Shown one piece after another: positions 1-64,000 of a stretch of 64,000 nt of DNA. The notes under the pieces are model-generated. The model saw nothing but the letters and a program-made list of their open reading frames with translations. It ran no database searches and had not been told where the DNA came from. Source of the DNA: an uncultured SAR86 cluster bacterium (GTDB taxonomy: Bacteria > Pseudomonadota > Gammaproteobacteria > Magnimaribacterales > Magnimaribacteraceae); assembly GCA_902594545.1 (NCBI GenBank), contig CACJMO010000001.1:21112-85111 (forward strand), written 5' to 3'. Positions within the stretch are counted from its first letter, which is position 1. Each line of letters begins with the position of its first letter. The translations under genes were made by a program, and so were the position numbers.

Positions 1-395
1 ACAGGAACGTCCACCACGAGAACTTTTGAACAAAATTCTTTTTGATTTGTTTCAAACAAAAGTGGAGAAACTAAAATTGTATAAGGGCTCTTTGATGAGC
101 TCAGCTCTTCCTGTATTTGATTTGCGATTGCAGGATGAAGCAAAGACTCAAGCCATTGTTTTTCTGAATCAGAGTTAAAGATGATCTCTCTGAGCTTTGC
201 TCTATCAAGTTCTCCTTCTGGAGTAAGAATTTCATTGCCAAAATGCTCTTCGATAGAATTCAGTGAAGGCTTACCTTTTTCAACGACTACCCTTGAGGCA
301 AGATCTGCATCCACGATCGTAATTCCCAATGCTTCAAAACTATCTGAAACTGCTGTCTTTCCGCTACCTATTCCTCCTGTTAAACCAATAATCAT
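1..395 (-). CDS. coaE: Dephospho-CoA kinase (5' part; runs off the left window edge)
   Basis: Not in the ORF track. The reverse strand from ATG at 395 reads MIIGLTGGIGSGKTAVSDSFEALGITIVDADLASR..., the CoaE N-terminal P-loop signature. Confidence 0.93.
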   Translation of the reverse strand, partial: MIIGLTGGIGSGKTAVSDSFEALGITIVDADLASRVVVEKGKPSLNSIEEHFGNEILTPEGELDRAKLREIIFNSDSEKQWLESLLHPAIANQIQEELSSSKSPYTILVSPLLFETNQKEFCSKVLVVDVP

Positions 396-425
396 TACTT
401 CGATATTATCAAAAGGTCGTCTAGA

Positions 426-1265
426 TTAGGTAGTTATTATTGTCTTTTGCAAGAAATCAATCGCGGCATTGGCAAAGACATCATTTCTATCGCCTGCAAT
501 CATGTGCGCTGCTTTATCAATCTCGACGAATTCTGCATGCTTGATTGTACCCATAAAGTCTTTCACTTCTTCTTCCGTGACTACATTACTCAACGCTCCG
601 CGTATCAGGAGAGTTGGTATGCTAACATTTTCTGCATAATTTCTATGCTTAGCTCTGTGTTCAGTTCTATCGGCAGTTCTAGATTGAATAAATTTTGGAT
701 CCCAATGCCAGTAGTACCTTCCATCATCTTTAAGCCTTAGATTCTTCTGTAATCCTGAAATATCTTTGGGTTTTTCTCTATGAGGCAAATAGGCAGTTAT
801 AGCATCGGAAGCATCTTCTAATGATTCAAACCCGTTAAATCCTGAACTCATGAACTCCAATATTTCATTAGAACCTTCTTCATTTGGATAGATTCCAATA
901 TCTACCATAACCAGAGCTGTGCAAATATTTTGAAATTCCGTATCTCCTGCTGTACTCAAAGATACCATGCCTCCTAGAGAGGCGCCGATTAATGAAGCCG
1001 GCTTTCCTATCTGCTCTATGATGGAAACAAGATCGGAGCGGTAGCTTTCAATTGCGTAATCACCCTCTTCACTCCAATCACTTTCGCCATGACCTCTTAA
1101 ATCAAGTGCTACAGCATAAAATCCAGCAGATGCTAGTTTCTCAGCAGTACCCTTCCAGGCATGCCTTGTTTGTCCTCCTCCATGAAGTAAGATGACTAGC
1201 GGTTCATTTGGGTTACCTTCTAAGGTTGCTTCTATATTAAGACCTGAACTAACTTTAAATTTCAT
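426..1265 (-). CDS. Alpha/beta-fold hydrolase
   Basis: HGGGQ oxyanion motif, DLRGHG, GASLGG nucleophile elbow, C-terminal AAH catalytic His. Confidence 0.88.
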   Translation of the reverse strand: MKFKVSSGLNIEATLEGNPNEPLVILLHGGGQTRHAWKGTAEKLASAGFYAVALDLRGHGESDWSEEGDYAIESYRSDLVSIIEQIGKPASLIGASLGGMVSLSTAGDTEFQNICTALVMVDIGIYPNEEGSNEILEFMSSGFNGFESLEDASDAITAYLPHREKPKDISGLQKNLRLKDDGRYYWHWDPKFIQSRTADRTEHRAKHRNYAENVSIPTLLIRGALSNVVTEEEVKDFMGTIKHAEFVEIDKAAHMIAGDRNDVFANAAIDFLQKTIITT

Positions 1266-1340
1266 GGGTATTAAAATTTCTGAAAAGAAAAGAAGAATTG
1301 TTCCATATTTAGTGAGAAAATCTAGGAAATAATTTGACTT

Positions 1341-2675
1341 ATGCAGACTGCTCCAAAAACTTTTAAAGAAAGACTGAAGTTCATCGGCCCCAGTGTAATA
1401 GTGACTGGAAGTGTAGTGGGAAGTGGATCTATAGTCATGACTCCTTTATTGGGTGCAGCTGCGGGCTTCCTTTTATTGTGGTGGCTACTTTTAAGTATGT
1501 GGAGCAAGCCAATTATCCAAGCTGAAATAAGTCGGTACGTTGTAGTTACGAGGAAAACTTTTCTGGAAGCATTTGCAGATATGCCAGGATTTAAAACCAC
1601 AATTCAAGGTAAAACAACTTCATGGCTAGTCTGGTTTATGTTCATCGGGGTCATTCCTTCAATAGCCGGAATGGGGGGATTGGCTGGAGCAGTTGCTGAA
1701 GCCGGGAATACCATGTTTCCTCTATTAAGTACTGAGGTTTGGGTCTTTATTTCTTGTTTAATAACATGGCTATTACTATATTTTGGATCATATAGAAGTC
1801 TTGAAAAAACTTTATTAGCCATGGTTTTATTCTTTTCTTTTATGACCTTGGTAATAGCTTTATCAATGCAATCAACTGAGTATCAAGTTAACCTTAATCA
1901 AATTTCGGAAGGACTCTCGTTTTCTTTACCAACCGAATATCTTCCCCTTGCTTTGGCTGTCTTTGGTTTTACAGGAATAAGTTACGGAGAAATCATGGCT
2001 TATACCTATTGGTGCTTAGAGAAAGGCTACGCTGAAGATACCAATAATGATATTGAAGAAAAAAAACATTGGATTAAAACCATGCAAACGGATGTATGGG
2101 TAACAGTATTTTTTATCACTATAGGAACTCTTCCGTTTTTCTTTTTAGGAGCAGGGGTCTTAAACAATGTTCCTGAACTGCAGGAGTCTTTAGCAACCAG
2201 TTCATTCTGGGATGTTGATGTTATAAGTTCTCTACAGAATATGTTTTCACTAGTTCTAGGCGGTTGGGCTAAATGGCTATTTATTATTTTGGCTTTCTTT
2301 GTTCTCTTTTCAACTCTGTTATCAGGTACAGCTGCGTTTACTAGAACTATATCGGATTATTTAATTTCGATGGGCTTAGTAAGAGAGAAAACTGATACAA
2401 GAACAAAACTCATCAAGTTAATTGCCTTTGTTATTCCTTTTTTATCAGGTCTCTTTTATTTTATATTGCCCAATCCCATTACTTTGCTTCTCATAGCTGG
2501 AATATGGGCGGCTATGGGGTTGCCTATAGTGAATATTGGTGCCCTGTATCTTGTTAATAAATTAGAGCCTGCCCTGCAACCTAAAGTTAGTACAAAAGTC
2601 ATTCTGTGGGTAAGCTTAGTTTTACAATTATCTTTAGCTGGGCTCATTGTCTATGACATTGGCTTAAATTTTTAA
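1341..2675 (+). CDS. NRAMP-related (APC-fold) membrane transporter, substrate unknown
   Basis: About 11 hydrophobic segments; N-terminal GP..I.TG..VGSG pattern of NRAMP-related proteins; lacks the DPGN metal motif. Confidence 0.7.
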   Translation: MQTAPKTFKERLKFIGPSVIVTGSVVGSGSIVMTPLLGAAAGFLLLWWLLLSMWSKPIIQAEISRYVVVTRKTFLEAFADMPGFKTTIQGKTTSWLVWFMFIGVIPSIAGMGGLAGAVAEAGNTMFPLLSTEVWVFISCLITWLLLYFGSYRSLEKTLLAMVLFFSFMTLVIALSMQSTEYQVNLNQISEGLSFSLPTEYLPLALAVFGFTGISYGEIMAYTYWCLEKGYAEDTNNDIEEKKHWIKTMQTDVWVTVFFITIGTLPFFFLGAGVLNNVPELQESLATSSFWDVDVISSLQNMFSLVLGGWAKWLFIILAFFVLFSTLLSGTAAFTRTISDYLISMGLVREKTDTRTKLIKLIAFVIPFLSGLFYFILPNPITLLLIAGIWAAMGLPIVNIGALYLVNKLEPALQPKVSTKVILWVSLVLQLSLAGLIVYDIGLNF

Positions 2676-2685
2676 GGAGATATAA

Positions 2686-4002
2686 ATGGAATTAGTGAAA
2701 TGGCCATTCCTAAAACAAACTTGGGGTATAGAGTTTGAAAGATCTGAAGGTGCTTACCTGTATACCAAAGATGGCAGAAAAATATTGGATGCTGCTGGTG
2801 GAGCTATAGTAAGCAACATAGGTTATGGAAGAGAAGAAGTTGCTGAAGCTGTTGCTAATGCCTTAAAAAGTAATACATATGTACTTCCTCCATTTTTGAC
2901 CCCCGAAAGAGAGACCTTGCTGGATGAGCTTAGAGAATATTGGCTGCCGCCTCATTTGACCAGAATTCATCTTTCATCCGGAGGATCGGAAGCAAATGAA
3001 TCAGCTGTTAAATTAGCAATACAATATCAAGCTAGTCGAGGAAAACCTGAAAAAAATATAATTTTAACCAGAAATCTTTCCTATCATGGTACTACTCTAA
3101 ATATGTCCGGTATTTCAGGCCACATAGCTAGGAAAAGAGGCTTGGAAAGCTATGTTCCTAAACCTGTATCTATTGAAACCCCCTACCCTTTAAGATGTCC
3201 AATCGGGAGTTTCCATCCTGATGCTAAGGATTACTATCTTGATGATCTACGTGACACCATAAAAAAAATAGGTGCTAATAAAATTGCTGCTTTGCTGATG
3301 GAACCAATCAATGGTTCAAGCGGGGGCGCAATCTCTCCACCAGATGGTTACTGGCTGGAGGCGCAAGAAATATTAAAAGAGAATGACATTCTCTTAATTG
3401 CAGATGAAGTAATGACTGGATTTGGAAGAGTGGGTTCAGATTTTGCGAGTAATTTATATCAATTAGAACCTGACATATTAATTGCTGGAAAAGGCATGGG
3501 AGGTGGCTATGCCGCCATTGGAGGAACTTATAGTACTGACGAAATAGCAGACTCTATTGAGAAAGCTGGATATGAAGTAATGTTTCATACTTTTGCTGCC
3601 CTACCTCAATCTTGTGCCGCATCATGCGCTGTTTTGAAAATTCTTAGAGAAGAAAAGCTATGCAACAGAGTTGAGCCGCTTGGAAACAAAATTATTGAAA
3701 GATTGACCAAAAAGCTAGGTCAGCATCCTCACGTAGCAGAAATTAGAGGCAAGGGATTATTGATTGGGATTGAAATAGTTCAAAATAAAAGCTCTTTAGA
3801 ACCTTTTCCAGAAGAACATAAGATTACAGGACAAGTTATGCAAAAGGGTCTGGAGCAAGGTGTATTTCTTTATCCAGGAGGAACGGGTGAATACCGAGAC
3901 ATAATATGTATAGGTCCTGCTTTTATTATAGAAGACAGTGAAATTGATCAAATAGTAGAAGTGGCTGAAAGCTCGATAAAAGCTGTTACCGAACAATATT
4001 AA
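2686..4002 (+). CDS. Class III PLP-dependent aminotransferase
   Basis: SGGSEANE, SYHG, LIADEVMTGFGR and AGKG (PLP lysine) motifs. Confidence 0.92.
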   Translation: MELVKWPFLKQTWGIEFERSEGAYLYTKDGRKILDAAGGAIVSNIGYGREEVAEAVANALKSNTYVLPPFLTPERETLLDELREYWLPPHLTRIHLSSGGSEANESAVKLAIQYQASRGKPEKNIILTRNLSYHGTTLNMSGISGHIARKRGLESYVPKPVSIETPYPLRCPIGSFHPDAKDYYLDDLRDTIKKIGANKIAALLMEPINGSSGGAISPPDGYWLEAQEILKENDILLIADEVMTGFGRVGSDFASNLYQLEPDILIAGKGMGGGYAAIGGTYSTDEIADSIEKAGYEVMFHTFAALPQSCAASCAVLKILREEKLCNRVEPLGNKIIERLTKKLGQHPHVAEIRGKGLLIGIEIVQNKSSLEPFPEEHKITGQVMQKGLEQGVFLYPGGTGEYRDIICIGPAFIIEDSEIDQIVEVAESSIKAVTEQY

Positions 4003-4012
4003 GCTAATTTAT

Positions 4013-4489
4013 TTAATACAAGTCTTCAAAAAGTTCTGGGTAATCTCTGATGAGTCGGTTATTTAGACGATTAATCATTCTGTTCGTAGTCCTAAAACTT
4101 ATCTCAAGAGTATCTGAGCTTATTTCAATTTGCTTAGCAAGGAAGGATTGCCCTGACTCTTTGCTAATAAAGTCATAGTAAGCAGATAGTTCCTCTTCAG
4201 TAAATTTATCGAGATATAACTCCCTAATATCGAGCTTTATTTCGGAAAAATATTCATCCAAAAAGGGATCAAGAAACTCTTCGAAATTGTCTACAGAAGA
4301 AATATCTATGTCCATATCCCTAAGAGCCATGTAGGTAATCTCTACAATTTCTTCTTTAGTATCTTCTGAAAACTGCTTCGCCACAATAAAGTCTAATTTC
4401 TGATCAAAATCAATATCAGCACTAACAATTGAAGAACTTATAAAAATGCTCAATAAAATTAATATTCTCATCAAGTTATATTCAGACAT
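4013..4489 (-). CDS. Secreted acidic hypothetical protein (DUF2059-like)
   Basis: Signal-peptide-like N-terminus; LYLDKFTEEELSAYYDFISKESGQ resembles the DUF2059 Y..FT.EEL...F..S..G pattern. Confidence 0.55.
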   Translation of the reverse strand: MSEYNLMRILILLSIFISSSIVSADIDFDQKLDFIVAKQFSEDTKEEIVEITYMALRDMDIDISSVDNFEEFLDPFLDEYFSEIKLDIRELYLDKFTEEELSAYYDFISKESGQSFLAKQIEISSDTLEISFRTTNRMINRLNNRLIRDYPELFEDLY

Positions 4490-4596
4490 AAACTAAATAT
4501 ACGTCAAAATGTCGATAGTTTGAAGATGAGTTACATAAAAAAAGAAAGTTATTGCGAATAACTAAATCTTTTATCTAACTTTAAGGAAAATTAAAA

Positions 4597-4672
4597 TGGT
4601 GGAGCCAGTCGGGATCGAACCGACGACCTCATCCGTGCAAGGGATGCGCTCTCCCAGCTGAGCTATGGCCCC
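4597..4672 (-). tRNA. tRNA-Ala(TGC)
   Basis: Reverse complement GGGGCCATAGCTCAGCTGGGAGAGCGCATCCCTTGCACGGATGAGGTCGTCGGTTCGATCCCGACTGGCTCCACCA: cloverleaf, anticodon TGC, G3-U70 pair, encoded CCA. Confidence 0.97.
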
Positions 4673-4730
4673 ACTTTGGGATGCGTAGATTACCAAAAAC
4701 TTTCAACTAAGAAAGAATTATTTTTATTTT

Positions 4731-5423
4731 TTAACTGGCATTTGCCATTTCCTCAATAGAATCATTAATTCTTTTAAGTACAGCTTGCTGGTCTAGGTCC
4801 TTAGTGAGTTTATAGTGTGGATGACTTAAAGTAGCCAAATCTTTAGCAACCTCAAGAGATTTGGACATTAGTTCATCAGGATCAACTACTTCATCTAAAT
4901 AGCCCGCATCTACAGAATCAGAAATAGGATAAGCTTCTGCGTTTAGAATGGCCCTATACCAGTGATTTTTCAATATTCTTGATTTTGAAATTTCAAGGAT
5001 TGGCGTCGGAATAGCCATTCCATTTCTAGTTTCATTTGCTTGAACAATAAAATTACCAGCAGCACCCAATCTGTAGTCCGCACAGCAAAGAAGAAAAGCT
5101 CCTAATGCAATAGCGTGACCACTTGAAGCTGCAATTACTGGTCGAGGAAAACTATAAATTCTTGAAAGAAGTTTAAAACCTGCAGTTGTCATTTCTAGGG
5201 CAGCTTTAGGATCGCCTCCTGATATAGTTTTCAAATCAAATCCAGCTGAGAATAGTCCCGGTCTACCCGTAAAAAGTAATGAACCTTTGTCATCTGGCAC
5301 TTCATCTAAAAGAGCATTAATTGTGTTGCTCATATTTGCAGAGAAAACATTAGCCTTTCCATCATCTAATGTAATTATCGAAACATCATCATGTTGTGTA
5401 AGAGTTGCAGGTTGATCCATCAT
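4731..5423 (-). CDS. Crotonase / enoyl-CoA hydratase family protein
   Basis: FSAGFDL and GHAIALGAFLL crotonase motifs. Confidence 0.88.
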   Translation of the reverse strand: MMDQPATLTQHDDVSIITLDDGKANVFSANMSNTINALLDEVPDDKGSLLFTGRPGLFSAGFDLKTISGGDPKAALEMTTAGFKLLSRIYSFPRPVIAASSGHAIALGAFLLCCADYRLGAAGNFIVQANETRNGMAIPTPILEISKSRILKNHWYRAILNAEAYPISDSVDAGYLDEVVDPDELMSKSLEVAKDLATLSHPHYKLTKDLDQQAVLKRINDSIEEMANAS

Positions 5424-5493
5424 AGTTTTTCCTTTTAATTTATCTTTCTTCCTATAATCTTATAAGTGGTTCCATAACTCAAATGTTTTAGTA

Positions 5494-6273
5494 ATGAAAT
5501 TTTTTAATAAATTATCAAGATCAGTTAAAGGGAGAGTGGCCGTCATAACAGGAGCAGGAAGTGGTATGGGGGAAGCTACTGCTAAAGTTTTTGCTGGAGA
5601 GGGAGTAAAAGTAATTGCAACGGATGTTAATTTTTCTGAGGTAGAAAGAGTTGCTGAAGAGATACATTCTATGGATGGAGAATGCGTGCCTTTCTGTTTA
5701 GACGTAACTGATAATGCCTCTATAGAAGATTGTATAAAGTCCACAATCAATACTTATAATGCATTAGATTTTGTTATCAATAATGCAGGAATTTCGTCTG
5801 TAACAAGTGTTGATGATAAAGATTATGAACAGTATTGGGATGACACATTAAATGTAGTTTTAACCGGTCAAGTTAGACTTATTAGATCTGCCCTGCCACA
5901 TCTACTTAAATCCAAGAATGGCAGAATTGTTAATATCTCCTCAACAGAGGGGTTTGGCGCATCTCCTTTTCACAGTCCTTATACCGCTGCAAAACATGGA
6001 GTTATTGGGCTGACTAGGTCCTTAGCGCTAGAGCTTGGACCCCAAGGCATAACTGTTAATTGCATTTGCCCTGGTCCTATAAATACGAATATGACTTCTG
6101 CTATAAATGATAAGGATAAGATGATTTATGCTAAAAGAAGAGTTGGCCTGAAAAGGTATGGAGAACCCGAGGAAGTTGCTCATGCAACATTAAATTTATG
6201 CCTTCCTTCATCGTCATACATTAATGGCGTTTATCTACCAGTTGATGGCGGCCTTTCAATAAGAAGAGCGTAG
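5494..6273 (+). CDS. Short-chain dehydrogenase/reductase (SDR)
   Basis: TGAGSGMG, NNAG, YTAAK (YxxxK) motifs. Confidence 0.93.
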   Translation: MKFFNKLSRSVKGRVAVITGAGSGMGEATAKVFAGEGVKVIATDVNFSEVERVAEEIHSMDGECVPFCLDVTDNASIEDCIKSTINTYNALDFVINNAGISSVTSVDDKDYEQYWDDTLNVVLTGQVRLIRSALPHLLKSKNGRIVNISSTEGFGASPFHSPYTAAKHGVIGLTRSLALELGPQGITVNCICPGPINTNMTSAINDKDKMIYAKRRVGLKRYGEPEEVAHATLNLCLPSSSYINGVYLPVDGGLSIRRA

Positions 6274-6284
6274 AGGAGTAAAAT

Positions 6285-7922
6285 ATGCATACTAATATTC
6301 TTTTAATTCTTGTTTTATTTTTTGTAGTAACTTCGTGTTCACAAACAGAAAATATCAATGAACAAAATATACACTTACATGTCAAAGAGCTCTCTTCAGA
6401 CAAATTTGAAGGCAGAGAACCTGGTACGGTAGGTGGTGAATTAACTAAAAAATACATAAAAGAGAGCTTTAAATCTTCTGGACTCCAACCAATAAAAAAG
6501 GATTTTTTACTAGAGGTTCCTTTGTCAAAAATGGAAGTTAATCTTGATGAATCTTACTTAGAATTTAAAAAGGCTAAAGATCAAAGAATTTTGATACCTG
6601 GGAAAGAAACGGTTTTTTGGTCTAAGAGAGTTAAAGAAACAATTGAAGTCAAAGATAGTGAAGTTTTATTTGTTGGTTATGGAATAGTTGCTCCTGAATA
6701 TGAATGGAATGACTATGAGGGCATTGATGTTAAAGGTAAAACACTAATAGCTTTAATTAATGATCCAGGATTTAAAACTCAAGATCCCAATTTATTTAAC
6801 GGCAATGCCATGACTTACTACGGTCGATGGGTGTACAGATTTGAAGAGGCTGCGCGACAAGGTGCTGAAGCGCTCATTATCATTCATGAAACTGCACCTG
6901 CTTCTTATCCATGGAAAGTAGTTCAAAATAGCTGGTCGGGTAAGCAAATTGACTTAAAGAGACCCAACCTTGGCATGGATAGAATAAAAGTTGAAGGCTG
7001 GATTACTGATGAAGTTGCAGAGGAATTATTCAGTGAAGCTGGTCTAGACCTTGAACAACTCAAAGAAGATGCTCTATCCAGTAACTTTAAGCCAGTGCCT
7101 CTAAAAGACTTCAAAATGAATGCGAAGCTATCTAATGACTTAAGCTTTTCGGTTTCTCATAATGTTGGCGGTATAAAAGTTGGATCCAAAAGACCCGATG
7201 AATATGTTTTGATGATCGCACATTGGGATCATCTGGGGAAAAGAGAAAGCCATTCTCCCAGCAATGATCAAATTTATAATGGTGCAGTAGACAATGCTAC
7301 CGGTGTAGCAGGTGTGATTGAGTTAGCCAATTCTTTTAAAAATGTAGCCTTGGATAGATCTCTTTTATTCCTTGCTGTTACGGCTGAAGAATCTGGACTT
7401 CTAGGGTCTCAGTACTTCGCAGAGTACCCTCCTATAGAGCTATCTAATATTGTAGCCGGATATAACTTTGATGGAATCTTGCCAACTGGAAAGACGAGAG
7501 ATGTTGTGGTCGTAGGTTACGGCGCTTCAGAGTTAGAAAATATACTTGAAGAGGAGCTCAATGAATTGGATATGTACATAACTCCAGATCCTGCTCCTGA
7601 GAAAGGCTTCTTTTATAGATCAGATCATATAAGTTTTGCCAAAAAAGGTGTTCCAATGCTTTATGCAGACGGAGGGGTAGATATAAAGGATGGAGGTTTA
7701 GAAGTAGGAAGTAAGATGTCCAATGACTATACTCAATATCACTATCATCAACCTTCTGATGAGTACCAAGACTCTTGGGACTTAAGTGGATTTAAAGATC
7801 ATCTAGAAATTACTCGAAATATGGTTCTTCGCTTAGCTAATTCTGAGGAATGGCCAGAGTGGTATGAAGGGAATGAATTTAAAGCAATTCGAGAAGCTTC
7901 AAAAGAAATAAAATCTAACTAG
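6285..7922 (+). CDS. M28 family metallopeptidase with PA domain, probable lipoprotein
   Basis: VTSC lipobox-like site; AHWDHLG, GAVDNATG, AEESGLLGS, RSDH and YHQPSD zinc-ligand motifs. Confidence 0.9.
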   Translation: MHTNILLILVLFFVVTSCSQTENINEQNIHLHVKELSSDKFEGREPGTVGGELTKKYIKESFKSSGLQPIKKDFLLEVPLSKMEVNLDESYLEFKKAKDQRILIPGKETVFWSKRVKETIEVKDSEVLFVGYGIVAPEYEWNDYEGIDVKGKTLIALINDPGFKTQDPNLFNGNAMTYYGRWVYRFEEAARQGAEALIIIHETAPASYPWKVVQNSWSGKQIDLKRPNLGMDRIKVEGWITDEVAEELFSEAGLDLEQLKEDALSSNFKPVPLKDFKMNAKLSNDLSFSVSHNVGGIKVGSKRPDEYVLMIAHWDHLGKRESHSPSNDQIYNGAVDNATGVAGVIELANSFKNVALDRSLLFLAVTAEESGLLGSQYFAEYPPIELSNIVAGYNFDGILPTGKTRDVVVVGYGASELENILEEELNELDMYITPDPAPEKGFFYRSDHISFAKKGVPMLYADGGVDIKDGGLEVGSKMSNDYTQYHYHQPSDEYQDSWDLSGFKDHLEITRNMVLRLANSEEWPEWYEGNEFKAIREASKEIKSN

Positions 7923-9448
7923 TCCATTTCTTTGATTAAAGAATAAATATGTAATCTATTTACTTCCTTTTTTCCTATATTTTCTCCTAATTCATACCAG
8001 CAGTCTTCGCTTGCATTCATAAGTTCCCAATTTGGAATATCTGATCCATTTGGATTTCCTGTTTTGGAGAAATTTGTCCAGTATGAAAGCATGCATCTTG
8101 ATAGCTCTTGGTTTTCAATAGGCCCTAACCCTGCCACTCCAAAAACATAGCCTATTTCATATGCGTGAAAAGATCCCAAAACTTCTCCGACCTTGCCAGA
8201 AGGTTTCTGTGTGAAATGATAGAAATATATTTCTTCGTTTCTAGATGCCATAGCTTTAGAGGCAAAGTAAGAAGGTGCACCAAAAAGCGCATCTCCCAAT
8301 AATCTTTTGCTTGAAATAACCATTTCTTCTTCGTCAGATGCAGGGTAGATTTCTAGAGCTTGTTCGTGATTTTTTCCAAATCTTCTTTCTATGATCTCAA
8401 GGTATTTTTCTACTGTATCTACTGGAGGAGGCTCATCAGGTAATGGGCTCCCCCAATACAGAGCAGTTCCTTCGTCTGCATTAGTACCTATTATGGTTGG
8501 TACTTTATGATTTATGCCTTTTTCGAAACCTTCTATAACTCCAGACAACATAGAAAGGTCATCTACAAAAAGAGTTGAAGGAAAGCCTATACCTTTTTGA
8601 ACAATTGTATCGACAGGCAAATTTCGCATCTTATCTAATTGGTCTGGACCCTCTTCCACTCCACAAGCAGCACAAAAAGATAAACCAAGCATATCTCCTG
8701 ACATACCCAGTTCATTTTTTTCTCTGTAATGCAAATCCATTCTTGCAAAACCACCGCTCTGCACAACAGCCTTATGAAAGAGTCCATTTGAGAGAGGAGA
8801 CACTAAAAGTGCTGCAACTGAAAGTCCACCAGCCGATTCACCAAATATAGTTATATTATCGGGATCTCCACCAAAACTTTCTATATTGGTTTTGACCCAC
8901 TCTAAAGCTTTTATTTGATCAAGTAACCCGAAATTAGTTGTAGGAGCGTCATCTTCTATGGAGGGATGAGAAAAGAAACCAAGCTCTCCCAATCTGTAAT
9001 TAATTGTCACTAGCAGTACATCTTTAGACAAGATTCCTTGAGGCAAATACGGATCTCCAGAACCATACCTTAGAGCACCTCCATGTATCCAAAACATAAC
9101 AGGAAATTTTTTATTCGGTTCCACATTTGGCGTGTAAATATTTAAACGCAAACAATCTTCAGATTCATTTATTGATTCTTCTTCGGGAATTTCTACGCCA
9201 TAAGCGCTGGCTATACTGCCTCTAAAACCTCCCTCTCCCATTCTAAATTGAGGACATTGAGGGCCAAACTCTTTTGCTTCAAAGACCCCATCCCAGGCAT
9301 TTGGTTCTTGAGGTGCTTTCCAGCGATTTTCACCTGAAGTATCTGCGCCGTAAGGTATGCCTTTAAAAAGAAAACCATTCTTCTTTTTTGCACCTGATAC
9401 AAGTCCTAAGTGAGTTTTGATAATCACGTCATCCGTTTTCTGATTCAT
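7919..9448 (-). CDS. Carboxylesterase type B
   Basis: FKGIPY, SEDCL, WIHGG, FGESAG catalytic serine motif. Confidence 0.92.
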   Translation of the reverse strand: MNQKTDDVIIKTHLGLVSGAKKKNGFLFKGIPYGADTSGENRWKAPQEPNAWDGVFEAKEFGPQCPQFRMGEGGFRGSIASAYGVEIPEEESINESEDCLRLNIYTPNVEPNKKFPVMFWIHGGALRYGSGDPYLPQGILSKDVLLVTINYRLGELGFFSHPSIEDDAPTTNFGLLDQIKALEWVKTNIESFGGDPDNITIFGESAGGLSVAALLVSPLSNGLFHKAVVQSGGFARMDLHYREKNELGMSGDMLGLSFCAACGVEEGPDQLDKMRNLPVDTIVQKGIGFPSTLFVDDLSMLSGVIEGFEKGINHKVPTIIGTNADEGTALYWGSPLPDEPPPVDTVEKYLEIIERRFGKNHEQALEIYPASDEEEMVISSKRLLGDALFGAPSYFASKAMASRNEEIYFYHFTQKPSGKVGEVLGSFHAYEIGYVFGVAGLGPIENQELSRCMLSYWTNFSKTGNPNGSDIPNWELMNASEDCWYELGENIGKKEVNRLHIYSLIKEMD

Positions 9449-9495
9449 CTTTTTTTTCTTTCTTGTTAAGGTATTTATCTTACATTAAACAAAAT

Positions 9496-10476
9496 ATGAA
9501 CAAAAAAATTATTATCGATACGGATCCAGCAATGGGCACTAAAGGGGGAGATCCAGAAGATTGTTTCGCAATAATGCTTGCAATGAACTCTCCTGAACTT
9601 GAGGTATTGGGAATTACAACAGTTCAAGGCAATGTTCCTGTAGAGAGGGGTTACAGTAATGCCAAGTATTTAGTTACGGAATTAAACAGAGATATACCTG
9701 TACATACAGGCAGACCGGGAACTTATGATAAAGATAGGAATGAAAAGAGAAAATGGTTAGGTCAGCGTCAAGAAATGGAGCAAATTAATCCTTTACTGGA
9801 TATTGATGAAGATTTAAAAGGTGCTCCAAAATTTATAGTTGAAACTTCTCAAAATAATTCAGGAGAGGTGGAAATAGTCACTATTGGTCCTCTTACCAAT
9901 ATCGCACAAGCACTGGATATTGACCCTAACTTATCAAATCATGTTACAAAGATAACAATGATGGCAGGTGCAGCCACTGTGCAAGGCAATGTTACCCCTG
10001 CAGCTGAATTTAATGTATGGGCGGATCCTGAATCAGCAGCTAAAGTCTTCTCTTCAGGTATACCAATTAGAATGGTGCCATTGGATGTATGCCACAAAAC
10101 AAGATTTGGACGAGAAGATCTCAATAAAATAGGAACAAATAAACACCCTTTTTGTCAATTTGTGCAAGAGGCCGTAGACCCTTGGCTGAAAATAAACCCA
10201 AACCAAGCAATCATTGATCAAGGATTGCATTTATATGACTCCTTAGCAATGGCCTTATGTTTTCAGCCCGAATTAGCTGAATATAAAGAAGCATTTGTAT
10301 CTGTTGAGACTAAAGGAGAATTTACCGATGGAGAAACTGTTTGTGAATTTAATGAGTCCATCATGGGACAAATTTTTAAACCGAAACCTAATTCAGAAGT
10401 AGCGCTCGATATAAATGTTGAGGGTTTTAATGAATTATTTAAGGAGAGAGTAATTGATTTCTTAGTGGATCTATAG
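9496..10476 (+). CDS. Nucleoside hydrolase (IUNH family)
   Basis: IIIDTDP, IGPLTN, AEFNVWADPESA motifs; ATG at 9496 preferred over the TTG start at 9463 in the ORF track. Confidence 0.88.
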   Translation: MNKKIIIDTDPAMGTKGGDPEDCFAIMLAMNSPELEVLGITTVQGNVPVERGYSNAKYLVTELNRDIPVHTGRPGTYDKDRNEKRKWLGQRQEMEQINPLLDIDEDLKGAPKFIVETSQNNSGEVEIVTIGPLTNIAQALDIDPNLSNHVTKITMMAGAATVQGNVTPAAEFNVWADPESAAKVFSSGIPIRMVPLDVCHKTRFGREDLNKIGTNKHPFCQFVQEAVDPWLKINPNQAIIDQGLHLYDSLAMALCFQPELAEYKEAFVSVETKGEFTDGETVCEFNESIMGQIFKPKPNSEVALDINVEGFNELFKERVIDFLVDL

Positions 10477-10477
10477 A

Positions 10478-12016
10478 TCACCAGAATCTTTTCTTTACCA
10501 AATTCCTTTGAATTTTGCCCGTAGGAAGACGGGGTAACTCTTCTTCCCAAAATTCGTAAGACTTGGGCTTCTTAAAACCTGATAACTTCTCTTCTGCCAT
10601 TGCGTGTAATTCCTTTAATACCAGATCAGGATCTGCTCCTGATTCTAAATTGATAACCGCCTTGATCTCTTCACCCCATTCTTTATTTGGCACGCCGACG
10701 CAACACACCTCCGATACTTTCTCATGCATAAGTAAGACATTATCAATTTCTTGAGGATAGATATTGGTTCCTCCTGAGATGATGGTGTCTGCACTTCGTC
10801 CTGTCAGGAAGTGATAACCGTCTTCATCACAGTAACCTATATCGCCCATAGTAAAATAGTCTCCCCAATATGCGCCCGAAGTTTTCTCTTTTGCTTTGTA
10901 ATATTCGAATCTTCCCTTAGAAGGAGCACTAAAATAAATCGTGCCCTCTTCACCAACTTCAACTTCGTCAAAGTTATCATCCAGTATTTTTACTTCTGTG
11001 CCCTCGTTGGCCTTGCCAACACTTCCCGGCTTCTTTAACCATTCTTCAGGCTGAATAAAACAACCGCCTCCTTCTGTGGCAGCATAGTATTCATAGAGTA
11101 TTGGGCCCATCCAATCCATCATGCCTTGCTTAACTTCAACTGGACAAGGGGCAGCTCCATGAAGAATCCAACGCATCGAAGATAGATCATATTTAGCCTT
11201 GGTCTCTTCTGGTAACCGTAAAATTCTGTGGAACATAGTTGCAACCATATGAGTATGAGTGCATTTGTGCTCATCAATTAAAGAGAGCATCTTTTCTGCG
11301 TCCCATTTATCCATCAAATAGACACCCACTCCTGCCATCAAAGATATATTGATATTCAAGCCAAGAGGAGCAGCATGGTAAGCCGGACCAGGACAGATAC
11401 TAAAATCAGATACAGGGTCAAAAGCAGCCGTATCAAGTGTAAGCTGCTCTGTTTTAGAAGGTGGAGGATTCTCCTTTCTAAATACTCCTTTTGGTCTGCC
11501 CGTTGTTCCTGATGTATAAAGCATAGACCTGCCAGCAGTAGGGGCAGTGATATCTGAATCGTCAAAATCAGATATTGTCTTTAAAAAAGGTTTCGCTAGA
11601 GAGTTATCACCATCTACTGACAAAAGTTTTACATCAGGATTAGCTTCATTAATAGCCTTAAAAAAGTCTGTAAAGCTTGCATCACAGACAACCACTTTTG
11701 CTTCGCAGTTTTCCACGATGTAACAAATTTCTTCTGGAGTTAGGTGCCAATTAATGGGTGTTATTCTGAGTCCAATTCTCAGTGGACCAAATAAAGCTTC
11801 TAAAAACTCAGGCCTATTCTTACAAACAATCGCTATAGCATCTCCGGGCTGTAATCCATTTTCTAAGAGATAATTTGCAAACTTATTGCAATTTGCATTC
11901 AATTCAAAAAAAGTTCGGTTACCGTATTCGCTGATAATAGCTTTGTTCTCAGGAAGCTTCTTGGCATGGTAAGCAATACCCATGCCTGCTGCGATATGTT
12001 CTTGAAGAGTTTCCAC
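10478..12016 (-). CDS. Acyl-CoA synthetase (AMP-binding enzyme)
   Basis: YTSGTTGRPKG, YAATEG, GDIG, GRS..IISGG and LPTGK motifs. Confidence 0.92.
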   Translation of the reverse strand: METLQEHIAAGMGIAYHAKKLPENKAIISEYGNRTFFELNANCNKFANYLLENGLQPGDAIAIVCKNRPEFLEALFGPLRIGLRITPINWHLTPEEICYIVENCEAKVVVCDASFTDFFKAINEANPDVKLLSVDGDNSLAKPFLKTISDFDDSDITAPTAGRSMLYTSGTTGRPKGVFRKENPPPSKTEQLTLDTAAFDPVSDFSICPGPAYHAAPLGLNINISLMAGVGVYLMDKWDAEKMLSLIDEHKCTHTHMVATMFHRILRLPEETKAKYDLSSMRWILHGAAPCPVEVKQGMMDWMGPILYEYYAATEGGGCFIQPEEWLKKPGSVGKANEGTEVKILDDNFDEVEVGEEGTIYFSAPSKGRFEYYKAKEKTSGAYWGDYFTMGDIGYCDEDGYHFLTGRSADTIISGGTNIYPQEIDNVLLMHEKVSEVCCVGVPNKEWGEEIKAVINLESGADPDLVLKELHAMAEEKLSGFKKPKSYEFWEEELPRLPTGKIQRNLVKKRFW

Positions 12017-13011
12017 TAGTCGATCAATGACTTTTGGTATTCATTAAGGATAGGTTTCTTGGGCCATTTATACTTTGCCCTATCCTCTGCTTCTAGAATT
12101 AAAGGAAATTCATCAGCATTTCTAAAACTATTGGTCCAATTAGTTGTAGAAATTAATTTATCAACAGCCTCTCTTCTTTTCTCCAACACGCTTTCATCGG
12201 ATAAATATTTAGGCATCATGCAAATTAAAGAGGCGGCACGAATTAAGTTATTGGTATCGTCAGATAGTTTTGTGCCAGAATTGCTGCAGTGAATGGTTCT
12301 TGAATCCCACAACAACATATCTCCAGGTTCCATATGACACATTACAGCTGGCTTGGAGGAAAGTTTAGGATCATCATTAGGAAATCTGAAATGATCAATA
12401 TCGAGCGGCAATCGACCCAGTCTTTCTTCGTATTCATTTGGAATATTTTTAAAGAAATTATGAGATTCGGGGATTATGACATTCCCTCCTATTTCTTTCG
12501 AAGTTGGTAACAAGTTAACTAGTCCTTGTATGCACTGTTTGCCAGGCTTAGAAATTGGATGTTGGTCTATATGAAACCACGACTGTCCACTCTCTGTTTT
12601 CCAATCAGGATTGATGTTCCATGGTCTCCACAGAGATACTCCATCAAAACTTGTTAATAATTCATCCGTATTCCAAATCTTTGCAAAGGCTTTTTTAACA
12701 TTCGGAATTCCTCTCAAATACCATTGCGCTTCAGAATGACCAATCCCATAACTTGGCATGATTCCTCCATGAGCACATGTTGGCCATCTCTCGTCTCCCC
12801 AAGTAGAGACATCATTCCTGTCGATACCCGTATCCAGACCCTCAAGATAATCCCACAATAGATCGAGTGTTTTAGCAGCCTCAGAACTGGATAAAGCATT
12901 CTTGATAACAACATATCCCTGTTCTTCTAGATACTCAATACTTTCTTCTGAACCAGATTCAAACCTAGGAACATCCTTATATTCGATTTCTATATTGAAA
13001 TTGCTTTCCAT
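12016..13011 (-). CDS. Phytanoyl-CoA dioxygenase-like Fe(II)/2-oxoglutarate oxygenase
   Basis: HID (HxD) and DSRTIH iron-ligand motifs; EQGYVVI N-terminal pattern. Confidence 0.78.
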   Translation of the reverse strand: MESNFNIEIEYKDVPRFESGSEESIEYLEEQGYVVIKNALSSSEAAKTLDLLWDYLEGLDTGIDRNDVSTWGDERWPTCAHGGIMPSYGIGHSEAQWYLRGIPNVKKAFAKIWNTDELLTSFDGVSLWRPWNINPDWKTESGQSWFHIDQHPISKPGKQCIQGLVNLLPTSKEIGGNVIIPESHNFFKNIPNEYEERLGRLPLDIDHFRFPNDDPKLSSKPAVMCHMEPGDMLLWDSRTIHCSNSGTKLSDDTNNLIRAASLICMMPKYLSDESVLEKRREAVDKLISTTNWTNSFRNADEFPLILEAEDRAKYKWPKKPILNEYQKSLID

Positions 13012-13042
13012 TTTCTCCCCGTTTACCTACACATTAAGTAAT

Positions 13043-13954
13043 TTAGCCTAAGTTTACAACCTCGTCTTTTGTAGGCATTGAGGAAGATGCACCTTTTCGA
13101 GTAACTGAAATTGAAGCTGCTTTATTTGCAAATACTGAGGCATCGAATAGATTTTTATCTTCGAGCAGATAGCTTGCCATAGCCCCTACAAAGCAATCAC
13201 CCGATCCAGTAGTATCAACCGAATTTACTTTATGCCCTTCAATATATTCATCTTTGTTCTGGTCTCTGACATAAATACCTTCAGCTCCCAAAGTAACAAC
13301 GATAGCTTGGTGTTTAGCTAGGGATAGCAGATCTACAGATGCTCTTATTGAATCAATATTTGTATCCTTTAGTTTCTTCTTAGTCAAAGCTTCCAGCTCT
13401 ATTTCATTAACAACTAGCAAATCGGTTTCATTAAAAAGTGATGTACTGAATTCGATTGCCGGAGCAACATTCAAAATCCTATAACAATGCCCTTGTTTAA
13501 CACGCGAAAATAAAAGTTCAATTTGGTTAGGTGGAACCTCAAGTTGTGAAATTAAGATTTCAACAGACGCGAGAGTTTTGTCATCAATTTGATCAGCGCT
13601 GACATGTGCATTTGCTCCAGGAATAACTATTATTTGATTTTCAGAAGAGCTCTCAATTACATTTATTAAAGCAACTCCAGATTCTCCCTCAACCTCTTTG
13701 AGTAATTGAGTATTAACCTTTTCTAAATTCAACTTTTCTTTTAGCTTTTGTCCATAAATATCACTACCAACTTTCCCTACAAAAGATACATCAGCGCCTA
13801 ACTTAGATGCAGCTACAGCTTGATTTGAGCCTTTTCCGCCTAAAAAGGTTTCAAAGCTATTTCCAATAATAGTCTCTCCATCATTTGGTTTAGCATCACT
13901 ATAGACCACCAAATCCATATTGATACTGCCGAAAACCATGACGGGACTTTGCAT
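13043..13954 (-). CDS. rbsK: Ribokinase (PfkB family)
   Basis: GSINMDL, GGKGSNQA, VDTTGSGDCF PfkB/ribokinase signatures. Confidence 0.88.
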   Translation of the reverse strand: MQSPVMVFGSINMDLVVYSDAKPNDGETIIGNSFETFLGGKGSNQAVAASKLGADVSFVGKVGSDIYGQKLKEKLNLEKVNTQLLKEVEGESGVALINVIESSSENQIIVIPGANAHVSADQIDDKTLASVEILISQLEVPPNQIELLFSRVKQGHCYRILNVAPAIEFSTSLFNETDLLVVNEIELEALTKKKLKDTNIDSIRASVDLLSLAKHQAIVVTLGAEGIYVRDQNKDEYIEGHKVNSVDTTGSGDCFVGAMASYLLEDKNLFDASVFANKAASISVTRKGASSSMPTKDEVVNLG

Positions 13955-13960
13955 AGATTA

Positions 13961-15028
13961 TTATTTCAAATCAGCTACAGAGGAAAACTTATCGACAAGA
14001 AAGCATGTTCTATTCACTAAGTCATCCAAATTCAATTCTCCAACTCCTGCGATGGCAGTCATCACTCTTCCCTGCCACGGATCTGTCCAAGATGAGGGTA
14101 TTGATCCTTTATCCAAGCCAATTAATCCACCAACTGTTGCACCTGTACAGTCTGTATCCCAGCCACAACAGATAGTTTCTCCGATAGCTTCATCAAATGA
14201 ATCTTGAAAGGAGAGGAAAGCCCAAACCACAACAGCTAAGTTATTTAAACTATGGACCGGTGACATGTCTCCATAATGATCATGAAGATTAGATGCAGGC
14301 TCATTTTTAAATTTCTTACCAATTTCTACTGCTTCATAAGCAAGGGAATCCTTATCAATTATTTCTAGGGCCGCATCCACTGCCTCCTCTCTTGAACCTG
14401 TAGTGGGTATTAATGCACAAAGGGCTGCAATATAAGCTGATGCCTCAACAGCATCGGATCGATGAGAAAGTGTTGCGTCACGTCTGGCTAATTCAGCCGC
14501 TAGTTTAGGCTTACCTGGAAGTAACCAACCATACATGTCGATGCGTATTTGAGCTCCGATCCAATCGTTATATTCACCGTCATTGATATCTTCTATATCA
14601 AAAGTCCTAGGACCTCCAAATTGATAAGACATATCTGATTTTTCAATTAGCTTAAGATACGAATCTCTTTCAGCTGTAAAGGTTGCTCCAACTGGCAATA
14701 AATTGATCCAAGTTCTGGCTACATCATCTGTATCTATTTCAATACCATGCTTTTCCATCATCATCAAAGCCAAAACCAAATAAGTAATATCATCATCCAC
14801 TTCTGCTTTATCCATCATACCCAAGCAGCATTTCTTATTTGCGCCTCGAAGCATTTCATGCTCCATATAATTTACGTAATTCCTCAAGGGCAGTGATCCC
14901 GATTCCTCTAGGAATTTATTAAGTCCTTGGGGCCCTTCTCTCATAGAAATCATTTCAACAGGCTTTCCCAATAAACAGCCTGAAATTCTTCCTTGCCAGG
15001 CAGCTTTTATCCTCTCCTCATTTTTCAT
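13961..15028 (-). CDS. ADP-ribosylglycohydrolase family protein
   Basis: GCLLGKPVE, DDDITY and GWDTDCTGAT metal-binding motifs of the ARH/DraG fold. Confidence 0.85.
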   Translation of the reverse strand: MKNEERIKAAWQGRISGCLLGKPVEMISMREGPQGLNKFLEESGSLPLRNYVNYMEHEMLRGANKKCCLGMMDKAEVDDDITYLVLALMMMEKHGIEIDTDDVARTWINLLPVGATFTAERDSYLKLIEKSDMSYQFGGPRTFDIEDINDGEYNDWIGAQIRIDMYGWLLPGKPKLAAELARRDATLSHRSDAVEASAYIAALCALIPTTGSREEAVDAALEIIDKDSLAYEAVEIGKKFKNEPASNLHDHYGDMSPVHSLNNLAVVVWAFLSFQDSFDEAIGETICCGWDTDCTGATVGGLIGLDKGSIPSSWTDPWQGRVMTAIAGVGELNLDDLVNRTCFLVDKFSSVADLK

Positions 15029-15040
15029 AAATATCTCCTT

Positions 15041-15589
15041 TTAGTCCAAAACCTCTTCATCTAATTCTTCAAAGATCATCTCATCTTCAAACATCAAAGT
15101 TGTTATATCTTTCATTCTATCGACATAAAGTTTTCCAATTAAGTGATCAAGCTCATGCTGGAAAACCGTAGCTAAAAAGTCTTCCACTTCAATGGATCTG
15201 GGTTGCGCTCCTTCATCCAGGAAATCAACCCTGATTTTTCTTGGCCTTTCCACAAAACCTCTTAAGCCTGGGACGCTTAAACAACCCTCCCAAAATCCCT
15301 GTTCCGTTTTGTCCAATACCGTAATCTCAGGATTAAAAATTACAAATGCCTCACTATCCTCCATATCGGGATATCGATCAGAGTCTTCAGAAAGCTTAAT
15401 AACTGCTAGTTGTTTCGAAATACCTATTTGGGGAGCAGCTAAACCAATGCCACCCGCTGCCTCCAAAGAATCCCACATGTCCTCTAAAAGTAATCCTGTA
15501 TCCGGGCTTTTAATTTCTTCAACTGAGAACTTTTCAGCAACTTCTCTAAGAAGAGGATTTCCCATTTTGATTATTTCAATTGCACTCAT
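15041..15589 (-). CDS. def: Peptide deformylase
   Basis: GIGLAAPQIG, EGCLS, QHELDH motifs. Confidence 0.95.
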   Translation of the reverse strand: MSAIEIIKMGNPLLREVAEKFSVEEIKSPDTGLLLEDMWDSLEAAGGIGLAAPQIGISKQLAVIKLSEDSDRYPDMEDSEAFVIFNPEITVLDKTEQGFWEGCLSVPGLRGFVERPRKIRVDFLDEGAQPRSIEVEDFLATVFQHELDHLIGKLYVDRMKDITTLMFEDEMIFEELDEEVLD

Positions 15590-15656
15590 TCGTTTTCCTT
15601 ACGTGAGAATAAATCTCATTGAGCTTGTAAGCTCTAAATTATGTTACTTTTTTTTT

Positions 15657-15896
15657 ATGGATAAACCAAAAATAGTACAAAAATTTCCGTATAAAGTATC
15701 CGTTGAATCGGGAAAAAGTTATTACTGGTGTCGTTGCGGGTTAAGTCAAAAGCAACCTTTTTGCGATGGGTCTCATGAAGGCACTGATTTTCTTCCAGAA
15801 AAGGTTAAGTCAGAAGAATCAAAAGATATCTTTTTTTGTGGCTGCAAAATGAGTTCCAACGGTGCACTTTGCGATGGCACTCACAAAGATCTCTAA
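15657..15896 (+). CDS. CDGSH iron-sulfur domain protein (two CDGSH motifs, 79 aa)
   Basis: WCRCGLSQKQPFCDGSH and FCGCKMSSNGALCDGTH; the real start is ATG 15657, as the 15192 start in the track overlaps def. Confidence 0.9.
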   Translation: MDKPKIVQKFPYKVSVESGKSYYWCRCGLSQKQPFCDGSHEGTDFLPEKVKSEESKDIFFCGCKMSSNGALCDGTHKDL

Positions 15897-16925
15897 TTAA
15901 TCAGGATCGGCAACTTTAAGGAGCTGTTTTCCTTTATTCTTACCCGTGTAGAGTCTAAGCAAAGTATCAGGGGCATTCTCTATACCTTCCTGAATATCCT
16001 CTTGATAAATTATCTTCCCTTCTTGGACCCATTGCATCAGATCAGCAATCGCTTCAGGGAATTTGTCCATATAGTCCAAGACAATAAAACCTTCCATTCT
16101 GGCTCTTTGAATAATCAATGCAGTGTAGTTTGAGGGACCAGGTGCAGGTGTCTCATTGTTGTAGCCTGATATTGCTCCACAAACAGCTATTCTTGCGCTC
16201 TGGTTAACACTCATCAAAGCAGTATTAAGAAATTCGCCTCCTACATTATCGAATATTACATCCACACCTTCAGGACATAATTCTGGGATTACCTCTGCCA
16301 AATTGGCTTCTTTGTAGTCTATGGCTGCATCTATCTTTGCTTCTTCGGTAAGCCATCTACACTTTTCAGTGCCTCCAGCAACTCCGATCACTCGACAACC
16401 TTTTAATTTTGCAATCTGTGCAGCAATTGAACCCGTAGAGCCGGCAGCGCCTGATACAAGAACGGTTTCTCCTTCCTTAGCTTGTCCTACATCCAAGAGG
16501 CCAAAGTAAGCAGTTAAACCAGTTATACCAAAAACGCTTAACGGAGCTGTGAGCGATTGGCCTTCAGGAATGACAGTTGCATTTAAAATACCCTGGCCGT
16601 TGGAAATGGCATATTCTTGCCAACCAAATGTTCCTTGGACTTTATCTCCTACTTTGTAATCGGGATTATTAGATTCAATTACCTGTCCAACGGAGCCTGC
16701 TCTCATTACTTCACCAATGCCAACCGGAGGTACGTAGCTTTTTCTATCTTCCATCCAACCCCTCTGTGCTGGATCAAAACTAAGGTAGAGGTTTTTTATA
16801 AGAAACTCCCCATCTTCAATATCCCTCACATCTTCCTCGTCAAATGAAAAATTGTGCTCGCCAACCATTCCGACAGGCCTTTTAGCTAATGTCCATTTTC
16901 TATTTTTTAAATTTTTCATAATCAA
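15897..16925 (-). CDS. NADP-dependent oxidoreductase (prostaglandin-reductase-like MDR)
   Basis: LSFDPAQRGWM, GLTAYFGL, SGAAGSTG, DNVGG motifs. Confidence 0.9.
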   Translation of the reverse strand: MIMKNLKNRKWTLAKRPVGMVGEHNFSFDEEDVRDIEDGEFLIKNLYLSFDPAQRGWMEDRKSYVPPVGIGEVMRAGSVGQVIESNNPDYKVGDKVQGTFGWQEYAISNGQGILNATVIPEGQSLTAPLSVFGITGLTAYFGLLDVGQAKEGETVLVSGAAGSTGSIAAQIAKLKGCRVIGVAGGTEKCRWLTEEAKIDAAIDYKEANLAEVIPELCPEGVDVIFDNVGGEFLNTALMSVNQSARIAVCGAISGYNNETPAPGPSNYTALIIQRARMEGFIVLDYMDKFPEAIADLMQWVQEGKIIYQEDIQEGIENAPDTLLRLYTGKNKGKQLLKVADPD

Positions 16926-18823
16926 TCCTTATTTGATTTACTGTTTGAGTTACACGAAGGAGGTAAATTGATGGTTGGGTTCTTTTCAAAGAAACCTACC
17001 GGTATCAAATGGAATCCGCAATACTCAACAGGCATTACCGGCCAATCTTCTGGTCTTGGAGTATGCGTTACACCAAAAGTGTGCCAAGTTACTAAATCGC
17101 ACTCACTTATATCACGATTAGATGCAGTTAATTCATCTAAACCGCCTTCTCCGGAATGCATCACAGAATATTCACCTCCGGCTGCCTGCTCCCCCTTATC
17201 AAATGGTGTAGCCCACAGATTGTGCTTAGCAAAAGATGCCCTCTTTCCCGGAGGAGAATCTGGATGAGCTAGAAGAGCCGGAGTGTTGCCTGGTAATAGT
17301 TTATAACCAGATGGAAGACCGAAAGAATTCGTTTTATTAGCATTAATTATTTTCCATGTTCTACTGGAAGCATTCGAAACATTACGCTTAGCTTCGCTCT
17401 CAGTTTTTAGATGTTTAGCAACTGCACTAAGTTGCATTCCATGTGGATTATCTTCACTTATCGGCAAGGCTTCGACATTAGTCTCGTACAGCTGATTGTC
17501 TCCACTCTCTAGATCCCAATCCATTCTGACGCAAAATAAATGTTGATGAATAGGAGCCACTAATTCATCAGAGATACGGAAATCCTGATCTTTTCTGTGT
17601 ACTTTTTCATCGTAGGCGCTTATCCCGACTATACCTGTTAGTTTCACTTCGCACTGGACAGTGCCATCAAGGTATAAGTACCAGAAAAGTCCGTAGTCAT
17701 AATTTCCTATGGTCGCTATAGAACTTATAACTAATCGTCTGGATCGCCTAACTTCATTAGCGCCAAGCATATTCATATCCATGTGCTTCCATTGGATTCC
17801 ATAATCTTCCTCATGAATACAAATAGCACTTTCAATAGTATTTACTGATCCATCAAACATAAGCATATTGGCATCCATGTAGTAGATCTCACCCAAGCAA
17901 TCACAGCCCAGAGTTAAGGAATTAACCAGAGTTCCAAAACCATATTCGGTACCATCGTGTACTGCTTTCCAGCTATGCATTGGGTCAGCTGTCCCATAGG
18001 GAACAACCATATCTGAAAGAGCTACCCTATGAAGTATTGATCTGCCATCTAAAGATAACTGATGCAGAACAGGACCTTCGTCAGGATTTACAGAGACTCT
18101 GACCTGCCATCCTTCCCAACTGATGAGATTTCCTTTAACTTCAAAACCCGGTCCATCTGGTTGAGTGATATCAATCTTCTTAGGTTGATTTCTGAGCTCT
18201 GGTTGAGAGTCTGCATCGTACCTGGCGTGCGCTTTAGGCATTGGAACTACCCCATGATCTTCAACATGAGTGACCTTCTGTGAAGTCAGATCTATATGAG
18301 AAATAACTCCAGTAATAGGCTTGGCATATGCATTGTCTGTCTCATTTTCTCTTAAAAAAGATATTGTTTTGAGTGCTCTGTGACCTGGCTCAATGCTTTC
18401 ATGGACAATCCCTCCAGCTGGCCAAGGGTCAATCTGTACGAGATCCAGATCAGTGATATCTCTTTTTTTCAAAGCTTCCTGGTAACGCTCATCAGCTTTG
18501 GTTAGTTCCTGAGCTGCAAATACTTCGGCCATGCTATAAGAAACCTGGGCTTCGTTTGGTACTCTATCCACTTTAGCTATCTTTTTAGCAACCACATCTA
18601 ATATAGCTACAAAACCACCATCAGGTTGAGAGTCTATTCCACGAATTTTCAAATTTCTTGGGCAATCATCCCCTTCCTTGAAATTTCTTACAAATTCTTT
18701 ATCGGGCTCAACAAGGCTGATATTTACAAAAAGCGCATCATCCATAACAGACGAAGAAGATCTGCATAGTTCAACTGCAGTATTTATTTCGTCAGCTGTA
18801 ATCTGATCTAATGGGTGGTTCAT
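16922..18823 (-). CDS. Copper-containing primary amine oxidase
   Basis: TIGNYDY topaquinone consensus, HQH and THTPRPEDWP copper ligands; HPLD N-terminus with GGAGAG SD before ATG 18823. Confidence 0.93.
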   Translation of the reverse strand: MNHPLDQITADEINTAVELCRSSSSVMDDALFVNISLVEPDKEFVRNFKEGDDCPRNLKIRGIDSQPDGGFVAILDVVAKKIAKVDRVPNEAQVSYSMAEVFAAQELTKADERYQEALKKRDITDLDLVQIDPWPAGGIVHESIEPGHRALKTISFLRENETDNAYAKPITGVISHIDLTSQKVTHVEDHGVVPMPKAHARYDADSQPELRNQPKKIDITQPDGPGFEVKGNLISWEGWQVRVSVNPDEGPVLHQLSLDGRSILHRVALSDMVVPYGTADPMHSWKAVHDGTEYGFGTLVNSLTLGCDCLGEIYYMDANMLMFDGSVNTIESAICIHEEDYGIQWKHMDMNMLGANEVRRSRRLVISSIATIGNYDYGLFWYLYLDGTVQCEVKLTGIVGISAYDEKVHRKDQDFRISDELVAPIHQHLFCVRMDWDLESGDNQLYETNVEALPISEDNPHGMQLSAVAKHLKTESEAKRNVSNASSRTWKIINANKTNSFGLPSGYKLLPGNTPALLAHPDSPPGKRASFAKHNLWATPFDKGEQAAGGEYSVMHSGEGGLDELTASNRDISECDLVTWHTFGVTHTPRPEDWPVMPVEYCGFHLIPVGFFEKNPTINLPPSCNSNSKSNKD

Positions 18824-18927
18824 ATACTCTCCGGCATTTTTTCTCAATAATTCTACTCGGATCGTACCATTGAAGATATAGTTTGTGCAGTGTACCGTGA
18901 AGTTTACAAAGACAACTAACTTAAGAA

Positions 18928-20346
18928 ATGGAATCTAAAGAAAAAGTAAGTGCGTTCCTAGATGATTCGCTTGGCAATGATGATGCGGTGGGTATAGCTG
19001 AAAAAATAGAAAAGGGTGACTTAGATCCCCAGACAATTACTAAGGATGCTATCGCGAGGGCTCAGCGAGTAAACCCTCACTTGAATGCAATTGCAGTTGA
19101 AGACTTTGATTCTGCACTTGAAAGATCTAAAGGGTCTTTTTCAGGTAGCTTTAACGGAATCCCTACTTTTATAAAAGATACGGACCAAGTTCTTGGACTG
19201 CCTATATATCTTGGCAGCAGAACTCTGCCAGGTGATATCTCAAATAAATTCTCTAAAACAGCACAGCAGGTTCTCGCTACTGGACTCAATCACCTGGGTA
19301 CCACTACAACACCAGAGTTTGGATTAACTGGAACTACAGAGAGCATGCGCTTTGGTGCTACACGTAATCCTTGGAATACAGGCTACTCTACTGGTGGCTC
19401 ATCAGGAGGGAGTTCTGCTTTGGTAGCTGCAGGAGTGATTCCAATAGCTCATGCAAATGATGGTGCAGGATCAATAAGGATTCCTGCTTCCTGTTGTGGC
19501 CTTGTAGGACTTAAAGCTTCGAGGGGCAGAATTAAAGACAAAGAAGTTCCGGGTTATTTTCCAGCAAATATTTTGCATGATGGTGTTGTTACTCGTACGG
19601 TAAGAGATACATGGGCTTTTCATGCTGCAATTGAAAAACAAAATCCTGCAAAAGAGTTTCCTCCCATTGGTGAAATCTCAGAAACCTACAGAACCGACTT
19701 GCGAATTGCGGTACTTACTGAGACTTGTCATGGAATTCAGAGTGATGATTTTCTAGTTGAAGCAACTCATGATGCAGCTAGAAAGTGCGAATCCCTCGGT
19801 CATAATATAGAGATTATTTCTAATCCTTTTTACAAAAAATTTGATCAAGATTTTTGGTTGTTATGGACACATTTAGCTTTTTATCTTCGTTATGGAGGAG
19901 GAAAGGAATTCAGTTCAAAATTTGATCCTTCGCAATTAGAAACATGGCCACAATTTTTAGTTAAGCACCACTGGAAAAATCTATATAAATTGCCCATTGC
20001 CTTTAGGAGACTTAGGAAGTTTGCTTCGGAATATGAAAAATTATTGGAAGGATTTGATATCCTCATAACCCCTACTCTTGGAACAACGCCTCCAAAAATT
20101 GGTTTTTTTGGACCGGAGGTTGACGGCGAAACACACTGGCAGAGGATCAATGAATACCTGCCCTTCACAAAGTATCAAAATATTTCAGGGGCGCCAGCAA
20201 TAACTTTACCGTGCTCTACTGACAGTGAGGGTTTGCCCATAGGTATTCAATTTGCAAGTCGTCTTGGAGAAGATCGACTCTTGCTGGAATTTAGCAAGCA
20301 ATTAGAAGAGGCTTCTTCGTGGAAGAGCCTATCTCAGGTGAAATAA
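18928..20346 (+). CDS. Amidase signature family enzyme
   Basis: IKD, GGSSGGS and DGAGSIR Lys-Ser-Ser triad motifs. Confidence 0.92.
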   Translation: MESKEKVSAFLDDSLGNDDAVGIAEKIEKGDLDPQTITKDAIARAQRVNPHLNAIAVEDFDSALERSKGSFSGSFNGIPTFIKDTDQVLGLPIYLGSRTLPGDISNKFSKTAQQVLATGLNHLGTTTTPEFGLTGTTESMRFGATRNPWNTGYSTGGSSGGSSALVAAGVIPIAHANDGAGSIRIPASCCGLVGLKASRGRIKDKEVPGYFPANILHDGVVTRTVRDTWAFHAAIEKQNPAKEFPPIGEISETYRTDLRIAVLTETCHGIQSDDFLVEATHDAARKCESLGHNIEIISNPFYKKFDQDFWLLWTHLAFYLRYGGGKEFSSKFDPSQLETWPQFLVKHHWKNLYKLPIAFRRLRKFASEYEKLLEGFDILITPTLGTTPPKIGFFGPEVDGETHWQRINEYLPFTKYQNISGAPAITLPCSTDSEGLPIGIQFASRLGEDRLLLEFSKQLEEASSWKSLSQVK

Positions 20347-20363
20347 GGTCTAGGATCTCTCAT

Positions 20364-20564
20364 CTAGGTTAATAAGAAGCTAACGATGAAGGTGTATGAC
20401 ATAACAATAATAATCCACACTACCCAATAAGCCCTGGCTAGCTTTCTGAGAGGTAAGAATTCTGTCCAAGAATCGTCTTCTCTATCTTTGGGTCTTCTGG
20501 TGAAGTCATAAAGAATGGCTATCCAGAAGACTATAAATAAGCTGTATAGAATTACTGAATACAT
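20364..20564 (-). CDS. Small two-TM hypothetical membrane protein
   Basis: 66-aa ORF with two hydrophobic helices; fills the gap directly downstream of the phosphatase. Confidence 0.6.
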   Translation of the reverse strand: MYSVILYSLFIVFWIAILYDFTRRPKDREDDSWTEFLPLRKLARAYWVVWIIIVMSYTFIVSFLLT

Positions 20565-20577
20565 ATATTAAGTTAGA

Positions 20578-21900
20578 TTAGTTTACGCAGCTCTCATCCC
20601 GTGATGCTAAATCAAGTGCTTCTACCATGGCGTAATAGATATCAGTGTTATCAAGAGTTCCTGTAAAGTTCTCAGAACCCGGTCCATAAGCATAAACTGG
20701 AACAGGTACTCCAGTATGGGATCCATATCCAATACCAGTATTAAAAGAAAATTTCACTTCGGGAGATGTATAATTCGTTGGAGTAGCTGGTTCAATTAAC
20801 AGACCACCAGTCTCATGATCAGCAGTTGCTATTACTAGAGTTTCTTGATTATTTTTTGCAAAATCTAGAGCAGTTTTTACTGCTTCATCAAAATCTTGCA
20901 TTTCTCTTTTCAGGTAATCCAAATTATTAGCATGACCGGCCCAGTCGACCTGAGATCCTTCAACCATTACGAAAAAACCTTTACAACCATTTGAAGTAAA
21001 TTGTTCAGAACGCTTGAGCGCAAATTCCAACATCTCACTTGAAGTTGGTTCCAGAGAGTGATTGTCAGGCGTCTCTGCATCTCTTAAAGCTTCATCAGCA
21101 AAAAGTCCTACCACCTTACCTTTATTTGAATGATCGAAGTTATCCATATCGCTCTTTTTCATAAGAATTGTGTGAGAGGATTCTATCTCTTCAAGTAAAT
21201 TTACCTCATCAGACCTCTTACCGCCCATTTCTTCGGGTATGAAGAAGTGCCTGCCACCACCTAAAATCGTCATCACATCAGAGTCCATCATCTGTAAACT
21301 GATTTCATCAGTTTTCCATCTTAAATCTACGTGAGAGGCATAAGCTGCTGGAGTAGCATGTGTAATTTCTGAGGTAGATATTAGAGAACTTACGTAACCA
21401 TGTTTGTCGATTTTTTCGGTGAAGTTTTCAAGAATTTGGTTATCTTGATCGAGACCCAGTGCTCCATTATTAGTTTTTTTGCCTGTGCTAAAGGCTGTAG
21501 CAGAAGAGGCTGAATCAGTGACAATAGCATCTTGTGAGTGGGTCAGAACGATTCCAGAAACGGGGAATGTATCGACAGCAATTCTTTCGTTTGGACCACC
21601 CTTTAATAATCTATATGAGGAAACTTGAGTCAAACTCATACCGTCACTAATCAATAGGATAATATTTTTCGCTTTGTTCTCGACTGGTATTAATTCTTTT
21701 TGTACTAGAGGCTTTCCCTCTGGAAGAGTTTCGAGAAATGCATCTTTATCAGCAATAGATCCTTCAGGAATGGGAATGCTATTAATCAAAAAAGCTATAC
21801 CCAAGGATTCCAATACTTTATATCCAGCAAAGCCTCCCAAGCTGAAAGAAATGACAATTACTAAAATATTTTGTCTTAAAAAACTGATAATCTTTTTCAT
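20578..21900 (-). CDS. phoA: Alkaline phosphatase (PhoA family)
   Basis: SDGM, TDSA (active Ser), THATPA, EG..DWAGH, TADHETGG and SHT motifs; hydrophobic N-terminal anchor. Confidence 0.9.
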   Translation of the reverse strand: MKKIISFLRQNILVIVISFSLGGFAGYKVLESLGIAFLINSIPIPEGSIADKDAFLETLPEGKPLVQKELIPVENKAKNIILLISDGMSLTQVSSYRLLKGGPNERIAVDTFPVSGIVLTHSQDAIVTDSASSATAFSTGKKTNNGALGLDQDNQILENFTEKIDKHGYVSSLISTSEITHATPAAYASHVDLRWKTDEISLQMMDSDVMTILGGGRHFFIPEEMGGKRSDEVNLLEEIESSHTILMKKSDMDNFDHSNKGKVVGLFADEALRDAETPDNHSLEPTSSEMLEFALKRSEQFTSNGCKGFFVMVEGSQVDWAGHANNLDYLKREMQDFDEAVKTALDFAKNNQETLVIATADHETGGLLIEPATPTNYTSPEVKFSFNTGIGYGSHTGVPVPVYAYGPGSENFTGTLDNTDIYYAMVEALDLASRDESCVN

Positions 21901-21913
21901 AATCCCCTCTTTA

Positions 21914-22735
21914 TTATCTATTTAAGTAGCTATTTAGAGCTGCCCAAGCTATCTCTTGAAGTCGTGATTGCGTTTCTTGACCTAACCCATAATCGTATGA
22001 ATTGCCGATTGGTGAAACATTATATATTGAAGAATAAATAACTGCTGCCATTAGGTACGTACCAGCTTTACTCGGATGTCTTTTATCTGGTGTATATAGA
22101 TCTATCTCTGGAATTTCATCTTGAGCTAGCTTGAAAGCTAATCCAGCCGGAAAGACCATAACCTTATTTCGATTCCCGGCAGATATGTAAGCTGATGATA
22201 GTCCGTCTATCATCTCAGGAACATCCTTATATGCCCACGTCATTAACAAAGAAGGCTCTACTCCATTGGCTTTTAAGGTTTTACTATGTTTATCTACGTA
22301 GAAGTTAAATAAATCTTTCCTATCTTCATGGATAGGACACTGACTGCAGTCCATCATAACGGCGAGCTCATATTTTTCAGGTTCATAGCGTTTGTATTTA
22401 TTGCTGGAAGTGATGGAGAAAGAACCTATTTTTTCATTGGTTACATAGGATTCAACATCATGCCATTCTAGAGAAGAGCTATTGATGGTTATATTTCTAA
22501 ATCTGTGCCCCTTTCCTAGAGATTCATTTGCCTTAACCATACCCAAAACTGGTTTATGGACTCCGTTATTGTAATAAAAGAAGCTATTGCCTATAAAAAG
22601 TACAGACTTAGGATTATCTACTTTAGGGCTCTTTAATAATGGAGCATTCTGACCCAATAAAGTCTGTGAAGTAAGAAAAAAAATGGTGCAAAAAAGTACA
22701 CCTAATTGATTAATTTTCACTTGCATCTTCTGCAT
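21914..22735 (-). CDS. Secreted SGNH/GDSL-like hydrolase
   Basis: VLFIGNSF block I and DKRHPS block V; signal peptide after ATG 22735 or 22726. The 23029 start in the track overlaps the opposite-strand gene. Confidence 0.7.
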   Translation of the reverse strand: MQKMQVKINQLGVLFCTIFFLTSQTLLGQNAPLLKSPKVDNPKSVLFIGNSFFYYNNGVHKPVLGMVKANESLGKGHRFRNITINSSSLEWHDVESYVTNEKIGSFSITSSNKYKRYEPEKYELAVMMDCSQCPIHEDRKDLFNFYVDKHSKTLKANGVEPSLLMTWAYKDVPEMIDGLSSAYISAGNRNKVMVFPAGLAFKLAQDEIPEIDLYTPDKRHPSKAGTYLMAAVIYSSIYNVSPIGNSYDYGLGQETQSRLQEIAWAALNSYLNR

Positions 22736-22769
22736 AGAATAGCAAAGATAGGGTAAAGGGAGAAAGACT

Positions 22770-23591
22770 ATGGAGAAAATAGATACAGGCACTGAACACC
22801 TCATTTTTGAAAAGGAAAACGGCGTTGCGGTGCTAACAATGAATCGTCCTGAAGCCAGAAATGCAATGTCAGGAGAGATGAACGAAGCGATGCGGGCTTC
22901 GCTTGAGGAAGTGGAACTTGATCCTACCATTAGATGTGTTGTTCTAACGGGTGCAGGTAAAGGATTTTGTGCTGGTGGAGATGTAAAAGGTATGGCTTCA
23001 TCCGGAGATGGAACGGTTGGTGAAAACACAATCGATGCAGCTATTCATAGGCAAAGAGTCCATCAAAGAGCGACAGCAGGAAAACTTTTTAAAATGCCAA
23101 AACCTACTATCGCTGCACTACCAGGTGCCGCAGCCGGTGCTGGTCTATCTTATGCTCTCGCGTGTGACCTTAGAGTTATGGCGAGCAATGCCATAATGAC
23201 AACAGCCTTTGCTAAAGTGGGATTTTCAGGAGACTATGGCGGTAGTTACTTTATGACTCAGCTAATAGGATCTGCCAAAGCTAGAGAGCTATATTTTCTC
23301 TCGGATAGAGTGACTGCAAATGAAGCCTTAAATCTTGGATTAACAAACTGGGTTTGCGAGCCAGATGACCTGATGGATAAGACTATGGAAATTGCCAATA
23401 GATTAGCTAATGGACCTTCAGTTGCTTATCGTTATATGAAAGAAAATCTCAATCGTGCCATGAATGGAGAGGTAGATGATTGTTTAGATCTTGAAGCAAC
23501 TCATCATATCCATTGTGGTCAAACTGAAGATCACAGAAATGCAACAAAAGCCTTTGTAGAGAAGAAAGAGCCAGTATTCAAAGGAAAATAA
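22770..23591 (+). CDS. Enoyl-CoA hydratase/isomerase
   Basis: MNRPEARNA, FCAGGD, GAAAGAG, ACDLR motifs. Confidence 0.9.
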   Translation: MEKIDTGTEHLIFEKENGVAVLTMNRPEARNAMSGEMNEAMRASLEEVELDPTIRCVVLTGAGKGFCAGGDVKGMASSGDGTVGENTIDAAIHRQRVHQRATAGKLFKMPKPTIAALPGAAAGAGLSYALACDLRVMASNAIMTTAFAKVGFSGDYGGSYFMTQLIGSAKARELYFLSDRVTANEALNLGLTNWVCEPDDLMDKTMEIANRLANGPSVAYRYMKENLNRAMNGEVDDCLDLEATHHIHCGQTEDHRNATKAFVEKKEPVFKGK

Positions 23592-23664
23592 ATAAATAGA
23601 AATTTAAGGAAAACAAAATAGAAAGTGACGAAACCGCCCTATCTATTTCAAGCTTTGTCAGAAA

Positions 23665-24402
23665 TTAATTCGTTTCTTCAGGATTGTCTGGAACAAAGTT
23701 GTCCTTGGCTTCGATAGTCATAACATCAACAATAACTCCGATAACCATGTTCAATAGGACCACGGCATTAATGATGATAAAGCTGACAAAATAAATCCAA
23801 GCCAGTGGGTAAGTGCCTATAACATCACCCATGATAGCTCCCCAGTCATCATAAGTAGCAACCTGCATCAGCGTGAGCATAGCCACACCAATATTGCCCC
23901 AACGATCCGGTTCGAGTTCTCCAAAAATTAAAGTGCCTATAGCACCCCAGATGTAAATAAAAATGAACATCAAAAGTGCTATAAAACCTACTCTCGGAAC
24001 GGTTTTAATCAAGGCTTCAATAATATGTCTAAAGGCAGGAACCACTGTCACTATTCTTAAAATTCTTATGATCCTTAAAAGACGAGCTACAAAAACACTT
24101 TCAGCACCCCCGACCGGGATTAAGCTAATGGTGACTATGATGAAATCAAACACATTCCATCCGTCCTTGAAAAACTTCACCAAAGACTTTTCAGCAATCA
24201 TTCGAATAAGAATTTCTATGGTGAAAAATATGGTGATTGCGTAGTCGAAGACCTCCAGAAGGTAGACATAGTTTGGAGGAATATCATAAGAGGAAACACC
24301 AGCGTATAGAGCTGAAGCAAGAATCACAGAAATTACTAGGGTATTAAAAAACCTGCTGTTTCTGATCTTGAGAAAAAAATCAACAAAACTATTTCCGTTC
24401 AA
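23665..24402 (-). CDS. Bacterial voltage-gated cation channel (BacNav/NaChBac-like, 6TM)
   Basis: DGWNVFDF (S3), RLLRIIRILR (S4 voltage sensor), pore QVATYDDWG, S6 LNMVIGVIV. Confidence 0.88.
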   Translation of the reverse strand: MNGNSFVDFFLKIRNSRFFNTLVISVILASALYAGVSSYDIPPNYVYLLEVFDYAITIFFTIEILIRMIAEKSLVKFFKDGWNVFDFIIVTISLIPVGGAESVFVARLLRIIRILRIVTVVPAFRHIIEALIKTVPRVGFIALLMFIFIYIWGAIGTLIFGELEPDRWGNIGVAMLTLMQVATYDDWGAIMGDVIGTYPLAWIYFVSFIIINAVVLLNMVIGVIVDVMTIEAKDNFVPDNPEETN

Positions 24403-24444
24403 AACTGTCTCCTTTTCTGCATTATAGTTTAAAAGTTTAAATTA

Positions 24445-27400
24445 CTAGCAACCTCCGCTAGCACAAATCAAATAAATACCTTCCGCCATATAAAAATCAT
24501 TCGCTCCAGCAGTTCCTGTATCTCCAGATTTATATAAATTCACATTCACTCGTCCTCCACTCTCCGTAGGAGAAGAATCGCCGAAAAGAGCGCCCGCAAC
24601 TGCAGCTCCACCTAGCCAACTGTTATCAAGAGAATCCGTAGAAGTCCCTGTGTAAGTATTATTGGTTCCTGTGATAGCAACGGAAAAAGAAGCGAAACCA
24701 GCATTTGCTACAATCGGATTTTTATCATCAAAGTTGGTGAAGTCTAAAGTGCCTGAGTAGCCACTAGCACCCCAGTTAAATGACGCAGCAACATCAGCTG
24801 TGGTTGTGTATTTATGTACATCGTAATTTGTACCTGTCTGGTTATGTCTGTATGCAACATTGACCGCAGCAGCACCACTCATGGAAGCAGATCCAGAAGT
24901 TGGTATTTCATTTTGATCCACGAGCTCACCGCCTACCCAAGTACCTAAGTGAACTGAAGCATTTTGATCACCTGAATTAGGAGTTATATCTGCAGCACTC
25001 ATGGCCCAGAAACCCCAGGTTGAATACTCAGTATTAGGCATTGAATCATTGCCACCTGTATGAAATAGATCAGAATCCTCTTTGTCCAATGTATTGTAAG
25101 AAACCATTACTCCAGCCAAGTTATTGGAGCCGCCTGAAGTTCCATCAATTTGCGCTCCGTCATCTTGAATTTCAGCACCAAAGACTTCACTTGAAATATA
25201 GGCTGATTTTGCTTCATCGTTGGTGGTATCGCCAAACTTTAAAGTCATAGAGCCGGTATCCACTGTGCTCCAATTGGAAGTATAGTTATTTGAGGGTGCT
25301 GCACTGATGGTCATAGGTGCAACTACCTGAACATCATCGTTGGTCGTATCAAACGTAAAGGTTGCAAGCGTGCTGCTTGAGCGAATCGAAGAAAGCTGAG
25401 AGTTACCTGTGCCACTGACATCAAACTCTAAAATGCCGCTGAAAATTCCGCTGTACCCCGTGGCACTGGATGAGTAAAAATCTGAAGATCTAAAATTACT
25501 TAAGCTTGCATAGTCTGCATAAGATGAGCTTGAAGGTTTAACGTCTTGAACCACAGCAGAAATATTAAAGGAGCCAGTACTGAAGGTATCATTGTTTGAG
25601 TTGTAATTAACTCCCAAGGTCATATTACCTGACTTGTAGGGATCAGAAGATGTGATCATGGCGCCCCCAGGTTGATTGGAGCTATCACCCCAAAAGCAGC
25701 CACTATCATTAGAGGTTGCACACTCAATAGGAGAAGTACCGTAATTAATGCCCAGACCATCATTATCTGCATTGGTCGCACCTTGATAGGACCAATAATG
25801 ATAACCATCCATGCCCAAGCCAGTGTCTCCAGCTGAGTATCTGGTAGTATCATTTTTTCGATAATCCACATTAGATATCACAACATTCAATAGACTTTCT
25901 TGGTCATCTCGAGTGGTACTGCCTGAGGCACCGTCATAGGAATCTTTCAAAGAAATTTGTGCCCAAAGTCCAACCCCTATACCGCTTGGATTTAGTACCT
26001 GCCACCACATGGATTGACCTTCAGGCAACTCATTATCGCTGCCATTGAATCTAGAGGTATCAATCATAGAACTACTTAAGGCGGTGCTAGAGAAATCATA
26101 GTAGTTATCATAGCTGCCGTTACATGCCGAGGCGTTATTGCCAATCCCTAAGCAATAATCATGTCCAACATCACCATAAGACCAAAGCGTTTTTGGAATG
26201 AAATTAGGAATAAAATAATCGTTGCTGCTTCCACTAGCAGCAAAGTTTTCAAGTGGGATGACTGCCATGGCAATGACTCGCTTGTTGCTATCTGTAAAGG
26301 ATAAAAAGTTAGCATCCTTATAAACTTCTCCGGCTAGAGTTACTTGATCCTCATAGAGGTTGTAGGTGGATGTGGTTGGAGAACCAAAGGTGGTATTCGC
26401 GTAATTGATTATTTGTGTATCTAAACTTGAATCCATTTGCTGATTGACAGTAAGCCAAATAAAAACATCTGATTTGTATTCCGAGTCAGTCATCGAAGCT
26501 GGGAAAAAAGCAAATGATCCAAAACAATAAGTATCAAAGCCTGATGGACAATTTAATTGTGAATCACCTCTACTCGAGGCGCTCGATTGAAATCTAAATC
26601 CTGAATAAGTAAAGTCAACGCTCGGCATTCCGCCTGCGCTCCAACTAAAATCGCTACCACTCATAATGGTTTCTAGAAAAGTTACTATGGAATTATTTTT
26701 ATTTGTCCAATTGGAATTCTCACCAGTAAAAACTAGAACCTTATTTTCTTGCTGAATAAATGATAGTGCTGCTGACCTGTTACCAGCATAATTTGTATCA
26801 TCAGTTCGACTGTAAGCATCGTTTGCGCCATCAATCACTACACCATAACCAGATAAATCTGAAAAGGTGTAATTTCTGAGTTCGTGTTGATAAGAAGCAG
26901 TAAGAGGGTTGGTAGCAGCACTGTTTGCCTGAGTCCAGAATGTCTCGTAATTATAAGCACCTTGGTAATGGTTTGTAATTAAAAGGTCACCAATATCACC
27001 ACTGCTGCTGGTATAACTTACTTGTGCTTCTGCCTTATCGGTGGTCATGAACCAATATTCTGCGCTATAAAGTCGTCCTGCAGTCAGGAAGTCAGCATTG
27101 GCTATGGTGGTGGTGACTGCTGTGCCTAGAGGGCTGTAATACTTACCATCTACTACCTCAGAATTTGGTGCAAAAGAATAAAAGCCATTACCGGAGATAT
27201 CAGTGGGAAAGTAATATCGCCAATTTAGTTGGGTACCAGAATTGATCTCAACTGGCACATAATTGTTAGCCGTATCATCCACACTGGTAATATCAGTTGA
27301 ATTGGTGGTACCGACTTGTTCTAAAGTGTATGCAGCGAGACTTGATCCAGAAGGACCACGAGTTGCAGTTGCACTAAATCCACTTCTTGAAACTGAATTA

Positions 27401-30400
27401 TAATCAGCAGAATATCGTAGTACTGCCGATTCAAGTTCTTCAATATTACCCACATTGACCGTGAAATTATCAGTAGTTGTGGTGCCTCCTCCTGAAGCAG
27501 TTAACGTAAGTGCATAACTCTTGGCTGTTTCAAAATCCAAAGTAGCATTGGTGGTAATGTTACCATTGCTATCCACAGCAAAATTACTGCTGCCAGTGCC
27601 ACTTAGAGTATAAGAGACGCTGTCACTGTCAGGATTATTGATACTGGAACTACCGACCGAAGTTCCAGAACTAGAAGACTCGGCTAGAGCAGCTCCACTA
27701 TTTGCCAAGGAAACTGCAAGCGTATTGATTACTTCGTTATCTACAGTCAGTGTAAAAGTCTGTGATGTTGTGGTTACTCCATCAGTGGCTGTAACAGTAA
27801 AAGAATGAGATGTTTTGGTTTCGTAATCCAAGGCATTAGCAAGCGTTACCTCACCAGTAGAGCTGTTGATCGCAAATTTATTATCGGCATCAGTGATTGA
27901 GTAGCTTACTGTGCCTTCACTGTCTAACGCAGAGGACGTCACAATAGTTGTACCTGTAGAGATAGTTTCCAATTGAGAGCTTGAAGCCAGAGATGCGCTG
28001 AAAGCTAAGTCAACATCGGTTACATTTAATGTGAAAGTTTCTGAACTCGAAGTAGTCCCATCTGTTACTGTTACCGTAAACGAATGAGAAGTTTTAGTTT
28101 CGTAGTCCAAAGCATTTGCCAACGTAACCTCACCAGTAGAGTTGTTGATCGCAAATTTATTATCGGCATCAGTGATTGAGTAGCTTAGAGTTCCTTCAGC
28201 ATTACTTGTTGAAATCGTCAATATTGATGTGCCTGTTGATATAGTCTCTGCTTGATTTTCAGAAGCCAAACTTGAAGTTACCATTAGATCTACATCGGTA
28301 ACATTTAGAGTAAACGTTTCAGAGGTTGTAGTAACGCCATCGGTAGCAGTTACGGTGAAGGAGTATGAGGTATTGCTTTCGTAATCTAAAGCGCTTGCAA
28401 GAGTGACTTCACCCGTAGCACTGTCTATAGAAAATTTATTATTGGAATCTGTCAGTGAATAACTGACTATACCCTTACTTTCTGAGGTTGAAGAAGTCAG
28501 AATAGATGTTCCCGTAGAAATATTTTCTTGTTGCGAAGATTGAGCTAAAGCACCGGTAAAGGTTAGACCCGCATCCCCAACATTTAGCGTGAAGGTCTCA
28601 GATGAAGTCGTAACTCCATCAGTAGCCGTTACAGTAAATGAGTGAGAGGTTTTAGTTTCATAATCCAAAGCATTAGCAAGTGTTACCTCACCGGTAGAGC
28701 TATTAATTGAGAATTTGTTATCTGCATCTGTGATCGAGTAACTAACTGTTCCCTTACTTTCTGAGGTTGAAGAAGTCAGAATAGAAGTTCCTGTAGATAT
28801 ATTTTCTTGTTGCGAGGATTGAGCTAAAGCACCGCTTAAGGAAAGACCAGCATCCCCAACATTTAGCGTGAAGGTCTCAGATGAAGTCGTCACTCCATCA
28901 GTAGCCGTAACCGTGAAGGAATGAGAGGTTTTGGTTTCATAATCTAATGCACTGGAAAGGGTTACTTCTCCGGTAGAGCTGTCGATGGAAAATTTACTGT
29001 CATCATCAGTTAAGGAGTAACTGACTGTTCCTTCACTATTAGAAGCAGAGGACGTCACAATAGTTGTACCTATAGATATATCTTCGTTTTGATTTTGTGA
29101 TTCTAATGTTCCCGAATAACTAAGATTAATGTCGCTGACAGTAATCGTGAGTTGCTTAGTTTTAGTTTCTTTTCCATCTGAAGCAGAAACGGCAAGTGTA
29201 TAAGAATCTTTTGATTCAAAGTCCAATGCTGATTCAAGAGTAATCTTGCCCTGACTATCTATAGAAAAAATATTACTCTCTAATGTAGCATCATCTAGAT
29301 CTGTAATAGAGTATGTGACTTCTCCGGCAGCATCTGAAGAGCTTGCGATTGCTACAGACGTACCCGTTGATATATTTTCTGCCAGCGTAACTTCTGTAGC
29401 ATCTAAAGAAAGAGAAAGTTCACTAATATCAGTTACCGAGAAGCTTATCTGAGTTTGTATCGAGTTGGTGCCATCACTACTCGTCAGAGTCAATTCATAA
29501 GAAGTTTTGGTCTCGTAATCTAAACCGGTCTTCAAAGTAATGACGCCTTGATCGTCAACTGAAAATTGATCACTTCCTGTACCTGATAAAGTATAAGTAA
29601 GTGTGTCGGATTCAGGATCGGTGTAAGCAACGGTAGCTATAGTTGATCCTGTAGTAATATTTTCAGCAAATTCACTTCCCTGAAGGCTGATTTTTACATC
29701 TGGTGATTCATTAACATCTGATAACGTAATAGTAAGAGGTGAAGTTGTAGAATTGGTTCCATCAGATGCTGTGATGTTGAAGGTATAAGATTTTTGTGTC
29801 TCATAATCAAAAGCTACCTTCGAAGTAATATTGCCTTCGCTATCGATCTCAAAGTTTTCACTGTCCGTTCCCGATAAAGAATAGGTAATAGTTTGAGATT
29901 CTGGGTCGATGGAACTAATCGTAGCCAATGCAGTGCCCACTGCAATGCTTTCTTCAAAACTTTCTGATTTCAGCGATGAAGAGAGACTGGGTGCCTCATC
30001 AACATCAGATATATCAAATGTAATTACAGAGCTGCTTGTCAATTCACCATCACTAGCAACTAAGGTAATTTCATAATTGTTGTCAGTTTCGAAGTCTAAA
30101 TTATTCTTTAGAGTTACATTTCCTTTCTCATCCACATAAAAGTATTCACTTCCCGTACCTATCAAACTATAAGTTATCGCATTGGACTCAGGATCTGAGG
30201 CGCTTGAAGTTGCAATAATCGTACCAATGGCTGAATCTTCACTAAAAGATGTCAAAGCCAAGGTTGAAGATAATGAAGGTGCTTCGTTAATATCACCAAC
30301 ATTGATTAAAACTTCCGTCTCAGAGCTAAGCTCTCCATCAGTCGCTGTTACAGTGAGCGTGTAAGAGGCTTTGGCTTCAAAATCAAAGCTCTCAGCCAAA

Positions 30401-32265
30401 GTAATATTGCCAGATTCATCAATAGAGAATTTATCGCTACCCTCTCCACTTATTGAATAAGTTACTTCTTGATTCTCAGGATCGGAGATAGTTACTCCTA
30501 CTAAAACAGACCCTACAGATAGGTCTTCTGCATAAGAGTCCTGAATTTCTGTACTTACTGATGGAGCTTCATTGATATCTCTAACCGAGATATTCACAGG
30601 TATTACCACTTCTTCGTCTTCCCTTTGGACTATAAGGCTTAATGAGAAGTTAGTTTTATCTTCATAGTTTGCATTTCCTATGAAGATTAAAGTTCTAGAA
30701 GATGTATCAAATAAAAATGAATCTTTATCATCTCCGTCAATAGTAACTACAACTTCTACGTCATCGTCTTTATTGGTAATAAGGCTTGTTAAATTTATAT
30801 CTGTCTCATTTTCATTTAATTGTATATTTTCATTGCTTAGCAAAGCATCAAAGGGAGCTTCTTCAACGACGGTTTCGGTTGTTTCTACAGCCGCATTATC
30901 TTCAATAGAGGTCTCAGAAGCTTCTTCTGTTTCTTCAGCAGTCTCCTCAACTTCATCAGAGGTTGTATCAATATCTATTTCTGTTTCCACAACATCATCA
31001 GACGTAGAAAGTTCTGAAGGAGCTATATCTGAAGAATTATCTGATACACCAGAAGAATCTAAGGCACTTTCATCTACATCAGGTTGAGGGTCATCATCTA
31101 CTGCTGTAGTTGTATCTGGTTGATCGGAAGTTTGAGCTTTTGACCCAGAGTCAGATGAAATATCTGCTTGTGCAGTGTCATTATCTGTTCTTGATTCTGT
31201 TTCAGTATCAGTATCAGAAGAATTTTCTTGTTGGATTTCATTATTCTGGTCTTGAATATCAGAATTATTATTTTCTTCGGTGGTACTTTCTTCCTGCTCC
31301 ACCGAAACATTCTCATCTAGGGTTGCTTGATCAGGTTCTTGACTTTGCTCCTCAGAATTTTCTTGTTGGATTTCATTATTCTGGCCTTGATTATCAGAAG
31401 TATTGTTTTCTTCGGTGGTACTTTCTTCCTGCTCCTCCGAGGTTTTCTCATCTGGGGTAGATTGTTCAGATTCTTGACTTTGCTCCTCATTAGACTCTTC
31501 TTCCGTAGCTTCCTCTTCGGTTGATTCCTCTTCGGTTGATTCCTCTTCGGTAGACTCCTCTTCGGTAGACTCCTCTTCGGTAGATTCCTCTTCTGAATTT
31601 TCATCGGTTGAATCGCCATCCGACTCTTCATCATTCTCTCTTGCCTCTAGACCTTTCTGAAGTTCTGCAAGAAAAGTTTCACTCAGTTGTTCTGGATCTC
31701 CTACTTCAGCAGTAGGATCTTCAACTGTAACGATAAATCCATTTTCAGTCAGACTGGTTGCAGCTGAACTATTCTGATTCGGGGTCATAGTTAATTCATC
31801 ACCATAAACAAAAGCAGCTGAGGTTGATAAGCCTTGTGTTTGGACAATGGTTATTCCCCCTCTTATTCCAACAGTTGCTGAGTTAGTTCTAATTAATGCA
31901 GGCCTTTTCTTGGTAACCTTCCCACCAACCAACCTTAGCAAGCCCCTGGAAGATACCTCTAAAGAACCCTCTGCGGTCTCAGGGTTGTAAATAAATTTAT
32001 CTAGAGTTACTGAAGAATTAGGACCAATAGAGAAAGATGTGCCGTCTATAAGCAGAAGAGCAGCTCGACCTATAGCATCTGTTTCTAAAGTATGATTTTG
32101 AATTATCTTATATCCAGCCTGTATAAGCCTTCTTTCCTCTGCTAGGGTTAAATCTGTTGTATTTTTATTTACAGCAGAGGCAACACCTATCTCTCCTTCT
32201 GTGAAAACTGCATTAACGTTCATCAATAAGATGAATAATATGGTTTTCTTCAAAACTTTAATCAT
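24445..32265 (-). CDS. Giant (2606 aa) secreted protein: FecR domain, acidic repeat linker, about 12 cadherin-like domains, C-terminal TbpB-like beta-barrel
   Basis: Signal peptide; FecR pattern (TDAIGRAALLLIDGTSFSIGPNS...TNSATVGIRG); repeated LD[YF]E...TVTATDG cadherin motifs; C-terminal IPTSGSA..SG and GALFG...ESGG motifs typical of TbpB/HpuA-like barrels. Confidence 0.8.
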   Translation of the reverse strand: MIKVLKKTILFILLMNVNAVFTEGEIGVASAVNKNTTDLTLAEERRLIQAGYKIIQNHTLETDAIGRAALLLIDGTSFSIGPNSSVTLDKFIYNPETAEGSLEVSSRGLLRLVGGKVTKKRPALIRTNSATVGIRGGITIVQTQGLSTSAAFVYGDELTMTPNQNSSAATSLTENGFIVTVEDPTAEVGDPEQLSETFLAELQKGLEARENDEESDGDSTDENSEEESTEEESTEEESTEEESTEEESTEEEATEEESNEEQSQESEQSTPDEKTSEEQEESTTEENNTSDNQGQNNEIQQENSEEQSQEPDQATLDENVSVEQEESTTEENNNSDIQDQNNEIQQENSSDTDTETESRTDNDTAQADISSDSGSKAQTSDQPDTTTAVDDDPQPDVDESALDSSGVSDNSSDIAPSELSTSDDVVETEIDIDTTSDEVEETAEETEEASETSIEDNAAVETTETVVEEAPFDALLSNENIQLNENETDINLTSLITNKDDDVEVVVTIDGDDKDSFLFDTSSRTLIFIGNANYEDKTNFSLSLIVQREDEEVVIPVNISVRDINEAPSVSTEIQDSYAEDLSVGSVLVGVTISDPENQEVTYSISGEGSDKFSIDESGNITLAESFDFEAKASYTLTVTATDGELSSETEVLINVGDINEAPSLSSTLALTSFSEDSAIGTIIATSSASDPESNAITYSLIGTGSEYFYVDEKGNVTLKNNLDFETDNNYEITLVASDGELTSSSVITFDISDVDEAPSLSSSLKSESFEESIAVGTALATISSIDPESQTITYSLSGTDSENFEIDSEGNITSKVAFDYETQKSYTFNITASDGTNSTTSPLTITLSDVNESPDVKISLQGSEFAENITTGSTIATVAYTDPESDTLTYTLSGTGSDQFSVDDQGVITLKTGLDYETKTSYELTLTSSDGTNSIQTQISFSVTDISELSLSLDATEVTLAENISTGTSVAIASSSDAAGEVTYSITDLDDATLESNIFSIDSQGKITLESALDFESKDSYTLAVSASDGKETKTKQLTITVSDINLSYSGTLESQNQNEDISIGTTIVTSSASNSEGTVSYSLTDDDSKFSIDSSTGEVTLSSALDYETKTSHSFTVTATDGVTTSSETFTLNVGDAGLSLSGALAQSSQQENISTGTSILTSSTSESKGTVSYSITDADNKFSINSSTGEVTLANALDYETKTSHSFTVTATDGVTTSSETFTLNVGDAGLTFTGALAQSSQQENISTGTSILTSSTSESKGIVSYSLTDSNNKFSIDSATGEVTLASALDYESNTSYSFTVTATDGVTTTSETFTLNVTDVDLMVTSSLASENQAETISTGTSILTISTSNAEGTLSYSITDADNKFAINNSTGEVTLANALDYETKTSHSFTVTVTDGTTSSSETFTLNVTDVDLAFSASLASSSQLETISTGTTIVTSSALDSEGTVSYSITDADNKFAINSSTGEVTLANALDYETKTSHSFTVTATDGVTTTSQTFTLTVDNEVINTLAVSLANSGAALAESSSSGTSVGSSSINNPDSDSVSYTLSGTGSSNFAVDSNGNITTNATLDFETAKSYALTLTASGGGTTTTDNFTVNVGNIEELESAVLRYSADYNSVSRSGFSATATRGPSGSSLAAYTLEQVGTTNSTDITSVDDTANNYVPVEINSGTQLNWRYYFPTDISGNGFYSFAPNSEVVDGKYYSPLGTAVTTTIANADFLTAGRLYSAEYWFMTTDKAEAQVSYTSSSGDIGDLLITNHYQGAYNYETFWTQANSAATNPLTASYQHELRNYTFSDLSGYGVVIDGANDAYSRTDDTNYAGNRSAALSFIQQENKVLVFTGENSNWTNKNNSIVTFLETIMSGSDFSWSAGGMPSVDFTYSGFRFQSSASSRGDSQLNCPSGFDTYCFGSFAFFPASMTDSEYKSDVFIWLTVNQQMDSSLDTQIINYANTTFGSPTTSTYNLYEDQVTLAGEVYKDANFLSFTDSNKRVIAMAVIPLENFAASGSSNDYFIPNFIPKTLWSYGDVGHDYCLGIGNNASACNGSYDNYYDFSSTALSSSMIDTSRFNGSDNELPEGQSMWWQVLNPSGIGVGLWAQISLKDSYDGASGSTTRDDQESLLNVVISNVDYRKNDTTRYSAGDTGLGMDGYHYWSYQGATNADNDGLGINYGTSPIECATSNDSGCFWGDSSNQPGGAMITSSDPYKSGNMTLGVNYNSNNDTFSTGSFNISAVVQDVKPSSSSYADYASLSNFRSSDFYSSSATGYSGIFSGILEFDVSGTGNSQLSSIRSSSTLATFTFDTTNDDVQVVAPMTISAAPSNNYTSNWSTVDTGSMTLKFGDTTNDEAKSAYISSEVFGAEIQDDGAQIDGTSGGSNNLAGVMVSYNTLDKEDSDLFHTGGNDSMPNTEYSTWGFWAMSAADITPNSGDQNASVHLGTWVGGELVDQNEIPTSGSASMSGAAAVNVAYRHNQTGTNYDVHKYTTTADVAASFNWGASGYSGTLDFTNFDDKNPIVANAGFASFSVAITGTNNTYTGTSTDSLDNSWLGGAAVAGALFGDSSPTESGGRVNVNLYKSGDTGTAGANDFYMAEGIYLICASGGC
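27440..30850 (-). repeat. Array of about 12 cadherin-like repeats (about 93-100 aa); the central copies have a 279-bp nucleotide period
   Basis: 12 LD[YF]E-type motifs counted; the segment GCATCCCCAACATTTAGCGTGAAGGTCTCAGATGAAGTCGT recurs at 28571 and 28850. Array boundaries are approximate. Confidence 0.85.
31219..31488 (-). repeat. Tandem duplication of a 135-bp (45-aa) acidic segment
   Basis: EEQSQE...NNEIQQENS occurs twice back to back, with visible nucleotide similarity. Confidence 0.88.
31489..31593 (-). repeat. 15-bp coding tandem repeat x7 (EEEST)n
   Basis: TCCTCTTCGGTAGAC-like unit repeated; encodes EEEST x5, EEEAT, EEESN. Confidence 0.92.
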
Positions 32266-33608
32266 GAGTTAGAGTTGTTAAACAAACATACATAGCTAAA
32301 ATCTGCAGTGATCTGTAAGTTCGATTTAGCAAAAATTTCTATTGAACTGTTATTGTCATTTTTAGAGAGTCGATAGCTTTCAAAAAAACAGTTGTCAGAA
32401 GAACTTTTGGAGAATTCAAGCTTCATGGAATTGAGCTTATCTTTTCTTTCTCCAAAAACGGGTAATGGAGAAAAATGAGATTTATTTACATGTGAAAGCG
32501 AGGCCTTAAAGCCCCATCCTTTTCCTAGTACTGAAGTAATATTCAAACCAAATGAATTTGACTGATATGTTTCATAGGAAGCTTTTGCATTGTATTTAGA
32601 GTACTCATATTCTATTTCGGTCAAAATATTTGAATCCGATATATAGGAATTAGAAAGAAAAAGACCATTCATTAAACCACTCTTAAGATCATTAATCAGA
32701 AACTTCCTCTGATCATGGAATCCTCCTATAGCGAAATAAGCACTATCTGAAAGTGCTCCTGTAAATTTTAGGTCATACTTTTGTGAGTTAAGAAGTGATT
32801 TATCTGCTAACAACACAATAAATCCTGTAATTGTCGCATCAAGAGAGGGACGACTGAATATAGAAGTAGGATTTCCTTCAAGATTAAATGTTCTTGTAGC
32901 TGAAGTAACAATTGAGGAGGTGTCAAACTGACTAAAAGTTTCCAGTCTTTGATCAGTAAGAGCAATAAGGTAGTTAACCTTATCCCCTCGAGGGTGGTTG
33001 AGATCCTGATTAAGTGTATAGGTATACCTAATATTTCTTGTAAGATCATTTTTAGGCTTCGAACTATCGGGAACTTCTAAGGCAAAGCCTGCAATTTCAA
33101 TGATATCATCATCTATACCGGAATTTGCGTTACTTGATCTAGTAAGTCCCATACTGAGTATGTGCTGATGTACAAAGTCTCTCTCTGCCTCAACTATCGA
33201 GTCTAAAAAGGAATCTACTTTTTTGAGCACTTCTTCAGGAGCATCGTATTTTTTGACACTATTAAGATAAAGCTTAGCTGAAGGATAAGCATTAAGACGA
33301 AAATACAAAACCCCTAACTCAAGTCGTATTCTTGGAAGATCCGGTTCGTAAATTAGCATTTGCTCGAAAACACTAATAGCAGCCTCTAAATCTCCTAAGA
33401 GAATAGAAAGATTTGCATATTTAAATAGAAAATCTAGATTGGTGGGATCTTCAATCAGCTCAGCAAAGATTTTTTCTCTTTGTAAATTTGTCTCTTCAAT
33501 TAATTTTGGATCTGTAATGGCTGGAGTTACATTTACCGCAACTACAGTTTGAGAGTAAAAGACCCAAACTACAAATAATATAAAAAACTTGCCCTTAAAG
33601 AGTTTCAC
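32262..33608 (-). CDS. TPR + outer-membrane beta-barrel protein (Slam / DUF560 / T11SS-like)
   Basis: Signal peptide; TPR segment EPDLPRIRLELGVLYF; SSNANSG at the barrel start; alternating beta-strands; ATGA overlap with the giant gene. Confidence 0.68.
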   Translation of the reverse strand: MKLFKGKFFILFVVWVFYSQTVVAVNVTPAITDPKLIEETNLQREKIFAELIEDPTNLDFLFKYANLSILLGDLEAAISVFEQMLIYEPDLPRIRLELGVLYFRLNAYPSAKLYLNSVKKYDAPEEVLKKVDSFLDSIVEAERDFVHQHILSMGLTRSSNANSGIDDDIIEIAGFALEVPDSSKPKNDLTRNIRYTYTLNQDLNHPRGDKVNYLIALTDQRLETFSQFDTSSIVTSATRTFNLEGNPTSIFSRPSLDATITGFIVLLADKSLLNSQKYDLKFTGALSDSAYFAIGGFHDQRKFLINDLKSGLMNGLFLSNSYISDSNILTEIEYEYSKYNAKASYETYQSNSFGLNITSVLGKGWGFKASLSHVNKSHFSPLPVFGERKDKLNSMKLEFSKSSSDNCFFESYRLSKNDNNSSIEIFAKSNLQITADFSYVCLFNNSNS

Positions 33609-33698
33609 GCTATTTTTCTAAAGGTTTACCAAAAAAACTGACGAATTATCAAATATTTAATGAAGTAAAGAAAGATAATTCTCCTATTTTCTGATACC

Positions 33699-34352
33699 AT
33701 GTCAGAAAATTTTAAAAAAATGTCAAAAACAAGACAAAGAACTGAAAATAAACTGCTAAAAGCAACAGAAGAATTACTTGATCTTAATGGCTACAAAGAA
33801 CTTGATGTAAAAACCATCACCAACCTCGCAAGGGTTTCTTACGGCACTTTTTACAATTACTTTTCTTCAATTGAAGAGATTCATGAAAGGATTGTTAAAG
33901 AGAAGGTATCTGAGGTGGCCACCCAATTAAGAAACTCTGCACAAGGTATACAAAGTCCACTTAATAGAGCTTTTTTTGGTTGGTACATGTCTCTAAAATT
34001 ATTTTCAAATGACCCTTCTGCGGGCTGGATCATTGAAAGACCTGAAGTAATAAATGAAGTGTGGAAGAATACAGCTGAAGAAATGCAAGAAGGCTTGGTA
34101 ATTGAAGCAATTAAAGGAGGAGAGATTCCCGGTTCGGAGATCGATACATTACTACATTTTAGGAAAGCAAGAGATACAATGAGAGCGGGTTATGTAACCG
34201 TGCTTGAAAAGGTAATAAATGGGCAAACTGCCGAGAAAGCGTTTTATGATTATATGACTACGTTGAATTTATTCAATTTAGAGCCAAAAAAAGTCGAAGC
34301 CATTCTGGATGAAGTTTTAAATGAATCTGCAAAGCTGACTCGGAGCATATAA
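33699..34352 (+). CDS. TetR/AcrR family transcriptional regulator
   Basis: N-terminal HTH GYKELDVKTITNLARVSYGTFYNYF. Confidence 0.88.
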   Translation: MSENFKKMSKTRQRTENKLLKATEELLDLNGYKELDVKTITNLARVSYGTFYNYFSSIEEIHERIVKEKVSEVATQLRNSAQGIQSPLNRAFFGWYMSLKLFSNDPSAGWIIERPEVINEVWKNTAEEMQEGLVIEAIKGGEIPGSEIDTLLHFRKARDTMRAGYVTVLEKVINGQTAEKAFYDYMTTLNLFNLEPKKVEAILDEVLNESAKLTRSI

Positions 34353-34354
34353 CT

Positions 34355-36532
34355 ATGGCTAAATACGGAAAAAATCTATTACTGCCCTTCGCGGTGCTGT
34401 TATCTTTCTTTCCATTATTGGACCCATTAGAAATATTTAGTGATCTTAAGATTACGTCTTTTGATACATTTCAGACTATTTTTCCAAGACCCAAACTTGA
34501 GGAAGATCCCGTTATTATTGTGGATATTGATGATGAGTCTTTGCAAAAAATAGGACAATGGCCTTGGTCAAGAGATGCTCTTGCTAGCCTTACTGATCAA
34601 ACCCAATTGGCTGCGGCTACGGCTTTTGACATAGTATTTGCAGAACCGGATAGAACGGGATCGAGTCAACTACAGCAAATTTATTCCAATGATGAAGCAT
34701 TGGTTGAAATACTTTCTAGGACTATTGATCACGATGATTTATTTGCTCAGTCCATTGCCAACCACGGCACTGTTGTTTTAGGACTGGCTCCAAATAATAA
34801 AACCGAGAGTCAAAACTATCTAGGTAAGCATGGCATGGTCATTCAAGGAGATGATCCAAAACTTTTCGTCCAACCTTATACCGGTATGCAGAATAATCTA
34901 GATAAACTTGAAACTGAGAGCGCAGGTTTGGGCAGTATGAGCATAGGGAATGATGATGTAATTGTAAGAACCCTTCCTAGTTTTGAAAATATAAATGGAT
35001 CCTTAGTGCCTTCCCTTCCATTAGAAATTGTTAGGGTAGCAATTGGAGCATCAACTTATCAAGTGAAGTCTTCAAATGCATCAAGTGAAGAAGCATTTGG
35101 AGAAAATACCGGTATTAATCACGTCAAACTTGGGTCATTGATCATGCCTACAAATGCAGATGGGAGTTTCTGGTTATATCCAACAAAGAGCAATAACCTT
35201 TCTGTGTTGCCTGCATGGCAGGTTATAGAAGGTGTTGTAGATCCTTACTTTTTTGAAGGAAAGGTAGTAATAGTTGGCACGAGTGCTTCTGGATTGTTTG
35301 ACCTTAGATCTAATGCCTTGGAAAAGAATATCCCTGGAGTTTCAATTATTGCTCAGTTTGTTCAACAAATCTTTTCAAACTCCTTCCTAAAGAGACCGGA
35401 TTGGCTTTTGGGACTTGAGTTTCTGATGGGTTTGCTCTTTTCAGTAGTGATAACACTCACCATACAAAAACAAGGACCGATAGGTGGGCTTGTTGCCTTT
35501 GGCATTGGCAATGGATCCATTGTTTATGGAAGTTACTACATTTTCATCAATCATCAATTCTTGGTTGATCCTATCTCCCCAATGGTTATTTGTCTTCTGG
35601 CCTATTTGATCATTACCTTCTTTAATTTTCTATTTACAGAAATGGAAAGAAGTAAAGTTAGAAATGCTTTCTCGCAATACCTAAGCCCTGTCATGGTAGA
35701 AAAACTAGCACAATCAAGTGAGTCTTTGGTTTTAGGTGGAGAGAGAAAAGAAATGACTGTTTTATTTTCCGACATTCGAGGATTTACTGCTATTTCTGAG
35801 AACTATAAAGATAATCCAGAGGGTCTAACTGATCTTATTAATCAATTACTGTCTACGCTAAGTAACGAGATACTAAAAACTGAGGGAACCATCGATAAAT
35901 ATATGGGAGATTGCATCATGGCCTTTTGGAATGCACCCATTGATCAAGAAAATCACAGGGAAAGGGCAATAGAGGCTGCGTTTAATATGCAAATTGCATT
36001 AAGAGAATTAAACGAAGAATTAGGAAAATATGACCAAGATGAAATGGCTATTGGAATAGGAATCAATACTGGAGAATGTATAGTTGGCAACATGGGATCA
36101 GAACAAAGGTTTGATTACACGGTTTTAGGTGATTCGGTTAATTTAGCTTCAAGACTCGAAGGTCAGTCGAATAACTATGGATTTCCTATGATACTGGGAC
36201 AATCATCTGTTGAAGGCTTAGATTCAAATAGAGTGATTGAGCTCGATCTAATCTCTGTAAAAGGTAAGAAAGAGCCTGAAAGGATCTATACCGTCCTTGG
36301 AGAAGACATAGAAATAGGCAATGAAAAAGTATTTTTTGAGGAGCATGCTAAATTTATAGAAATGTATAGAGGCCAAGATTGGAGCCAAGCTAGTATGCAT
36401 ATAGAAAAATACGCAAATAATGTACCCTCCTTTAACCTATACTACGAACTAATTTCAAATAGGATTGAAGAATATATTGAAAATCCACCTCCAAGTGATT
36501 GGGAAGGTGTTTTCGTAGCTAAAACAAAATAG
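34355..36532 (+). CDS. CHASE2-domain class III adenylate/guanylate cyclase
   Basis: CHASE2 motifs IVDIDDESL...GQWPWSR and FDIVFAEPD; 3 TM helices; catalytic FSDIRGFT, DKYMGD, DYTVLGDSVNLASRLEG. Lys and Thr at the specificity positions suggest ATP. Confidence 0.93.
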   Translation: MAKYGKNLLLPFAVLLSFFPLLDPLEIFSDLKITSFDTFQTIFPRPKLEEDPVIIVDIDDESLQKIGQWPWSRDALASLTDQTQLAAATAFDIVFAEPDRTGSSQLQQIYSNDEALVEILSRTIDHDDLFAQSIANHGTVVLGLAPNNKTESQNYLGKHGMVIQGDDPKLFVQPYTGMQNNLDKLETESAGLGSMSIGNDDVIVRTLPSFENINGSLVPSLPLEIVRVAIGASTYQVKSSNASSEEAFGENTGINHVKLGSLIMPTNADGSFWLYPTKSNNLSVLPAWQVIEGVVDPYFFEGKVVIVGTSASGLFDLRSNALEKNIPGVSIIAQFVQQIFSNSFLKRPDWLLGLEFLMGLLFSVVITLTIQKQGPIGGLVAFGIGNGSIVYGSYYIFINHQFLVDPISPMVICLLAYLIITFFNFLFTEMERSKVRNAFSQYLSPVMVEKLAQSSESLVLGGERKEMTVLFSDIRGFTAISENYKDNPEGLTDLINQLLSTLSNEILKTEGTIDKYMGDCIMAFWNAPIDQENHRERAIEAAFNMQIALRELNEELGKYDQDEMAIGIGINTGECIVGNMGSEQRFDYTVLGDSVNLASRLEGQSNNYGFPMILGQSSVEGLDSNRVIELDLISVKGKKEPERIYTVLGEDIEIGNEKVFFEEHAKFIEMYRGQDWSQASMHIEKYANNVPSFNLYYELISNRIEEYIENPPPSDWEGVFVAKTK

Positions 36533-36533
36533 T

Positions 36534-37265
36534 ATGAAAAAAATTTTATTACTCGGATTATTTTTAAATGCTTTCTCTGTTTATGGAGAGGCAATTGTGA
36601 ATATTGAAGATCAAAGAAATGAAGGAGAAGTTGGGTTCTTTTCAAAGATTGGCTTTCAATTGAGCGGCTCTAGGGGAAATGAAGATAGAGACTTCTATTC
36701 TCTCAATCTAAGACTGGATAACAATACAGAAAATATAGAATCTTTTTTGATTGCTCAAACTTCAGAGAGAAAGAAGAATGAAATTAAAACATCTGATTCT
36801 ACATTTGTGCATGGTAGATTAATTTTCTTAAATAAAACTCGTTTCAGTACCGAGTTTTTTGCTCAACATAGTAAAAATCCTTTTAGAAGTTTCCTTCAAA
36901 GAGATGTGATGGGTTTTGGTACAAGAATTAGTCTTGATGAGTCAACCAAGCTAGGTTTTGGTGTTTTAACTGAAGATGAAGAGGACTTACAAGGTATAGA
37001 GACTGATACGGAGAGGCTCTCTATGTACTTTACCGATAAGTATGAGCTAGCTGAAAATATAGACTTACTTCTTACTGCTTATTATCAACCTTCACTTGAT
37101 GAAACGGATGATTACAAAGCAAGTATTTTGACGGGAGTTAATTTCAAGGTAAATGAAAATGTAAGTATTTCACTTCAATTCAGCAGTTTCTATGATTCGA
37201 TACCCCCCGAATTTGCTGATAAACAAGACGAGCAAATATCTACAGAATTTTCTTACTCTTTTTAA
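36534..37265 (+). CDS. DUF481-like outer-membrane beta-barrel protein
   Basis: Signal peptide; SGSRGNED first-strand pattern; amphipathic strands; C-terminal FSYSF BAM signal. Confidence 0.65.
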   Translation: MKKILLLGLFLNAFSVYGEAIVNIEDQRNEGEVGFFSKIGFQLSGSRGNEDRDFYSLNLRLDNNTENIESFLIAQTSERKKNEIKTSDSTFVHGRLIFLNKTRFSTEFFAQHSKNPFRSFLQRDVMGFGTRISLDESTKLGFGVLTEDEEDLQGIETDTERLSMYFTDKYELAENIDLLLTAYYQPSLDETDDYKASILTGVNFKVNENVSISLQFSSFYDSIPPEFADKQDEQISTEFSYSF

Positions 37266-38305
37266 CTATTGATAGCGTCTAACTTAGCTTCAATAGCTTG
37301 GAATAAAACTGGATGTTCATCGAACAGCTCTTCCAGATCCTCTTTCTTAAGTTGCAAGAGCTTCACTTCTTCAAGTGTAGTGATGGTCGCATTTCTGGGA
37401 TTATTATTTATTAAACCCATTTCTCCAAAATAATCACCCGGCTCTAAAACAATTGGATTTTCTAGTTCAACCCGTGCTCTACCCGATTCGATAATGTACA
37501 TAGAATCTGCTTCTTCCCCCTTTTCAAAAACGGCTTCATTTGGAGGCAGTAAAACAGCGTCTAACTTTTCGTTGATCTTACTCAAGGCTTTGATGGGAAG
37601 CTCTTCGAATAAGGGCACTTCTAAAATGGCCTCGAAAGTAACCAGGAAGTTTCTTTTTTGCATTTCTTCATAGTATGCAGAACCTAAGATTGCAGCAGGT
37701 AAAGCAAACATACCTATCCCCAGCAACATAGTGAGTGTTCCCAGTACCTTACCTAGAGGTGTAATAGGATGCACATCTCCATAACCAACGGTAGTCAAAG
37801 TTTCCATTCCCCACCATATTGCCAAAGGTATACTTCCGAATTTATCTGGTTGTGCTTCCCTCTCCACAAAATACATGATGGTAGAAAATAGTAAAAGGAC
37901 AGACAGCACTAAAAAAAGTGAACCTAGTAAGCTATGTCTTTGAACATGAATAGTCTTAAAAAGAGTATTACTAGGAAGCAATATTCTTGTTCTGCTGAAT
38001 ATATCGAAGAATCTAAAGAGTCTAAAAATTCTTAAATCTAGTATTCCAATGAAATAGAAGTTTATTAGCACTAAGCTGTCTACCGTATTAAGAAACCCAA
38101 GCTGCTTTTCGATGAAGAATCTATAAATAAGTTCTCCCAAGAAAATGACCATAGAAACTTGATAGAAAAGATCTCCGTAAGCCAGAATATTCTGGTATTC
38201 CATTAAGTCCATAGAGGAGACTATTTGATGAAGGATATTAAGGAATATCAGTGCCCCAATACATTTTTCAAATAGAGCTCTGGATTTATTCTTTGTGCTT
38301 TCCAT
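37262..38305 (-). CDS. Cyclic-nucleotide-gated potassium channel (MloK1-like)
   Basis: TTVGYGD K+ filter; short S6-CNBD linker YYEEMQKRNF...VPLF; phosphate-binding cassette FGEMGL....RNAT. Confidence 0.9.
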   Translation of the reverse strand: MESTKNKSRALFEKCIGALIFLNILHQIVSSMDLMEYQNILAYGDLFYQVSMVIFLGELIYRFFIEKQLGFLNTVDSLVLINFYFIGILDLRIFRLFRFFDIFSRTRILLPSNTLFKTIHVQRHSLLGSLFLVLSVLLLFSTIMYFVEREAQPDKFGSIPLAIWWGMETLTTVGYGDVHPITPLGKVLGTLTMLLGIGMFALPAAILGSAYYEEMQKRNFLVTFEAILEVPLFEELPIKALSKINEKLDAVLLPPNEAVFEKGEEADSMYIIESGRARVELENPIVLEPGDYFGEMGLINNNPRNATITTLEEVKLLQLKKEDLEELFDEHPVLFQAIEAKLDAINS

Positions 38306-38361
38306 AATATAAATTAATTTATTACGACTTATATAAAGATAAAATTTAACTTTTTAAAAAA

Positions 38362-39234
38362 CTAGAGAGAGCCTTTTTCTTTAAGGTGGGTAATTAGTTG
38401 TTTATCGTGAGTAGTGACTGCAGAAAAACCCTCTCGTAGAGCTGGTTGCCATCTTGGATTAGATGAACCTATCACTTCATCGCCCATTACAGTAACTCTC
38501 TGAATAATTCTCTCCCCAACAAAATCATTAACTACATAGTGCTGAGTACTTCTATTGTCCCACATTGCTATAGTCCCCTCTGTCCAATGGTATCGAACAG
38601 TAAACTGTGGTTTAGTAACCCATTTAGTTAAGTAAGAGAGCAACATGTCGCTTTCTTCAATATTCATTTCTACTATTCGTCTGGTGAAGTGCTCATTTAC
38701 ATAGAGAACTTTCTTACCGGATACAGGATGCAGTCTAACAACAGGATGAATAGCTGTTTTTTCGGGCTTACCATGTGGCCTTGCATCGTGCAGTGCTGTC
38801 AAACCTTCACAAAGATCTTTTATAGGATCTGATAGTGCTTCATAGGCAGCATTTAAATTACTCCACATAGTATCTCCACCTAATTCAGGGCACTTAACCA
38901 TATGTAATACGGACATAATGGCAGGTGAATCTTGGAAGGTAATATCGGTATGCCATTCATCAGCAATACCACCTGTACTTGCTGCTAGTTCAAAAATTTT
39001 AGGATGTGTCACTCTCTTATTTTTTAGGTTTGGATGACCTTCCAATTCTCCAAATTTTGCCCCGTACTCTACATGCTCATCTTGAGTTATTTTCTGTCCT
39101 GGAAAGAAAATTACTTTATGTTCCGTTAGAAGTGATTTTATTTCTTCCACTTGATCATCAGACACCTTTGATAGTTCGATACCAGTAATTTCAGCACCTA
39201 AAGCAGTAGATATTTGCTTGACCTGCATATTCAT
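38362..39234 (-). CDS. TauD/TfdA family Fe(II)/2-oxoglutarate dioxygenase
   Basis: WHTD, GGDT, HPVVRLHP and WDNRSTQH motifs. Confidence 0.92.
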   Translation of the reverse strand: MNMQVKQISTALGAEITGIELSKVSDDQVEEIKSLLTEHKVIFFPGQKITQDEHVEYGAKFGELEGHPNLKNKRVTHPKIFELAASTGGIADEWHTDITFQDSPAIMSVLHMVKCPELGGDTMWSNLNAAYEALSDPIKDLCEGLTALHDARPHGKPEKTAIHPVVRLHPVSGKKVLYVNEHFTRRIVEMNIEESDMLLSYLTKWVTKPQFTVRYHWTEGTIAMWDNRSTQHYVVNDFVGERIIQRVTVMGDEVIGSSNPRWQPALREGFSAVTTHDKQLITHLKEKGSL

Positions 39235-39237
39235 TAA

Positions 39238-39603
39238 TTAAGACTCGACATGGAAGAGTTTATTGTAGATTTTCCACTCTCCATCCTTCTCCAAGAAGGA
39301 TAAGGTATCCAGAAAGACATGACCGATATATCCATCTCTTACTCTCACAGATGCTGTAGAGCCGGCCACTTCCATCGATACTATTTCTAATAGTACTTCT
39401 TCACCATTTTCTTTAGGTGAAGGTTGTTGGTCTTCTACAAATTGTGCAAATTGATCTACCGTCATTTCGGCAAGACCGGTCTCAAGATATCCGGTTATCA
39501 TAGCATTAGGATAAAAAGCCTCTCTAACTTTTGCAGGATCAGATTCATACATGCTATCGAAGTATAGCTGTACTCCCTTTTCAATTTTTTCTTTAGCGTC
39601 CAC
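39238..39603 (-). CDS. NTF2-like / putative lumazine-binding family protein
   Basis: YFD.MYE.D...AF.P.A N-terminus and DGEWKIYNK.F C-terminus. Confidence 0.72.
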   Translation of the reverse strand: MDAKEKIEKGVQLYFDSMYESDPAKVREAFYPNAMITGYLETGLAEMTVDQFAQFVEDQQPSPKENGEEVLLEIVSMEVAGSTASVRVRDGYIGHVFLDTLSFLEKDGEWKIYNKLFHVES

Positions 39604-40525
39604 CGAAGTAAACCTCCTTTATATATGTTACTGGATTCCATCTTAATTTTTCGGGAATATATTCTGCTCCAGGCATTCCTCTTTCAATCATAAAGGGTTT
39701 TAAAGCTTCTATAGCTTTGGCTTCATCATAGTGGCAAATTCTTGGATACATGTGATGCATGGTGTGTATCTGCATAGAATGATTAAGGAATCTGGGCAAT
39801 CTGTTTGTCCAAAACCTTGTATCTTTATAGCGCCCTTTATCAAGACCAGAATGAGGAAAATAAGAGAACACTATTCCTAGGTAAGATGTTGCTACTCTTT
39901 TGGGTATCCACCACAAAAGAAGAGTTTCAATTGGATAAAGGACTGCAAGGATTATCTGCGCAAAGTAAAAAAGAAAAGCCCATGATCCTCCTTTTTCCAA
40001 AGCCTCTTTAAATTTTGGATCATCTTCCATATGCTTTGAAATAGCCTTCATGGCTGGCCCATCATCATTGTATGAGACATTTACATTTACTGCCGCTTCC
40101 CACCAATTTTTAGCATTACCGTGAAAAAAATCGGGATCATTATCAGGATCATTAGTGTGAGCATGATGTTTCAAATGAGTGGCCTTTAAAATCTCATGCG
40201 ATTGAGCTAAAGGAATAACACTTATTTGACCAACCCAATAATCTAGCCATTGAAGACTCTTTTTACCTCCTGATAAATGACCGTGCTGGCCTGCATGAGA
40301 AGGCAAATAGGCATTGCATGCGGTAAATAAAGCTATCAAAAATCCCGCGTACAGTGGAATAGTACCGACTATCACCAGGACCCAAGTAGCGATCCATAAA
40401 GTGAATTGGCCTAGCCCAATAACTATCATCTCCCATTCAATTCGACCCATGAAAGTTCTGGCAACCTTTCTTTCAGCCTCTACTGATAAGTCAGATGAAT
40501 GGTATCCTAATTGATCCATGACCAA
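39593..40525 (-). CDS. Membrane fatty-acid desaturase / carotenoid hydroxylase (CrtR-like) family
   Basis: His boxes HAGQH, HLKHH and HTMHH, plus YFPH; TM segments. Confidence 0.8.
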   Translation of the reverse strand: MVMDQLGYHSSDLSVEAERKVARTFMGRIEWEMIVIGLGQFTLWIATWVLVIVGTIPLYAGFLIALFTACNAYLPSHAGQHGHLSGGKKSLQWLDYWVGQISVIPLAQSHEILKATHLKHHAHTNDPDNDPDFFHGNAKNWWEAAVNVNVSYNDDGPAMKAISKHMEDDPKFKEALEKGGSWAFLFYFAQIILAVLYPIETLLLWWIPKRVATSYLGIVFSYFPHSGLDKGRYKDTRFWTNRLPRFLNHSMQIHTMHHMYPRICHYDEAKAIEALKPFMIERGMPGAEYIPEKLRWNPVTYIKEVYFGGR

Positions 40526-40701
40526 CCTCTATATTTAGCTAAAAGACCAAAGCCAAGGCCAAGAGCATAACCCAGTATAGAAATAACCAAATTTGCCTCA
40601 AATAAATAGAGTAAAGCCGCGCCAAAGATACTTCCCCAGAACAATAAACCAAACCAAACGAGAGACCATTGCTCCATATGTTGACTGAACCACTCCATCA
40701 A
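40507..40701 (-). CDS. Small two-TM hypothetical membrane protein
   Basis: 64-aa hydrophobic ORF overlapping the start of the desaturase. Confidence 0.6.
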   Translation of the reverse strand: MMEWFSQHMEQWSLVWFGLLFWGSIFGAALLYLFEANLVISILGYALGLGFGLLAKYRGWSWIN

Positions 40702-40789
40702 ATTATTTTAGCTTTTAAATCAATAGGCATCAATTTTAGAATATTGAAGGTGCATATTAGGATGATGAGAATTTTGTTGATAGCTTTCT

Positions 40790-41476
40790 CTAAAATCCAT
40801 GAAATGTTGCTACCTCGTCTACTGACCTTCGTCTTGACACCACTTTGTTGGCAGGAAAATCTTCATCTGGGTACCCCATAGCAACGCAGATCATAATAAT
40901 TTGGTCATCAGGAATATTGGCATACTTTCTGACAACAGGTGATTGCATAATACCTTGACTGTTAATAACTGCTCCGAGACCTTTTGACCAGCCAGCGTTA
41001 ACCAAACCATTCACAGCGGCTCCGCAGTCAAATTTAGATATATCATCGTCTTTTAAATTAGCATCAAAGGTAACAATTACCGCAACCGGCGCATCAAATT
41101 GCCTAAAACCTCTCAAAACCCAGTCTTGTCTGGCATCTGCATCGTGTCTCTCAATACCCATTTCTTGAAATAATTGCACAGCAATTTCAATTTGACGCTC
41201 TCTATGGACACCTTCATAGCCTAGTGGTGAACGTATTTCTCGTGAAGGAGGGACTCCCTCAACATTACGCTCCGTATTTTCTTTTCTAATATTGTCTAGA
41301 ACATCACCCGTGACGATATGAAAGTGCCAGGGTTGAGTGTTCATAGACGAAGGGGCTCTTGTAGCCAAAGCCAAAACTTCTTTTAGTACTTCAATTGATA
41401 CTGGCTTATCTTTGAAACCTCTGGTGCTTCTTCTTCCGTTGATTACTTCTTCATATAACATTTCAAAATTATCCAA
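40790..41476 (-). CDS. Nitroreductase family protein
   Basis: RRSTRGF, RAPSSMNTQPW, C-terminal MGYP motifs. Confidence 0.9.
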   Translation of the reverse strand: MDNFEMLYEEVINGRRSTRGFKDKPVSIEVLKEVLALATRAPSSMNTQPWHFHIVTGDVLDNIRKENTERNVEGVPPSREIRSPLGYEGVHRERQIEIAVQLFQEMGIERHDADARQDWVLRGFRQFDAPVAVIVTFDANLKDDDISKFDCGAAVNGLVNAGWSKGLGAVINSQGIMQSPVVRKYANIPDDQIIMICVAMGYPDEDFPANKVVSRRRSVDEVATFHGF

Positions 41477-41479
41477 AAA

Positions 41480-41944
41480 TTATGTTTCTATAGAATGGAG
41501 AGATATATCGAAAATCAATAGTGAGTTAGCTGGTATGCCAGGTCTTCCTTGCTCACCATAAGCTAACGCAGGATGAATAAATACTCTCCATTTATCACCC
41601 ACTTGCATCAAGGCTAGAGCTTTCTGACATCCAGGAATCAATTGGGATAAAGGAATCACTAACGGCTCGCCATTCTCAATAGAGCTCCAAAAAACAGATC
41701 CATCAAGTAATGTTCCATGAAAATCAGCATTTATAACGTCGCTATTCTTTGGGCTTAGGTAAGTGCTTCCAGACTCTAAAACAGAATATTGAAGCCCTTC
41801 CTCAATCTCAATTACGACCGAGTTATCTTTGTTTTCTTCAAGAAAATTTTCCGCTTCATATAAATTCTTTGCACTTTCTTCATTTTGAGAGCATGCAAAC
41901 AATAGACTTATGATCAGTCCTAGTAATAAATTTTTTTTCTTCAT
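41480..41944 (-). CDS. FKBP-type peptidyl-prolyl isomerase, probable lipoprotein
   Basis: LFAC lipobox; GLQY, HGTLLDG, LAYG...GIPANSLLIFDI. Confidence 0.9.
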   Translation of the reverse strand: MKKKNLLLGLIISLLFACSQNEESAKNLYEAENFLEENKDNSVVIEIEEGLQYSVLESGSTYLSPKNSDVINADFHGTLLDGSVFWSSIENGEPLVIPLSQLIPGCQKALALMQVGDKWRVFIHPALAYGEQGRPGIPANSLLIFDISLHSIET

Positions 41945-41949
41945 CTAAA

Positions 41950-43296
41950 TCATCCTAATCGTTTATTTATCTCTTCCTTTAGTAGCCACATTCGATCCTG
42001 GCCCCACACATAATAGGGATTACTTCCATCAGAATCCGTAATTTTAAAACTCGGAACACCCCAACAGTTACCTTCATACATATCTTTTAGATTGTCATCC
42101 AAAACCTTTTTCCACTGTTTGGTACCTAAGGATTTTTTTATCTCACTCCAGTTTAATTCAAGCTTATCGATTAAAGATTTTAAATAATCTTCTTCTCCAA
42201 TATTGATACCTTCATGAAAAGAAGCATAAAGAAGGTCATCTATATATTCGAAACCTTTACCTGCTTCATCAACTATCGGAAATAGGGAATAAGCCCTTCT
42301 AGCTGGCTTTCCAATAGGAGAGTATATCTTTCCCATTGCATAGTCATTTTTTCTTCCTTCTCGGGCAGCGTCAGAAATAATGTACTTTCCTTTAAATGCA
42401 GGGATAGTCATGTTTCTCATTAACATGGGTAAAACTGGTTTGGTTATCAAATTAATTGGGTAATCTTCTCTTAGTTCCCTAACACGTTTTGCACTAACAT
42501 AAGTGTAAGGACTGTTTAGCGAAGGATAATAACTTAGCTGAACAGATCTATCAGATCTCAAGATAGATGGTGCAGTAATTTCAGGAGCACAAATAGGCTC
42601 GTTTATCAGTTCTTTCTTTATACCAAGTTCCGTGAGTCTGTCTTCAAGATGATGGATTCGATCAACGCCCCAATAAAGCTCTTTCTCATAGTAGAAAGCA
42701 GATCCAAAATAGTATCCCTTATCATTTCGCAGCTTATTTCCCAGTTCAATTTTTGATTTGACCACATCTTTAGTAGCATTATATTTTTTTGCCAACTCAT
42801 TAAGGGCTGTTTCATTGTCATGCCATAATGCATCGCTAACAATAGACCCCACCTCACTGAAGTCTTTATCTTCAACAACACTTAAGATGGAATTGGCTTT
42901 ATCGATGAGGTCACTTTTTGGATAAGAGTCAGCAAGCAATTCTATTCCATAAAAGGGTGCAATTCTCTTTGCGTCCTCCAGGCAATAAACACTATAAAGA
43001 GAAGGCTCATGAATAGATTTAGGATCTTCTTCTCCAACAAGAACAGGTGTAAGAATAATATCGAAAGAGGATTTAAGCTTCTCAATATATTGAATAGTTA
43101 AATGAGAATAAGGGTCGTCAACTTTATGAAAATACAGCACTTCATGAGGCCTATTCTCTTCCTGCCTCTTCTTTTCAGCTTTTAATCGGACTTCATTAAG
43201 AAGATCAAGATTAGAAAACGTATTCATACCTTGATTTCTTAGCTTTGCGCTTATAGTGCGCTTAACCATAAAATTCCTAAATGCTTCCATCAGCAT
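41950..43296 (-). CDS. Two-domain DsbA / kappa-GST (2-hydroxychromene-2-carboxylate isomerase-like) protein
   Basis: Two repeats, each with a PY motif (DDPYS / NSPYT) and a terminal YWGVDR or WGQDR motif; GVPSF in the second. Confidence 0.78.
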   Translation of the reverse strand: MLMEAFRNFMVKRTISAKLRNQGMNTFSNLDLLNEVRLKAEKKRQEENRPHEVLYFHKVDDPYSHLTIQYIEKLKSSFDIILTPVLVGEEDPKSIHEPSLYSVYCLEDAKRIAPFYGIELLADSYPKSDLIDKANSILSVVEDKDFSEVGSIVSDALWHDNETALNELAKKYNATKDVVKSKIELGNKLRNDKGYYFGSAFYYEKELYWGVDRIHHLEDRLTELGIKKELINEPICAPEITAPSILRSDRSVQLSYYPSLNSPYTYVSAKRVRELREDYPINLITKPVLPMLMRNMTIPAFKGKYIISDAAREGRKNDYAMGKIYSPIGKPARRAYSLFPIVDEAGKGFEYIDDLLYASFHEGINIGEEDYLKSLIDKLELNWSEIKKSLGTKQWKKVLDDNLKDMYEGNCWGVPSFKITDSDGSNPYYVWGQDRMWLLKEEINKRLG

Positions 43297-43310
43297 AAGC
43301 TACTCCTATT

Positions 43311-43778
43311 TTATGGTGCCAAGCTTGATCTGGCCTGAACACCCCACTCTCCATTTTGCTTAGTAACTATATATAAAGACTGATACTTCTTCATCGGCTT
43401 ATTATCTTTATCGTACCGTTGAAATACTGTAGAAATATGAACTTTGTCTTCTGAGACTAAAATTACCTCTCGGCTTAACCACTCTGAGCGATGCCATCCC
43501 GTTGAAGCAAGTCTTTCAAAGATATCCTCTGCTGCATACTCTTCTTGAGTATTCCAAACTGTAACCTTTCCTCCTGCTAGTCTGACGTGAGGATAATTAA
43601 GTGTCTGAGACCAAGATTGCATATCCCGGCTGTTAAATGTGTCCATGAAAGAATTCAAAACGTTCATAGACTCATTAACTGCAATCTCTTTAACGTCAAC
43701 GCTTGCGATATTTGATGAACTAACTAGTAAAAGTAAAAAGCAATATAATCGAAATAATTTAGACCTCATTTTTATCAT
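43311..43778 (-). CDS. Secreted NTF2-like hypothetical protein
   Basis: AAGGA SD before ATG 43778; signal peptide; FMDTFN..D and C-terminal YIVTKQNGEWGV typical of NTF2-like folds. Confidence 0.6.
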   Translation of the reverse strand: MIKMRSKLFRLYCFLLLLVSSSNIASVDVKEIAVNESMNVLNSFMDTFNSRDMQSWSQTLNYPHVRLAGGKVTVWNTQEEYAAEDIFERLASTGWHRSEWLSREVILVSEDKVHISTVFQRYDKDNKPMKKYQSLYIVTKQNGEWGVQARSSLAP

Positions 43779-43911
43779 TCGAGTTCCTTGTATAAAAAGA
43801 TTCCTCATTATTAAGAATGGATTTGAGGGCACTTTCACTCAACTCAGAAAGCTTAGGATTGTCGTACCCCCTCTCAAGTAATTTCCTAAGGTAGTCATCC
43901 TTTAAAGTCAT
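43759..43911 (-). CDS. Hidden 50-aa hypothetical protein (MTLKDDYLRKLLERGYDNPK...)
   Basis: Below the ORF-track cutoff; ATGA overlap with the upstream stop codon; exactly fills the gap to the next gene. Confidence 0.5.
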   Translation of the reverse strand: MTLKDDYLRKLLERGYDNPKLSELSESALKSILNNEESFYTRNSNDKNEV

Positions 43912-45518
43912 TTCCTCTTTTCTGCAGGCAAAGCTTCCAGTAATAAATTAGGCTGGCCATTACGCTTTTGGAGTGTAAATTTATCGTAAAGCTCACCTGT
44001 AGCCTCATAGGCTTTGTATTCCAAATTCTTATCGTCAATATGAATAATCTGATACAGCTGTGTATTTTCAGCCACTCGTTTTGCGTAGTTTCCTTTGGTA
44101 ATGCCATACATTTTAGGTCCACTAACAGATACAACGTAAACAGTTCCTATATTGGGGTCATAGGCTTGCTGATAACCCGATGGTACATTTTTTAAATCCT
44201 GAGTATCGACTTGACCTGTTCTTGCATATGTATGATCGTGACCGCTCAATACGAGATCAACTTTATATTCATCCAATATGGGCTTCCAAAGCTCGCGCAG
44301 TTCCTTATTGTCTCTATCAGAACCAGGAGAAAATACTGGATGGTGGAAGGTTACTATCGTCCATCTATTTGGATTGTTCTCTAACACTTTCCTAAACCAT
44401 GGAACCTGTTTTTCTCTTTCTTTATTTGAATCTAAAGAAATAAATCTAACTCCTTGATAGTCTATGTAATAAACGGTCTCCTTGAGCGATTCATCTGGAA
44501 CGTCTTGTATTGGGAAAGTAAATTGAGGACGCCAATGATTGGTTACTGCTGGTATACCACGATCCCTTTGCCGATCATAAAGAGGAGCAGAATAGAAACT
44601 GGTTCCCAAAAGATCAGTTTCCTTAAAACCGGTTATTGCCTCTATGCTTGAGTCAACATAAATAATATTCCCCCCGTCATTTATCTCGAAAGATGAGGTA
44701 TTTCCTTTAGGCCCAATGAAGGAAGCTTTATAAACAGTTCCTTTGTCGGTCGGTTCAGGTTTAAAAGCTGTCATATTAACCTCTATTCTTTCACCAGCCT
44801 TAGTCATCCAATAACGCTCATACTCTGGACCCTGATTAATTCTTTCATACTCATGGTTTCCAGGCGTGGCTATTACAGGAATAGTTCCGTTTACCCAATC
44901 AGGACCTTGATGCCAATCACCCCACTCTGCGTCCCAAGATGGGTTATCAATTAAATCACCTGCGTGAAGAGTAAAAGCTGCTCTTGGTGCTTCCCTAAAG
45001 GCTTCTCTGAAGACCCTTGACCAATGAGTTCTCACCTCATTTTGGGCATCACCAAAATAGATAAAACTAAAGGGTCTGGGTCTATCACTGGCAGTTTTGA
45101 AATGATAATACTCTGTCCAGTTAACTCCATCTCCAACCCTATAGGTATAAAGAGTATCAGGCTCTAAATTCCTAAACGTTACGGAATGATAATTAGCTTC
45201 ATTTATATCACTCTTAAAAAGAGTTGTTTCTGCGTTTATAGTTTCAACTTCCAAAGCTCTTCCATTGGAGTTAGCTACTGCCAAATGAGCCATGCCTTTT
45301 TTTGTTGAAGTGTCGGTTCTCCAGGTTACTGATTGTGTTGTAGCAGGATCATCTTCCCATGTCAAAACAACTCGATCAGGTAGCGGGGTTGGAGCGTGCG
45401 CATCTTCCGGAGCATATTTAGTTGCCTCCCAACCTTCATGAGAGACCATATTTAGGCTGAGTACTAACAAAAGAAAAGTTAAGAGAATAAGTCTGGTGAA
45501 TTTGATTTGTATTGACAT
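43908..45518 (-). CDS. Purple-acid-phosphatase-like metallophosphoesterase with N-terminal FN3-like domain
   Basis: GD, HAGDL, GNHE, HHP and GHDH metallophosphoesterase motifs; signal peptide. Confidence 0.88.
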   Translation of the reverse strand: MSIQIKFTRLILLTFLLLVLSLNMVSHEGWEATKYAPEDAHAPTPLPDRVVLTWEDDPATTQSVTWRTDTSTKKGMAHLAVANSNGRALEVETINAETTLFKSDINEANYHSVTFRNLEPDTLYTYRVGDGVNWTEYYHFKTASDRPRPFSFIYFGDAQNEVRTHWSRVFREAFREAPRAAFTLHAGDLIDNPSWDAEWGDWHQGPDWVNGTIPVIATPGNHEYERINQGPEYERYWMTKAGERIEVNMTAFKPEPTDKGTVYKASFIGPKGNTSSFEINDGGNIIYVDSSIEAITGFKETDLLGTSFYSAPLYDRQRDRGIPAVTNHWRPQFTFPIQDVPDESLKETVYYIDYQGVRFISLDSNKEREKQVPWFRKVLENNPNRWTIVTFHHPVFSPGSDRDNKELRELWKPILDEYKVDLVLSGHDHTYARTGQVDTQDLKNVPSGYQQAYDPNIGTVYVVSVSGPKMYGITKGNYAKRVAENTQLYQIIHIDDKNLEYKAYEATGELYDKFTLQKRNGQPNLLLEALPAEKRK

Positions 45519-45664
45519 GATTGAGTTAGATTAAATTTAAATTAGATATAAAAAATTGAAAATGTTTATAGTTAAGTTTTTTGCTGGCTAAGCTTAACAA
45601 ATCTATGTACTTTTTTAAGTGCAAACTATTACAAATTACTTGATTACCCTATAAATCACTAAAA

Positions 45665-45693
45665 TTTACGTTTTTGAAGAAGTTTGTTAACAT
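45665..45693 (+). promoter_or_regulatory. Putative sigma70 promoter for the riboswitch-peptide unit
   Basis: TTTACG (45665-70), 17-bp spacer, TAACAT (45688-93) with extended -10 TG; predicted start about 45700, directly at aptamer 1. Confidence 0.55.
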
Positions 45694-45700
45694 TAAGGTT

Positions 45701-45760
45701 CGTTCATTCACTCTAAATGTAGCAGTGAACGGAAGTAGTCAATTGTGACGAAGGAACGCA
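45701..45760 (+). ncRNA. glnA-motif (glutamine-I) riboswitch aptamer, copy 1
   Basis: P1 CGTTC/GAACG, P2 TTCACT..AGTGAA, E-loop strands CGGAAGTA and GAAG, P3 GTCA/TGAC, 3' CA. Confidence 0.82.
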
Positions 45761-45764
45761 TCTT

Positions 45765-45813
45765 CGTTCATCCCGAAAGGGACGGAAGTAGGTGATAATA
45801 CCGAAGGAACGCA
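45765..45813 (+). ncRNA. glnA-motif (glutamine-I) riboswitch aptamer, copy 2
   Basis: P1 CGTTC/GAACG, P2 TCCC-GAAA-GGGA, CGGAAGTA, P3 GGT..ACC, GAAG, 3' CA. Same core as copy 1 with different stems. Confidence 0.85.
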
Positions 45814-45833
45814 TCTTTTTAACAGGAGATGTT

Positions 45834-45974
45834 ATGACTAAATATGAAGAAGCGCGAATAATCAATCGTGCAGTCAAAAAATCCCTTAAGAGACAACTGG
45901 GAGAACCGGTTTATATTCGCAGAAGATCTTCTGATCTACCTGCTTATGTGACTGACAATCCCTTTTATCCTTAA
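45834..45974 (+). CDS. 46-aa basic small protein downstream of the tandem glutamine riboswitches
   Basis: AGGAG SD (45824-28), ATG 45834, MTKYEEARIINRAVKKSLKRQLGEPVYIRRRSSDLPAYVTDNPFYP*, followed by a terminator. Confidence 0.8.
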   Translation: MTKYEEARIINRAVKKSLKRQLGEPVYIRRRSSDLPAYVTDNPFYP

Positions 45975-45978
45975 GGAC

Positions 45979-46006
45979 TTAGGGGGCTTAGGCCCCCTAA
46001 ATTTTT
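45979..46006 (+). terminator. Intrinsic terminator
   Basis: TTAGGGGGC-TTAG-GCCCCCTAA perfect 9-bp stem followed by ATTTTT. Confidence 0.85.
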
Positions 46007-46030
46007 AACCTTACAACAGATAGAATCAAA

Positions 46031-46969
46031 TCAAAATTCGATTACCATTCTTCCTCTTGTACCTCCAGATTCTAATCTTTCATGAGCTTCAGAGGCATTG
46101 TTTATATCTACTGTGTCGGCAACTCTTAAAGATAATATTCCCTCTTCTACTTTCTGTCGTAAGTCTTCTAATTTCTCTTTCTGACAGTCATATGCTGTAA
46201 CCCAAGTAGTCGTAAATTTTATTTCTCTTTGAGGCTCACCTTTAAAGCCTCTGACTGAGGTAAAGGAACCTTCATCTGCGAGAGCATCAATAGCAGATTC
46301 ATTTAATAAGGCTCCATCTGCAATACCATCAACGCCTGTTGGAAATTCTGACCTTACTTTCTCCGCAAAGCCATCACCTCTTGGAATAATTACATCAACC
46401 CCCCAAGACTTAAGCAGTTCTTCATCGGAAGGACTGGAATCAGCTAAAACAATCAAGCCTTCTGCTTTAGCTAACTGTATAACATAGCCACCATAAGCTC
46501 CTGGCCCTCCAGTTACTGCAAGCACCTGTCCTTCTTTTAAACCGAGTAAATCTAATGATAATCTAGCCGTTAAAGAATTCATCGGGAGTGTAGATGCTTG
46601 GACATAAGAGGTATCTTCAGGTACTTTAACAACGGCATTTTGATCAAGGACGATGTATTCCATGTAAGCTCCATAGGATCCACTTGGAACCACCATTGCC
46701 ATTACTTTATCGCCCTCCTTAAGATCAGTATCTACGCCTTCACCAATTTGGTCTACGATGCCTGCAGCATCCATTCCGGGAACATAAGGTGGAGGATTGG
46801 CAGCTTGAATTGCAGCCATCGAGCCATTCCTCACTGAAACATCCACAGGGTTTACAGCAGCTGCATAATTTCGAATTCTAATTTGTCCTGGACCAGCGTT
46901 CATTTCCGGTAGGTCTATGACCTCTAGTACCTCTGGACCACCATGTTTCATTACGCCTATAGCTTTCAT
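46031..46969 (-). CDS. MDR-family NADP-dependent (quinone) oxidoreductase
   Basis: GGPEVL, AVNPVD, PGMDAAG, TGGPGAYG motifs. Confidence 0.88.
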   Translation of the reverse strand: MKAIGVMKHGGPEVLEVIDLPEMNAGPGQIRIRNYAAAVNPVDVSVRNGSMAAIQAANPPPYVPGMDAAGIVDQIGEGVDTDLKEGDKVMAMVVPSGSYGAYMEYIVLDQNAVVKVPEDTSYVQASTLPMNSLTARLSLDLLGLKEGQVLAVTGGPGAYGGYVIQLAKAEGLIVLADSSPSDEELLKSWGVDVIIPRGDGFAEKVRSEFPTGVDGIADGALLNESAIDALADEGSFTSVRGFKGEPQREIKFTTTWVTAYDCQKEKLEDLRQKVEEGILSLRVADTVDINNASEAHERLESGGTRGRMVIEF

Positions 46970-47049
46970 AAATTTTTCCTTTTCATAAGATATGTATCCA
47001 AATGATAAATGAAATTCTTTGAATTGTTTTTTCTTTTATGGAGGAAAAT

Positions 47050-47127
<78 letters not shown>

Positions 47128-47186
47128 ACGTTCGTGGAGCGAGCATATTACAACAAATTTAGTATTCTAGTTAATAAAACATACAT

Positions 47187-47214
47187 AAAAAAAGGGCCGA
47201 TTGGCCCTTTTTTT
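47187..47214 (-). terminator. Intrinsic terminator of the TonB receptor gene (symmetric, could act on both strands)
   Basis: AAAAAAAGGGCC-GATT-GGCCCTTTTTTT. Confidence 0.88.
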
Positions 47215-47225
47215 AGCATTACAAT

Positions 47226-49406
47226 TTAAAAATCATATTTCAATCCCATGCTCATATTTCTTCCTGGTTCCATGAAGAGATCTAGCTCGCCATCAGTAGA
47301 GCTTTTACCTTGGACAGAAGCCCAATTCCAATAGCTTTCATCCGTGAGATTTCTTATGGCAAACCTTACTTTTAGGTTTTGAGATATCTGGTAACTTCCA
47401 TAAAGGTCATACGTAGTCAGACCAGACAATGTGAGCAATGGATTACATCCACTTCTACCACAACTGGGGGGCAAGTTGTCATGGCTGCCTGCTGTAAAAT
47501 TAGCATATCCACTTAGATTTAATTTTCCACTATCTGAGTTCCAAACCAATCCAAGAATGGCCTCTTCGGGATCTATTGATACTAACTGTTCTCCGTTCTT
47601 TGTACCGTCCGGAATACTAAATCCAAATGATGCTTGAAGGTTTTCAGTGACATCCGAATTCATTTCAAACTCAACTCCTTTTATCGCAACTTCATCGAGA
47701 TTGCCATATTCATAAAGAGTAATGCCTTGCTGATTTCTCCCTTTTATATAAGTATCTATGAAATTTTCGTACTCATTATCGTAAAAGGACAAAGTCCAAG
47801 AGATATTATCAGTTGTGCCTTTAAACCCGAACTCATATCCTTCACTCTCTTCAGGCTGAAGACCAGGACTCGTTCCTACAGCATAACGAAATGCCAAATT
47901 GGTGAAACTTAAATTAGCACTTTGGAAATCTGGCGCTCTAAACCCTTCAGCATACTGGGCATAAAAAGAAACTTGATCAGAAAGATCTCTTAAAAAACCA
48001 AATTTCATTGATACTTCACTATCATCAATAAAATAAAGCTGATTAGTTGACTGAGCATTAGCATAAAATAAATCATCTGGTACCGGGGTTAACTCATAAC
48101 CATCATATCTCGCTCCAAATACCAACGTTGTTTTATCATTAAGCTCAAATCGGTCATTAAAAAAGAAGCTTTGCCTCTCAATCTCTGTATCGGGAATAGT
48201 CTTATTAGGATAGTATTCCCCTCCGAGGAAAGTATTGATAGCTCCGGTCATTAAATTAGTTTCATATCTAATTCTAGGTCTTTGAACATCTATGTTTTCA
48301 ATCTCTATTCCATAAACAATATTATGCAATCTGCCATTATTATTTATTGTTTTAAAGAAATCTGCTGAGAAGCCATCAATCTCTTGATTGAATTGGTAAT
48401 CTCTATAAGCATTAACCATCGAAGGTGGTCCTTGTCCAAAAATTTGTTTTGATCTCGTAGTAATTTGCTTTTGATCTGTCTCTTGGGCATAGAACCTTAT
48501 TGCTCCATTATCAAATAAAGAGGTTTCATTACTAAAGTCTAGAGACAAGGTTCCTCTATCTCGATTGCCGTCGTCTACTCCAATGACATTGGACGTGCTA
48601 GTAACTTGGGGGAAATAGCTCATGCCTGCCTGTGAATTAAAAATATAATCACCTTCAAATTCTTGAGAATCAAGAACAAGAGTTATATCTACAGACTCGC
48701 TTAGGCTAAATTTAAATTTAGCCAGAACGCTCAGTTGTTCGCCATCAAATGGATCCAATTCAAGGGTAGCATCATCATGAAGCTCAAGTTGACTGAGTTC
48801 TCTGGAAGTTACTTGAATCAAACTTTCTATGGACTCTCCAACTCTTGCAGCCATAAATCCAACTTTTGTTTGCTCATTATCTTCGTCATAAGAAGTATTC
48901 AAGGAAAAGTAATTTTCTCCGAAATCTGCTAAATCACTTGGGTCTTTAGTTATATATGAGACAGCTCCAGCTAATCCGTCAGATCCATATAAAGCTGAAC
49001 TTGGCCCTTTCAGTATCTCTACTCTCTTAAGTAAATCAACATCTACCACATCTCTACCATATCCTGTGTAAGCTTCAGCAACTCTTATACCATCAATGAG
49101 TATATTCACTCTTTTTCCTCCAAGGCCTCTGATAGAAATACCATCGTTATAGGCCCTGCCAGAAACATTACGTTTTGAAACTGACACTCCAATGGTTTTA
49201 TCGAGCATGTCAGAAAGGTCACTGACCATTCGTGTCTCCAAATTTTCCAGGGATATAGAATCTACACTTCCCACCACTTCTTGAAGTGGCACTGGATATT
49301 TAGAAGAAATTACGACCACTTCCTGTACTTCGTCTTCTCCATAAATATTCCCTAGGAAAAGGAATAAAACTAATGAGGCAATTATAAAAGGGTTACTTGA
49401 TTTCAT
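47226..49406 (-). CDS. TonB-dependent heme/hemoglobin receptor
   Basis: TonB box EVVVIS, plug motifs IRGLGG and RVEILKGPSSALYGS, FRAP motif, C-terminal GRN...LKYDF; divergent from the heme ABC genes. Confidence 0.88.
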   Translation of the reverse strand: MKSSNPFIIASLVLFLFLGNIYGEDEVQEVVVISSKYPVPLQEVVGSVDSISLENLETRMVSDLSDMLDKTIGVSVSKRNVSGRAYNDGISIRGLGGKRVNILIDGIRVAEAYTGYGRDVVDVDLLKRVEILKGPSSALYGSDGLAGAVSYITKDPSDLADFGENYFSLNTSYDEDNEQTKVGFMAARVGESIESLIQVTSRELSQLELHDDATLELDPFDGEQLSVLAKFKFSLSESVDITLVLDSQEFEGDYIFNSQAGMSYFPQVTSTSNVIGVDDGNRDRGTLSLDFSNETSLFDNGAIRFYAQETDQKQITTRSKQIFGQGPPSMVNAYRDYQFNQEIDGFSADFFKTINNNGRLHNIVYGIEIENIDVQRPRIRYETNLMTGAINTFLGGEYYPNKTIPDTEIERQSFFFNDRFELNDKTTLVFGARYDGYELTPVPDDLFYANAQSTNQLYFIDDSEVSMKFGFLRDLSDQVSFYAQYAEGFRAPDFQSANLSFTNLAFRYAVGTSPGLQPEESEGYEFGFKGTTDNISWTLSFYDNEYENFIDTYIKGRNQQGITLYEYGNLDEVAIKGVEFEMNSDVTENLQASFGFSIPDGTKNGEQLVSIDPEEAILGLVWNSDSGKLNLSGYANFTAGSHDNLPPSCGRSGCNPLLTLSGLTTYDLYGSYQISQNLKVRFAIRNLTDESYWNWASVQGKSSTDGELDLFMEPGRNMSMGLKYDF

Positions 49407-49426
49407 AAGAATGTACCTTGTTTAAT

Positions 49427-49449
49427 GAGAATGAGAATGATTATCATTT
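49427..49449. promoter_or_regulatory. Fur box between the divergent heme-uptake genes
   Basis: GAGAATGAGAATGATTATC (49427-45) matches 16/19 of GATAATGATAATCATTATC, within an extended hexamer array. Confidence 0.8.
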
Positions 49450-49481
49450 ACTTTGATATGAAAATCAATACAATCTTCATA

Positions 49482-50336
49482 ATGATGCGCTATATTTTTT
49501 TTATTACTTGCTTTGCTTTATCTCAATTCTTCTTAGCTAATTGCGAGGAATCCCAAGACTCTTCAAAAATAGTCATCGCAGGTGGTTCTCTGACTGAAAT
49601 TGTCTATTTTTTAGATTATTCCGATAAAATTGCTGGGATAGATGTTACATCTAACTACCCCTCAGATACTGCTAACTTGCCATCCATAGGTTATGTCAGG
49701 GCCCTATCTACAGAAGGAATTTTATCTCTTAAACCCACACTTATTCTGGGGGAAGATGATATGGGCCCTCCCCTCGTTATAGATCAATTAAAACTCACTG
49801 GGGTAGATCTCAGAATAATAGATGAGGGTCATTCTGCTAATGGAATACTCCAAAAGATCAATTGTATTTCATCCGTCTTAGGGGTTAATACAGATTTATC
49901 ATCATCGAAAATTGAGTTGCTCGAGCAAGATATTAATAAGTTGAATATATTGGCTATGGATAATCAAAACTCGAAAATTAAAGTTATGCTTATCCTTAAT
50001 ATGCAAGGTACCTCTCCCATTGTTGCAGGTAAAGGAACATCGGGTGACGGTTTTATAAAAATGACTGGAGCAGTGAATGTTGCTAATAACTTTGAAGGAT
50101 GGAAGCCAATAAGCAGTGAATCAATAATTTCCTACAATCCCGATTTTATTATTATTACCAATAGAGGAATGGGGTCTTTCCCTGATACAAAAAGCCTATC
50201 AGAAACTACAGCACTTAGATTTACCGATGCAGCCAAAAAGCAAAATATATTATCTGAGGATGGTATGGCAATGTTGGGTTTTGGAGTAAGGACTATAGGC
50301 GCAGCATTGGAATTTGCTAAAACCTTTCAACAATAA
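49482..50336 (+). CDS. hmuT: Heme ABC transporter substrate-binding protein
   Basis: GGSLTEIVY, DVTSNYP, IGYVRALSTEG (heme-ligand Tyr); start moved to ATG 49482 because 49425 lies in the Fur box. Confidence 0.87.
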   Translation: MMRYIFFITCFALSQFFLANCEESQDSSKIVIAGGSLTEIVYFLDYSDKIAGIDVTSNYPSDTANLPSIGYVRALSTEGILSLKPTLILGEDDMGPPLVIDQLKLTGVDLRIIDEGHSANGILQKINCISSVLGVNTDLSSSKIELLEQDINKLNILAMDNQNSKIKVMLILNMQGTSPIVAGKGTSGDGFIKMTGAVNVANNFEGWKPISSESIISYNPDFIIITNRGMGSFPDTKSLSETTALRFTDAAKKQNILSEDGMAMLGFGVRTIGAALEFAKTFQQ

Positions 50337-51376
50337 TGGTTAGATCGTTACTTAAGGATTCTGCCATCCTTCAATATACAAATCCTTTGCAAATTAGCAT
50401 TTTGTTTATATTTGTATTGTCCTTAATTGTGATTTTCTTTTCTTCTATCTCATTAGGCAGTTTTTCTTTTGCCTTTCAAGAATTATTCAATGGAGGATCT
50501 GAATCATTAGATAGTATCGTTTTATTTGAAATAAGAATACCCAGAGTATTGTTGGCAGCTTTTGTTGGAGCAAGTCTTGGTCTATCTGGAGCGTCTTTAC
50601 AGGGTTTATTTAGAAATCCTCTAGCCGATCCCGGGTTAATTGGTGTCTCAGCTGGAGCGGCATTAGGGGCATCGTTGATTATCGTATTGGGTTCAGATTT
50701 GATCCCAGACTTTATATTTGGCACTTTAGTTTTACCCTTGTCTGCGATTCTAGGTGCCTCCTTGGTGATAAGTCTCTTGTATATCTTTACGCAAGGGTTT
50801 GGCTATCAAGGCATCACTTATATGTTGCTAGTTGGTATAGCGGTGAATGCATTTGCATCTGTAGGTATTGGAATATTGACATATATCAGTACTGATTCAG
50901 AGCTTAGAGGTCTAACATTTTGGACTATGGGAAGTTTTGGTGGCTCTTCATGGCAATTGATCATTCCTGCTTTGCTAATTATATCTATGGCTATGTTTTG
51001 GATGATTCCTTCTGCTAGAAAACTAGACCTTTTGCAATTGGGAGAACCTGAAGCATATAGATTGGGAGTGGATGTAAAAAAACTTAAATTTAAAGTCATA
51101 ATTTCTTCTGCTATAACCGTAGGAATTAGCGTTTCTCTATCAGGTATGATTGGTTTTGTAGGGTTAGTAGTTCCTCACTTGGTAAGATTATTGGGAGGAG
51201 TAAATCATAGTTATCTATTGCCCGGATCAGCTCTGTTAGGTGCATCTTTAATGATGGCAGCTGACCTACTATCCAGAATTCTTATCCAACCTGCTGAGCT
51301 ACCCGTAGGTCTCATAACGAGTGCAATAGGTGCCCCTTTCTTTCTATGGTTAATTTTTAGAATTAGAAAAGCATGA
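50336..51376 (+). CDS. hmuU: Heme ABC transporter permease (FecCD family)
   Basis: IRIPR, QGLFRNPLADPGLIGVS, GMIGFVGLVVPH motifs. Confidence 0.9.
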   Translation: MVRSLLKDSAILQYTNPLQISILFIFVLSLIVIFFSSISLGSFSFAFQELFNGGSESLDSIVLFEIRIPRVLLAAFVGASLGLSGASLQGLFRNPLADPGLIGVSAGAALGASLIIVLGSDLIPDFIFGTLVLPLSAILGASLVISLLYIFTQGFGYQGITYMLLVGIAVNAFASVGIGILTYISTDSELRGLTFWTMGSFGGSSWQLIIPALLIISMAMFWMIPSARKLDLLQLGEPEAYRLGVDVKKLKFKVIISSAITVGISVSLSGMIGFVGLVVPHLVRLLGGVNHSYLLPGSALLGASLMMAADLLSRILIQPAELPVGLITSAIGAPFFLWLIFRIRKA

Positions 51377-52146
51377 GCGTAGACATTAAAAACCTGTCTT
51401 GGGAAGTGGACTCCAAGAAAATTTTAGATGATATTTCTCTTTCCATCTCATCGGGAGAAATAATTACAATCCTGGGTCCAAACGGTGCGGGTAAGTCTAG
51501 TTTTTTAAAAATCATATCTGGTGATTTAAAATGTACAGAAGGTCAAATCTACTTCGATCAATCCAATCTAAATGATATTTCAATTCAAGACCGGTCTTTC
51601 ATTAGAAGCGTAATGTCACAATCCCAAGATGTCGTGTATGACTTTTCAACTAGAGAGATAATTGAAATGGGTTGGCTAGACAGAGGCATATCAAATTATT
51701 CCGAAGATTTTAAGAAAGCAATTGATCAAATATCGGAAGAATGTTCTGTTAAGAATCTTTTAGAACAAAGTTTTAATACCCTATCGGGTGGAGAAAAAAG
51801 AAGAGTTCATTTTGCAAGGACACTTATTCAGTTATGGAGACCTTCAGGATCTGACGACCCTAGATACATGTTTCTAGATGAACCAACCGCTAACCTAGAT
51901 ATTCTGCACGAACAAAAAATGATGAAGCTTATTCAAAAAAAAAGAGATGAGGGCTTAGGAATTCTTCTCATCCTCCATGATCTGAACTTAGCTGCAAAAT
52001 ATTCAGATCAGATTGCTTTATTTAATGATGGAAAACTTGTAGACAAAGGCCTGCCAAAGACCGTCCTGAAAGAAGATACTCTTAGCGCCGTATATGGACT
52101 TAAGATGCATGTTGAAAAAAACCCTTTCAGGATTAACTATTACTAA
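51373..52146 (+). CDS. hmuV: Heme ABC transporter ATP-binding protein
   Basis: GPNGAGKS, LSGGE..RVHFAR, LDEPT, LHDLNLA. Confidence 0.9.
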   Translation: MSVDIKNLSWEVDSKKILDDISLSISSGEIITILGPNGAGKSSFLKIISGDLKCTEGQIYFDQSNLNDISIQDRSFIRSVMSQSQDVVYDFSTREIIEMGWLDRGISNYSEDFKKAIDQISEECSVKNLLEQSFNTLSGGEKRRVHFARTLIQLWRPSGSDDPRYMFLDEPTANLDILHEQKMMKLIQKKRDEGLGILLILHDLNLAAKYSDQIALFNDGKLVDKGLPKTVLKEDTLSAVYGLKMHVEKNPFRINYY

Positions 52147-52149
52147 ATT

Positions 52150-52881
52150 ATGAATAAGAGACAAGAAGAATACGAAAAGGATGCGATAAATCTTTTACGG
52201 AATAGCAGTGAAGGAGTTTTATCGACTATTTCAGTTAGAAATGAAGGCTATCCATTTGGTAGTTTTGTTACGTATATTTCAGATGTGGATAGAAGCGTCG
52301 TGATCTATGCAAGCAATATTGCGCAACACACAATAAACCTTAAGGAAAATTCTAAGTCATGTCTCACTCTTTTTAAAATTGATGATGATCTTGATAAGCA
52401 AAATTCTTCAAGGATGACACTCCTTGGAGATTTGCAATCTTTACCCGAAAAAGAGATTGATGAGACCCGAATAAGATTTGAAGAGTTTTTACCAGAAAGT
52501 AAGAAATATGCTTCCATGCATGATTTTAATTTCTATAGACTCCACATAGATCAAATAAGATGGATTGGTGGATTCGGAAAAATAGCATGGTTAGACAATA
52601 AAGACTGGAAACAATTTAAACCAAAATGGACGAGTAATCAGATATCCATAATGAATCATATGAATCAAGATCATGCCAAAAATATTTCTGCTTCTCTCAA
52701 TGCTCAGCATGGTATTCAAGATGCAGAAGCTAAAATGTTTGCATTATCTATTGATGGTTACTTCGTGAAATCTAAAGACAAAATTTATTTCATCTCTTTT
52801 GAAAAGGTTTGTAAGAATGCCAAAGAGTACAAAGATATTTTGGTCGAACAAGCGAATCAACACAGGTCTTATGAGTTATAA
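52150..52881 (+). CDS. HugZ/HutZ-like heme-utilisation protein (split barrel + DUF2470)
   Basis: GYPFGS, IGGFGK and C-terminal IMNHMNQDH motifs; operon context. Confidence 0.82.
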   Translation: MNKRQEEYEKDAINLLRNSSEGVLSTISVRNEGYPFGSFVTYISDVDRSVVIYASNIAQHTINLKENSKSCLTLFKIDDDLDKQNSSRMTLLGDLQSLPEKEIDETRIRFEEFLPESKKYASMHDFNFYRLHIDQIRWIGGFGKIAWLDNKDWKQFKPKWTSNQISIMNHMNQDHAKNISASLNAQHGIQDAEAKMFALSIDGYFVKSKDKIYFISFEKVCKNAKEYKDILVEQANQHRSYEL

Positions 52882-52883
52882 AA

Positions 52884-53957
52884 ATGTTTGATAAAAAAAG
52901 CTTAGAAAGCATAGAGCTTATTATTGATAACCACAACGAAGTGAATGAAGATGCTCTGAATTTGGTGTCTTCATACTACTTAGATATAACTGATGTCCGA
53001 GGATCGAAAATTATGGAGATATCTAATGAAGAGATATCAATGATGATTCGAGTTTCAGACAAAAAGATCTATAGAACTATTAAATTTCCAAATACATTTA
53101 AAAGCTCAGATGAAGTAGTTACATTCTTCTATTTGTGCTTAGCCGAAGCTAGAAAAAAAGCTCCAGAGGACTATCCTAAAACTCGTATCGAAATACAAAT
53201 TGAAAAAACACTCAATTTAAATACCTACATAACAAAAGTAAAAAATAAAAAAGAAATTTCATCTAATATCATTGAGATAACATTTAATGGAGGGTTAGAG
53301 TCTCTACCGGACTTAAAAAATGACGCTTTTATGTATTTTATAATCCATAAAAATATAGACCATAGATATCCAGAAAATTTTGTTATGCAAAACTTTAGAG
53401 AACTCAATGCTAAAAAAGACAATCCCTATTCAGCGGCTTATTACACAATAAGAGCCTATAGGGAAAATGAAATAGATGTCTGGTTTGTACTTCATGATCA
53501 TCCTGGGCCACTAGCTAACTGGGCTGAAAAAGTTACTGAAGATTCCGAAGTGGCCATATGGGGGCCAAGATCAACCTTCACTCCTCCAGAAGGAACTGAT
53601 AACTTTTTATTTATAGCAGATGAAACTGCCCAGCCAGCAGTCCTTGCGTCGATAGACAACTTAGAGGATAAATTTAATTTTAAGTGTCTTTTTGAAACTC
53701 AAGACCAGTCTTCCCAATTTGAGTGCCATGATCCAAATAATTGTATCGAGTGGATATACAGAAATGATGAACCAGCAGGTAAAGGTTCGGAATTATCAAA
53801 AAGAATCGAAGAATTAGAAATGGAAACAGATAACCTTTATGTTTTTGGAGCTGGAGAAGCTAGACAAATTTCTTCAATAAGAAAAATACTCAAACAAAAG
53901 TTCAGTCTTAAACCAGATCAAATGAGTTTCACGGGCTACTGGAAAAGAACAGACTAG
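52884..53957 (+). CDS. Siderophore-interacting protein (FAD ferric reductase) with N-terminal DUF2470-like extension
   Basis: YTIR, FVLH...GP...WA, GPR, ADETA, AGE and FTGYWK SIP motifs. Confidence 0.82.
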   Translation: MFDKKSLESIELIIDNHNEVNEDALNLVSSYYLDITDVRGSKIMEISNEEISMMIRVSDKKIYRTIKFPNTFKSSDEVVTFFYLCLAEARKKAPEDYPKTRIEIQIEKTLNLNTYITKVKNKKEISSNIIEITFNGGLESLPDLKNDAFMYFIIHKNIDHRYPENFVMQNFRELNAKKDNPYSAAYYTIRAYRENEIDVWFVLHDHPGPLANWAEKVTEDSEVAIWGPRSTFTPPEGTDNFLFIADETAQPAVLASIDNLEDKFNFKCLFETQDQSSQFECHDPNNCIEWIYRNDEPAGKGSELSKRIEELEMETDNLYVFGAGEARQISSIRKILKQKFSLKPDQMSFTGYWKRTD

Positions 53958-54739
53958 TTTTTGATTCTTTTCATAACCCATAACAATGGGCCAGAAATAA
54001 TATAAGCAAAAGCACAACTTGCCAGAACTATAGGTGGATCTATAGAAATAAGTGCAAAAATAAATACAACGAATAACATTGAAAAGAATGGAACCCGTTT
54101 CTTTAATTCTATTTCTTTAAAACTGTAATAAGGGACATTAACAACCATCAGAAGAGAAACGCAGCCAGTTAAAATGGCTGTTAAAATAGCTAAAAAACTC
54201 CCTACCTCACCGCCCTGGATACCATAAGAACTCATAGCCCAAACATAATAAACGACCATACCACTAGCTACAGGGCTAGGCAGGCCTTTAAAGTAACTAT
54301 CTTCAGAGCCAATATAAGTATTAAATCTTGCAAGCCTCAATGCCGCTGCTGCAACATAGAAAAAAGAAAAAACCCAGCCAGTTTGGCCTAAAGAGTCTAG
54401 ACCCCAAAGGAAAACAATAATGGCCGGTGCCAATCCAAAAGATATTACGTCACAAAGACTATCATACTGAGCACCAAATAAACTTTGTGAATTGGTAAGT
54501 CTTGCCACTCTTCCATCTAAACCATCAAGCATCTGTGCGGCGAATAAAGCCATACCTGCAGCAATGAAATTACCGTTTATTGCAGATACTATAGAGAAAA
54601 ATCCAGAAAAAAGTGAAGCCGTTGTAAGGAGATTGGGTAGTAGATAAATACCTCTTCTAGTGACCTTTTTACCATCCTCAGAGACAACCTCTTCGTGATC
54701 ATCAAAAAGATCAAGACTTTCCTGAGAATCTTCAGTCAT
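53954..54739 (-). CDS. pssA: CDP-diacylglycerol--serine O-phosphatidyltransferase
   Basis: RGIYLLPN, DGLDGRVARL...G...DSL.D CDP-alcohol motif, RLARFN. Confidence 0.93.
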   Translation of the reverse strand: MTEDSQESLDLFDDHEEVVSEDGKKVTRRGIYLLPNLLTTASLFSGFFSIVSAINGNFIAAGMALFAAQMLDGLDGRVARLTNSQSLFGAQYDSLCDVISFGLAPAIIVFLWGLDSLGQTGWVFSFFYVAAAALRLARFNTYIGSEDSYFKGLPSPVASGMVVYYVWAMSSYGIQGGEVGSFLAILTAILTGCVSLLMVVNVPYYSFKEIELKKRVPFFSMLFVVFIFALISIDPPIVLASCAFAYIISGPLLWVMKRIKN

Positions 54740-54741
54740 AT

Positions 54742-55785
<1,044 letters not shown>

Positions 55786-56271
55786 TTAGTTTTCTATACT
55801 CAAAATATCTTTATTGGATGAAATCCCCAATACCCCTGATCTTACAATCTCAATGGGCTTAGATGAGTCTAATGTCGTTATAAGTTCATCCAATTCCAGA
55901 GATGTTCCAACTACCTGGACATTAATAACGCCGTCAGAATTGGACACTATACTCGATTCTTCAAATGTTTCTTTTGGAAAATGTTCCTCTGTAAATTTCA
56001 TCAACATCAATTCTTTTTCAATATGCTGAGAATCACTGAGATCAGATATCATGACCACATCAATTAGTTTATTCAATTGCTTGGTAATCTGTTCTACGAC
56101 CTTCTCATCTCCCTCCGTAGACATAGTTAGCCTTGAAAGTGTTGGATCAGTTGTTGGAGCAACGACCAAAGTTTCAATGTTGTAGCCTCTTTGGGAAAAT
56201 AAACCTACAACCCTAGATAGCGCTCCTGGTTGGTTTTCCATTAAAAGTGCAATAACTCTTTTCATCACCAA
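55786..56271 (-). CDS. ilvN: Acetolactate synthase small (regulatory) subunit
   Basis: ENQPGALSRVVGLFSQRGYNI ACT motif; lies between the large subunit and ilvC. Confidence 0.94.
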   Translation of the reverse strand: MVMKRVIALLMENQPGALSRVVGLFSQRGYNIETLVVAPTTDPTLSRLTMSTEGDEKVVEQITKQLNKLIDVVMISDLSDSQHIEKELMLMKFTEEHFPKETFEESSIVSNSDGVINVQVVGTSLELDELITTLDSSKPIEIVRSGVLGISSNKDILSIEN

Positions 56272-58010
56272 GTCTTCTTATCTTTTGCTAACCACATGTA
56301 ATCCATTGCATTCCCAGCTTCCAGCATGGGGTAAACATGCTCATTTGGATCAACATCAACATCGAGGAACACCAATTTATTTTTGAGGGAGATACACTCC
56401 TTCATTGCAGCTTCAAGATCTTTAAATTTTGAAACTTTTATACCAACATGGCCATAGGATTCTGCTAAAGCAATAAAGTCAGGTAGCGAATTTTCGTAAG
56501 TACTTGAAGAATGACGTCCGCCATATTGCATGTCTTGCCACTGTTTAACCATTCCTAGTGCAGCATTGTTTAGATTTATAATTTTTATGGGTAAACCATA
56601 CTGCAAACAAGTTGATAGTTCTTGAATACACATTTGAATACTGCCTTCACCCGTTACACAGGCTACGGTTGATTCTGGATAAGCCAACTGGACTCCCATA
56701 GCCGAAGGAAGACCAAAACCCATTGTTCCAAGACCCCCAGAATTGATCCACTGTCTTGGTTTATCAAAATGATAATATTGGGCTGCAAACATCTGATGCT
56801 GACCAACATCAGAAGTGATGAAGGCTTGTCCTTCTGTTTCTTTGTAGAGAGACTGAACTACTTGTTGAGGAAGTATTTTTCCATCTTTGGGCCCTTGCTC
56901 GAGCAAGGAATGATTAAGGCCATGCTCTTCTCGCCAGTCATCAACTTGTTTATTCCAAGCCGATATTGCCTCTGTATTTAGTGTTAAGTCTCTACTTTTT
57001 AACTCTTGTATTAGAGAAGAAATACAGTCTTTTGCAGAACCTACTATAGGCACATCAGCATGTATAATTTTAGAAACTGAAGCTGCATCCACGTCTATAT
57101 GAATTTTCTTTGCACCCAACGCAAATTGCTTGGGGTCATTGGTGATTCGGTCATCAAACCTTGCTCCAATAGCAATGATTAAATCTGCATTGTGCATAGC
57201 CATATTAGCTTGATAAGTTCCATGCATTCCCAACATGCCCATAAATTGAGGATCAGAACCTGGAAAAGCACCCAATCCCATTAACGTATTGGTTACAGGA
57301 AAGTTAAGTAATTTTGCCAATTCTGTTAATTCTGCAGAGGCGTCATTTTGTATAACTCCTCCTCCTGAATAAATAACTGGTCTTTTGGCACTCTCTATGA
57401 GATCTGCTGCTTCGCTTATTCTTTTAGGATCTCCCTTAATAGGCGGATTGTAGGACCTCATCTTTATCTCTTCAGGATAGCTATAGTCGAACTTATAGTC
57501 AGGATCTGTGAAGTCTTTCGGTATATCAATGACAACAGGGCCAGGCCTTCCGGTTGTAGCTATGTGGAAAGCTTTCTTTATTATTTCAGGTATTTCTTCC
57601 GCTTTCTGAACTAAGAAACTATGTTTAACTATTGGTCTAGAAACACCAATCATATCGGTCTCTTGAAAGGAGTCCGTCCCGATTAAGCCTGATTTAACCT
57701 GACCAGAAATAACTACAATAGGGGTTGAATCCATATAGGCTGTAGCAAGACCTGTAATTGCGTTTGTTGCCCCGGGACCTGAAGTCACTAAAGCAACGCC
57801 AGGCTTGCCTGTAGATCTAGCGTAACCATCGGCAGCATGGACAGCTCCTTGTTCATGTCTAACTAATATGTGGTCAACATAGTTTTGATTAAAAATGGCA
57901 TCATAAATATGTAAGGCAGCTCCTCCGGGATATCCAAACATAAGCTCCACCCCTTCAAGATGAAGTGAGTGAATCAAAGCTTCTGCACCAGATTTTTTTG
58001 CGTTATCCAT
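56265..58010 (-). CDS. ilvB: Acetolactate synthase large subunit (biosynthetic)
   Basis: FGYPGGA, RHEQ, TSGPGATN, GMHG, DVGQHQM, SGGLGTMG. Confidence 0.96.
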   Translation of the reverse strand: MDNAKKSGAEALIHSLHLEGVELMFGYPGGAALHIYDAIFNQNYVDHILVRHEQGAVHAADGYARSTGKPGVALVTSGPGATNAITGLATAYMDSTPIVVISGQVKSGLIGTDSFQETDMIGVSRPIVKHSFLVQKAEEIPEIIKKAFHIATTGRPGPVVIDIPKDFTDPDYKFDYSYPEEIKMRSYNPPIKGDPKRISEAADLIESAKRPVIYSGGGVIQNDASAELTELAKLLNFPVTNTLMGLGAFPGSDPQFMGMLGMHGTYQANMAMHNADLIIAIGARFDDRITNDPKQFALGAKKIHIDVDAASVSKIIHADVPIVGSAKDCISSLIQELKSRDLTLNTEAISAWNKQVDDWREEHGLNHSLLEQGPKDGKILPQQVVQSLYKETEGQAFITSDVGQHQMFAAQYYHFDKPRQWINSGGLGTMGFGLPSAMGVQLAYPESTVACVTGEGSIQMCIQELSTCLQYGLPIKIINLNNAALGMVKQWQDMQYGGRHSSSTYENSLPDFIALAESYGHVGIKVSKFKDLEAAMKECISLKNKLVFLDVDVDPNEHVYPMLEAGNAMDYMWLAKDKKTW

Positions 58011-58054
58011 TAATGTATAAGTTTCTTTTCTTCCTAACCTTTAGGAGGTTGAGC

Positions 58055-58082
58055 ATTGTGACATTTGATAGTGCTAAGTCAA
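58055..58082 (-). promoter_or_regulatory. Possible sigma70 promoter of the ilv operon
   Basis: TTGACT, 16-bp spacer, CACAAT with an upstream TG on the minus strand. Confidence 0.35.
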
Positions 58083-58104
58083 GAAAACCTTGTAATATCA
58101 ATAC

Positions 58105-59049
58105 TTAAGGGGTTTTGGAAATAGAGAAATTGAAGTTTCCATCTCTGGAAATAACTATGTCTGAAAATTTTGGGATTTCTTCAAGAATATAGTGAGTTAA
58201 CCGCTCGTAATGCATAACAAATCTATAGACTTCATCTTTAGTCATTATTTTCTTTTTTAGCTCTGGATCAGTTACAGTTTTAGCGAGAGTTTGCTCTTGA
58301 ATCCATCTACTTTGATAAACAAATTCCATACTTGGAACTTTGATCATTAACAGTAAATCAAACATATTAAAAAGAGTTTGATAATCCTTAGATAACTCTC
58401 TATTGCTCCACTTAGACCACACCCCTTCAGGATCTTCTTCGACCTCAAGTTGATTTATAGGTCCTGCCCAATCTTCTTCTGAAATAGGTTTTGCCCCTCC
58501 ACACCAAGCGTCAAAAAAAATGAAGTGAGGTCTTCCTTTGTAAACGGGCCATTTTTCTTGTGGGTAATGTCTATCTTCTGGTTTACAAAAAGAAGGGATT
58601 GGCGTCATTGCATCAGAGTTTGCTGCGGACAGCCTTTCAATTAAATTTAGACCCATATCGATATCATGTGTCCCTGGAACCCCTCTGACATAACAAAGAG
58701 GATGTATTGTTTGAGCTAATAATTTTCTTTCTTCTTGGGATTTGTAAATATCATCAATCGAGAAACCCATTGCAGGCCTTTTTAAAACCTCTGAAAGCAA
58801 TTTTTGAATAAAAAAAGATAAAGTAGTCTTTCCTGACCCCTGGCCTCCTGTGAAACAAATAAAGTAAGGCTTATCCCTCCTTGGAAATTTATTATCAAAA
58901 TAAAGAGCGATGGGAACTACTATCTCTTTTAGAAAATCCTCGCTTAGGTCGTCAATTTTCAATTCACGAGCTAAATCATGCAAAATTGGTTTAGCTTCAA
59001 TAAGTAAGCTATTGCATACCGTTTCTTCTGAAGAAGGAAATTGAATCAT
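58105..59049 (-). CDS. P-loop kinase, D-glycerate 3-kinase (GLYK / class III)-like
   Basis: GGQGSGKT, SIDDIY, RGVPGTHD motifs. Confidence 0.72.
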   Translation of the reverse strand: MIQFPSSEETVCNSLLIEAKPILHDLARELKIDDLSEDFLKEIVVPIALYFDNKFPRRDKPYFICFTGGQGSGKTTLSFFIQKLLSEVLKRPAMGFSIDDIYKSQEERKLLAQTIHPLCYVRGVPGTHDIDMGLNLIERLSAANSDAMTPIPSFCKPEDRHYPQEKWPVYKGRPHFIFFDAWCGGAKPISEEDWAGPINQLEVEEDPEGVWSKWSNRELSKDYQTLFNMFDLLLMIKVPSMEFVYQSRWIQEQTLAKTVTDPELKKKIMTKDEVYRFVMHYERLTHYILEEIPKFSDIVISRDGNFNFSISKTP

Positions 59050-59050
59050 T

Positions 59051-59911
59051 TTATTGAAGTCTTTTTAATAGGCTTGAAGTGTCCCATCTATTTCCGCCCA
59101 TGTCCTGAATATCTTTGTAGTAGTTATCAATAATTTCAGTAATCTCTATTTTGGCATTATTTTCTTTAGCCTCTTCTATCGCGATCTTTAAATCTTTACG
59201 CATATGGTCTACAGCGAAACCATGATCATAGAAGTCCTGAGACATGGATTCCCAGCGATTTTCCATCTGCCAAGATTGAGCTGCACCTTTTGATATAACT
59301 TCCATAACATTTGCAATATCCAGGCCCGCTTTTTCAGAAAAATGTATGCCTTCAGCCAGTCCCTGAACTAATCCAGCTATGCATATTTGATTAACCATCT
59401 TGGTTAATTGACCTGAACCCGATGGTCCCATTAATTTTGAAAATTTACTATAGGTAGATATGGTTGAGCTTATTTTTTCAAAGGCATCTGCTTCTCCTCC
59501 AGCCATTATCGTAAGAGATCCAGCTTCAGCTCCAGCTTGACCTCCTGAAACCGGTGCGTCAATGTAAGATACTCCCTTTTGCATACTTAAATGATGCATC
59601 TCCCTAGCAAGCTCAGCAGATGTAGTCGTATGATCAACAATAATTCCGCCTGGTTGCATCTCACTAAGCAAGCCCTCTTCTCCTGAAACTGTTTTTCTAA
59701 CATCATCATCATTTCCTATACACAAAAACACTTCATTACAATTTTTTCCTATCTCAGCTGGGTTGGTACATGTATGTCCTTTGTAGGTTTCTAACCAGAC
59801 GTCTGTCTTAGATTGTGTTCTGTTATAGACCATAGTGGAAAAGGTCTTAGACAAGTGCCCGGCCATAGGATTTCCCATAACACCTAAACCTATAAAGCCT
59901 TTATATTTCAT
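59051..59911 (-). CDS. Beta-hydroxyacid dehydrogenase (3-hydroxyisobutyrate dehydrogenase / tartronate-semialdehyde reductase family)
   Basis: GFIGLGVMG, DAPVSGG, GQLTKMVNQ, KDL; ATG 59911 overlaps the pgeF stop (ATGA). Confidence 0.9.
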   Translation of the reverse strand: MKYKGFIGLGVMGNPMAGHLSKTFSTMVYNRTQSKTDVWLETYKGHTCTNPAEIGKNCNEVFLCIGNDDDVRKTVSGEEGLLSEMQPGGIIVDHTTTSAELAREMHHLSMQKGVSYIDAPVSGGQAGAEAGSLTIMAGGEADAFEKISSTISTYSKFSKLMGPSGSGQLTKMVNQICIAGLVQGLAEGIHFSEKAGLDIANVMEVISKGAAQSWQMENRWESMSQDFYDHGFAVDHMRKDLKIAIEEAKENNAKIEITEIIDNYYKDIQDMGGNRWDTSSLLKRLQ

Positions 59912-60600
59912 ATTTTTCTCCAAATAATGGTGATCATTCTGTTATTCGTTTCATTTCGCCTATACGAAAATAAAGAACTGGATTCAAATGAACATATAGC
60001 TGAGTCTTCTACCTCAACATTTCTCTTTTCCATAACTCTTTTAGCTTCAGTTTGAAGACTGAAGAGCCATTTGTCGCTTTTAATTTTTTCAAAACTCAAT
60101 TCTGATTCCTCATCTTTCATTTTAAATGAATCGTAAACTTCTTTTCCGACCTCGTAGTTCCTAGAAGTGATTGAAGGGCCAATCCATGCAGAGAGTCCTT
60201 GATCGGCTTTGGCAATTTTTTTAATTGATATCTCCAAGATGCCATTCAATAATCCTCTCCATCCAGCATGAACTACTCCGAAAAGACTACCGTCAGTACG
60301 TGATATCGCAACAGGTAAGCAGTCTGCTGTTAGGACACCCAAAGCCAAATTGCTTTTATCAGAAATTAATCCATCAGTTCTTGCCACAGAAGAAGACTTA
60401 TATTCACTAACTAAGTTAATTCTATTCCCATGGACTTGCTCCATAAACTGAATAGGAGTTTCTTTAAAACTTGAACAGTCAGCCAACAGTTTTTCTTTAT
60501 CAGAACTTATATTGTTCTCTTCAAAGTAATATTTCGTCATTGTTAGGCATTCAATTTGCTTTCCTAAAGGTGTCGAAGGGGAGATCAATTTAGATTTCAT
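59908..60600 (-). CDS. pgeF: PgeF/YfiH peptidoglycan editing factor / purine nucleoside phosphorylase-like
   Basis: QVHG, TADCLP, HAGWRG, FSYRR; adjacent to rluD. Confidence 0.9.
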   Translation of the reverse strand: MKSKLISPSTPLGKQIECLTMTKYYFEENNISSDKEKLLADCSSFKETPIQFMEQVHGNRINLVSEYKSSSVARTDGLISDKSNLALGVLTADCLPVAISRTDGSLFGVVHAGWRGLLNGILEISIKKIAKADQGLSAWIGPSITSRNYEVGKEVYDSFKMKDEESELSFEKIKSDKWLFSLQTEAKRVMEKRNVEVEDSAICSFESSSLFSYRRNETNNRMITIIWRKI

Positions 60601-61544
60601 GAATTTTTAAGAGCACTCATTAAATCCCCCATATCCGAAGGTATTTCTGACTCAAAAGAAATTGCTTTGTTAGTGCTTGGATGTGTCAATTCAAGCTGAG
60701 CTGCATGCAAGGCTTGTCTTTTAAAATCTGCAATTTTCTTAAGAACAAGGTCTGAGGATCCGGGAGCAAATTTCTTTCTTCCTCCATAAGTTGAGTCTCC
60801 AACTATAGGATGACCTATATGAGAGAGATGGACTCTTATTTGATGAGTTCTTCCAGTCTCTAAATTTACTTTTAATAGTGAATAGCCTGCAAACGACTTT
60901 TCTACAGATATTCGTGTTATAGCTTCTTTACCTTTCTCATTTACGGCTTGTTTGGTTCTCTTGGTGGGATGCCTGCCTATCGGCTCATTTATAACTTTAT
61001 TAGAAACAGGAGAGCCTAAAACAATAGCAAAATAAGTCCTTCTCACTGATCTTTCTTTTAATTGACTTACAAGATTTAAATATGAAGGTTCAGTTTTAGC
61101 CACCACCATTAACCCCGATGTGTCTCTATCTAACCTATGAACAATGCCAGCACGAGGAAGAAAGCCTGACTTTTTGTTAAGAAATAGAAGACCATTCATA
61201 AGAGTGCCGGTCATATTTCCCGAACCTGGATGAACTACAAGGCCAGCAGGTTTATTGATAATCAGTATGTCATCATCTTCGTGAACTACGTCGAGAGGTA
61301 TGTTTTCTGGCTGATCATCAAGATTGGGGGTTTCCCAGAAATTCACTGAAATTACATCTTCAGCTTCTAAATTTTGTTTGGCCTTTACAGTTTGATTATT
61401 AACCAACAAAACCCCGTCTTTTATCCATTTTTGGATATGGGCTCGGGAATAGGTATCAAATTCTCTCGCAGAGATCTGATCAACCCTATCACCTGCGTCA
61501 GTTGAGCTGACAACGTAATTTAGAGTGATCTTTTTTTTATCCAT
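60597..61544 (-). CDS. rluD: 23S rRNA pseudouridine synthase RluD
   Basis: S4 domain, NKPAGLVVHPG, HRLDRDTSG, TGRTHQIR; divergent from bamD. Confidence 0.92.
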   Translation of the reverse strand: MDKKKITLNYVVSSTDAGDRVDQISAREFDTYSRAHIQKWIKDGVLLVNNQTVKAKQNLEAEDVISVNFWETPNLDDQPENIPLDVVHEDDDILIINKPAGLVVHPGSGNMTGTLMNGLLFLNKKSGFLPRAGIVHRLDRDTSGLMVVAKTEPSYLNLVSQLKERSVRRTYFAIVLGSPVSNKVINEPIGRHPTKRTKQAVNEKGKEAITRISVEKSFAGYSLLKVNLETGRTHQIRVHLSHIGHPIVGDSTYGGRKKFAPGSSDLVLKKIADFKRQALHAAQLELTHPSTNKAISFESEIPSDMGDLMSALKNS

Positions 61545-61620
61545 AGTTATAGAAAATATTGAACCCAGCAAACCTTTTTCTGTCCAAGAACTATTCTGAT
61601 CTGTAGAATTCGTAACTTAA

Positions 61621-62496
61621 ATGTCAATCGTTCACAATTATTTTAATACTAGCAAGAGAAATCTCAGTCTTTTGAGTATTTTTATTTTATCAATCGTGAT
61701 CTCCTCCTGCTCATCTAATGAAGAAATGCCAGATGAAAGATTGTTAGAAAAAGAATTATATGATCAAGCTCAATTAAGACTTAAAAACGAAAACTTTTCC
61801 ACAGCTATTCGAAGTCTTGAAGCATTGGAATCTAGATTCCCTTTCGGGAGGTACGCAGAACAAGCTCAAGCGGAGCTAATTTATGCCTACTATATGAATT
61901 CGCAATTTGAAGCTAGTCAATCTGCTGCAGAACGTTTTATAAATTTACATCCAAGACATACTCACTCTGGCTATGCCTACTACATGAAAGGTTTGGCATC
62001 ATTTACAGATGATTCCGGTTTATTTTCTAGATATTTTCAATCTGATCTTGCCAAAAGAGAAGTCGTCATGGCCCAACAATCCTTTGATGAGTTATCAGAT
62101 TTCATAGCGAGATATCCTGATAGCAAATATGTGCCTCATGCGAAGCAAAGAATGATATATCTAAGAAATCTCTTAGCTCAACACGAGGTTTATGTTGCAG
62201 ATTTTTATATGAAAAGAGGAGCCTATCTCGCTGCAATAGGGAGAGCGAAATATGTTATTGAGCATCTGCCAAATACTCCTCAGACTCCGTATGCCTTATC
62301 TATCCTCGTTGAAGCCTATGGTTTAATGGATTACGAAGAGCTAAGAAAAATAAACCTAGAGATACTCAATTCAAATTATCCTAATTTTAATATTCAAGAA
62401 AATGAATCAGTTACTGAGCGCTCTTGGACAAATATTCTGACTCTGGGATTGCTTGGGAATGAAAATATAAAAAGACCCGACAATCTTTCACCTTAA
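61621..62496 (+). CDS. bamD: Outer membrane protein assembly factor BamD
   Basis: ISSC lipobox; RFPFGRYAEQA, FINLHP, YPDSKY TPR motifs; conserved rluD-bamD divergent arrangement. Confidence 0.93.
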   Translation: MSIVHNYFNTSKRNLSLLSIFILSIVISSCSSNEEMPDERLLEKELYDQAQLRLKNENFSTAIRSLEALESRFPFGRYAEQAQAELIYAYYMNSQFEASQSAAERFINLHPRHTHSGYAYYMKGLASFTDDSGLFSRYFQSDLAKREVVMAQQSFDELSDFIARYPDSKYVPHAKQRMIYLRNLLAQHEVYVADFYMKRGAYLAAIGRAKYVIEHLPNTPQTPYALSILVEAYGLMDYEELRKINLEILNSNYPNFNIQENESVTERSWTNILTLGLLGNENIKRPDNLSP

Positions 62497-62498
62497 TC

Positions 62499-62690
62499 AT
62501 GTGGCAAATTCTAATATTAATTGGAATCATCTTAGCAATATATCTAATGGGCAAAATTGTAAAAAAGCCCAGCAACTCAATTGATGGGGTCAAAACAGAA
62601 ATGGTCAAGTGCTCTAGCTGTTCTTTGAATATCCCAAAGGAAGATGCTTATCGTAAAAATGATTTATGGTACTGCAAGAAGGAAAACTAA
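62499..62690 (+). CDS. Small membrane-anchored Cys-motif protein (PP0621-like)
   Basis: N-terminal TM, MVKCSSC...P...A...YC; located after bamD. Confidence 0.7.
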   Translation: MWQILILIGIILAIYLMGKIVKKPSNSIDGVKTEMVKCSSCSLNIPKEDAYRKNDLWYCKKEN

Positions 62691-64000
62691 AATCTATATC
62701 TAACCTTTACAGTAAAAGTATCTGCTTGGGGATCATTCCAAGGTCTTTTGTAGATCTCTTCGAGATCATCTTCTAGATCTGTCTGAACTATTCTTCCTCC
62801 TCTTGAATAAACAACATACAAATAAGCTAAGGGCATGATTTCATATCTGTAACGAACCTGAAAAGCTAAATCACTTAAAGTGAAAGGATCGAGTGAGATA
62901 TTTAAAGGATTGAGGTTACCGTAAGCATCTCCTAAATATGGTACGGGATTTCTAGCAGTGAACGCTACCATTTGTGCTTTAATCCGAAGTTCGTGTTTGT
63001 TCCCTCCAAACCAATTCAAATCAGCCACAGTAGTTCTCTGTTTTCTTGAATAAACTCCAAGCAAGTTATCTTGAAGCCAATTAAGCCATTGCTCTTCTTT
63101 TAGATGTTGGTGATAAATTGAAAAATTTAAGTTATCCCTAGGGGCAAAACTTAGCTTAGAAGCATATGAGGTAGAAAAGCCTAAAGCCGAACGCCATTGA
63201 CTTCCTTTTTCTCTTTTTAATTCAATAAAGTAATTAAAAAAGTTTCTAGAGGGGCCGCTGAATTGAATATTTGATCCATAATTCTCGGGTTTAATTATGA
63301 AAGGCGCTGTGGGATCCTTACGGGTTATCCAATAGTCTTTACTGGAAGTTCTATAAAAATTTGTAAACTCGATAAAGGAGGTATTTTTAAGATAAGTCTT
63401 ATAGGTTAGGTAAGTAAAATTATTTGATTTATCTAGATCACCATTGGCTTCGTAGCCAACTCCCAGTTCAACCTGATTAGACTGAAATATAGAATCTTCT
63501 CCATAGTCGGTGAATTTCAGACCATTTTGAGATCCAAAAAATAGCCAGTTATTCTCCATTTGATAACCCATATCTGTTATGTCTAGGTTTTCATCAAAAT
63601 AGAAGATACCCAAGTCATGATATCTCGCTTTTGTAGGAGAAGAAGTCATCCTAAATCTAAATGCATTTCCAGAATCTTTTTCAACTAACTCATCATCTAC
63701 TTTAGAGTTAATAAAAATTAGGTCATAGCGTAAGGTATCTTTAGGCCTATAAATTATATCCACAGAATTTACATTTGCCTCTCTATCCAATACTGGTCTT
63801 TTTGTATAAGTTGTTAAATATCCTATTGAAAACTTTTTTTCAGCCTTTCGAAGCCTTAATGAATAAAAGTCTCTACCTTGGCTAAATTCTTCATCCGCTT
63901 CAGAAGCACCTAAGAAACCAAAATCATATGACTCATTCTGTTGTGTGTAACGAACTGCATAATCGATGTCAGATATACCTACCTGAGAGGATTCGCATAA
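62687..64000 (-). CDS. 3' part of a large outer-membrane protein (DUF5916-like); runs off the right edge
   Basis: Frame stays open from 63790 to the window end; beta-rich; ends YVVYSRG...KVRYRF (BAM signal). Confidence 0.62.
   Translation of the reverse strand, partial: LCESSQVGISDIDYAVRYTQQNESYDFGFLGASEADEEFSQGRDFYSLRLRKAEKKFSIGYLTTYTKRPVLDREANVNSVDIIYRPKDTLRYDLIFINSKVDDELVEKDSGNAFRFRMTSSPTKARYHDLGIFYFDENLDITDMGYQMENNWLFFGSQNGLKFTDYGEDSIFQSNQVELGVGYEANGDLDKSNNFTYLTYKTYLKNTSFIEFTNFYRTSSKDYWITRKDPTAPFIIKPENYGSNIQFSGPSRNFFNYFIELKREKGSQWRSALGFSTSYASKLSFAPRDNLNFSIYHQHLKEEQWLNWLQDNLLGVYSRKQRTTVADLNWFGGNKHELRIKAQMVAFTARNPVPYLGDAYGNLNPLNISLDPFTLSDLAFQVRYRYEIMPLAYLYVVYSRGGRIVQTDLEDDLEEIYKRPWNDPQADTFTVKVRYRF

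Follow-up and report, generated by a model that had tools for sequence, protein, structure and literature searches.

In the Campylobacterota, a gene cluster encoding a CHASE2 adenylate cyclase, a phosphodiesterase, an outer membrane protein with a FecR domain, and a TPR protein has been described, and a single pathway was proposed for its products (PMC9239204). Clustering of FecR and CHASE2 genes has also been published for the Burkholderiales, in a paper that calls the signal sensed by CHASE2 domains unknown (PMC5192318). In Sinorhizobium meliloti, NsrA, a single outer membrane beta-barrel receptor for which an external macromolecule is the cue, is required for activation of the CHASE2 cyclases CyaK, CyaD1, and CyaD2, which signal to the CRP-family regulator Clr (PMC7529298, PMC13001267).

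Type XI secretion (Slam/DUF560) pairs an exporter made of TPRs and a 14-strand barrel with neighboring cargo that ends in a C-terminal TbpB-like barrel; the main texts of two sources on this pathway (PMC8406197; bioRxiv 2024.09.26.615229) do not mention FecR, cyclase, or CHASE. The adhesins LapA and MpIBP comprise an N-terminal periplasmic plug, a repeat stalk, distal ligand domains, and a C-terminal export signal, and depend on type I secretion and c-di-GMP-controlled release (bioRxiv 198937; PMC5550230).

Here, we describe a locus in a 64,000-nucleotide stretch of DNA (hereafter, the window) from an uncultured SAR86 cluster bacterium. Like the Campylobacterota cluster, it places a CHASE2 class III cyclase beside FecR-domain and TPR proteins. 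Unlike that cluster, no phosphodiesterase was found in it, its FecR domain heads a cadherin protein of 2,600 amino acids with a TbpB-like end, and it includes two additional proteins, a DUF481 barrel and a K+ channel predicted to bind cAMP, with no CRP-like protein found in the genomes that carry it. Dependence of CHASE2 cyclases on an outer membrane component for activation by an external macromolecule would be shared with the NsrA pathway, whereas one barrel receptor and an output through Clr contrast with a separate barrel and FecR-like protein and an output through a channel in SAR86. NsrA is also reported to have a FecR domain. In comparison to type XI cargo, the SAR86 protein is large (~2,600 amino acids), lacks a lipobox, and probably remains lodged in the pore as a plug; in comparison to LapA and MpIBP, its export is likely of the Slam type, and its plug is proposed to signal inward to a cyclase.

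The earlier note on this DNA was not aware of any description of the full combination. This holds for the channel output, which was not found in the literature searched, but not for clusters of CHASE2, FecR, and TPR genes, which are known. In a search that was weak on subscription journals, no paper was found that ties a native cyclase to a bacterial cyclic-nucleotide-gated channel, the entries listed for MloK1 with adenylate cyclase concerned engineered tools, and no literature was found for SAR86 with adenylate cyclase.

Results

Seven open reading frames make up the locus, all of them at the places and in the orientations that the earlier note had given. These encode a one-domain voltage-gated cation channel (BacNav-like; 23665-24402, minus strand, 245 aa), a giant surface protein (24445-32265, minus strand, 2606 aa), a Slam-like outer membrane barrel (32262-33608, minus strand, 448 aa), a TetR-family regulator (33699-34352, plus strand, 217 aa), a CHASE2 class III adenylyl cyclase (34355-36532, plus strand, 725 aa), a DUF481 outer membrane barrel (36534-37265, plus strand, 243 aa), and an MloK1-like cyclic-nucleotide-regulated K+ channel (37262-38305, minus strand, 347 aa). 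The Pfam domains identified in that order were Ion_trans; 11 cadherin stretches; TPR; TetR_N; CHASE2 and Guanylate_cyc; DUF481; and Ion_trans and cNMP_binding. The coordinates bear out the close spacing described previously, with successive gaps of 42 bp, a 4-bp overlap, a 90-bp divergent region (33609..33698), 2 bp, 1 bp, and a 4-bp convergent overlap. Promoters in the divergent region are putative; a promoter scan of 33400-33900 returned a chance-level result (2 sites versus 1.6 +/- 1.2 expected).

The cyclase includes a CHASE2 sensor and transmembrane helices, and its catalytic and ATP-specifying residues (D473, D519, K515, T589, N596, and R600) are invariant in 12 of 12 cyclases. These residues match those of P. 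aeruginosa CyaB and differ from those of the guanylyl-type 2w01; guanylyl specificity was rejected on the basis of the CyaB-type ATP residues. No solved structure related to CHASE2 was found.

The K+ channel aligns with MloK1 (Mesorhizobium loti mll3241; 2zd9, 4chv) at an E value of 3e-43, gap-free over 121-335, and shares with it six transmembrane helices, a TVGYG filter, a short linker, and a cNMP domain. Residues E295 and R304 of the phosphate-binding cassette are invariant in all 12 channels compared. Unlike MloK1, the window channel comes with a dedicated cyclase, keeps the S4 arginines R92, R95, and R98, which are invariant in this channel, and has Ile345 where a gap-free extension of the alignment places the C-helix lid Arg348, a residue behind the high cAMP affinity of MloK1. 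The lid Arg is kept in channels of families f2 and f3 and was lost in the f1-type group. Mutants of MloK1 at R348 bound cAMP at 16-25 uM and were nearly unselective (PMC4076524). Although overall identity across the three families is 51-63%, the residues of the catalytic site, filter, and cassette do not vary.

The cyclase is the sole PF00211 match in each carrier, and the K+ channel is the sole PF00027 match in all 33 genomes with the cyclase-channel pair. The channel is the only cAMP receptor that was detected in carriers: HTH_Crp_2 above the cut-off was found in none of five, and neither a class I cyclase nor a class II phosphodiesterase (PF02112) was found in any of the same number. Likewise, no CpdA was identified among the 9 of 23 metallophosphoesterase matches scanned. 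With both phosphodiesterase types covered by the search, CpdA-like and class II, giving no candidate, the module has no known off-switch. Flagellin was absent from five of five carriers, which makes a flagellar output unlikely, and TrkH was present in four of four near-complete carriers, so basal K+ uptake does not depend on the K+ channel. GGDEF domains were detected in three of five carriers.

We screened 155 genomes of the order, comprising G000 (71% complete) and others that were at least 80% complete; several counts refer to a smaller panel of 61 genomes. A CHASE2 cyclase of this type was identified in 34 of the 155 genomes, PF00211 in 35, and PF00027 in 38, and the module is absent from about 120. 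Exactly one PF00211 and one PF00027 match, within ~3 kb of each other on one contig, were present in 33 genomes. The 34th cyclase genome (G488) has the gene on a 2.25-kb contig that ends in DUF481, and the cyclase of G035 is unrelated to that of the module. As for PF00027, G559 has a 2.6-kb contig with the channel and SLC13, G030, G502, and G514 have lone CNBDs of an FNR-like type, and the match in G051, which occurs without a cyclase, lies in a frame of 963 codons. Among the 61 genomes, the cyclase was found in 13 and the K+ channel in the identical 13; PF04338 (DUF481), a core member, was found in the same 13 plus G037. The FecR-like domain of the giant was detected in 30 of the 155 genomes, comprising 29 of the 34 CHASE2-cyclase genomes plus G472; the assemblies of the five cyclase genomes without a match are incomplete, as is that of G472, where the cyclase and channel are absent. 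In 12 of 12 relative loci, the Slam-like gene lies next to that of the cyclase.

The earlier note had proposed a check for conservation of all seven genes in relatives. The cyclase, K+ channel, giant, and Slam-like barrel do travel together, but TetR is missing from the cluster in G007, G015, G027, and six f3 loci, is only 21-25% identical in G014 and G021, and lies beside a relocated giant in G041 and G059. TetR was therefore rejected as a core member, and we regard it as optional.

Three families of the order share this gene arrangement, and the parts stay together in at least four gene orders. A unit spanning 24514..38351 is deleted in three genomes (G010, G019, and G006). In G010 and G019 the deletion scar consists of the last ~25 codons of the giant, while in G006 the left end of the deletion differs and falls within the BacNav-like gene. 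Judging from these scars, the block from the giant to the K+ channel was evidently deleted at least twice, independently. Insertion of the block by transfer in carriers is not favored, since empty sites hold remnants of it. Given the common order in three families and the removal of the block in one piece, its linkage exceeds what would be expected by chance. Collectively, the giant, Slam-like barrel, CHASE2 cyclase, DUF481 barrel, and K+ channel are kept and lost together, and it is likely that these five members form one circuit. Frameshifted copies were observed in G483, L087, and L104.

Phylogenetic trees of the five members recovered largely the same genus-level groups; tree distances correlated only moderately (rho 0.45-0.76 across 13 genomes), and these correlations do not serve to test co-evolution. 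This channel was found in none of 67 distant CHASE2 loci, a CHASE2 cyclase was found in none of 46 distant channel loci, and no close orthologue was found in 400 genomes across the class. Close homologs of the channel (52-55%) in five Rhodobacteraceae loci had no CHASE2 cyclase within 10 kb. The pairing is thus the inheritance of one lineage, and the 33 genomes are not independent. Contigs from metatranscriptomes covered 30 of 30 bins in two runs of one study and 12 and 16 of 30 in two others, and as contigs these show neither transcription nor its level. No junctions across the whole block were present among those listed for the DNA runs.

The giant has a cysteine-free N-terminal leader followed, all on the minus strand, by a FecR-like/retention-plug-like domain (residues ~24-205; 31651..32196) that is predicted to be periplasmic, an acidic low-complexity linker of 31-45% Asp/Glu (residues ~206-470; 30856..31650), a cadherin-repeat stalk (27376..30855), a hypervariable tip (residues ~1744-1965; 26371..27036) that is a putative ligand-binding domain, and a TbpB/NHBA-like C-terminal beta-barrel (24463..24945). 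A FecR domain, as the earlier note had proposed, was recovered as PF04773 (28.3 bits, cut-off 24), and only when the N-terminal 221 aa were scanned alone. A broad profile of FecR-like domains (A3) matched 5IX9, the MpIBP RIN, at an E value of 9e-11, while a SAR86-only profile matched it weakly (E 0.017-0.018); retention_LapA (NF033682) matched 15 of 18 members at E<=0.1, all below the cut-off. The structure 5IX9 is a periplasmic plug (PMC5550230). These matches lend indirect support to the suggestion that the FecR-like domain is distantly related to adhesin retention plugs and resides in the periplasm; the acidic linker would then cross the outer membrane. No part of the giant is better conserved than the N-terminal domain (93-94% identity among the five f1-type giants compared), which in distant CHASE2 loci also stands at the head of RTX/Ig adhesins.

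The stalk and tip are far less constant. Cadherin stretches identified with Pfam number 9, 8, and 6 in three relatives versus 11 here, and tip identity is just 28-36% in G011, G007, and G027, whose FecR domains share 93-94%. Weak junctions that replace the tip were detected in runs X15 and X7, with short bridging joints of 25-28 letters. Sequencing depth was low over 26469-27035 in four of four DNA runs, which fits a variable tip and is no evidence by itself. The best match of the tip in the PDB was weak (E 0.025), and matches in the Atlas (a Bacteroidota cluster, 0.95; DUF4960, 0.94) offer only a lead. Genomes encode one to three copies of the giant.

The AlphaFold model of the C-terminal barrel (pLDDT about 80-90) has NHBA (6cuj, E 5e-7), TbpB, LbpB, and HpuA as its top Foldseek matches, and its predicted fold is of the type that targets cargo to Slam (type XI) exporters. 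No RTX repeats or type I secretion signal were matched on the giant by Pfam or NCBIfam. The adjacent gene had been described as a Slam-like TPR-barrel. A model with an N-terminal TPR and 14 long strands (pLDDT 90) agrees with that architecture, but Pfam gave no SlipAM (PF04575) match on the window protein and a TPR_Slam score of 17.3 against a cut-off of 35.2. SlipAM matched 4 of 30 aligned relatives at E<=0.05, and Foldseek returned porin-type matches, with no Slam-named structure among those listed. Taken together with the targeting domain, the modeled architecture suggests that this barrel likely exports and anchors the giant.

The BacNav-like protein matches Pfam Ion_trans at an E value of 2.8e-45, and its closest bacterial structure in the PDB is NavRh (4dxw). 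The S4 arginines R107, R110, R113, and R116 are invariant in 16 of 16 such proteins, and 13 of the 16 have a TYDDW filter, which is common to 119 of the best 120 homologs; the TLESW-type Na+ filter is absent. With NavRh and the engineered CavAb and CaChBac it shares a single domain of six transmembrane helices, four S4 arginines, and Asp-Asp at filter positions 3-4, which is TLDDWSD in the engineered channels (PMC8677417, PMC4692491); unlike those, its filter is a natural TYDDWGA that lacks the Asp at position 7. Since the CavAb filter gave no Ca2+ selectivity when put in NavPp (PMC8677417), selectivity cannot be read from the motif. A 2021 review states that an Asp-rich native Ca2+ channel had not been found (PMC8677417), and the conserved natural TYDDW filter makes this protein a candidate for one.

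The gene directly follows the giant in f1, f2, and f3-g12, and follows the Slam-like gene in f3-g15. It was identified in 20 of the 61 genomes, including eight without the cyclase, of which four have an intact copy with TYDDW, one a truncated copy, and three divergent copies with other filters. Its presence in these eight led us to reject it as part of the unit of gain and loss. The earlier note had made linkage of the channels to the cyclase and adhesin genes in relatives a test of its proposal; the K+ channel passes it, accompanying the cyclase in 33 of 34 cyclase genomes. The BacNav-like gene lies outside the deleted unit, and among 48 genomes that lack the module, 4 retain it in intact form with an unchanged filter. 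It is a conserved neighbor that outlives the block, and a voltage relay is for this reason unproven.

Discussion

We propose that load or ligand on the outer tip of the giant turns the cyclase on and that the cAMP produced opens the K+ channel. The giant is predicted to enter the periplasm by its non-lipoprotein leader, and its TbpB-like end to thread C-terminus first through the Slam-like barrel. Distant homology suggests that the FecR-like domain would then act as a periplasmic retention plug, with the acidic linker spanning the membrane. The plug may touch the CHASE2 domain and control cyclase activity; such a tether across the envelope is supported by the predicted TbpB-like barrel and the plug-related N-terminal domain. 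The cyclase, given its residues, would produce cAMP, which would open the K+ channel, a step consistent with the exclusion of other receptors in these genomes. We consider the last two steps, synthesis of cAMP by the cyclase and opening of the channel by cAMP, to be probable, while the complete series from tip to channel is put forward tentatively, at slightly less than even chances. Against it count the lack of a detected phosphodiesterase, the Ile at the lid position of the window channel, plug matches that are weak for a SAR86-only profile, Slam scores under the Pfam cut-off, the few genomes where giant and cyclase do not coincide, and the distant loci that have either the channel or a CHASE2 cyclase but not both. 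By our reasoning, an open K+ channel in seawater would most likely admit K+ and depolarize the cell towards E_K, and the output would thus be electrical or osmotic rather than transcriptional. A further step, in which depolarization opens the neighboring TYDDW channel and admits Ca2+ or Na+, is speculative and rather unlikely. The corresponding gene-free circuit from touch to voltage, in which the plug of a Slam-threaded adhesin activates CHASE2, cAMP opens the K+ channel, and depolarization fires a native TxDDW Ca2+ channel, is more doubtful still.

The same parts could instead gauge strain on the envelope or osmotic stress, with the outer-membrane-tethered plug and CHASE2 measuring periplasmic width or tension, cAMP-gated K+ entry setting turgor, and the tip incidental. 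MscS lies between the DUF481 and channel genes, or beside the channel, in most f2 and f3 loci, followed by an SLC13/TrkA-C permease, and distant CHASE2 loci encode a cNMP-fused MscS (L124) and a cNMP-fused SLC13 transporter (L155), as such a sensor might predict. However, MscS belongs to the single-copy core genes (51 of 61 genomes) and lies elsewhere in G000, which suggests that the adjacency may be historical; for the same reason, MscS was rejected as a module-specific gene. A turgor sensor would also have no need for a protein of more than 2,000 aa with a hypervariable tip in one to three copies, and the genomes without the module speak against it as well. We consider this explanation unlikely.

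It is similarly doubtful that the genes are only co-inherited, with the giant and Slam-like barrel serving adhesion and the cyclase sensing a small ligand, perhaps via the DUF481 barrel, to gate the channel independently of the giant. Separate functions would fit the lack of linkage between giant and cyclase in f3 and in G521, the presence of the giant only in G472, and the exact match of DUF481 to the cyclase (13 of 13). Yet f3 genomes retain the giant even at a distance from the cyclase, and in six of six f3 loci where it relocated the Slam-like barrel stays with the cyclase. FecR-like proteins also stand beside 15 of the 67 distant CHASE2 cyclases, the N-terminal domain is the best conserved part of the giant, and the clustering of FecR with CHASE2 is published for Campylobacterota (PMC9239204) and Burkholderiales (PMC5192318).

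A defense alarm comparable to Pycsar, in which a phage or predator on the variable tip elicits cAMP synthesis and depolarization as an abortive or dormancy response, would account for the patchy distribution, the repeated loss, and the swapping of a hypervariable tip, and a class III cyclase with a cNMP-binding membrane effector follows Pycsar logic. The PycC and PycTIR models of PADLOC do match shared domains, but these matches cover generic cyclase and cNMP domains only, the cyclase combines CyaB-type ATP-specifying residues with a CHASE2 sensor, and inheritance at this metabolic locus is largely vertical, which together make such a role very improbable. Membership in Pycsar, which pairs a pyrimidine-specific PycC with a PycTM or PycTIR effector, was itself rejected, given matches at the domain level only, the CyaB-type residues, and a K+ channel as effector. 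Finally, loss of the lid Arg in f1-type channels, the lack of a detected phosphodiesterase, and the frameshifted copies could point to a decaying remnant of an ancestral FecR-CHASE2-CRP system that lost its regulator and in which the channel pairing is passive, but we give this little credence because three families share invariant residues at the catalytic site, filter, and cassette, streamlined genomes of 1.1-1.6 Mb hold ~14 kb intact, and the linkage outlasts rearrangement.

Conclusion

Our preferred interpretation remains that the giant reports to the CHASE2 cyclase and that cAMP acts on the K+ channel. Bacterial cyclic-nucleotide-gated channels such as MloK1 serve as structural models, and the co-inheritance of one cyclase and one receptor, with no CRP detected, makes a physiological role for such a channel directly testable. 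From the homology of the FecR-like domain to plugs comes a concrete hypothesis about the signal that CHASE2 domains perceive. SAR86 bacteria are generally considered free-living, and a large, variable surface protein that would be coupled to ion flux in roughly one in five of their genomes therefore points to sensing of surfaces or partners. If true, the circuit from touch to voltage would be a bacterial counterpart of sensory-cell transduction in highly streamlined ocean bacteria, and FecR-like plugs beside CHASE2 proteins would represent a general class of inward-signaling adhesin anchors.

Genes and Domains of the Module

The seven open reading frames and the spacings set out in the earlier note were borne out when the ORFs of the window were re-read. 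Pfam profiles identified Ion_trans in the BacNav-like channel (23665-24402, minus strand), 11 cadherin stretches in the giant protein of 2606 aa (24445-32265, minus strand), TPR in the Slam-like barrel gene (32262-33608, minus strand), TetR_N in the regulator (33699-34352, plus strand), CHASE2 and Guanylate_cyc in the class III cyclase (34355-36532, plus strand), DUF481 in the outer-membrane barrel gene (36534-37265, plus strand), and Ion_trans with cNMP_binding in the MloK1-like K+ channel (37262-38305, minus strand). The FecR domain previously assigned to the giant protein scored above the cut-off when its first 221 residues were scanned alone. The genome that carries the window (G000; 1.34 Mb, 71% complete) also encodes a rhodopsin and occurs in marine metagenomes.

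Distribution within and outside the Order

The cyclase was detected in 13 of 61 related genomes and the K+ channel in exactly those 13. DUF481 was found in the same 13 and in G037, and the N-domain of the giant in 12 of the 13; the contig of G014 begins within the Slam-like gene. We then considered a wider set of 155 genomes of the order, made up of those at least 80% complete and G000. The cyclase domain (PF00211) was matched in 35 of the 155 and the cNMP-binding domain (PF00027) in 38, and 33 genomes encoded exactly one of each, no more than about 3 kb apart, the PF00027 match being the K+ channel in every such locus mapped. The linkage of channel and cyclase proposed earlier is thus found in relatives. 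Assembly breaks account for G488, where the cyclase is present and the contig stops in DUF481, and for G559, where the channel lies on a 2.6-kb contig. The cyclase of G035 is of another kind and was unmatched in the search for the CHASE2 cyclase; lone PF00027 domains occurred in G051 and in G030, G502, and G514, the latter three FNR-like. Because the carrier genomes are kin, these counts reflect retention and not independent origins.

The N-domain of the giant was identified in 30 of the 155 genomes, namely 29 of the 34 with a CHASE2 cyclase and G472, which upholds the proposed association of adhesin and cyclase in relatives. That the adhesin and the cyclase-channel pair instead serve independent functions appears unlikely.

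Neither a CRP-type HTH above the cut-off nor a class I cyclase was detected in five of five carriers (four of them 93-96% complete), and an exhaustive profile search of G000 (71% complete) returned no second cNMP domain. In G065, a genome reached via a locus, a frame of 262 codons holds a further cNMP match.

Outside the order, the K+ channel was present at none of 67 distant CHASE2 loci, and the CHASE2 cyclase at none of 46 distant channel loci and none of five Rhodobacteraceae loci with close channels; no close orthologue was found in 400 genomes across the class. Distant CHASE2 cyclases lie beside a cNMP-fused MscS (L124:12925-14400), a cNMP-fused SLC13 transporter (L155:8502-10547), and a cNMP-fused HlyD protein (L123:2821-4545), and membrane transport may be a recurrent target of cAMP from CHASE2 enzymes. 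MloK1-like channels also have class III cyclases without CHASE2 as neighbours (L067, L232, L039), three of them in a Rokubacteria locus and an FHA-cyclase together with CRP in a gammaproteobacterium; the ORF at L039:6936-8678 was judged cyclase-like by eye only.

Gene Order, Movement, and Loss

Conservation of the seven-gene cluster held in part: the window order is repeated within its own family, but TetR, which many carriers lack or have replaced, was rejected as a core member, and the BacNav-like gene can outlast the block. In family f2 (G522) the order is BacNav - giant - Slam | TetR - cyclase - DUF481 - MscS - K channel - SLC13, with the BacNav-like gene directly after the giant in five of five additional f2 genomes. 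MscS was rejected as module-specific, being a core gene (51 of 61 genomes). In family f3 the giant is relocated, and the BacNav-like gene moved along in g12 and remained beside Slam in g15. Loci L029, L031, L035, and L093 exhibit a fourth order.

In G010 and G019, TauD is joined to a scar of the final ~25 codons of the giant; in G006 its junction, at a short microhomology, falls midway within the BacNav-like gene. These junctions indicate that window 24514-38351 disappeared as a unit on at least two occasions and that the BacNav-like gene can persist without it. The genus-level groups were largely the same in trees of five members, in keeping with inheritance from an early SAR86 ancestor.

Several loci differ individually. 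Slam, cyclase, and channel are all disrupted by frameshifts or stops in L239 (G483), through pseudogenisation or assembly error, and in G510 (L249:14837-19999) the module is directly followed by a Calx-beta autotransporter of 1720 aa, accompanied by a separate TetR. In G011, G007, G010, and G019 a 348-aa alpha/beta-hydrolase separates the BacNav-like gene from the enoyl-CoA hydratase; it is absent at window 23592-23664. The copper amine oxidase gene at window 16922-18847 was not seen at the corresponding place in G010 and G019.

The Giant Surface Protein and Its Barrel

In the giant, a leader that contains no cysteine precedes an N-domain (93-94% identical among f1-type giants). An acidic linker and a stalk of cadherin repeats, which differs in length between genomes, follow, and the identity of the tip falls to 28-36% in G011, G007, and G027. 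L101 combines an N-domain of 65% identity with a C-terminus of 92%, a contrast that suggests domain exchange. Some giants are found in tandem or as duplicates whose tips diverge (L223, L225, L228; G503, G488, G473), and G053 encodes a second Slam-like barrel and a short, 1222-aa giant.

The C-terminal 400 residues, modelled at a mean pLDDT of 60.7 (about 80-90 over the barrel), matched NHBA, TbpB, LbpB, and HpuA, which are known Slam cargo barrels. The neighbouring protein is predicted to comprise TPRs and a 14-strand barrel (pLDDT 90), its Pfam support for Slam being below the cut-off. The models thus predict a Slam-like fold for the barrel and a TbpB-like cargo end for the giant.

A profile built from the N-domain and distant relatives had a single PDB match, 5IX9 (E 9e-11), described as the plug by which the adhesin MpIBP is held in the periplasm (PMC5550230); SAR86-only sequences gave E 0.017-0.018. 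Scores to the LapA retention model were weak for 15 of 18 N-domain sequences and stronger at distant CHASE2 loci, where the same domain heads RTX/Ig adhesins. This distant homology suggests that the FecR-like domain may serve as a retention plug that remains periplasmic, where it could reach CHASE2. Large RTX/Ig/cadherin adhesins headed by FecR-like domains lie beside CHASE2 cyclases in L113, L122, L123, L152, L156, and L157, and the domain overlaps the retention model in L123, L152, and L157. Sensing of envelope strain is an alternative role for the SAR86 module that we consider improbable.

The Cyclase and the Channels

Cyclase residues D473, D519, K515, T589, N596, and R600 were kept in 12 of 12 sequences, and the purine-specifying positions are as in CyaB. 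The K+ channel aligned to MloK1 without gaps and keeps TVGYG, E295, and R304. Extension of this alignment places Ile at the position of MloK1 R348, the loss of which drops cAMP affinity to 16-25 uM (PMC4076524); f2/f3 channels carry the equivalent Arg and the f1-type group does not. No phosphodiesterase was found among the CpdA-like and class II types looked for in carriers (9 of 23 metallophosphoesterase matches scanned). The Ile may be a sign of decay; alternatively, the channel may be tuned to respond fast and with low affinity where, as here, no phosphodiesterase was found.

The BacNav-like channel has four S4 arginines, and every module-linked copy examined has a TYDDW filter, as do 119 of the best 120 of 1,325 homologues, which are all at least 75% identical and so not independent. 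This filter resembles engineered Ca2+ filters (TLDDWSD), which do not always confer Ca2+ selectivity (PMC8677417). A BacNav-like channel in G024 (L217:1282-2073) has the TLEGW filter given there for the native Ca2+ channel CavMr (PMC8677417). In G037, a genome without the cyclase, a divergent DUF481 barrel directly adjoins a divergent BacNav-like channel with a TMSSW filter (L220:7061-8520).

Proposed Mechanism and Relation to Known Systems

The genes are linked and jointly lost, catalytic and filter residues are intact, and neither a further cyclase nor a further receptor for cNMP was detected. We propose that the FecR-like plug would sit in the periplasm and contact CHASE2, with contact by the giant as the putative stimulus, and that cAMP from the cyclase would gate the K+ channel; a relay from there to the BacNav-like channel is speculative. 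TrkH was present and flagellin absent in the carriers tested (flagellin in none of five), so the simplest output would be a shift in voltage or in K+/turgor. We advance the whole chain from the tip of the giant to the K+ channel tentatively, at somewhat less than an even chance. A defence alarm is very unlikely, and a decaying remnant, a reading in favour of which the Ile at the R348 position speaks, is also very improbable.

In its proposed workings the module resembles CHASE2-FecR-TPR clusters of Campylobacterota (PMC9239204) and NsrA-CyaK of Sinorhizobium (PMC7529298, PMC13001267); however, their phosphodiesterase and CRP features were not encountered in the SAR86 module, which has a channel in their place. 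In Burkholderia, a biofilm operon is described as containing both a CHASE2 kinase and a LysM-FecR protein (PMC5192318). In the literature searched, mostly outside subscription journals, we found no paper on a channel output of such clusters or on this SAR86 locus. The locus is real. The window contributes an uninterrupted copy of the entire block, together with the scars of its deletion, the homology to retention plugs, and the substitution at the lid position.

What the first reader, a model, noticed from the sequence alone, without database searches (positions are those of the whole stretch)
45665..46006. Self-contained unit: tandem glutamine-type riboswitches controlling an orphan microprotein in a non-cyanobacterial genome
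Seen: promoter, then two aptamers with an identical core (CGTTCA-stem-CGGAAGTAG-stem-CGAAGGAACGCATCT) but different, still-pairing P2/P3 stems, then SD, a 46-aa ORF and a terminator. It occupies the largest non-enzyme gap in the window. Known: this three-way junction with E-loop is the glnA motif (glutamine-I riboswitch). It is often tandem and is characterised in cyanobacteria, where it switches on gifB, encoding the glutamine synthetase inactivating factor IF17. Inference: a heterotrophic, streamlined gammaproteobacterium uses RNA-level glutamine sensing to make a small nitrogen regulator. This is my best candidate for an undescribed system.
Basis: partly seen in the sequence, partly recalled or inferred. 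Interest (0 to 1): 0.9.

Follow-up and report, generated by a model that had tools for sequence, protein, structure and literature searches.

The report
Glutamine-switched microprotein shared with ocean phages
An ocean bacterium (likely SAR86) and dozens of large marine phages share a tiny gene cassette in which two glutamine-type riboswitches are predicted to switch on a conserved 46-residue protein of no known family when nitrogen is plentiful, likely to brake the cell's glutamine synthetase.

Summary
Confirmed. Two glutamine-I aptamers (RF01739, 55 and 63 bits) precede a hairpin that joins aptamer 2's tail to the Shine-Dalgarno, a 46-codon ORF and a terminator. The ORF is under purifying selection (dN/dS 0.29) and is no orphan: 160 clusters, no Pfam/NCBIfam/PHROG family, no detectable IF7/IF17 homology. 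It occurs in 8 of 47 genomes of the host family (SAR86 by inference), in a variable island beside tRNA-Ile. Most of its diversity is viral: 49 T4-like and jumbo phage contigs carry it; all 48 with upstream DNA have the riboswitch, 47 behind a T4-late-type ATAAAT. The hairpin shows compensatory changes, so a translational ON switch as in gifB is likely. The host has a type II glutamine synthetase, GlnD, PII and NtrBC, but no GlnE. Best guess for the target: that synthetase (about 0.3, untested); a phage late function or a PII/AmtB target are live rivals. Riboswitches in SAR86 and phages were noted in print; this cassette and family were not found in nine paper searches. The scan earlier noted a phage riboswitch with a 35-aa peptide on other DNA (e1-9584910).

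The parts
45665..45693 (+). likely sigma-70 promoter with extended -10 (TTTACG-17-TAACAT, TG at 45685-45686); predicted start near 45700
   Evidence: sequence; below the scan's threshold; -10-like element kept in relatives
45699..45762 (+). glutamine-I aptamer 1; its 23-nt P2 is letter for letter the same in many phage cassettes
   Evidence: RF01739 55.4 bits; P2 comparison
45763..45815 (+). glutamine-I aptamer 2
   Evidence: RF01739 62.5 bits
45811..45832 (+). expression platform: hairpin that pairs the C and tail after P1 of aptamer 2 with the Shine-Dalgarno (45824-45829)
   Evidence: pair probability 0.98 in the unconstrained fold; compensatory variants
45834..45974 (+). 46-aa basic microprotein: predicted helix 3-21, variable linker, C-terminal LPxY[IV]TDNPFYP motif
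45979..46006 (+). intrinsic terminator-like hairpin with T run, facing the convergent dehydrogenase gene
   Evidence: GC-rich hairpins of varying sequence follow the homologs
47050..47127 (-). tRNA-Ile(GAU); the cassette lies in the variable gene island on its 3' side

Best explanation
This is a stand-alone cassette of two glutamine-I riboswitch aptamers, a ribosome-site hairpin, a conserved 46-residue basic protein gene and a terminator, shared between SAR86-type bacteria and large marine phages; glutamine binding is predicted to open the ribosome site, and the protein likely binds and dampens the host's type II glutamine synthetase. Step 1 (shown): the parts, their order and their linkage. 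Step 2 (predicted, about 0.85): without glutamine the tail of aptamer 2 pairs with the Shine-Dalgarno; bound glutamine engages that C in the aptamer and frees the site, as proposed for gifB. Step 3 (inferred, about 0.55): the protein gives negative feedback on nitrogen assimilation. Step 4 (inferred, about 0.3): its target is the GlnII-type synthetase, for which the GlnE off-switch is missing. In phages the same cassette is likely a late transcript, which would save ATP and glutamate for virion production when glutamine is ample.
For: Riboswitch. Ligand contacts named for glutamine-I (C1:G59, G22, C58; PMC6698751 passage) fall in the invariant core present in both copies (numbering mapped by me). 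Switch: anti-SD pair probability 0.98 free; SD unpaired 0.02 free, about 0.14 with aptamer 2 fixed, about 0.38 with both. SD opening cost drops by more than 1 kcal in 39 of 42 family leaders against 2 of 12 GSII and 0 of 6 TorF-porin leaders. All 20 distinct platforms in 49 protein-selected phage loci fold this hairpin, with a C-G to U-A double change (L405) and a matched A/U insertion (8 loci). The same C-to-RBS pairing is postulated for gifB (PMC6212724 section 20). Coding: 23 distinct CDS, dN/dS 0.29, 0.09 for residues 35-46; shifted frames carry 2-8 stops. Linkage: 22 of 22 metagenome loci with full upstream DNA have two aptamers; 48 of 48 phage loci found by protein have at least one. Target logic: a similar tail-to-purine hairpin precedes gltB in genus g9 (read from sequence, not modelled), and the known ON target is a GS inhibitor. 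The host GS is GlnII-like in a glnA-ntrB-ntrC cluster, found in 228 of 266 order genomes. GlnE is in 0 of 47 family genomes, and no type I GlnA reaches the cut-off in 5 of 5 near-complete genomes. The GS is very acidic (pI 4.5, net -30) and the family is basic (median pI 10, net +7), the charge pattern described for IF7/IF17 (PMC6316151 passage).
Against: No homology to IF7-like proteins, IF17 C-termini or DUF4278 proteins (hhalign probability 0.05-0.24%; no Pfam hit). IF7/IF17 act on type I dodecamers, a different enzyme class (own knowledge). The cassette is not linked to glnA, amtB or glnK, and 39 of 47 family genomes show no copy, single-contig G040 among them, so it is dispensable. The host already has GlnD-PII-NtrBC. 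Charge complementarity is weak evidence, as many small proteins are basic. The bound-state folding fixes the C as unpaired, so part of the opening is by construction, and the SD stays partly paired even then. The strong late-promoter link in phages may point to a virion or lysis role. Transcription is only hinted at.
Confidence: 0.33

Rival explanations
1. Same glutamine-ON switch, but the protein has a phage late function (timing of lysis or assembly, or takeover of a host machine according to nitrogen supply); the bacterial copy is a captured phage cassette kept for a related benefit.
For: ATAAAT lies within 45 nt before the first aptamer in 47 of 48 protein-selected phage loci and 45 of 50 pattern-selected loci, against 160 of 3190 background windows and 6 of 28 bacterial leaders (the two phage sets overlap). 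Neighbours are often major head, sheath or tube genes. The 17 genus-level bacterial sequences nest inside phage diversity in a midpoint-rooted tree.
Against: A tree with all 20 bacterial rows together is not rejected (p-AU 0.225), so direction of transfer is open. The bacterial copy is under purifying selection and has its own promoter. The cassette moves between unrelated positions and head types, unlike a structural gene.
Confidence: 0.25
2. The protein acts on the PII/AmtB/GlnD/NtrB layer instead of GS, for instance as a PII binder or as a mimic of the PII T-loop that blocks AmtB.
For: The host has two glnK-amtB pairs and GlnD. 29 of 167 family sequences carry YRG in the linker, the motif of DUF4278 and of the host's own PII T-loop (ELYRG). 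Other SAR86 genera put DUF4278-like YRG-repeat proteins under the same riboswitch. A small basic PII binder, PirA, is known in cyanobacteria (PMC8092223, search listing only).
Against: The window's allele lacks YRG; the linker is the least conserved part; no profile similarity to the YRG-repeat proteins.
Confidence: 0.2
3. The protein binds RNA or the ribosome, for example the invariant P2 loop of its own leader, and tunes translation to nitrogen supply.
For: Lys/Arg-rich predicted helix; the 12-nt P2 element is unchanged in most phage and all same-genus bacterial cassettes; one carrier phage also encodes bS21.
Against: Several family cassettes lack that P2 element and a TorF leader (L213) has it; the best-conserved residues are the aromatic/proline C-terminal motif, more like a protein-docking motif (inference).
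Confidence: 0.12
4. The RNA is the effector or the ORF is a non-functional leader peptide.
For: The leader is more conserved than the CDS (0.90 against 0.83 mean identity).
Against: dN/dS 0.09 in the C-terminal motif with synonymous change allowed; a terminator and a convergent gene follow, so there is no downstream gene to attenuate; N, P and Y of the C-terminal motif are invariant in 167 sequences (these were selected on that motif).
Confidence: 0.05

Closest known systems
Glutamine-I riboswitch (glnA motif, RF01739) - gifB/IF17 of Synechocystis (PMC6212724)
   Same: Same aptamer class; same proposed platform (C after P1 paired to the RBS, opened by glutamine); output is a small basic protein in its own transcription unit.
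   Different: Tandem aptamers; host is a heterotrophic gammaproteobacterium with a type II GS; protein shows no detectable homology to IF7, IF17 or DUF4278; the cassette is accessory and shared with phages. That paper states the riboswitch occurs only in cyanobacteria and marine metagenome sequences of unknown taxonomy.
Glutamine-II (Downstream-peptide, RF01704) riboswitch with short DUF4278 ORFs of picocyanobacteria (PMC2864571, PMC6212724)
   Same: Glutamine-ON control of a 17-100 aa ORF of unknown target.
   Different: Different aptamer class (no RF01704 hit at gathering score in the window) and different protein family.
Phage glutamine riboswitches: Methylophilales phage Melnitz, Pelagibacter phage Mosig (PMC9004378), two cyanophages (PMC5473149)
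   Same: RF01739-type RNA in marine myophages, suggested to tie infection to nitrogen.
   Different: There it is assigned to ssrA and no small-protein cassette is described in the passages read; P0001 and the cassette DNA found no credible match among 50,697 isolate phage records.
SAR86 deletions containing RF01739 (PMC12379486)
   Same: Reports the riboswitch in SAR86 as part of variable DNA.
   Different: One sentence; no downstream gene, platform or phage link in the passages read.

Membership tests
Glutamine-I riboswitch (RF01739) | Covariance-model score above gathering threshold, full length | tested here: met
   55.4 and 62.5 bits against 35, model 1-53 of 53
Glutamine-I riboswitch (RF01739) | Three-way junction core: P1 CGUUC/GAACG, E-loop CGGAAGUA, following C | tested here: met
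   present in both copies
Glutamine-I riboswitch (RF01739) | Expression platform overlapping the RBS | tested here: met
   predicted hairpin, class-specific opening, compensatory changes; computational only
Glutamine-I riboswitch (RF01739) | Selective L-glutamine binding and regulation in vivo | not testable with these tools
   needs in-line probing and a reporter
Tandem cooperative riboswitch | Coupling between the two aptamers | tested here: inconclusive
   cross-aptamer helix probability 0.01; fixing aptamer 1 alone leaves the SD closed; fixing both opens it more than aptamer 2 alone; 4 of 48 phage cassettes have one aptamer
GS inactivating factors IF7/IF17 (gifA/gifB) | Sequence homology to the IF7-like inhibitory region | tested here: not met
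   hhalign 0.05% against 8 IF7-like proteins and 0.11% against 15 IF17 C-termini taken from cyanobacterial loci, labelled by my reading of their motifs
GS inactivating factors IF7/IF17 (gifA/gifB) | Small, basic, Arg/Lys-rich protein | tested here: met
   median pI 10.07, net +7; R12 in 92% of 167 sequences
GS inactivating factors IF7/IF17 (gifA/gifB) | Binds and inactivates glutamine synthetase | not tested
DUF4278 (PF14105) | Pfam match / repeated YRG motifs | tested here: not met
   no hit for P0001 or three YRG-bearing phage homologs; one YRG in 29 of 167 sequences
Glutamine-II riboswitch (RF01704) | Covariance-model match | tested here: not met
   no hit at gathering score in the window

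The most novel reading that the evidence does not exclude
A mobile glutamine-ON cassette, traded between SAR86 and at least three lineages of large marine phages and expressed late in infection, encodes the first protein inhibitor of a type II glutamine synthetase: an independent invention of the cyanobacterial IF17 circuit that phages use to throttle host nitrogen assimilation.
Probability: 0.25. Interest if true: 0.88.

Novelty: new variant of a known kind. Interest (0 to 1): 0.68.

Why it matters
It puts names to part of the taxonomically unassigned marine glutamine riboswitches (590 environmental RF01739 entries are 'Hypothetical - No CDD Match' in Table S2 of PMC6212724): the core pattern is in 104 of 266 genomes of this order, ahead of GSII, gltB, porins and several small-protein families. 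Riboswitches are held to be rare in phages (PMC5473149), yet about fifty marine phage contigs carry this one cassette behind a late-type promoter. How SAR86 shuts off a GS that GlnE cannot be acting on is open, and the 46-residue protein and 323-residue enzyme can be made and assayed without culturing the host.

Tried and rejected
IF7/IF17 and DUF4278 homology: not found. Homology to the FFPYYL-ending small proteins of genera g12/g17/g20: not shown (hhalign 0.3%; scores within the range of 1480 shuffles), whereas the g14/L279 group is related (95%; 18-24 bits against a shuffle maximum of 11). The 464-aa PF00120 hit of the family was first read as the GS; it scores far below the GlnA cut-off and lies beside a deacetylase-like gene, so I take it for a gamma-glutamyl-amine ligase-like protein. 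The shared MTKYE start of the microprotein and the host GS: different codons, and MTK starts 18 of 1417 ORFs, so likely chance. No complementarity of the cassette to a host nitrogen gene among exact matches of 12 nt or more. Cross-aptamer hairpin as a cooperativity device: probability 0.01. No tRNA-Ile 3' duplicate (att scar) in the window. No solved-structure relative (best E 1.4); ESM Atlas gave only unnamed clusters at 0.9 or more; longer forms gave one 102-aa hit; no NCBIfam or PHROG family for P0001. Not found in 400 other genomes sampled from the phylum. Dropped rows: L253 and L254 (118-aa, no riboswitch); G003, G226, G250 (weak, with stops); seven weak RF01739 hits below cut-off in the genus and one in g5 were not followed. 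Fold search was not run on a single-helix model (pTM 0.38). RNA runs: contigs cover the cassette in 7 of 7 RNA runs laid, but these were chosen for holding it and X10 also covers the flanks, so DNA carry-over is not excluded. Phage host not established: best signs are 87.5% identity over 192 nt of the cassette and a 69.5% identical ferritin-like gene in G666. Ames and Breaker 2011 was not held; bioRxiv supplements were closed and may bear on novelty.

Full report
Observation. Rfam finds two full-length glutamine-I aptamers back to back, 45699-45762 and 45763-45815, at 55.4 and 62.5 bits against a cut-off of 35; they are the only two in the 1.34-Mb, 71% complete assembly. An SD (45824-45829), a 46-codon ORF (45834-45974) and a 9-bp terminator-like hairpin follow, in the largest gap between long ORFs of the window. 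The promoter is plausible but below the scan's threshold; an extended -10-like element is kept in relatives.

Host and distribution. SAR86 is inferred because the protein of same-genus genome G042 equals P0017, which NCBI names 'SAR86 cluster bacterium'. In the family, 7 of 47 genomes have RF01739 above cut-off, each as a tandem pair, all in the window's genus. The protein occurs in those 7 and in G007, where the contig ends before the leader. The cassette lies among shuffled accessory genes on the 3' side of tRNA-Ile, often next to the same zinc-binding dehydrogenase. Single-contig G023 has it in this setting and single-contig G040 shows no copy, so it is real and accessory. Across the order the aptamer core pattern is in 104 of 266 genomes, with 0 matches for the reversed control. 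I read downstream genes for 70 loci, a sample of those matches (output partly cut): GSII, gltB, Gcw_chp/TorF porins, a TonB-dependent receptor, a probable ATP-grasp protein, and four kinds of small ORF (DUF4278-like YRG repeats, DUF4177-like, FFPYYL-ending, and relatives of this family; Pfam). In marine alphaproteobacterial records (a Pelagibacteraceae and a SAR116 record among them) of the partial genome scan the riboswitch precedes amtB-like and type I glnA-like genes (labels from my reading of the N-termini).

The ORF is a gene. Over 23 distinct bacterial CDS the length is fixed, variable columns are 16, 22 and 35 by codon position, dN/dS is 0.29 overall and 0.09 for residues 35-46, and shifted frames hold 2-8 stops. 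A profile search gives 160 clusters at E 0.01 or better; an index-free search with the narrower alignment gives 17 representatives at 50% identity. No Pfam, NCBIfam, PHROG or PDB family matches. The pattern is M-T-K-Y, an amphipathic basic helix (I10, R12, V14, L18; predicted helix 3-21), a variable linker, and LPxY[IV]TDNP[FYW]YP at the C-terminus. Profile comparison rejects detectable homology to IF7-like, IF17 C-terminal and DUF4278 proteins and accepts the g14/L279 group as distant relatives.

The unexpected part is viral. A DNA pattern for aptamer tail plus SD found 51 IMG/VR contigs; 43 encode the family, 3 the distant relatives, 5 YRG-type peptides. A protein-first scan found 49 contigs; of the 48 with enough upstream DNA, 44 have two aptamers and 4 have one. 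The two sets overlap. ATAAAT, the core of the T4-type late promoter (consensus as quoted in PMC9004378), lies within 45 nt before the first aptamer in 47 of those 48; background is 5%. Neighbours include major head, sheath, tube, ssDNA-binding and ribonucleotide reductase genes. One tail tube is closest to PA5oct-like jumbo phages (47-50%), and CheckV completeness of five records implies genomes of roughly 310-460 kb. Aptamer 1 of the window is identical to that of several phage cassettes, and G666 matches the window at 87.5% over 192 nt. In a protein tree the genus-level bacterial clade nests among phage sequences, but support is modest and bacterial monophyly is not rejected. Exchange is likely; its direction and the phage hosts are open.

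How the switch likely works. In the unconstrained fold the C and tail after P1 of aptamer 2 pair with the SD at probability 0.98. Fixing aptamer 2 in its bound form removes that helix and raises SD accessibility from 0.02 to about 0.14, or 0.38 with both aptamers fixed; part of this is by construction. The effect is class-specific: more than 1 kcal of relief in 39 of 42 family leaders, 9 of 10 FFPYYL, 9 of 9 DUF4177-like and 5 of 5 g14-type leaders, against 10 of 22 YRG, 2 of 12 GSII and 0 of 6 porin leaders. In loci selected by protein alone, all 20 distinct platforms fold the hairpin, including a double change and a matched insertion. This is the mechanism postulated for gifB (PMC6212724 section 20). 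Cooperativity is untested. Transcription is hinted at only: contigs of three RNA runs from three studies stop at 45983, 45987 and 46002, in or at the terminator, while contigs of four other RNA runs and one run of unknown kind go on past it.

What the protein likely does. The host's GS is a 323-aa GlnII-like enzyme upstream of ntrB and ntrC, present in 228 of 266 order genomes. GlnE is absent from 47 of 47 family genomes; GlnD, PII and AmtB are present in 5 of 5 tested. So GS synthesis is controlled, but no known fast off-switch is encoded. A glutamine-induced, basic, two-motif protein fits that gap by analogy with IF7/IF17, and the GS is among the most acidic 3% of 795 long ORFs. That is inference: there is no homology, no gene linkage and no binding test, and most relatives live without the cassette. 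I put about 0.3 on GSII, 0.25 on a phage late function, 0.2 on the PII/AmtB layer, 0.12 on RNA or ribosome binding.

Comparison with print. Seen as passages: PMC6212724 (also section 20 and supplement rows), PMC2864571 (also a supplement search), PMC9004378, PMC12379486, PMC6316151, PMC5473149, PMC6698751, PMC11582366, PMC12753301. Tandem glnA RNAs, their marine metagenomic occurrence, one mention in SAR86 and a few in phages are known. Nine searches (listings only for papers not named above) showed no description of this protein family, the cassette or its late-promoter link; subscription papers, Ames and Breaker 2011 and bioRxiv supplements could not be seen. The RNA is a member of RF01739; the protein is not a member of the IF or DUF4278 families, though it may work like them.

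Verdict. A real, well-formed glutamine riboswitch cassette with a new small-protein family shared by SAR86 and large marine phages: a new variant of the gifB kind of circuit, interest 0.68, with the target unproven.

Noticed in passing
L105:444-623, L152:1274-1435, L186:822-989, L191:828-989, L285:1314-1496: DUF4278-like proteins with three YRG repeats under the glutamine riboswitch in SAR86, a Porticoccaceae record and a phage. One repeat (L105) closely resembles the PII T-loop of the host's GlnK. Three T-loop mimics in one chain could plug a trimeric AmtB; untested, and would give DUF4278 a function.
   Followed up: partly
G000:C1:208371-211855 (L327): The order's GS is a compact GlnII-like enzyme, here in the glnA-ntrB-ntrC position; 228 of 266 genomes have it, and in genera g13 and g22 it sits directly behind glutamine riboswitches with a different platform.
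   Followed up: partly
window 45711-45722 and L264-L314: A 12-nt element in the P2 loop is invariant across SAR86 and unrelated phage types, moves between aptamer 1 and 2, and reads AUG directly followed by UAG; unexplained.
   Followed up: partly
L229:1-1140: Metagenome contig joins jumbo-phage DNA (89.6% to G670) to the SAR86 ilvC-pssA region exactly at the aptamer: likely an assembly chimera through the shared RNA, possibly a recombinant.
   Followed up: partly
L169, L170, L183-L185, L187, L189, L219, L220: Genus g15 places a 71-aa acidic DUF4177-like ORF behind a single aptamer with the same SD hairpin.
   Followed up: partly
L153, L192, L198-L201, L216-L218, L221, L034: A further 52-54 aa basic family ending in FFPYYL behind tandem aptamers with the same platform; homology to this family not shown.
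   Followed up: partly
L141-L151: In genus g9 a single glutamine aptamer with a tail-pairing hairpin precedes the glutamate synthase large subunit.
   Followed up: no
L374-L379 (G666): This carrier phage also encodes bS21, ClpX/ClpP/ClpA/ClpS-like proteins, a Suf cluster, a ferritin-like protein and a Gcw_chp porin.
   Followed up: partly
L264, L297, L303, L312: A conserved ~71-aa ORF (starts MSN, no PHROG hit for L297) lies beside the cassette in T4-like phages.
   Followed up: no
window 24445-36532: A 2606-aa cadherin-repeat protein, a TPR protein and a CHASE2-adenylate cyclase gene lie together in the window.
   Followed up: no
window 47226-53957: TonB receptor, ABC transporter genes, a CREG/PNPOx-like and a siderophore-interacting protein: likely a heme or iron uptake island between tRNA-Ile and pssA-ilvC.
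   Followed up: no
L251:1077-1190, P0037, P0038: Alleles that shift frame after residue 25 and lose the C-terminal motif; may be sequencing errors.
   Followed up: no
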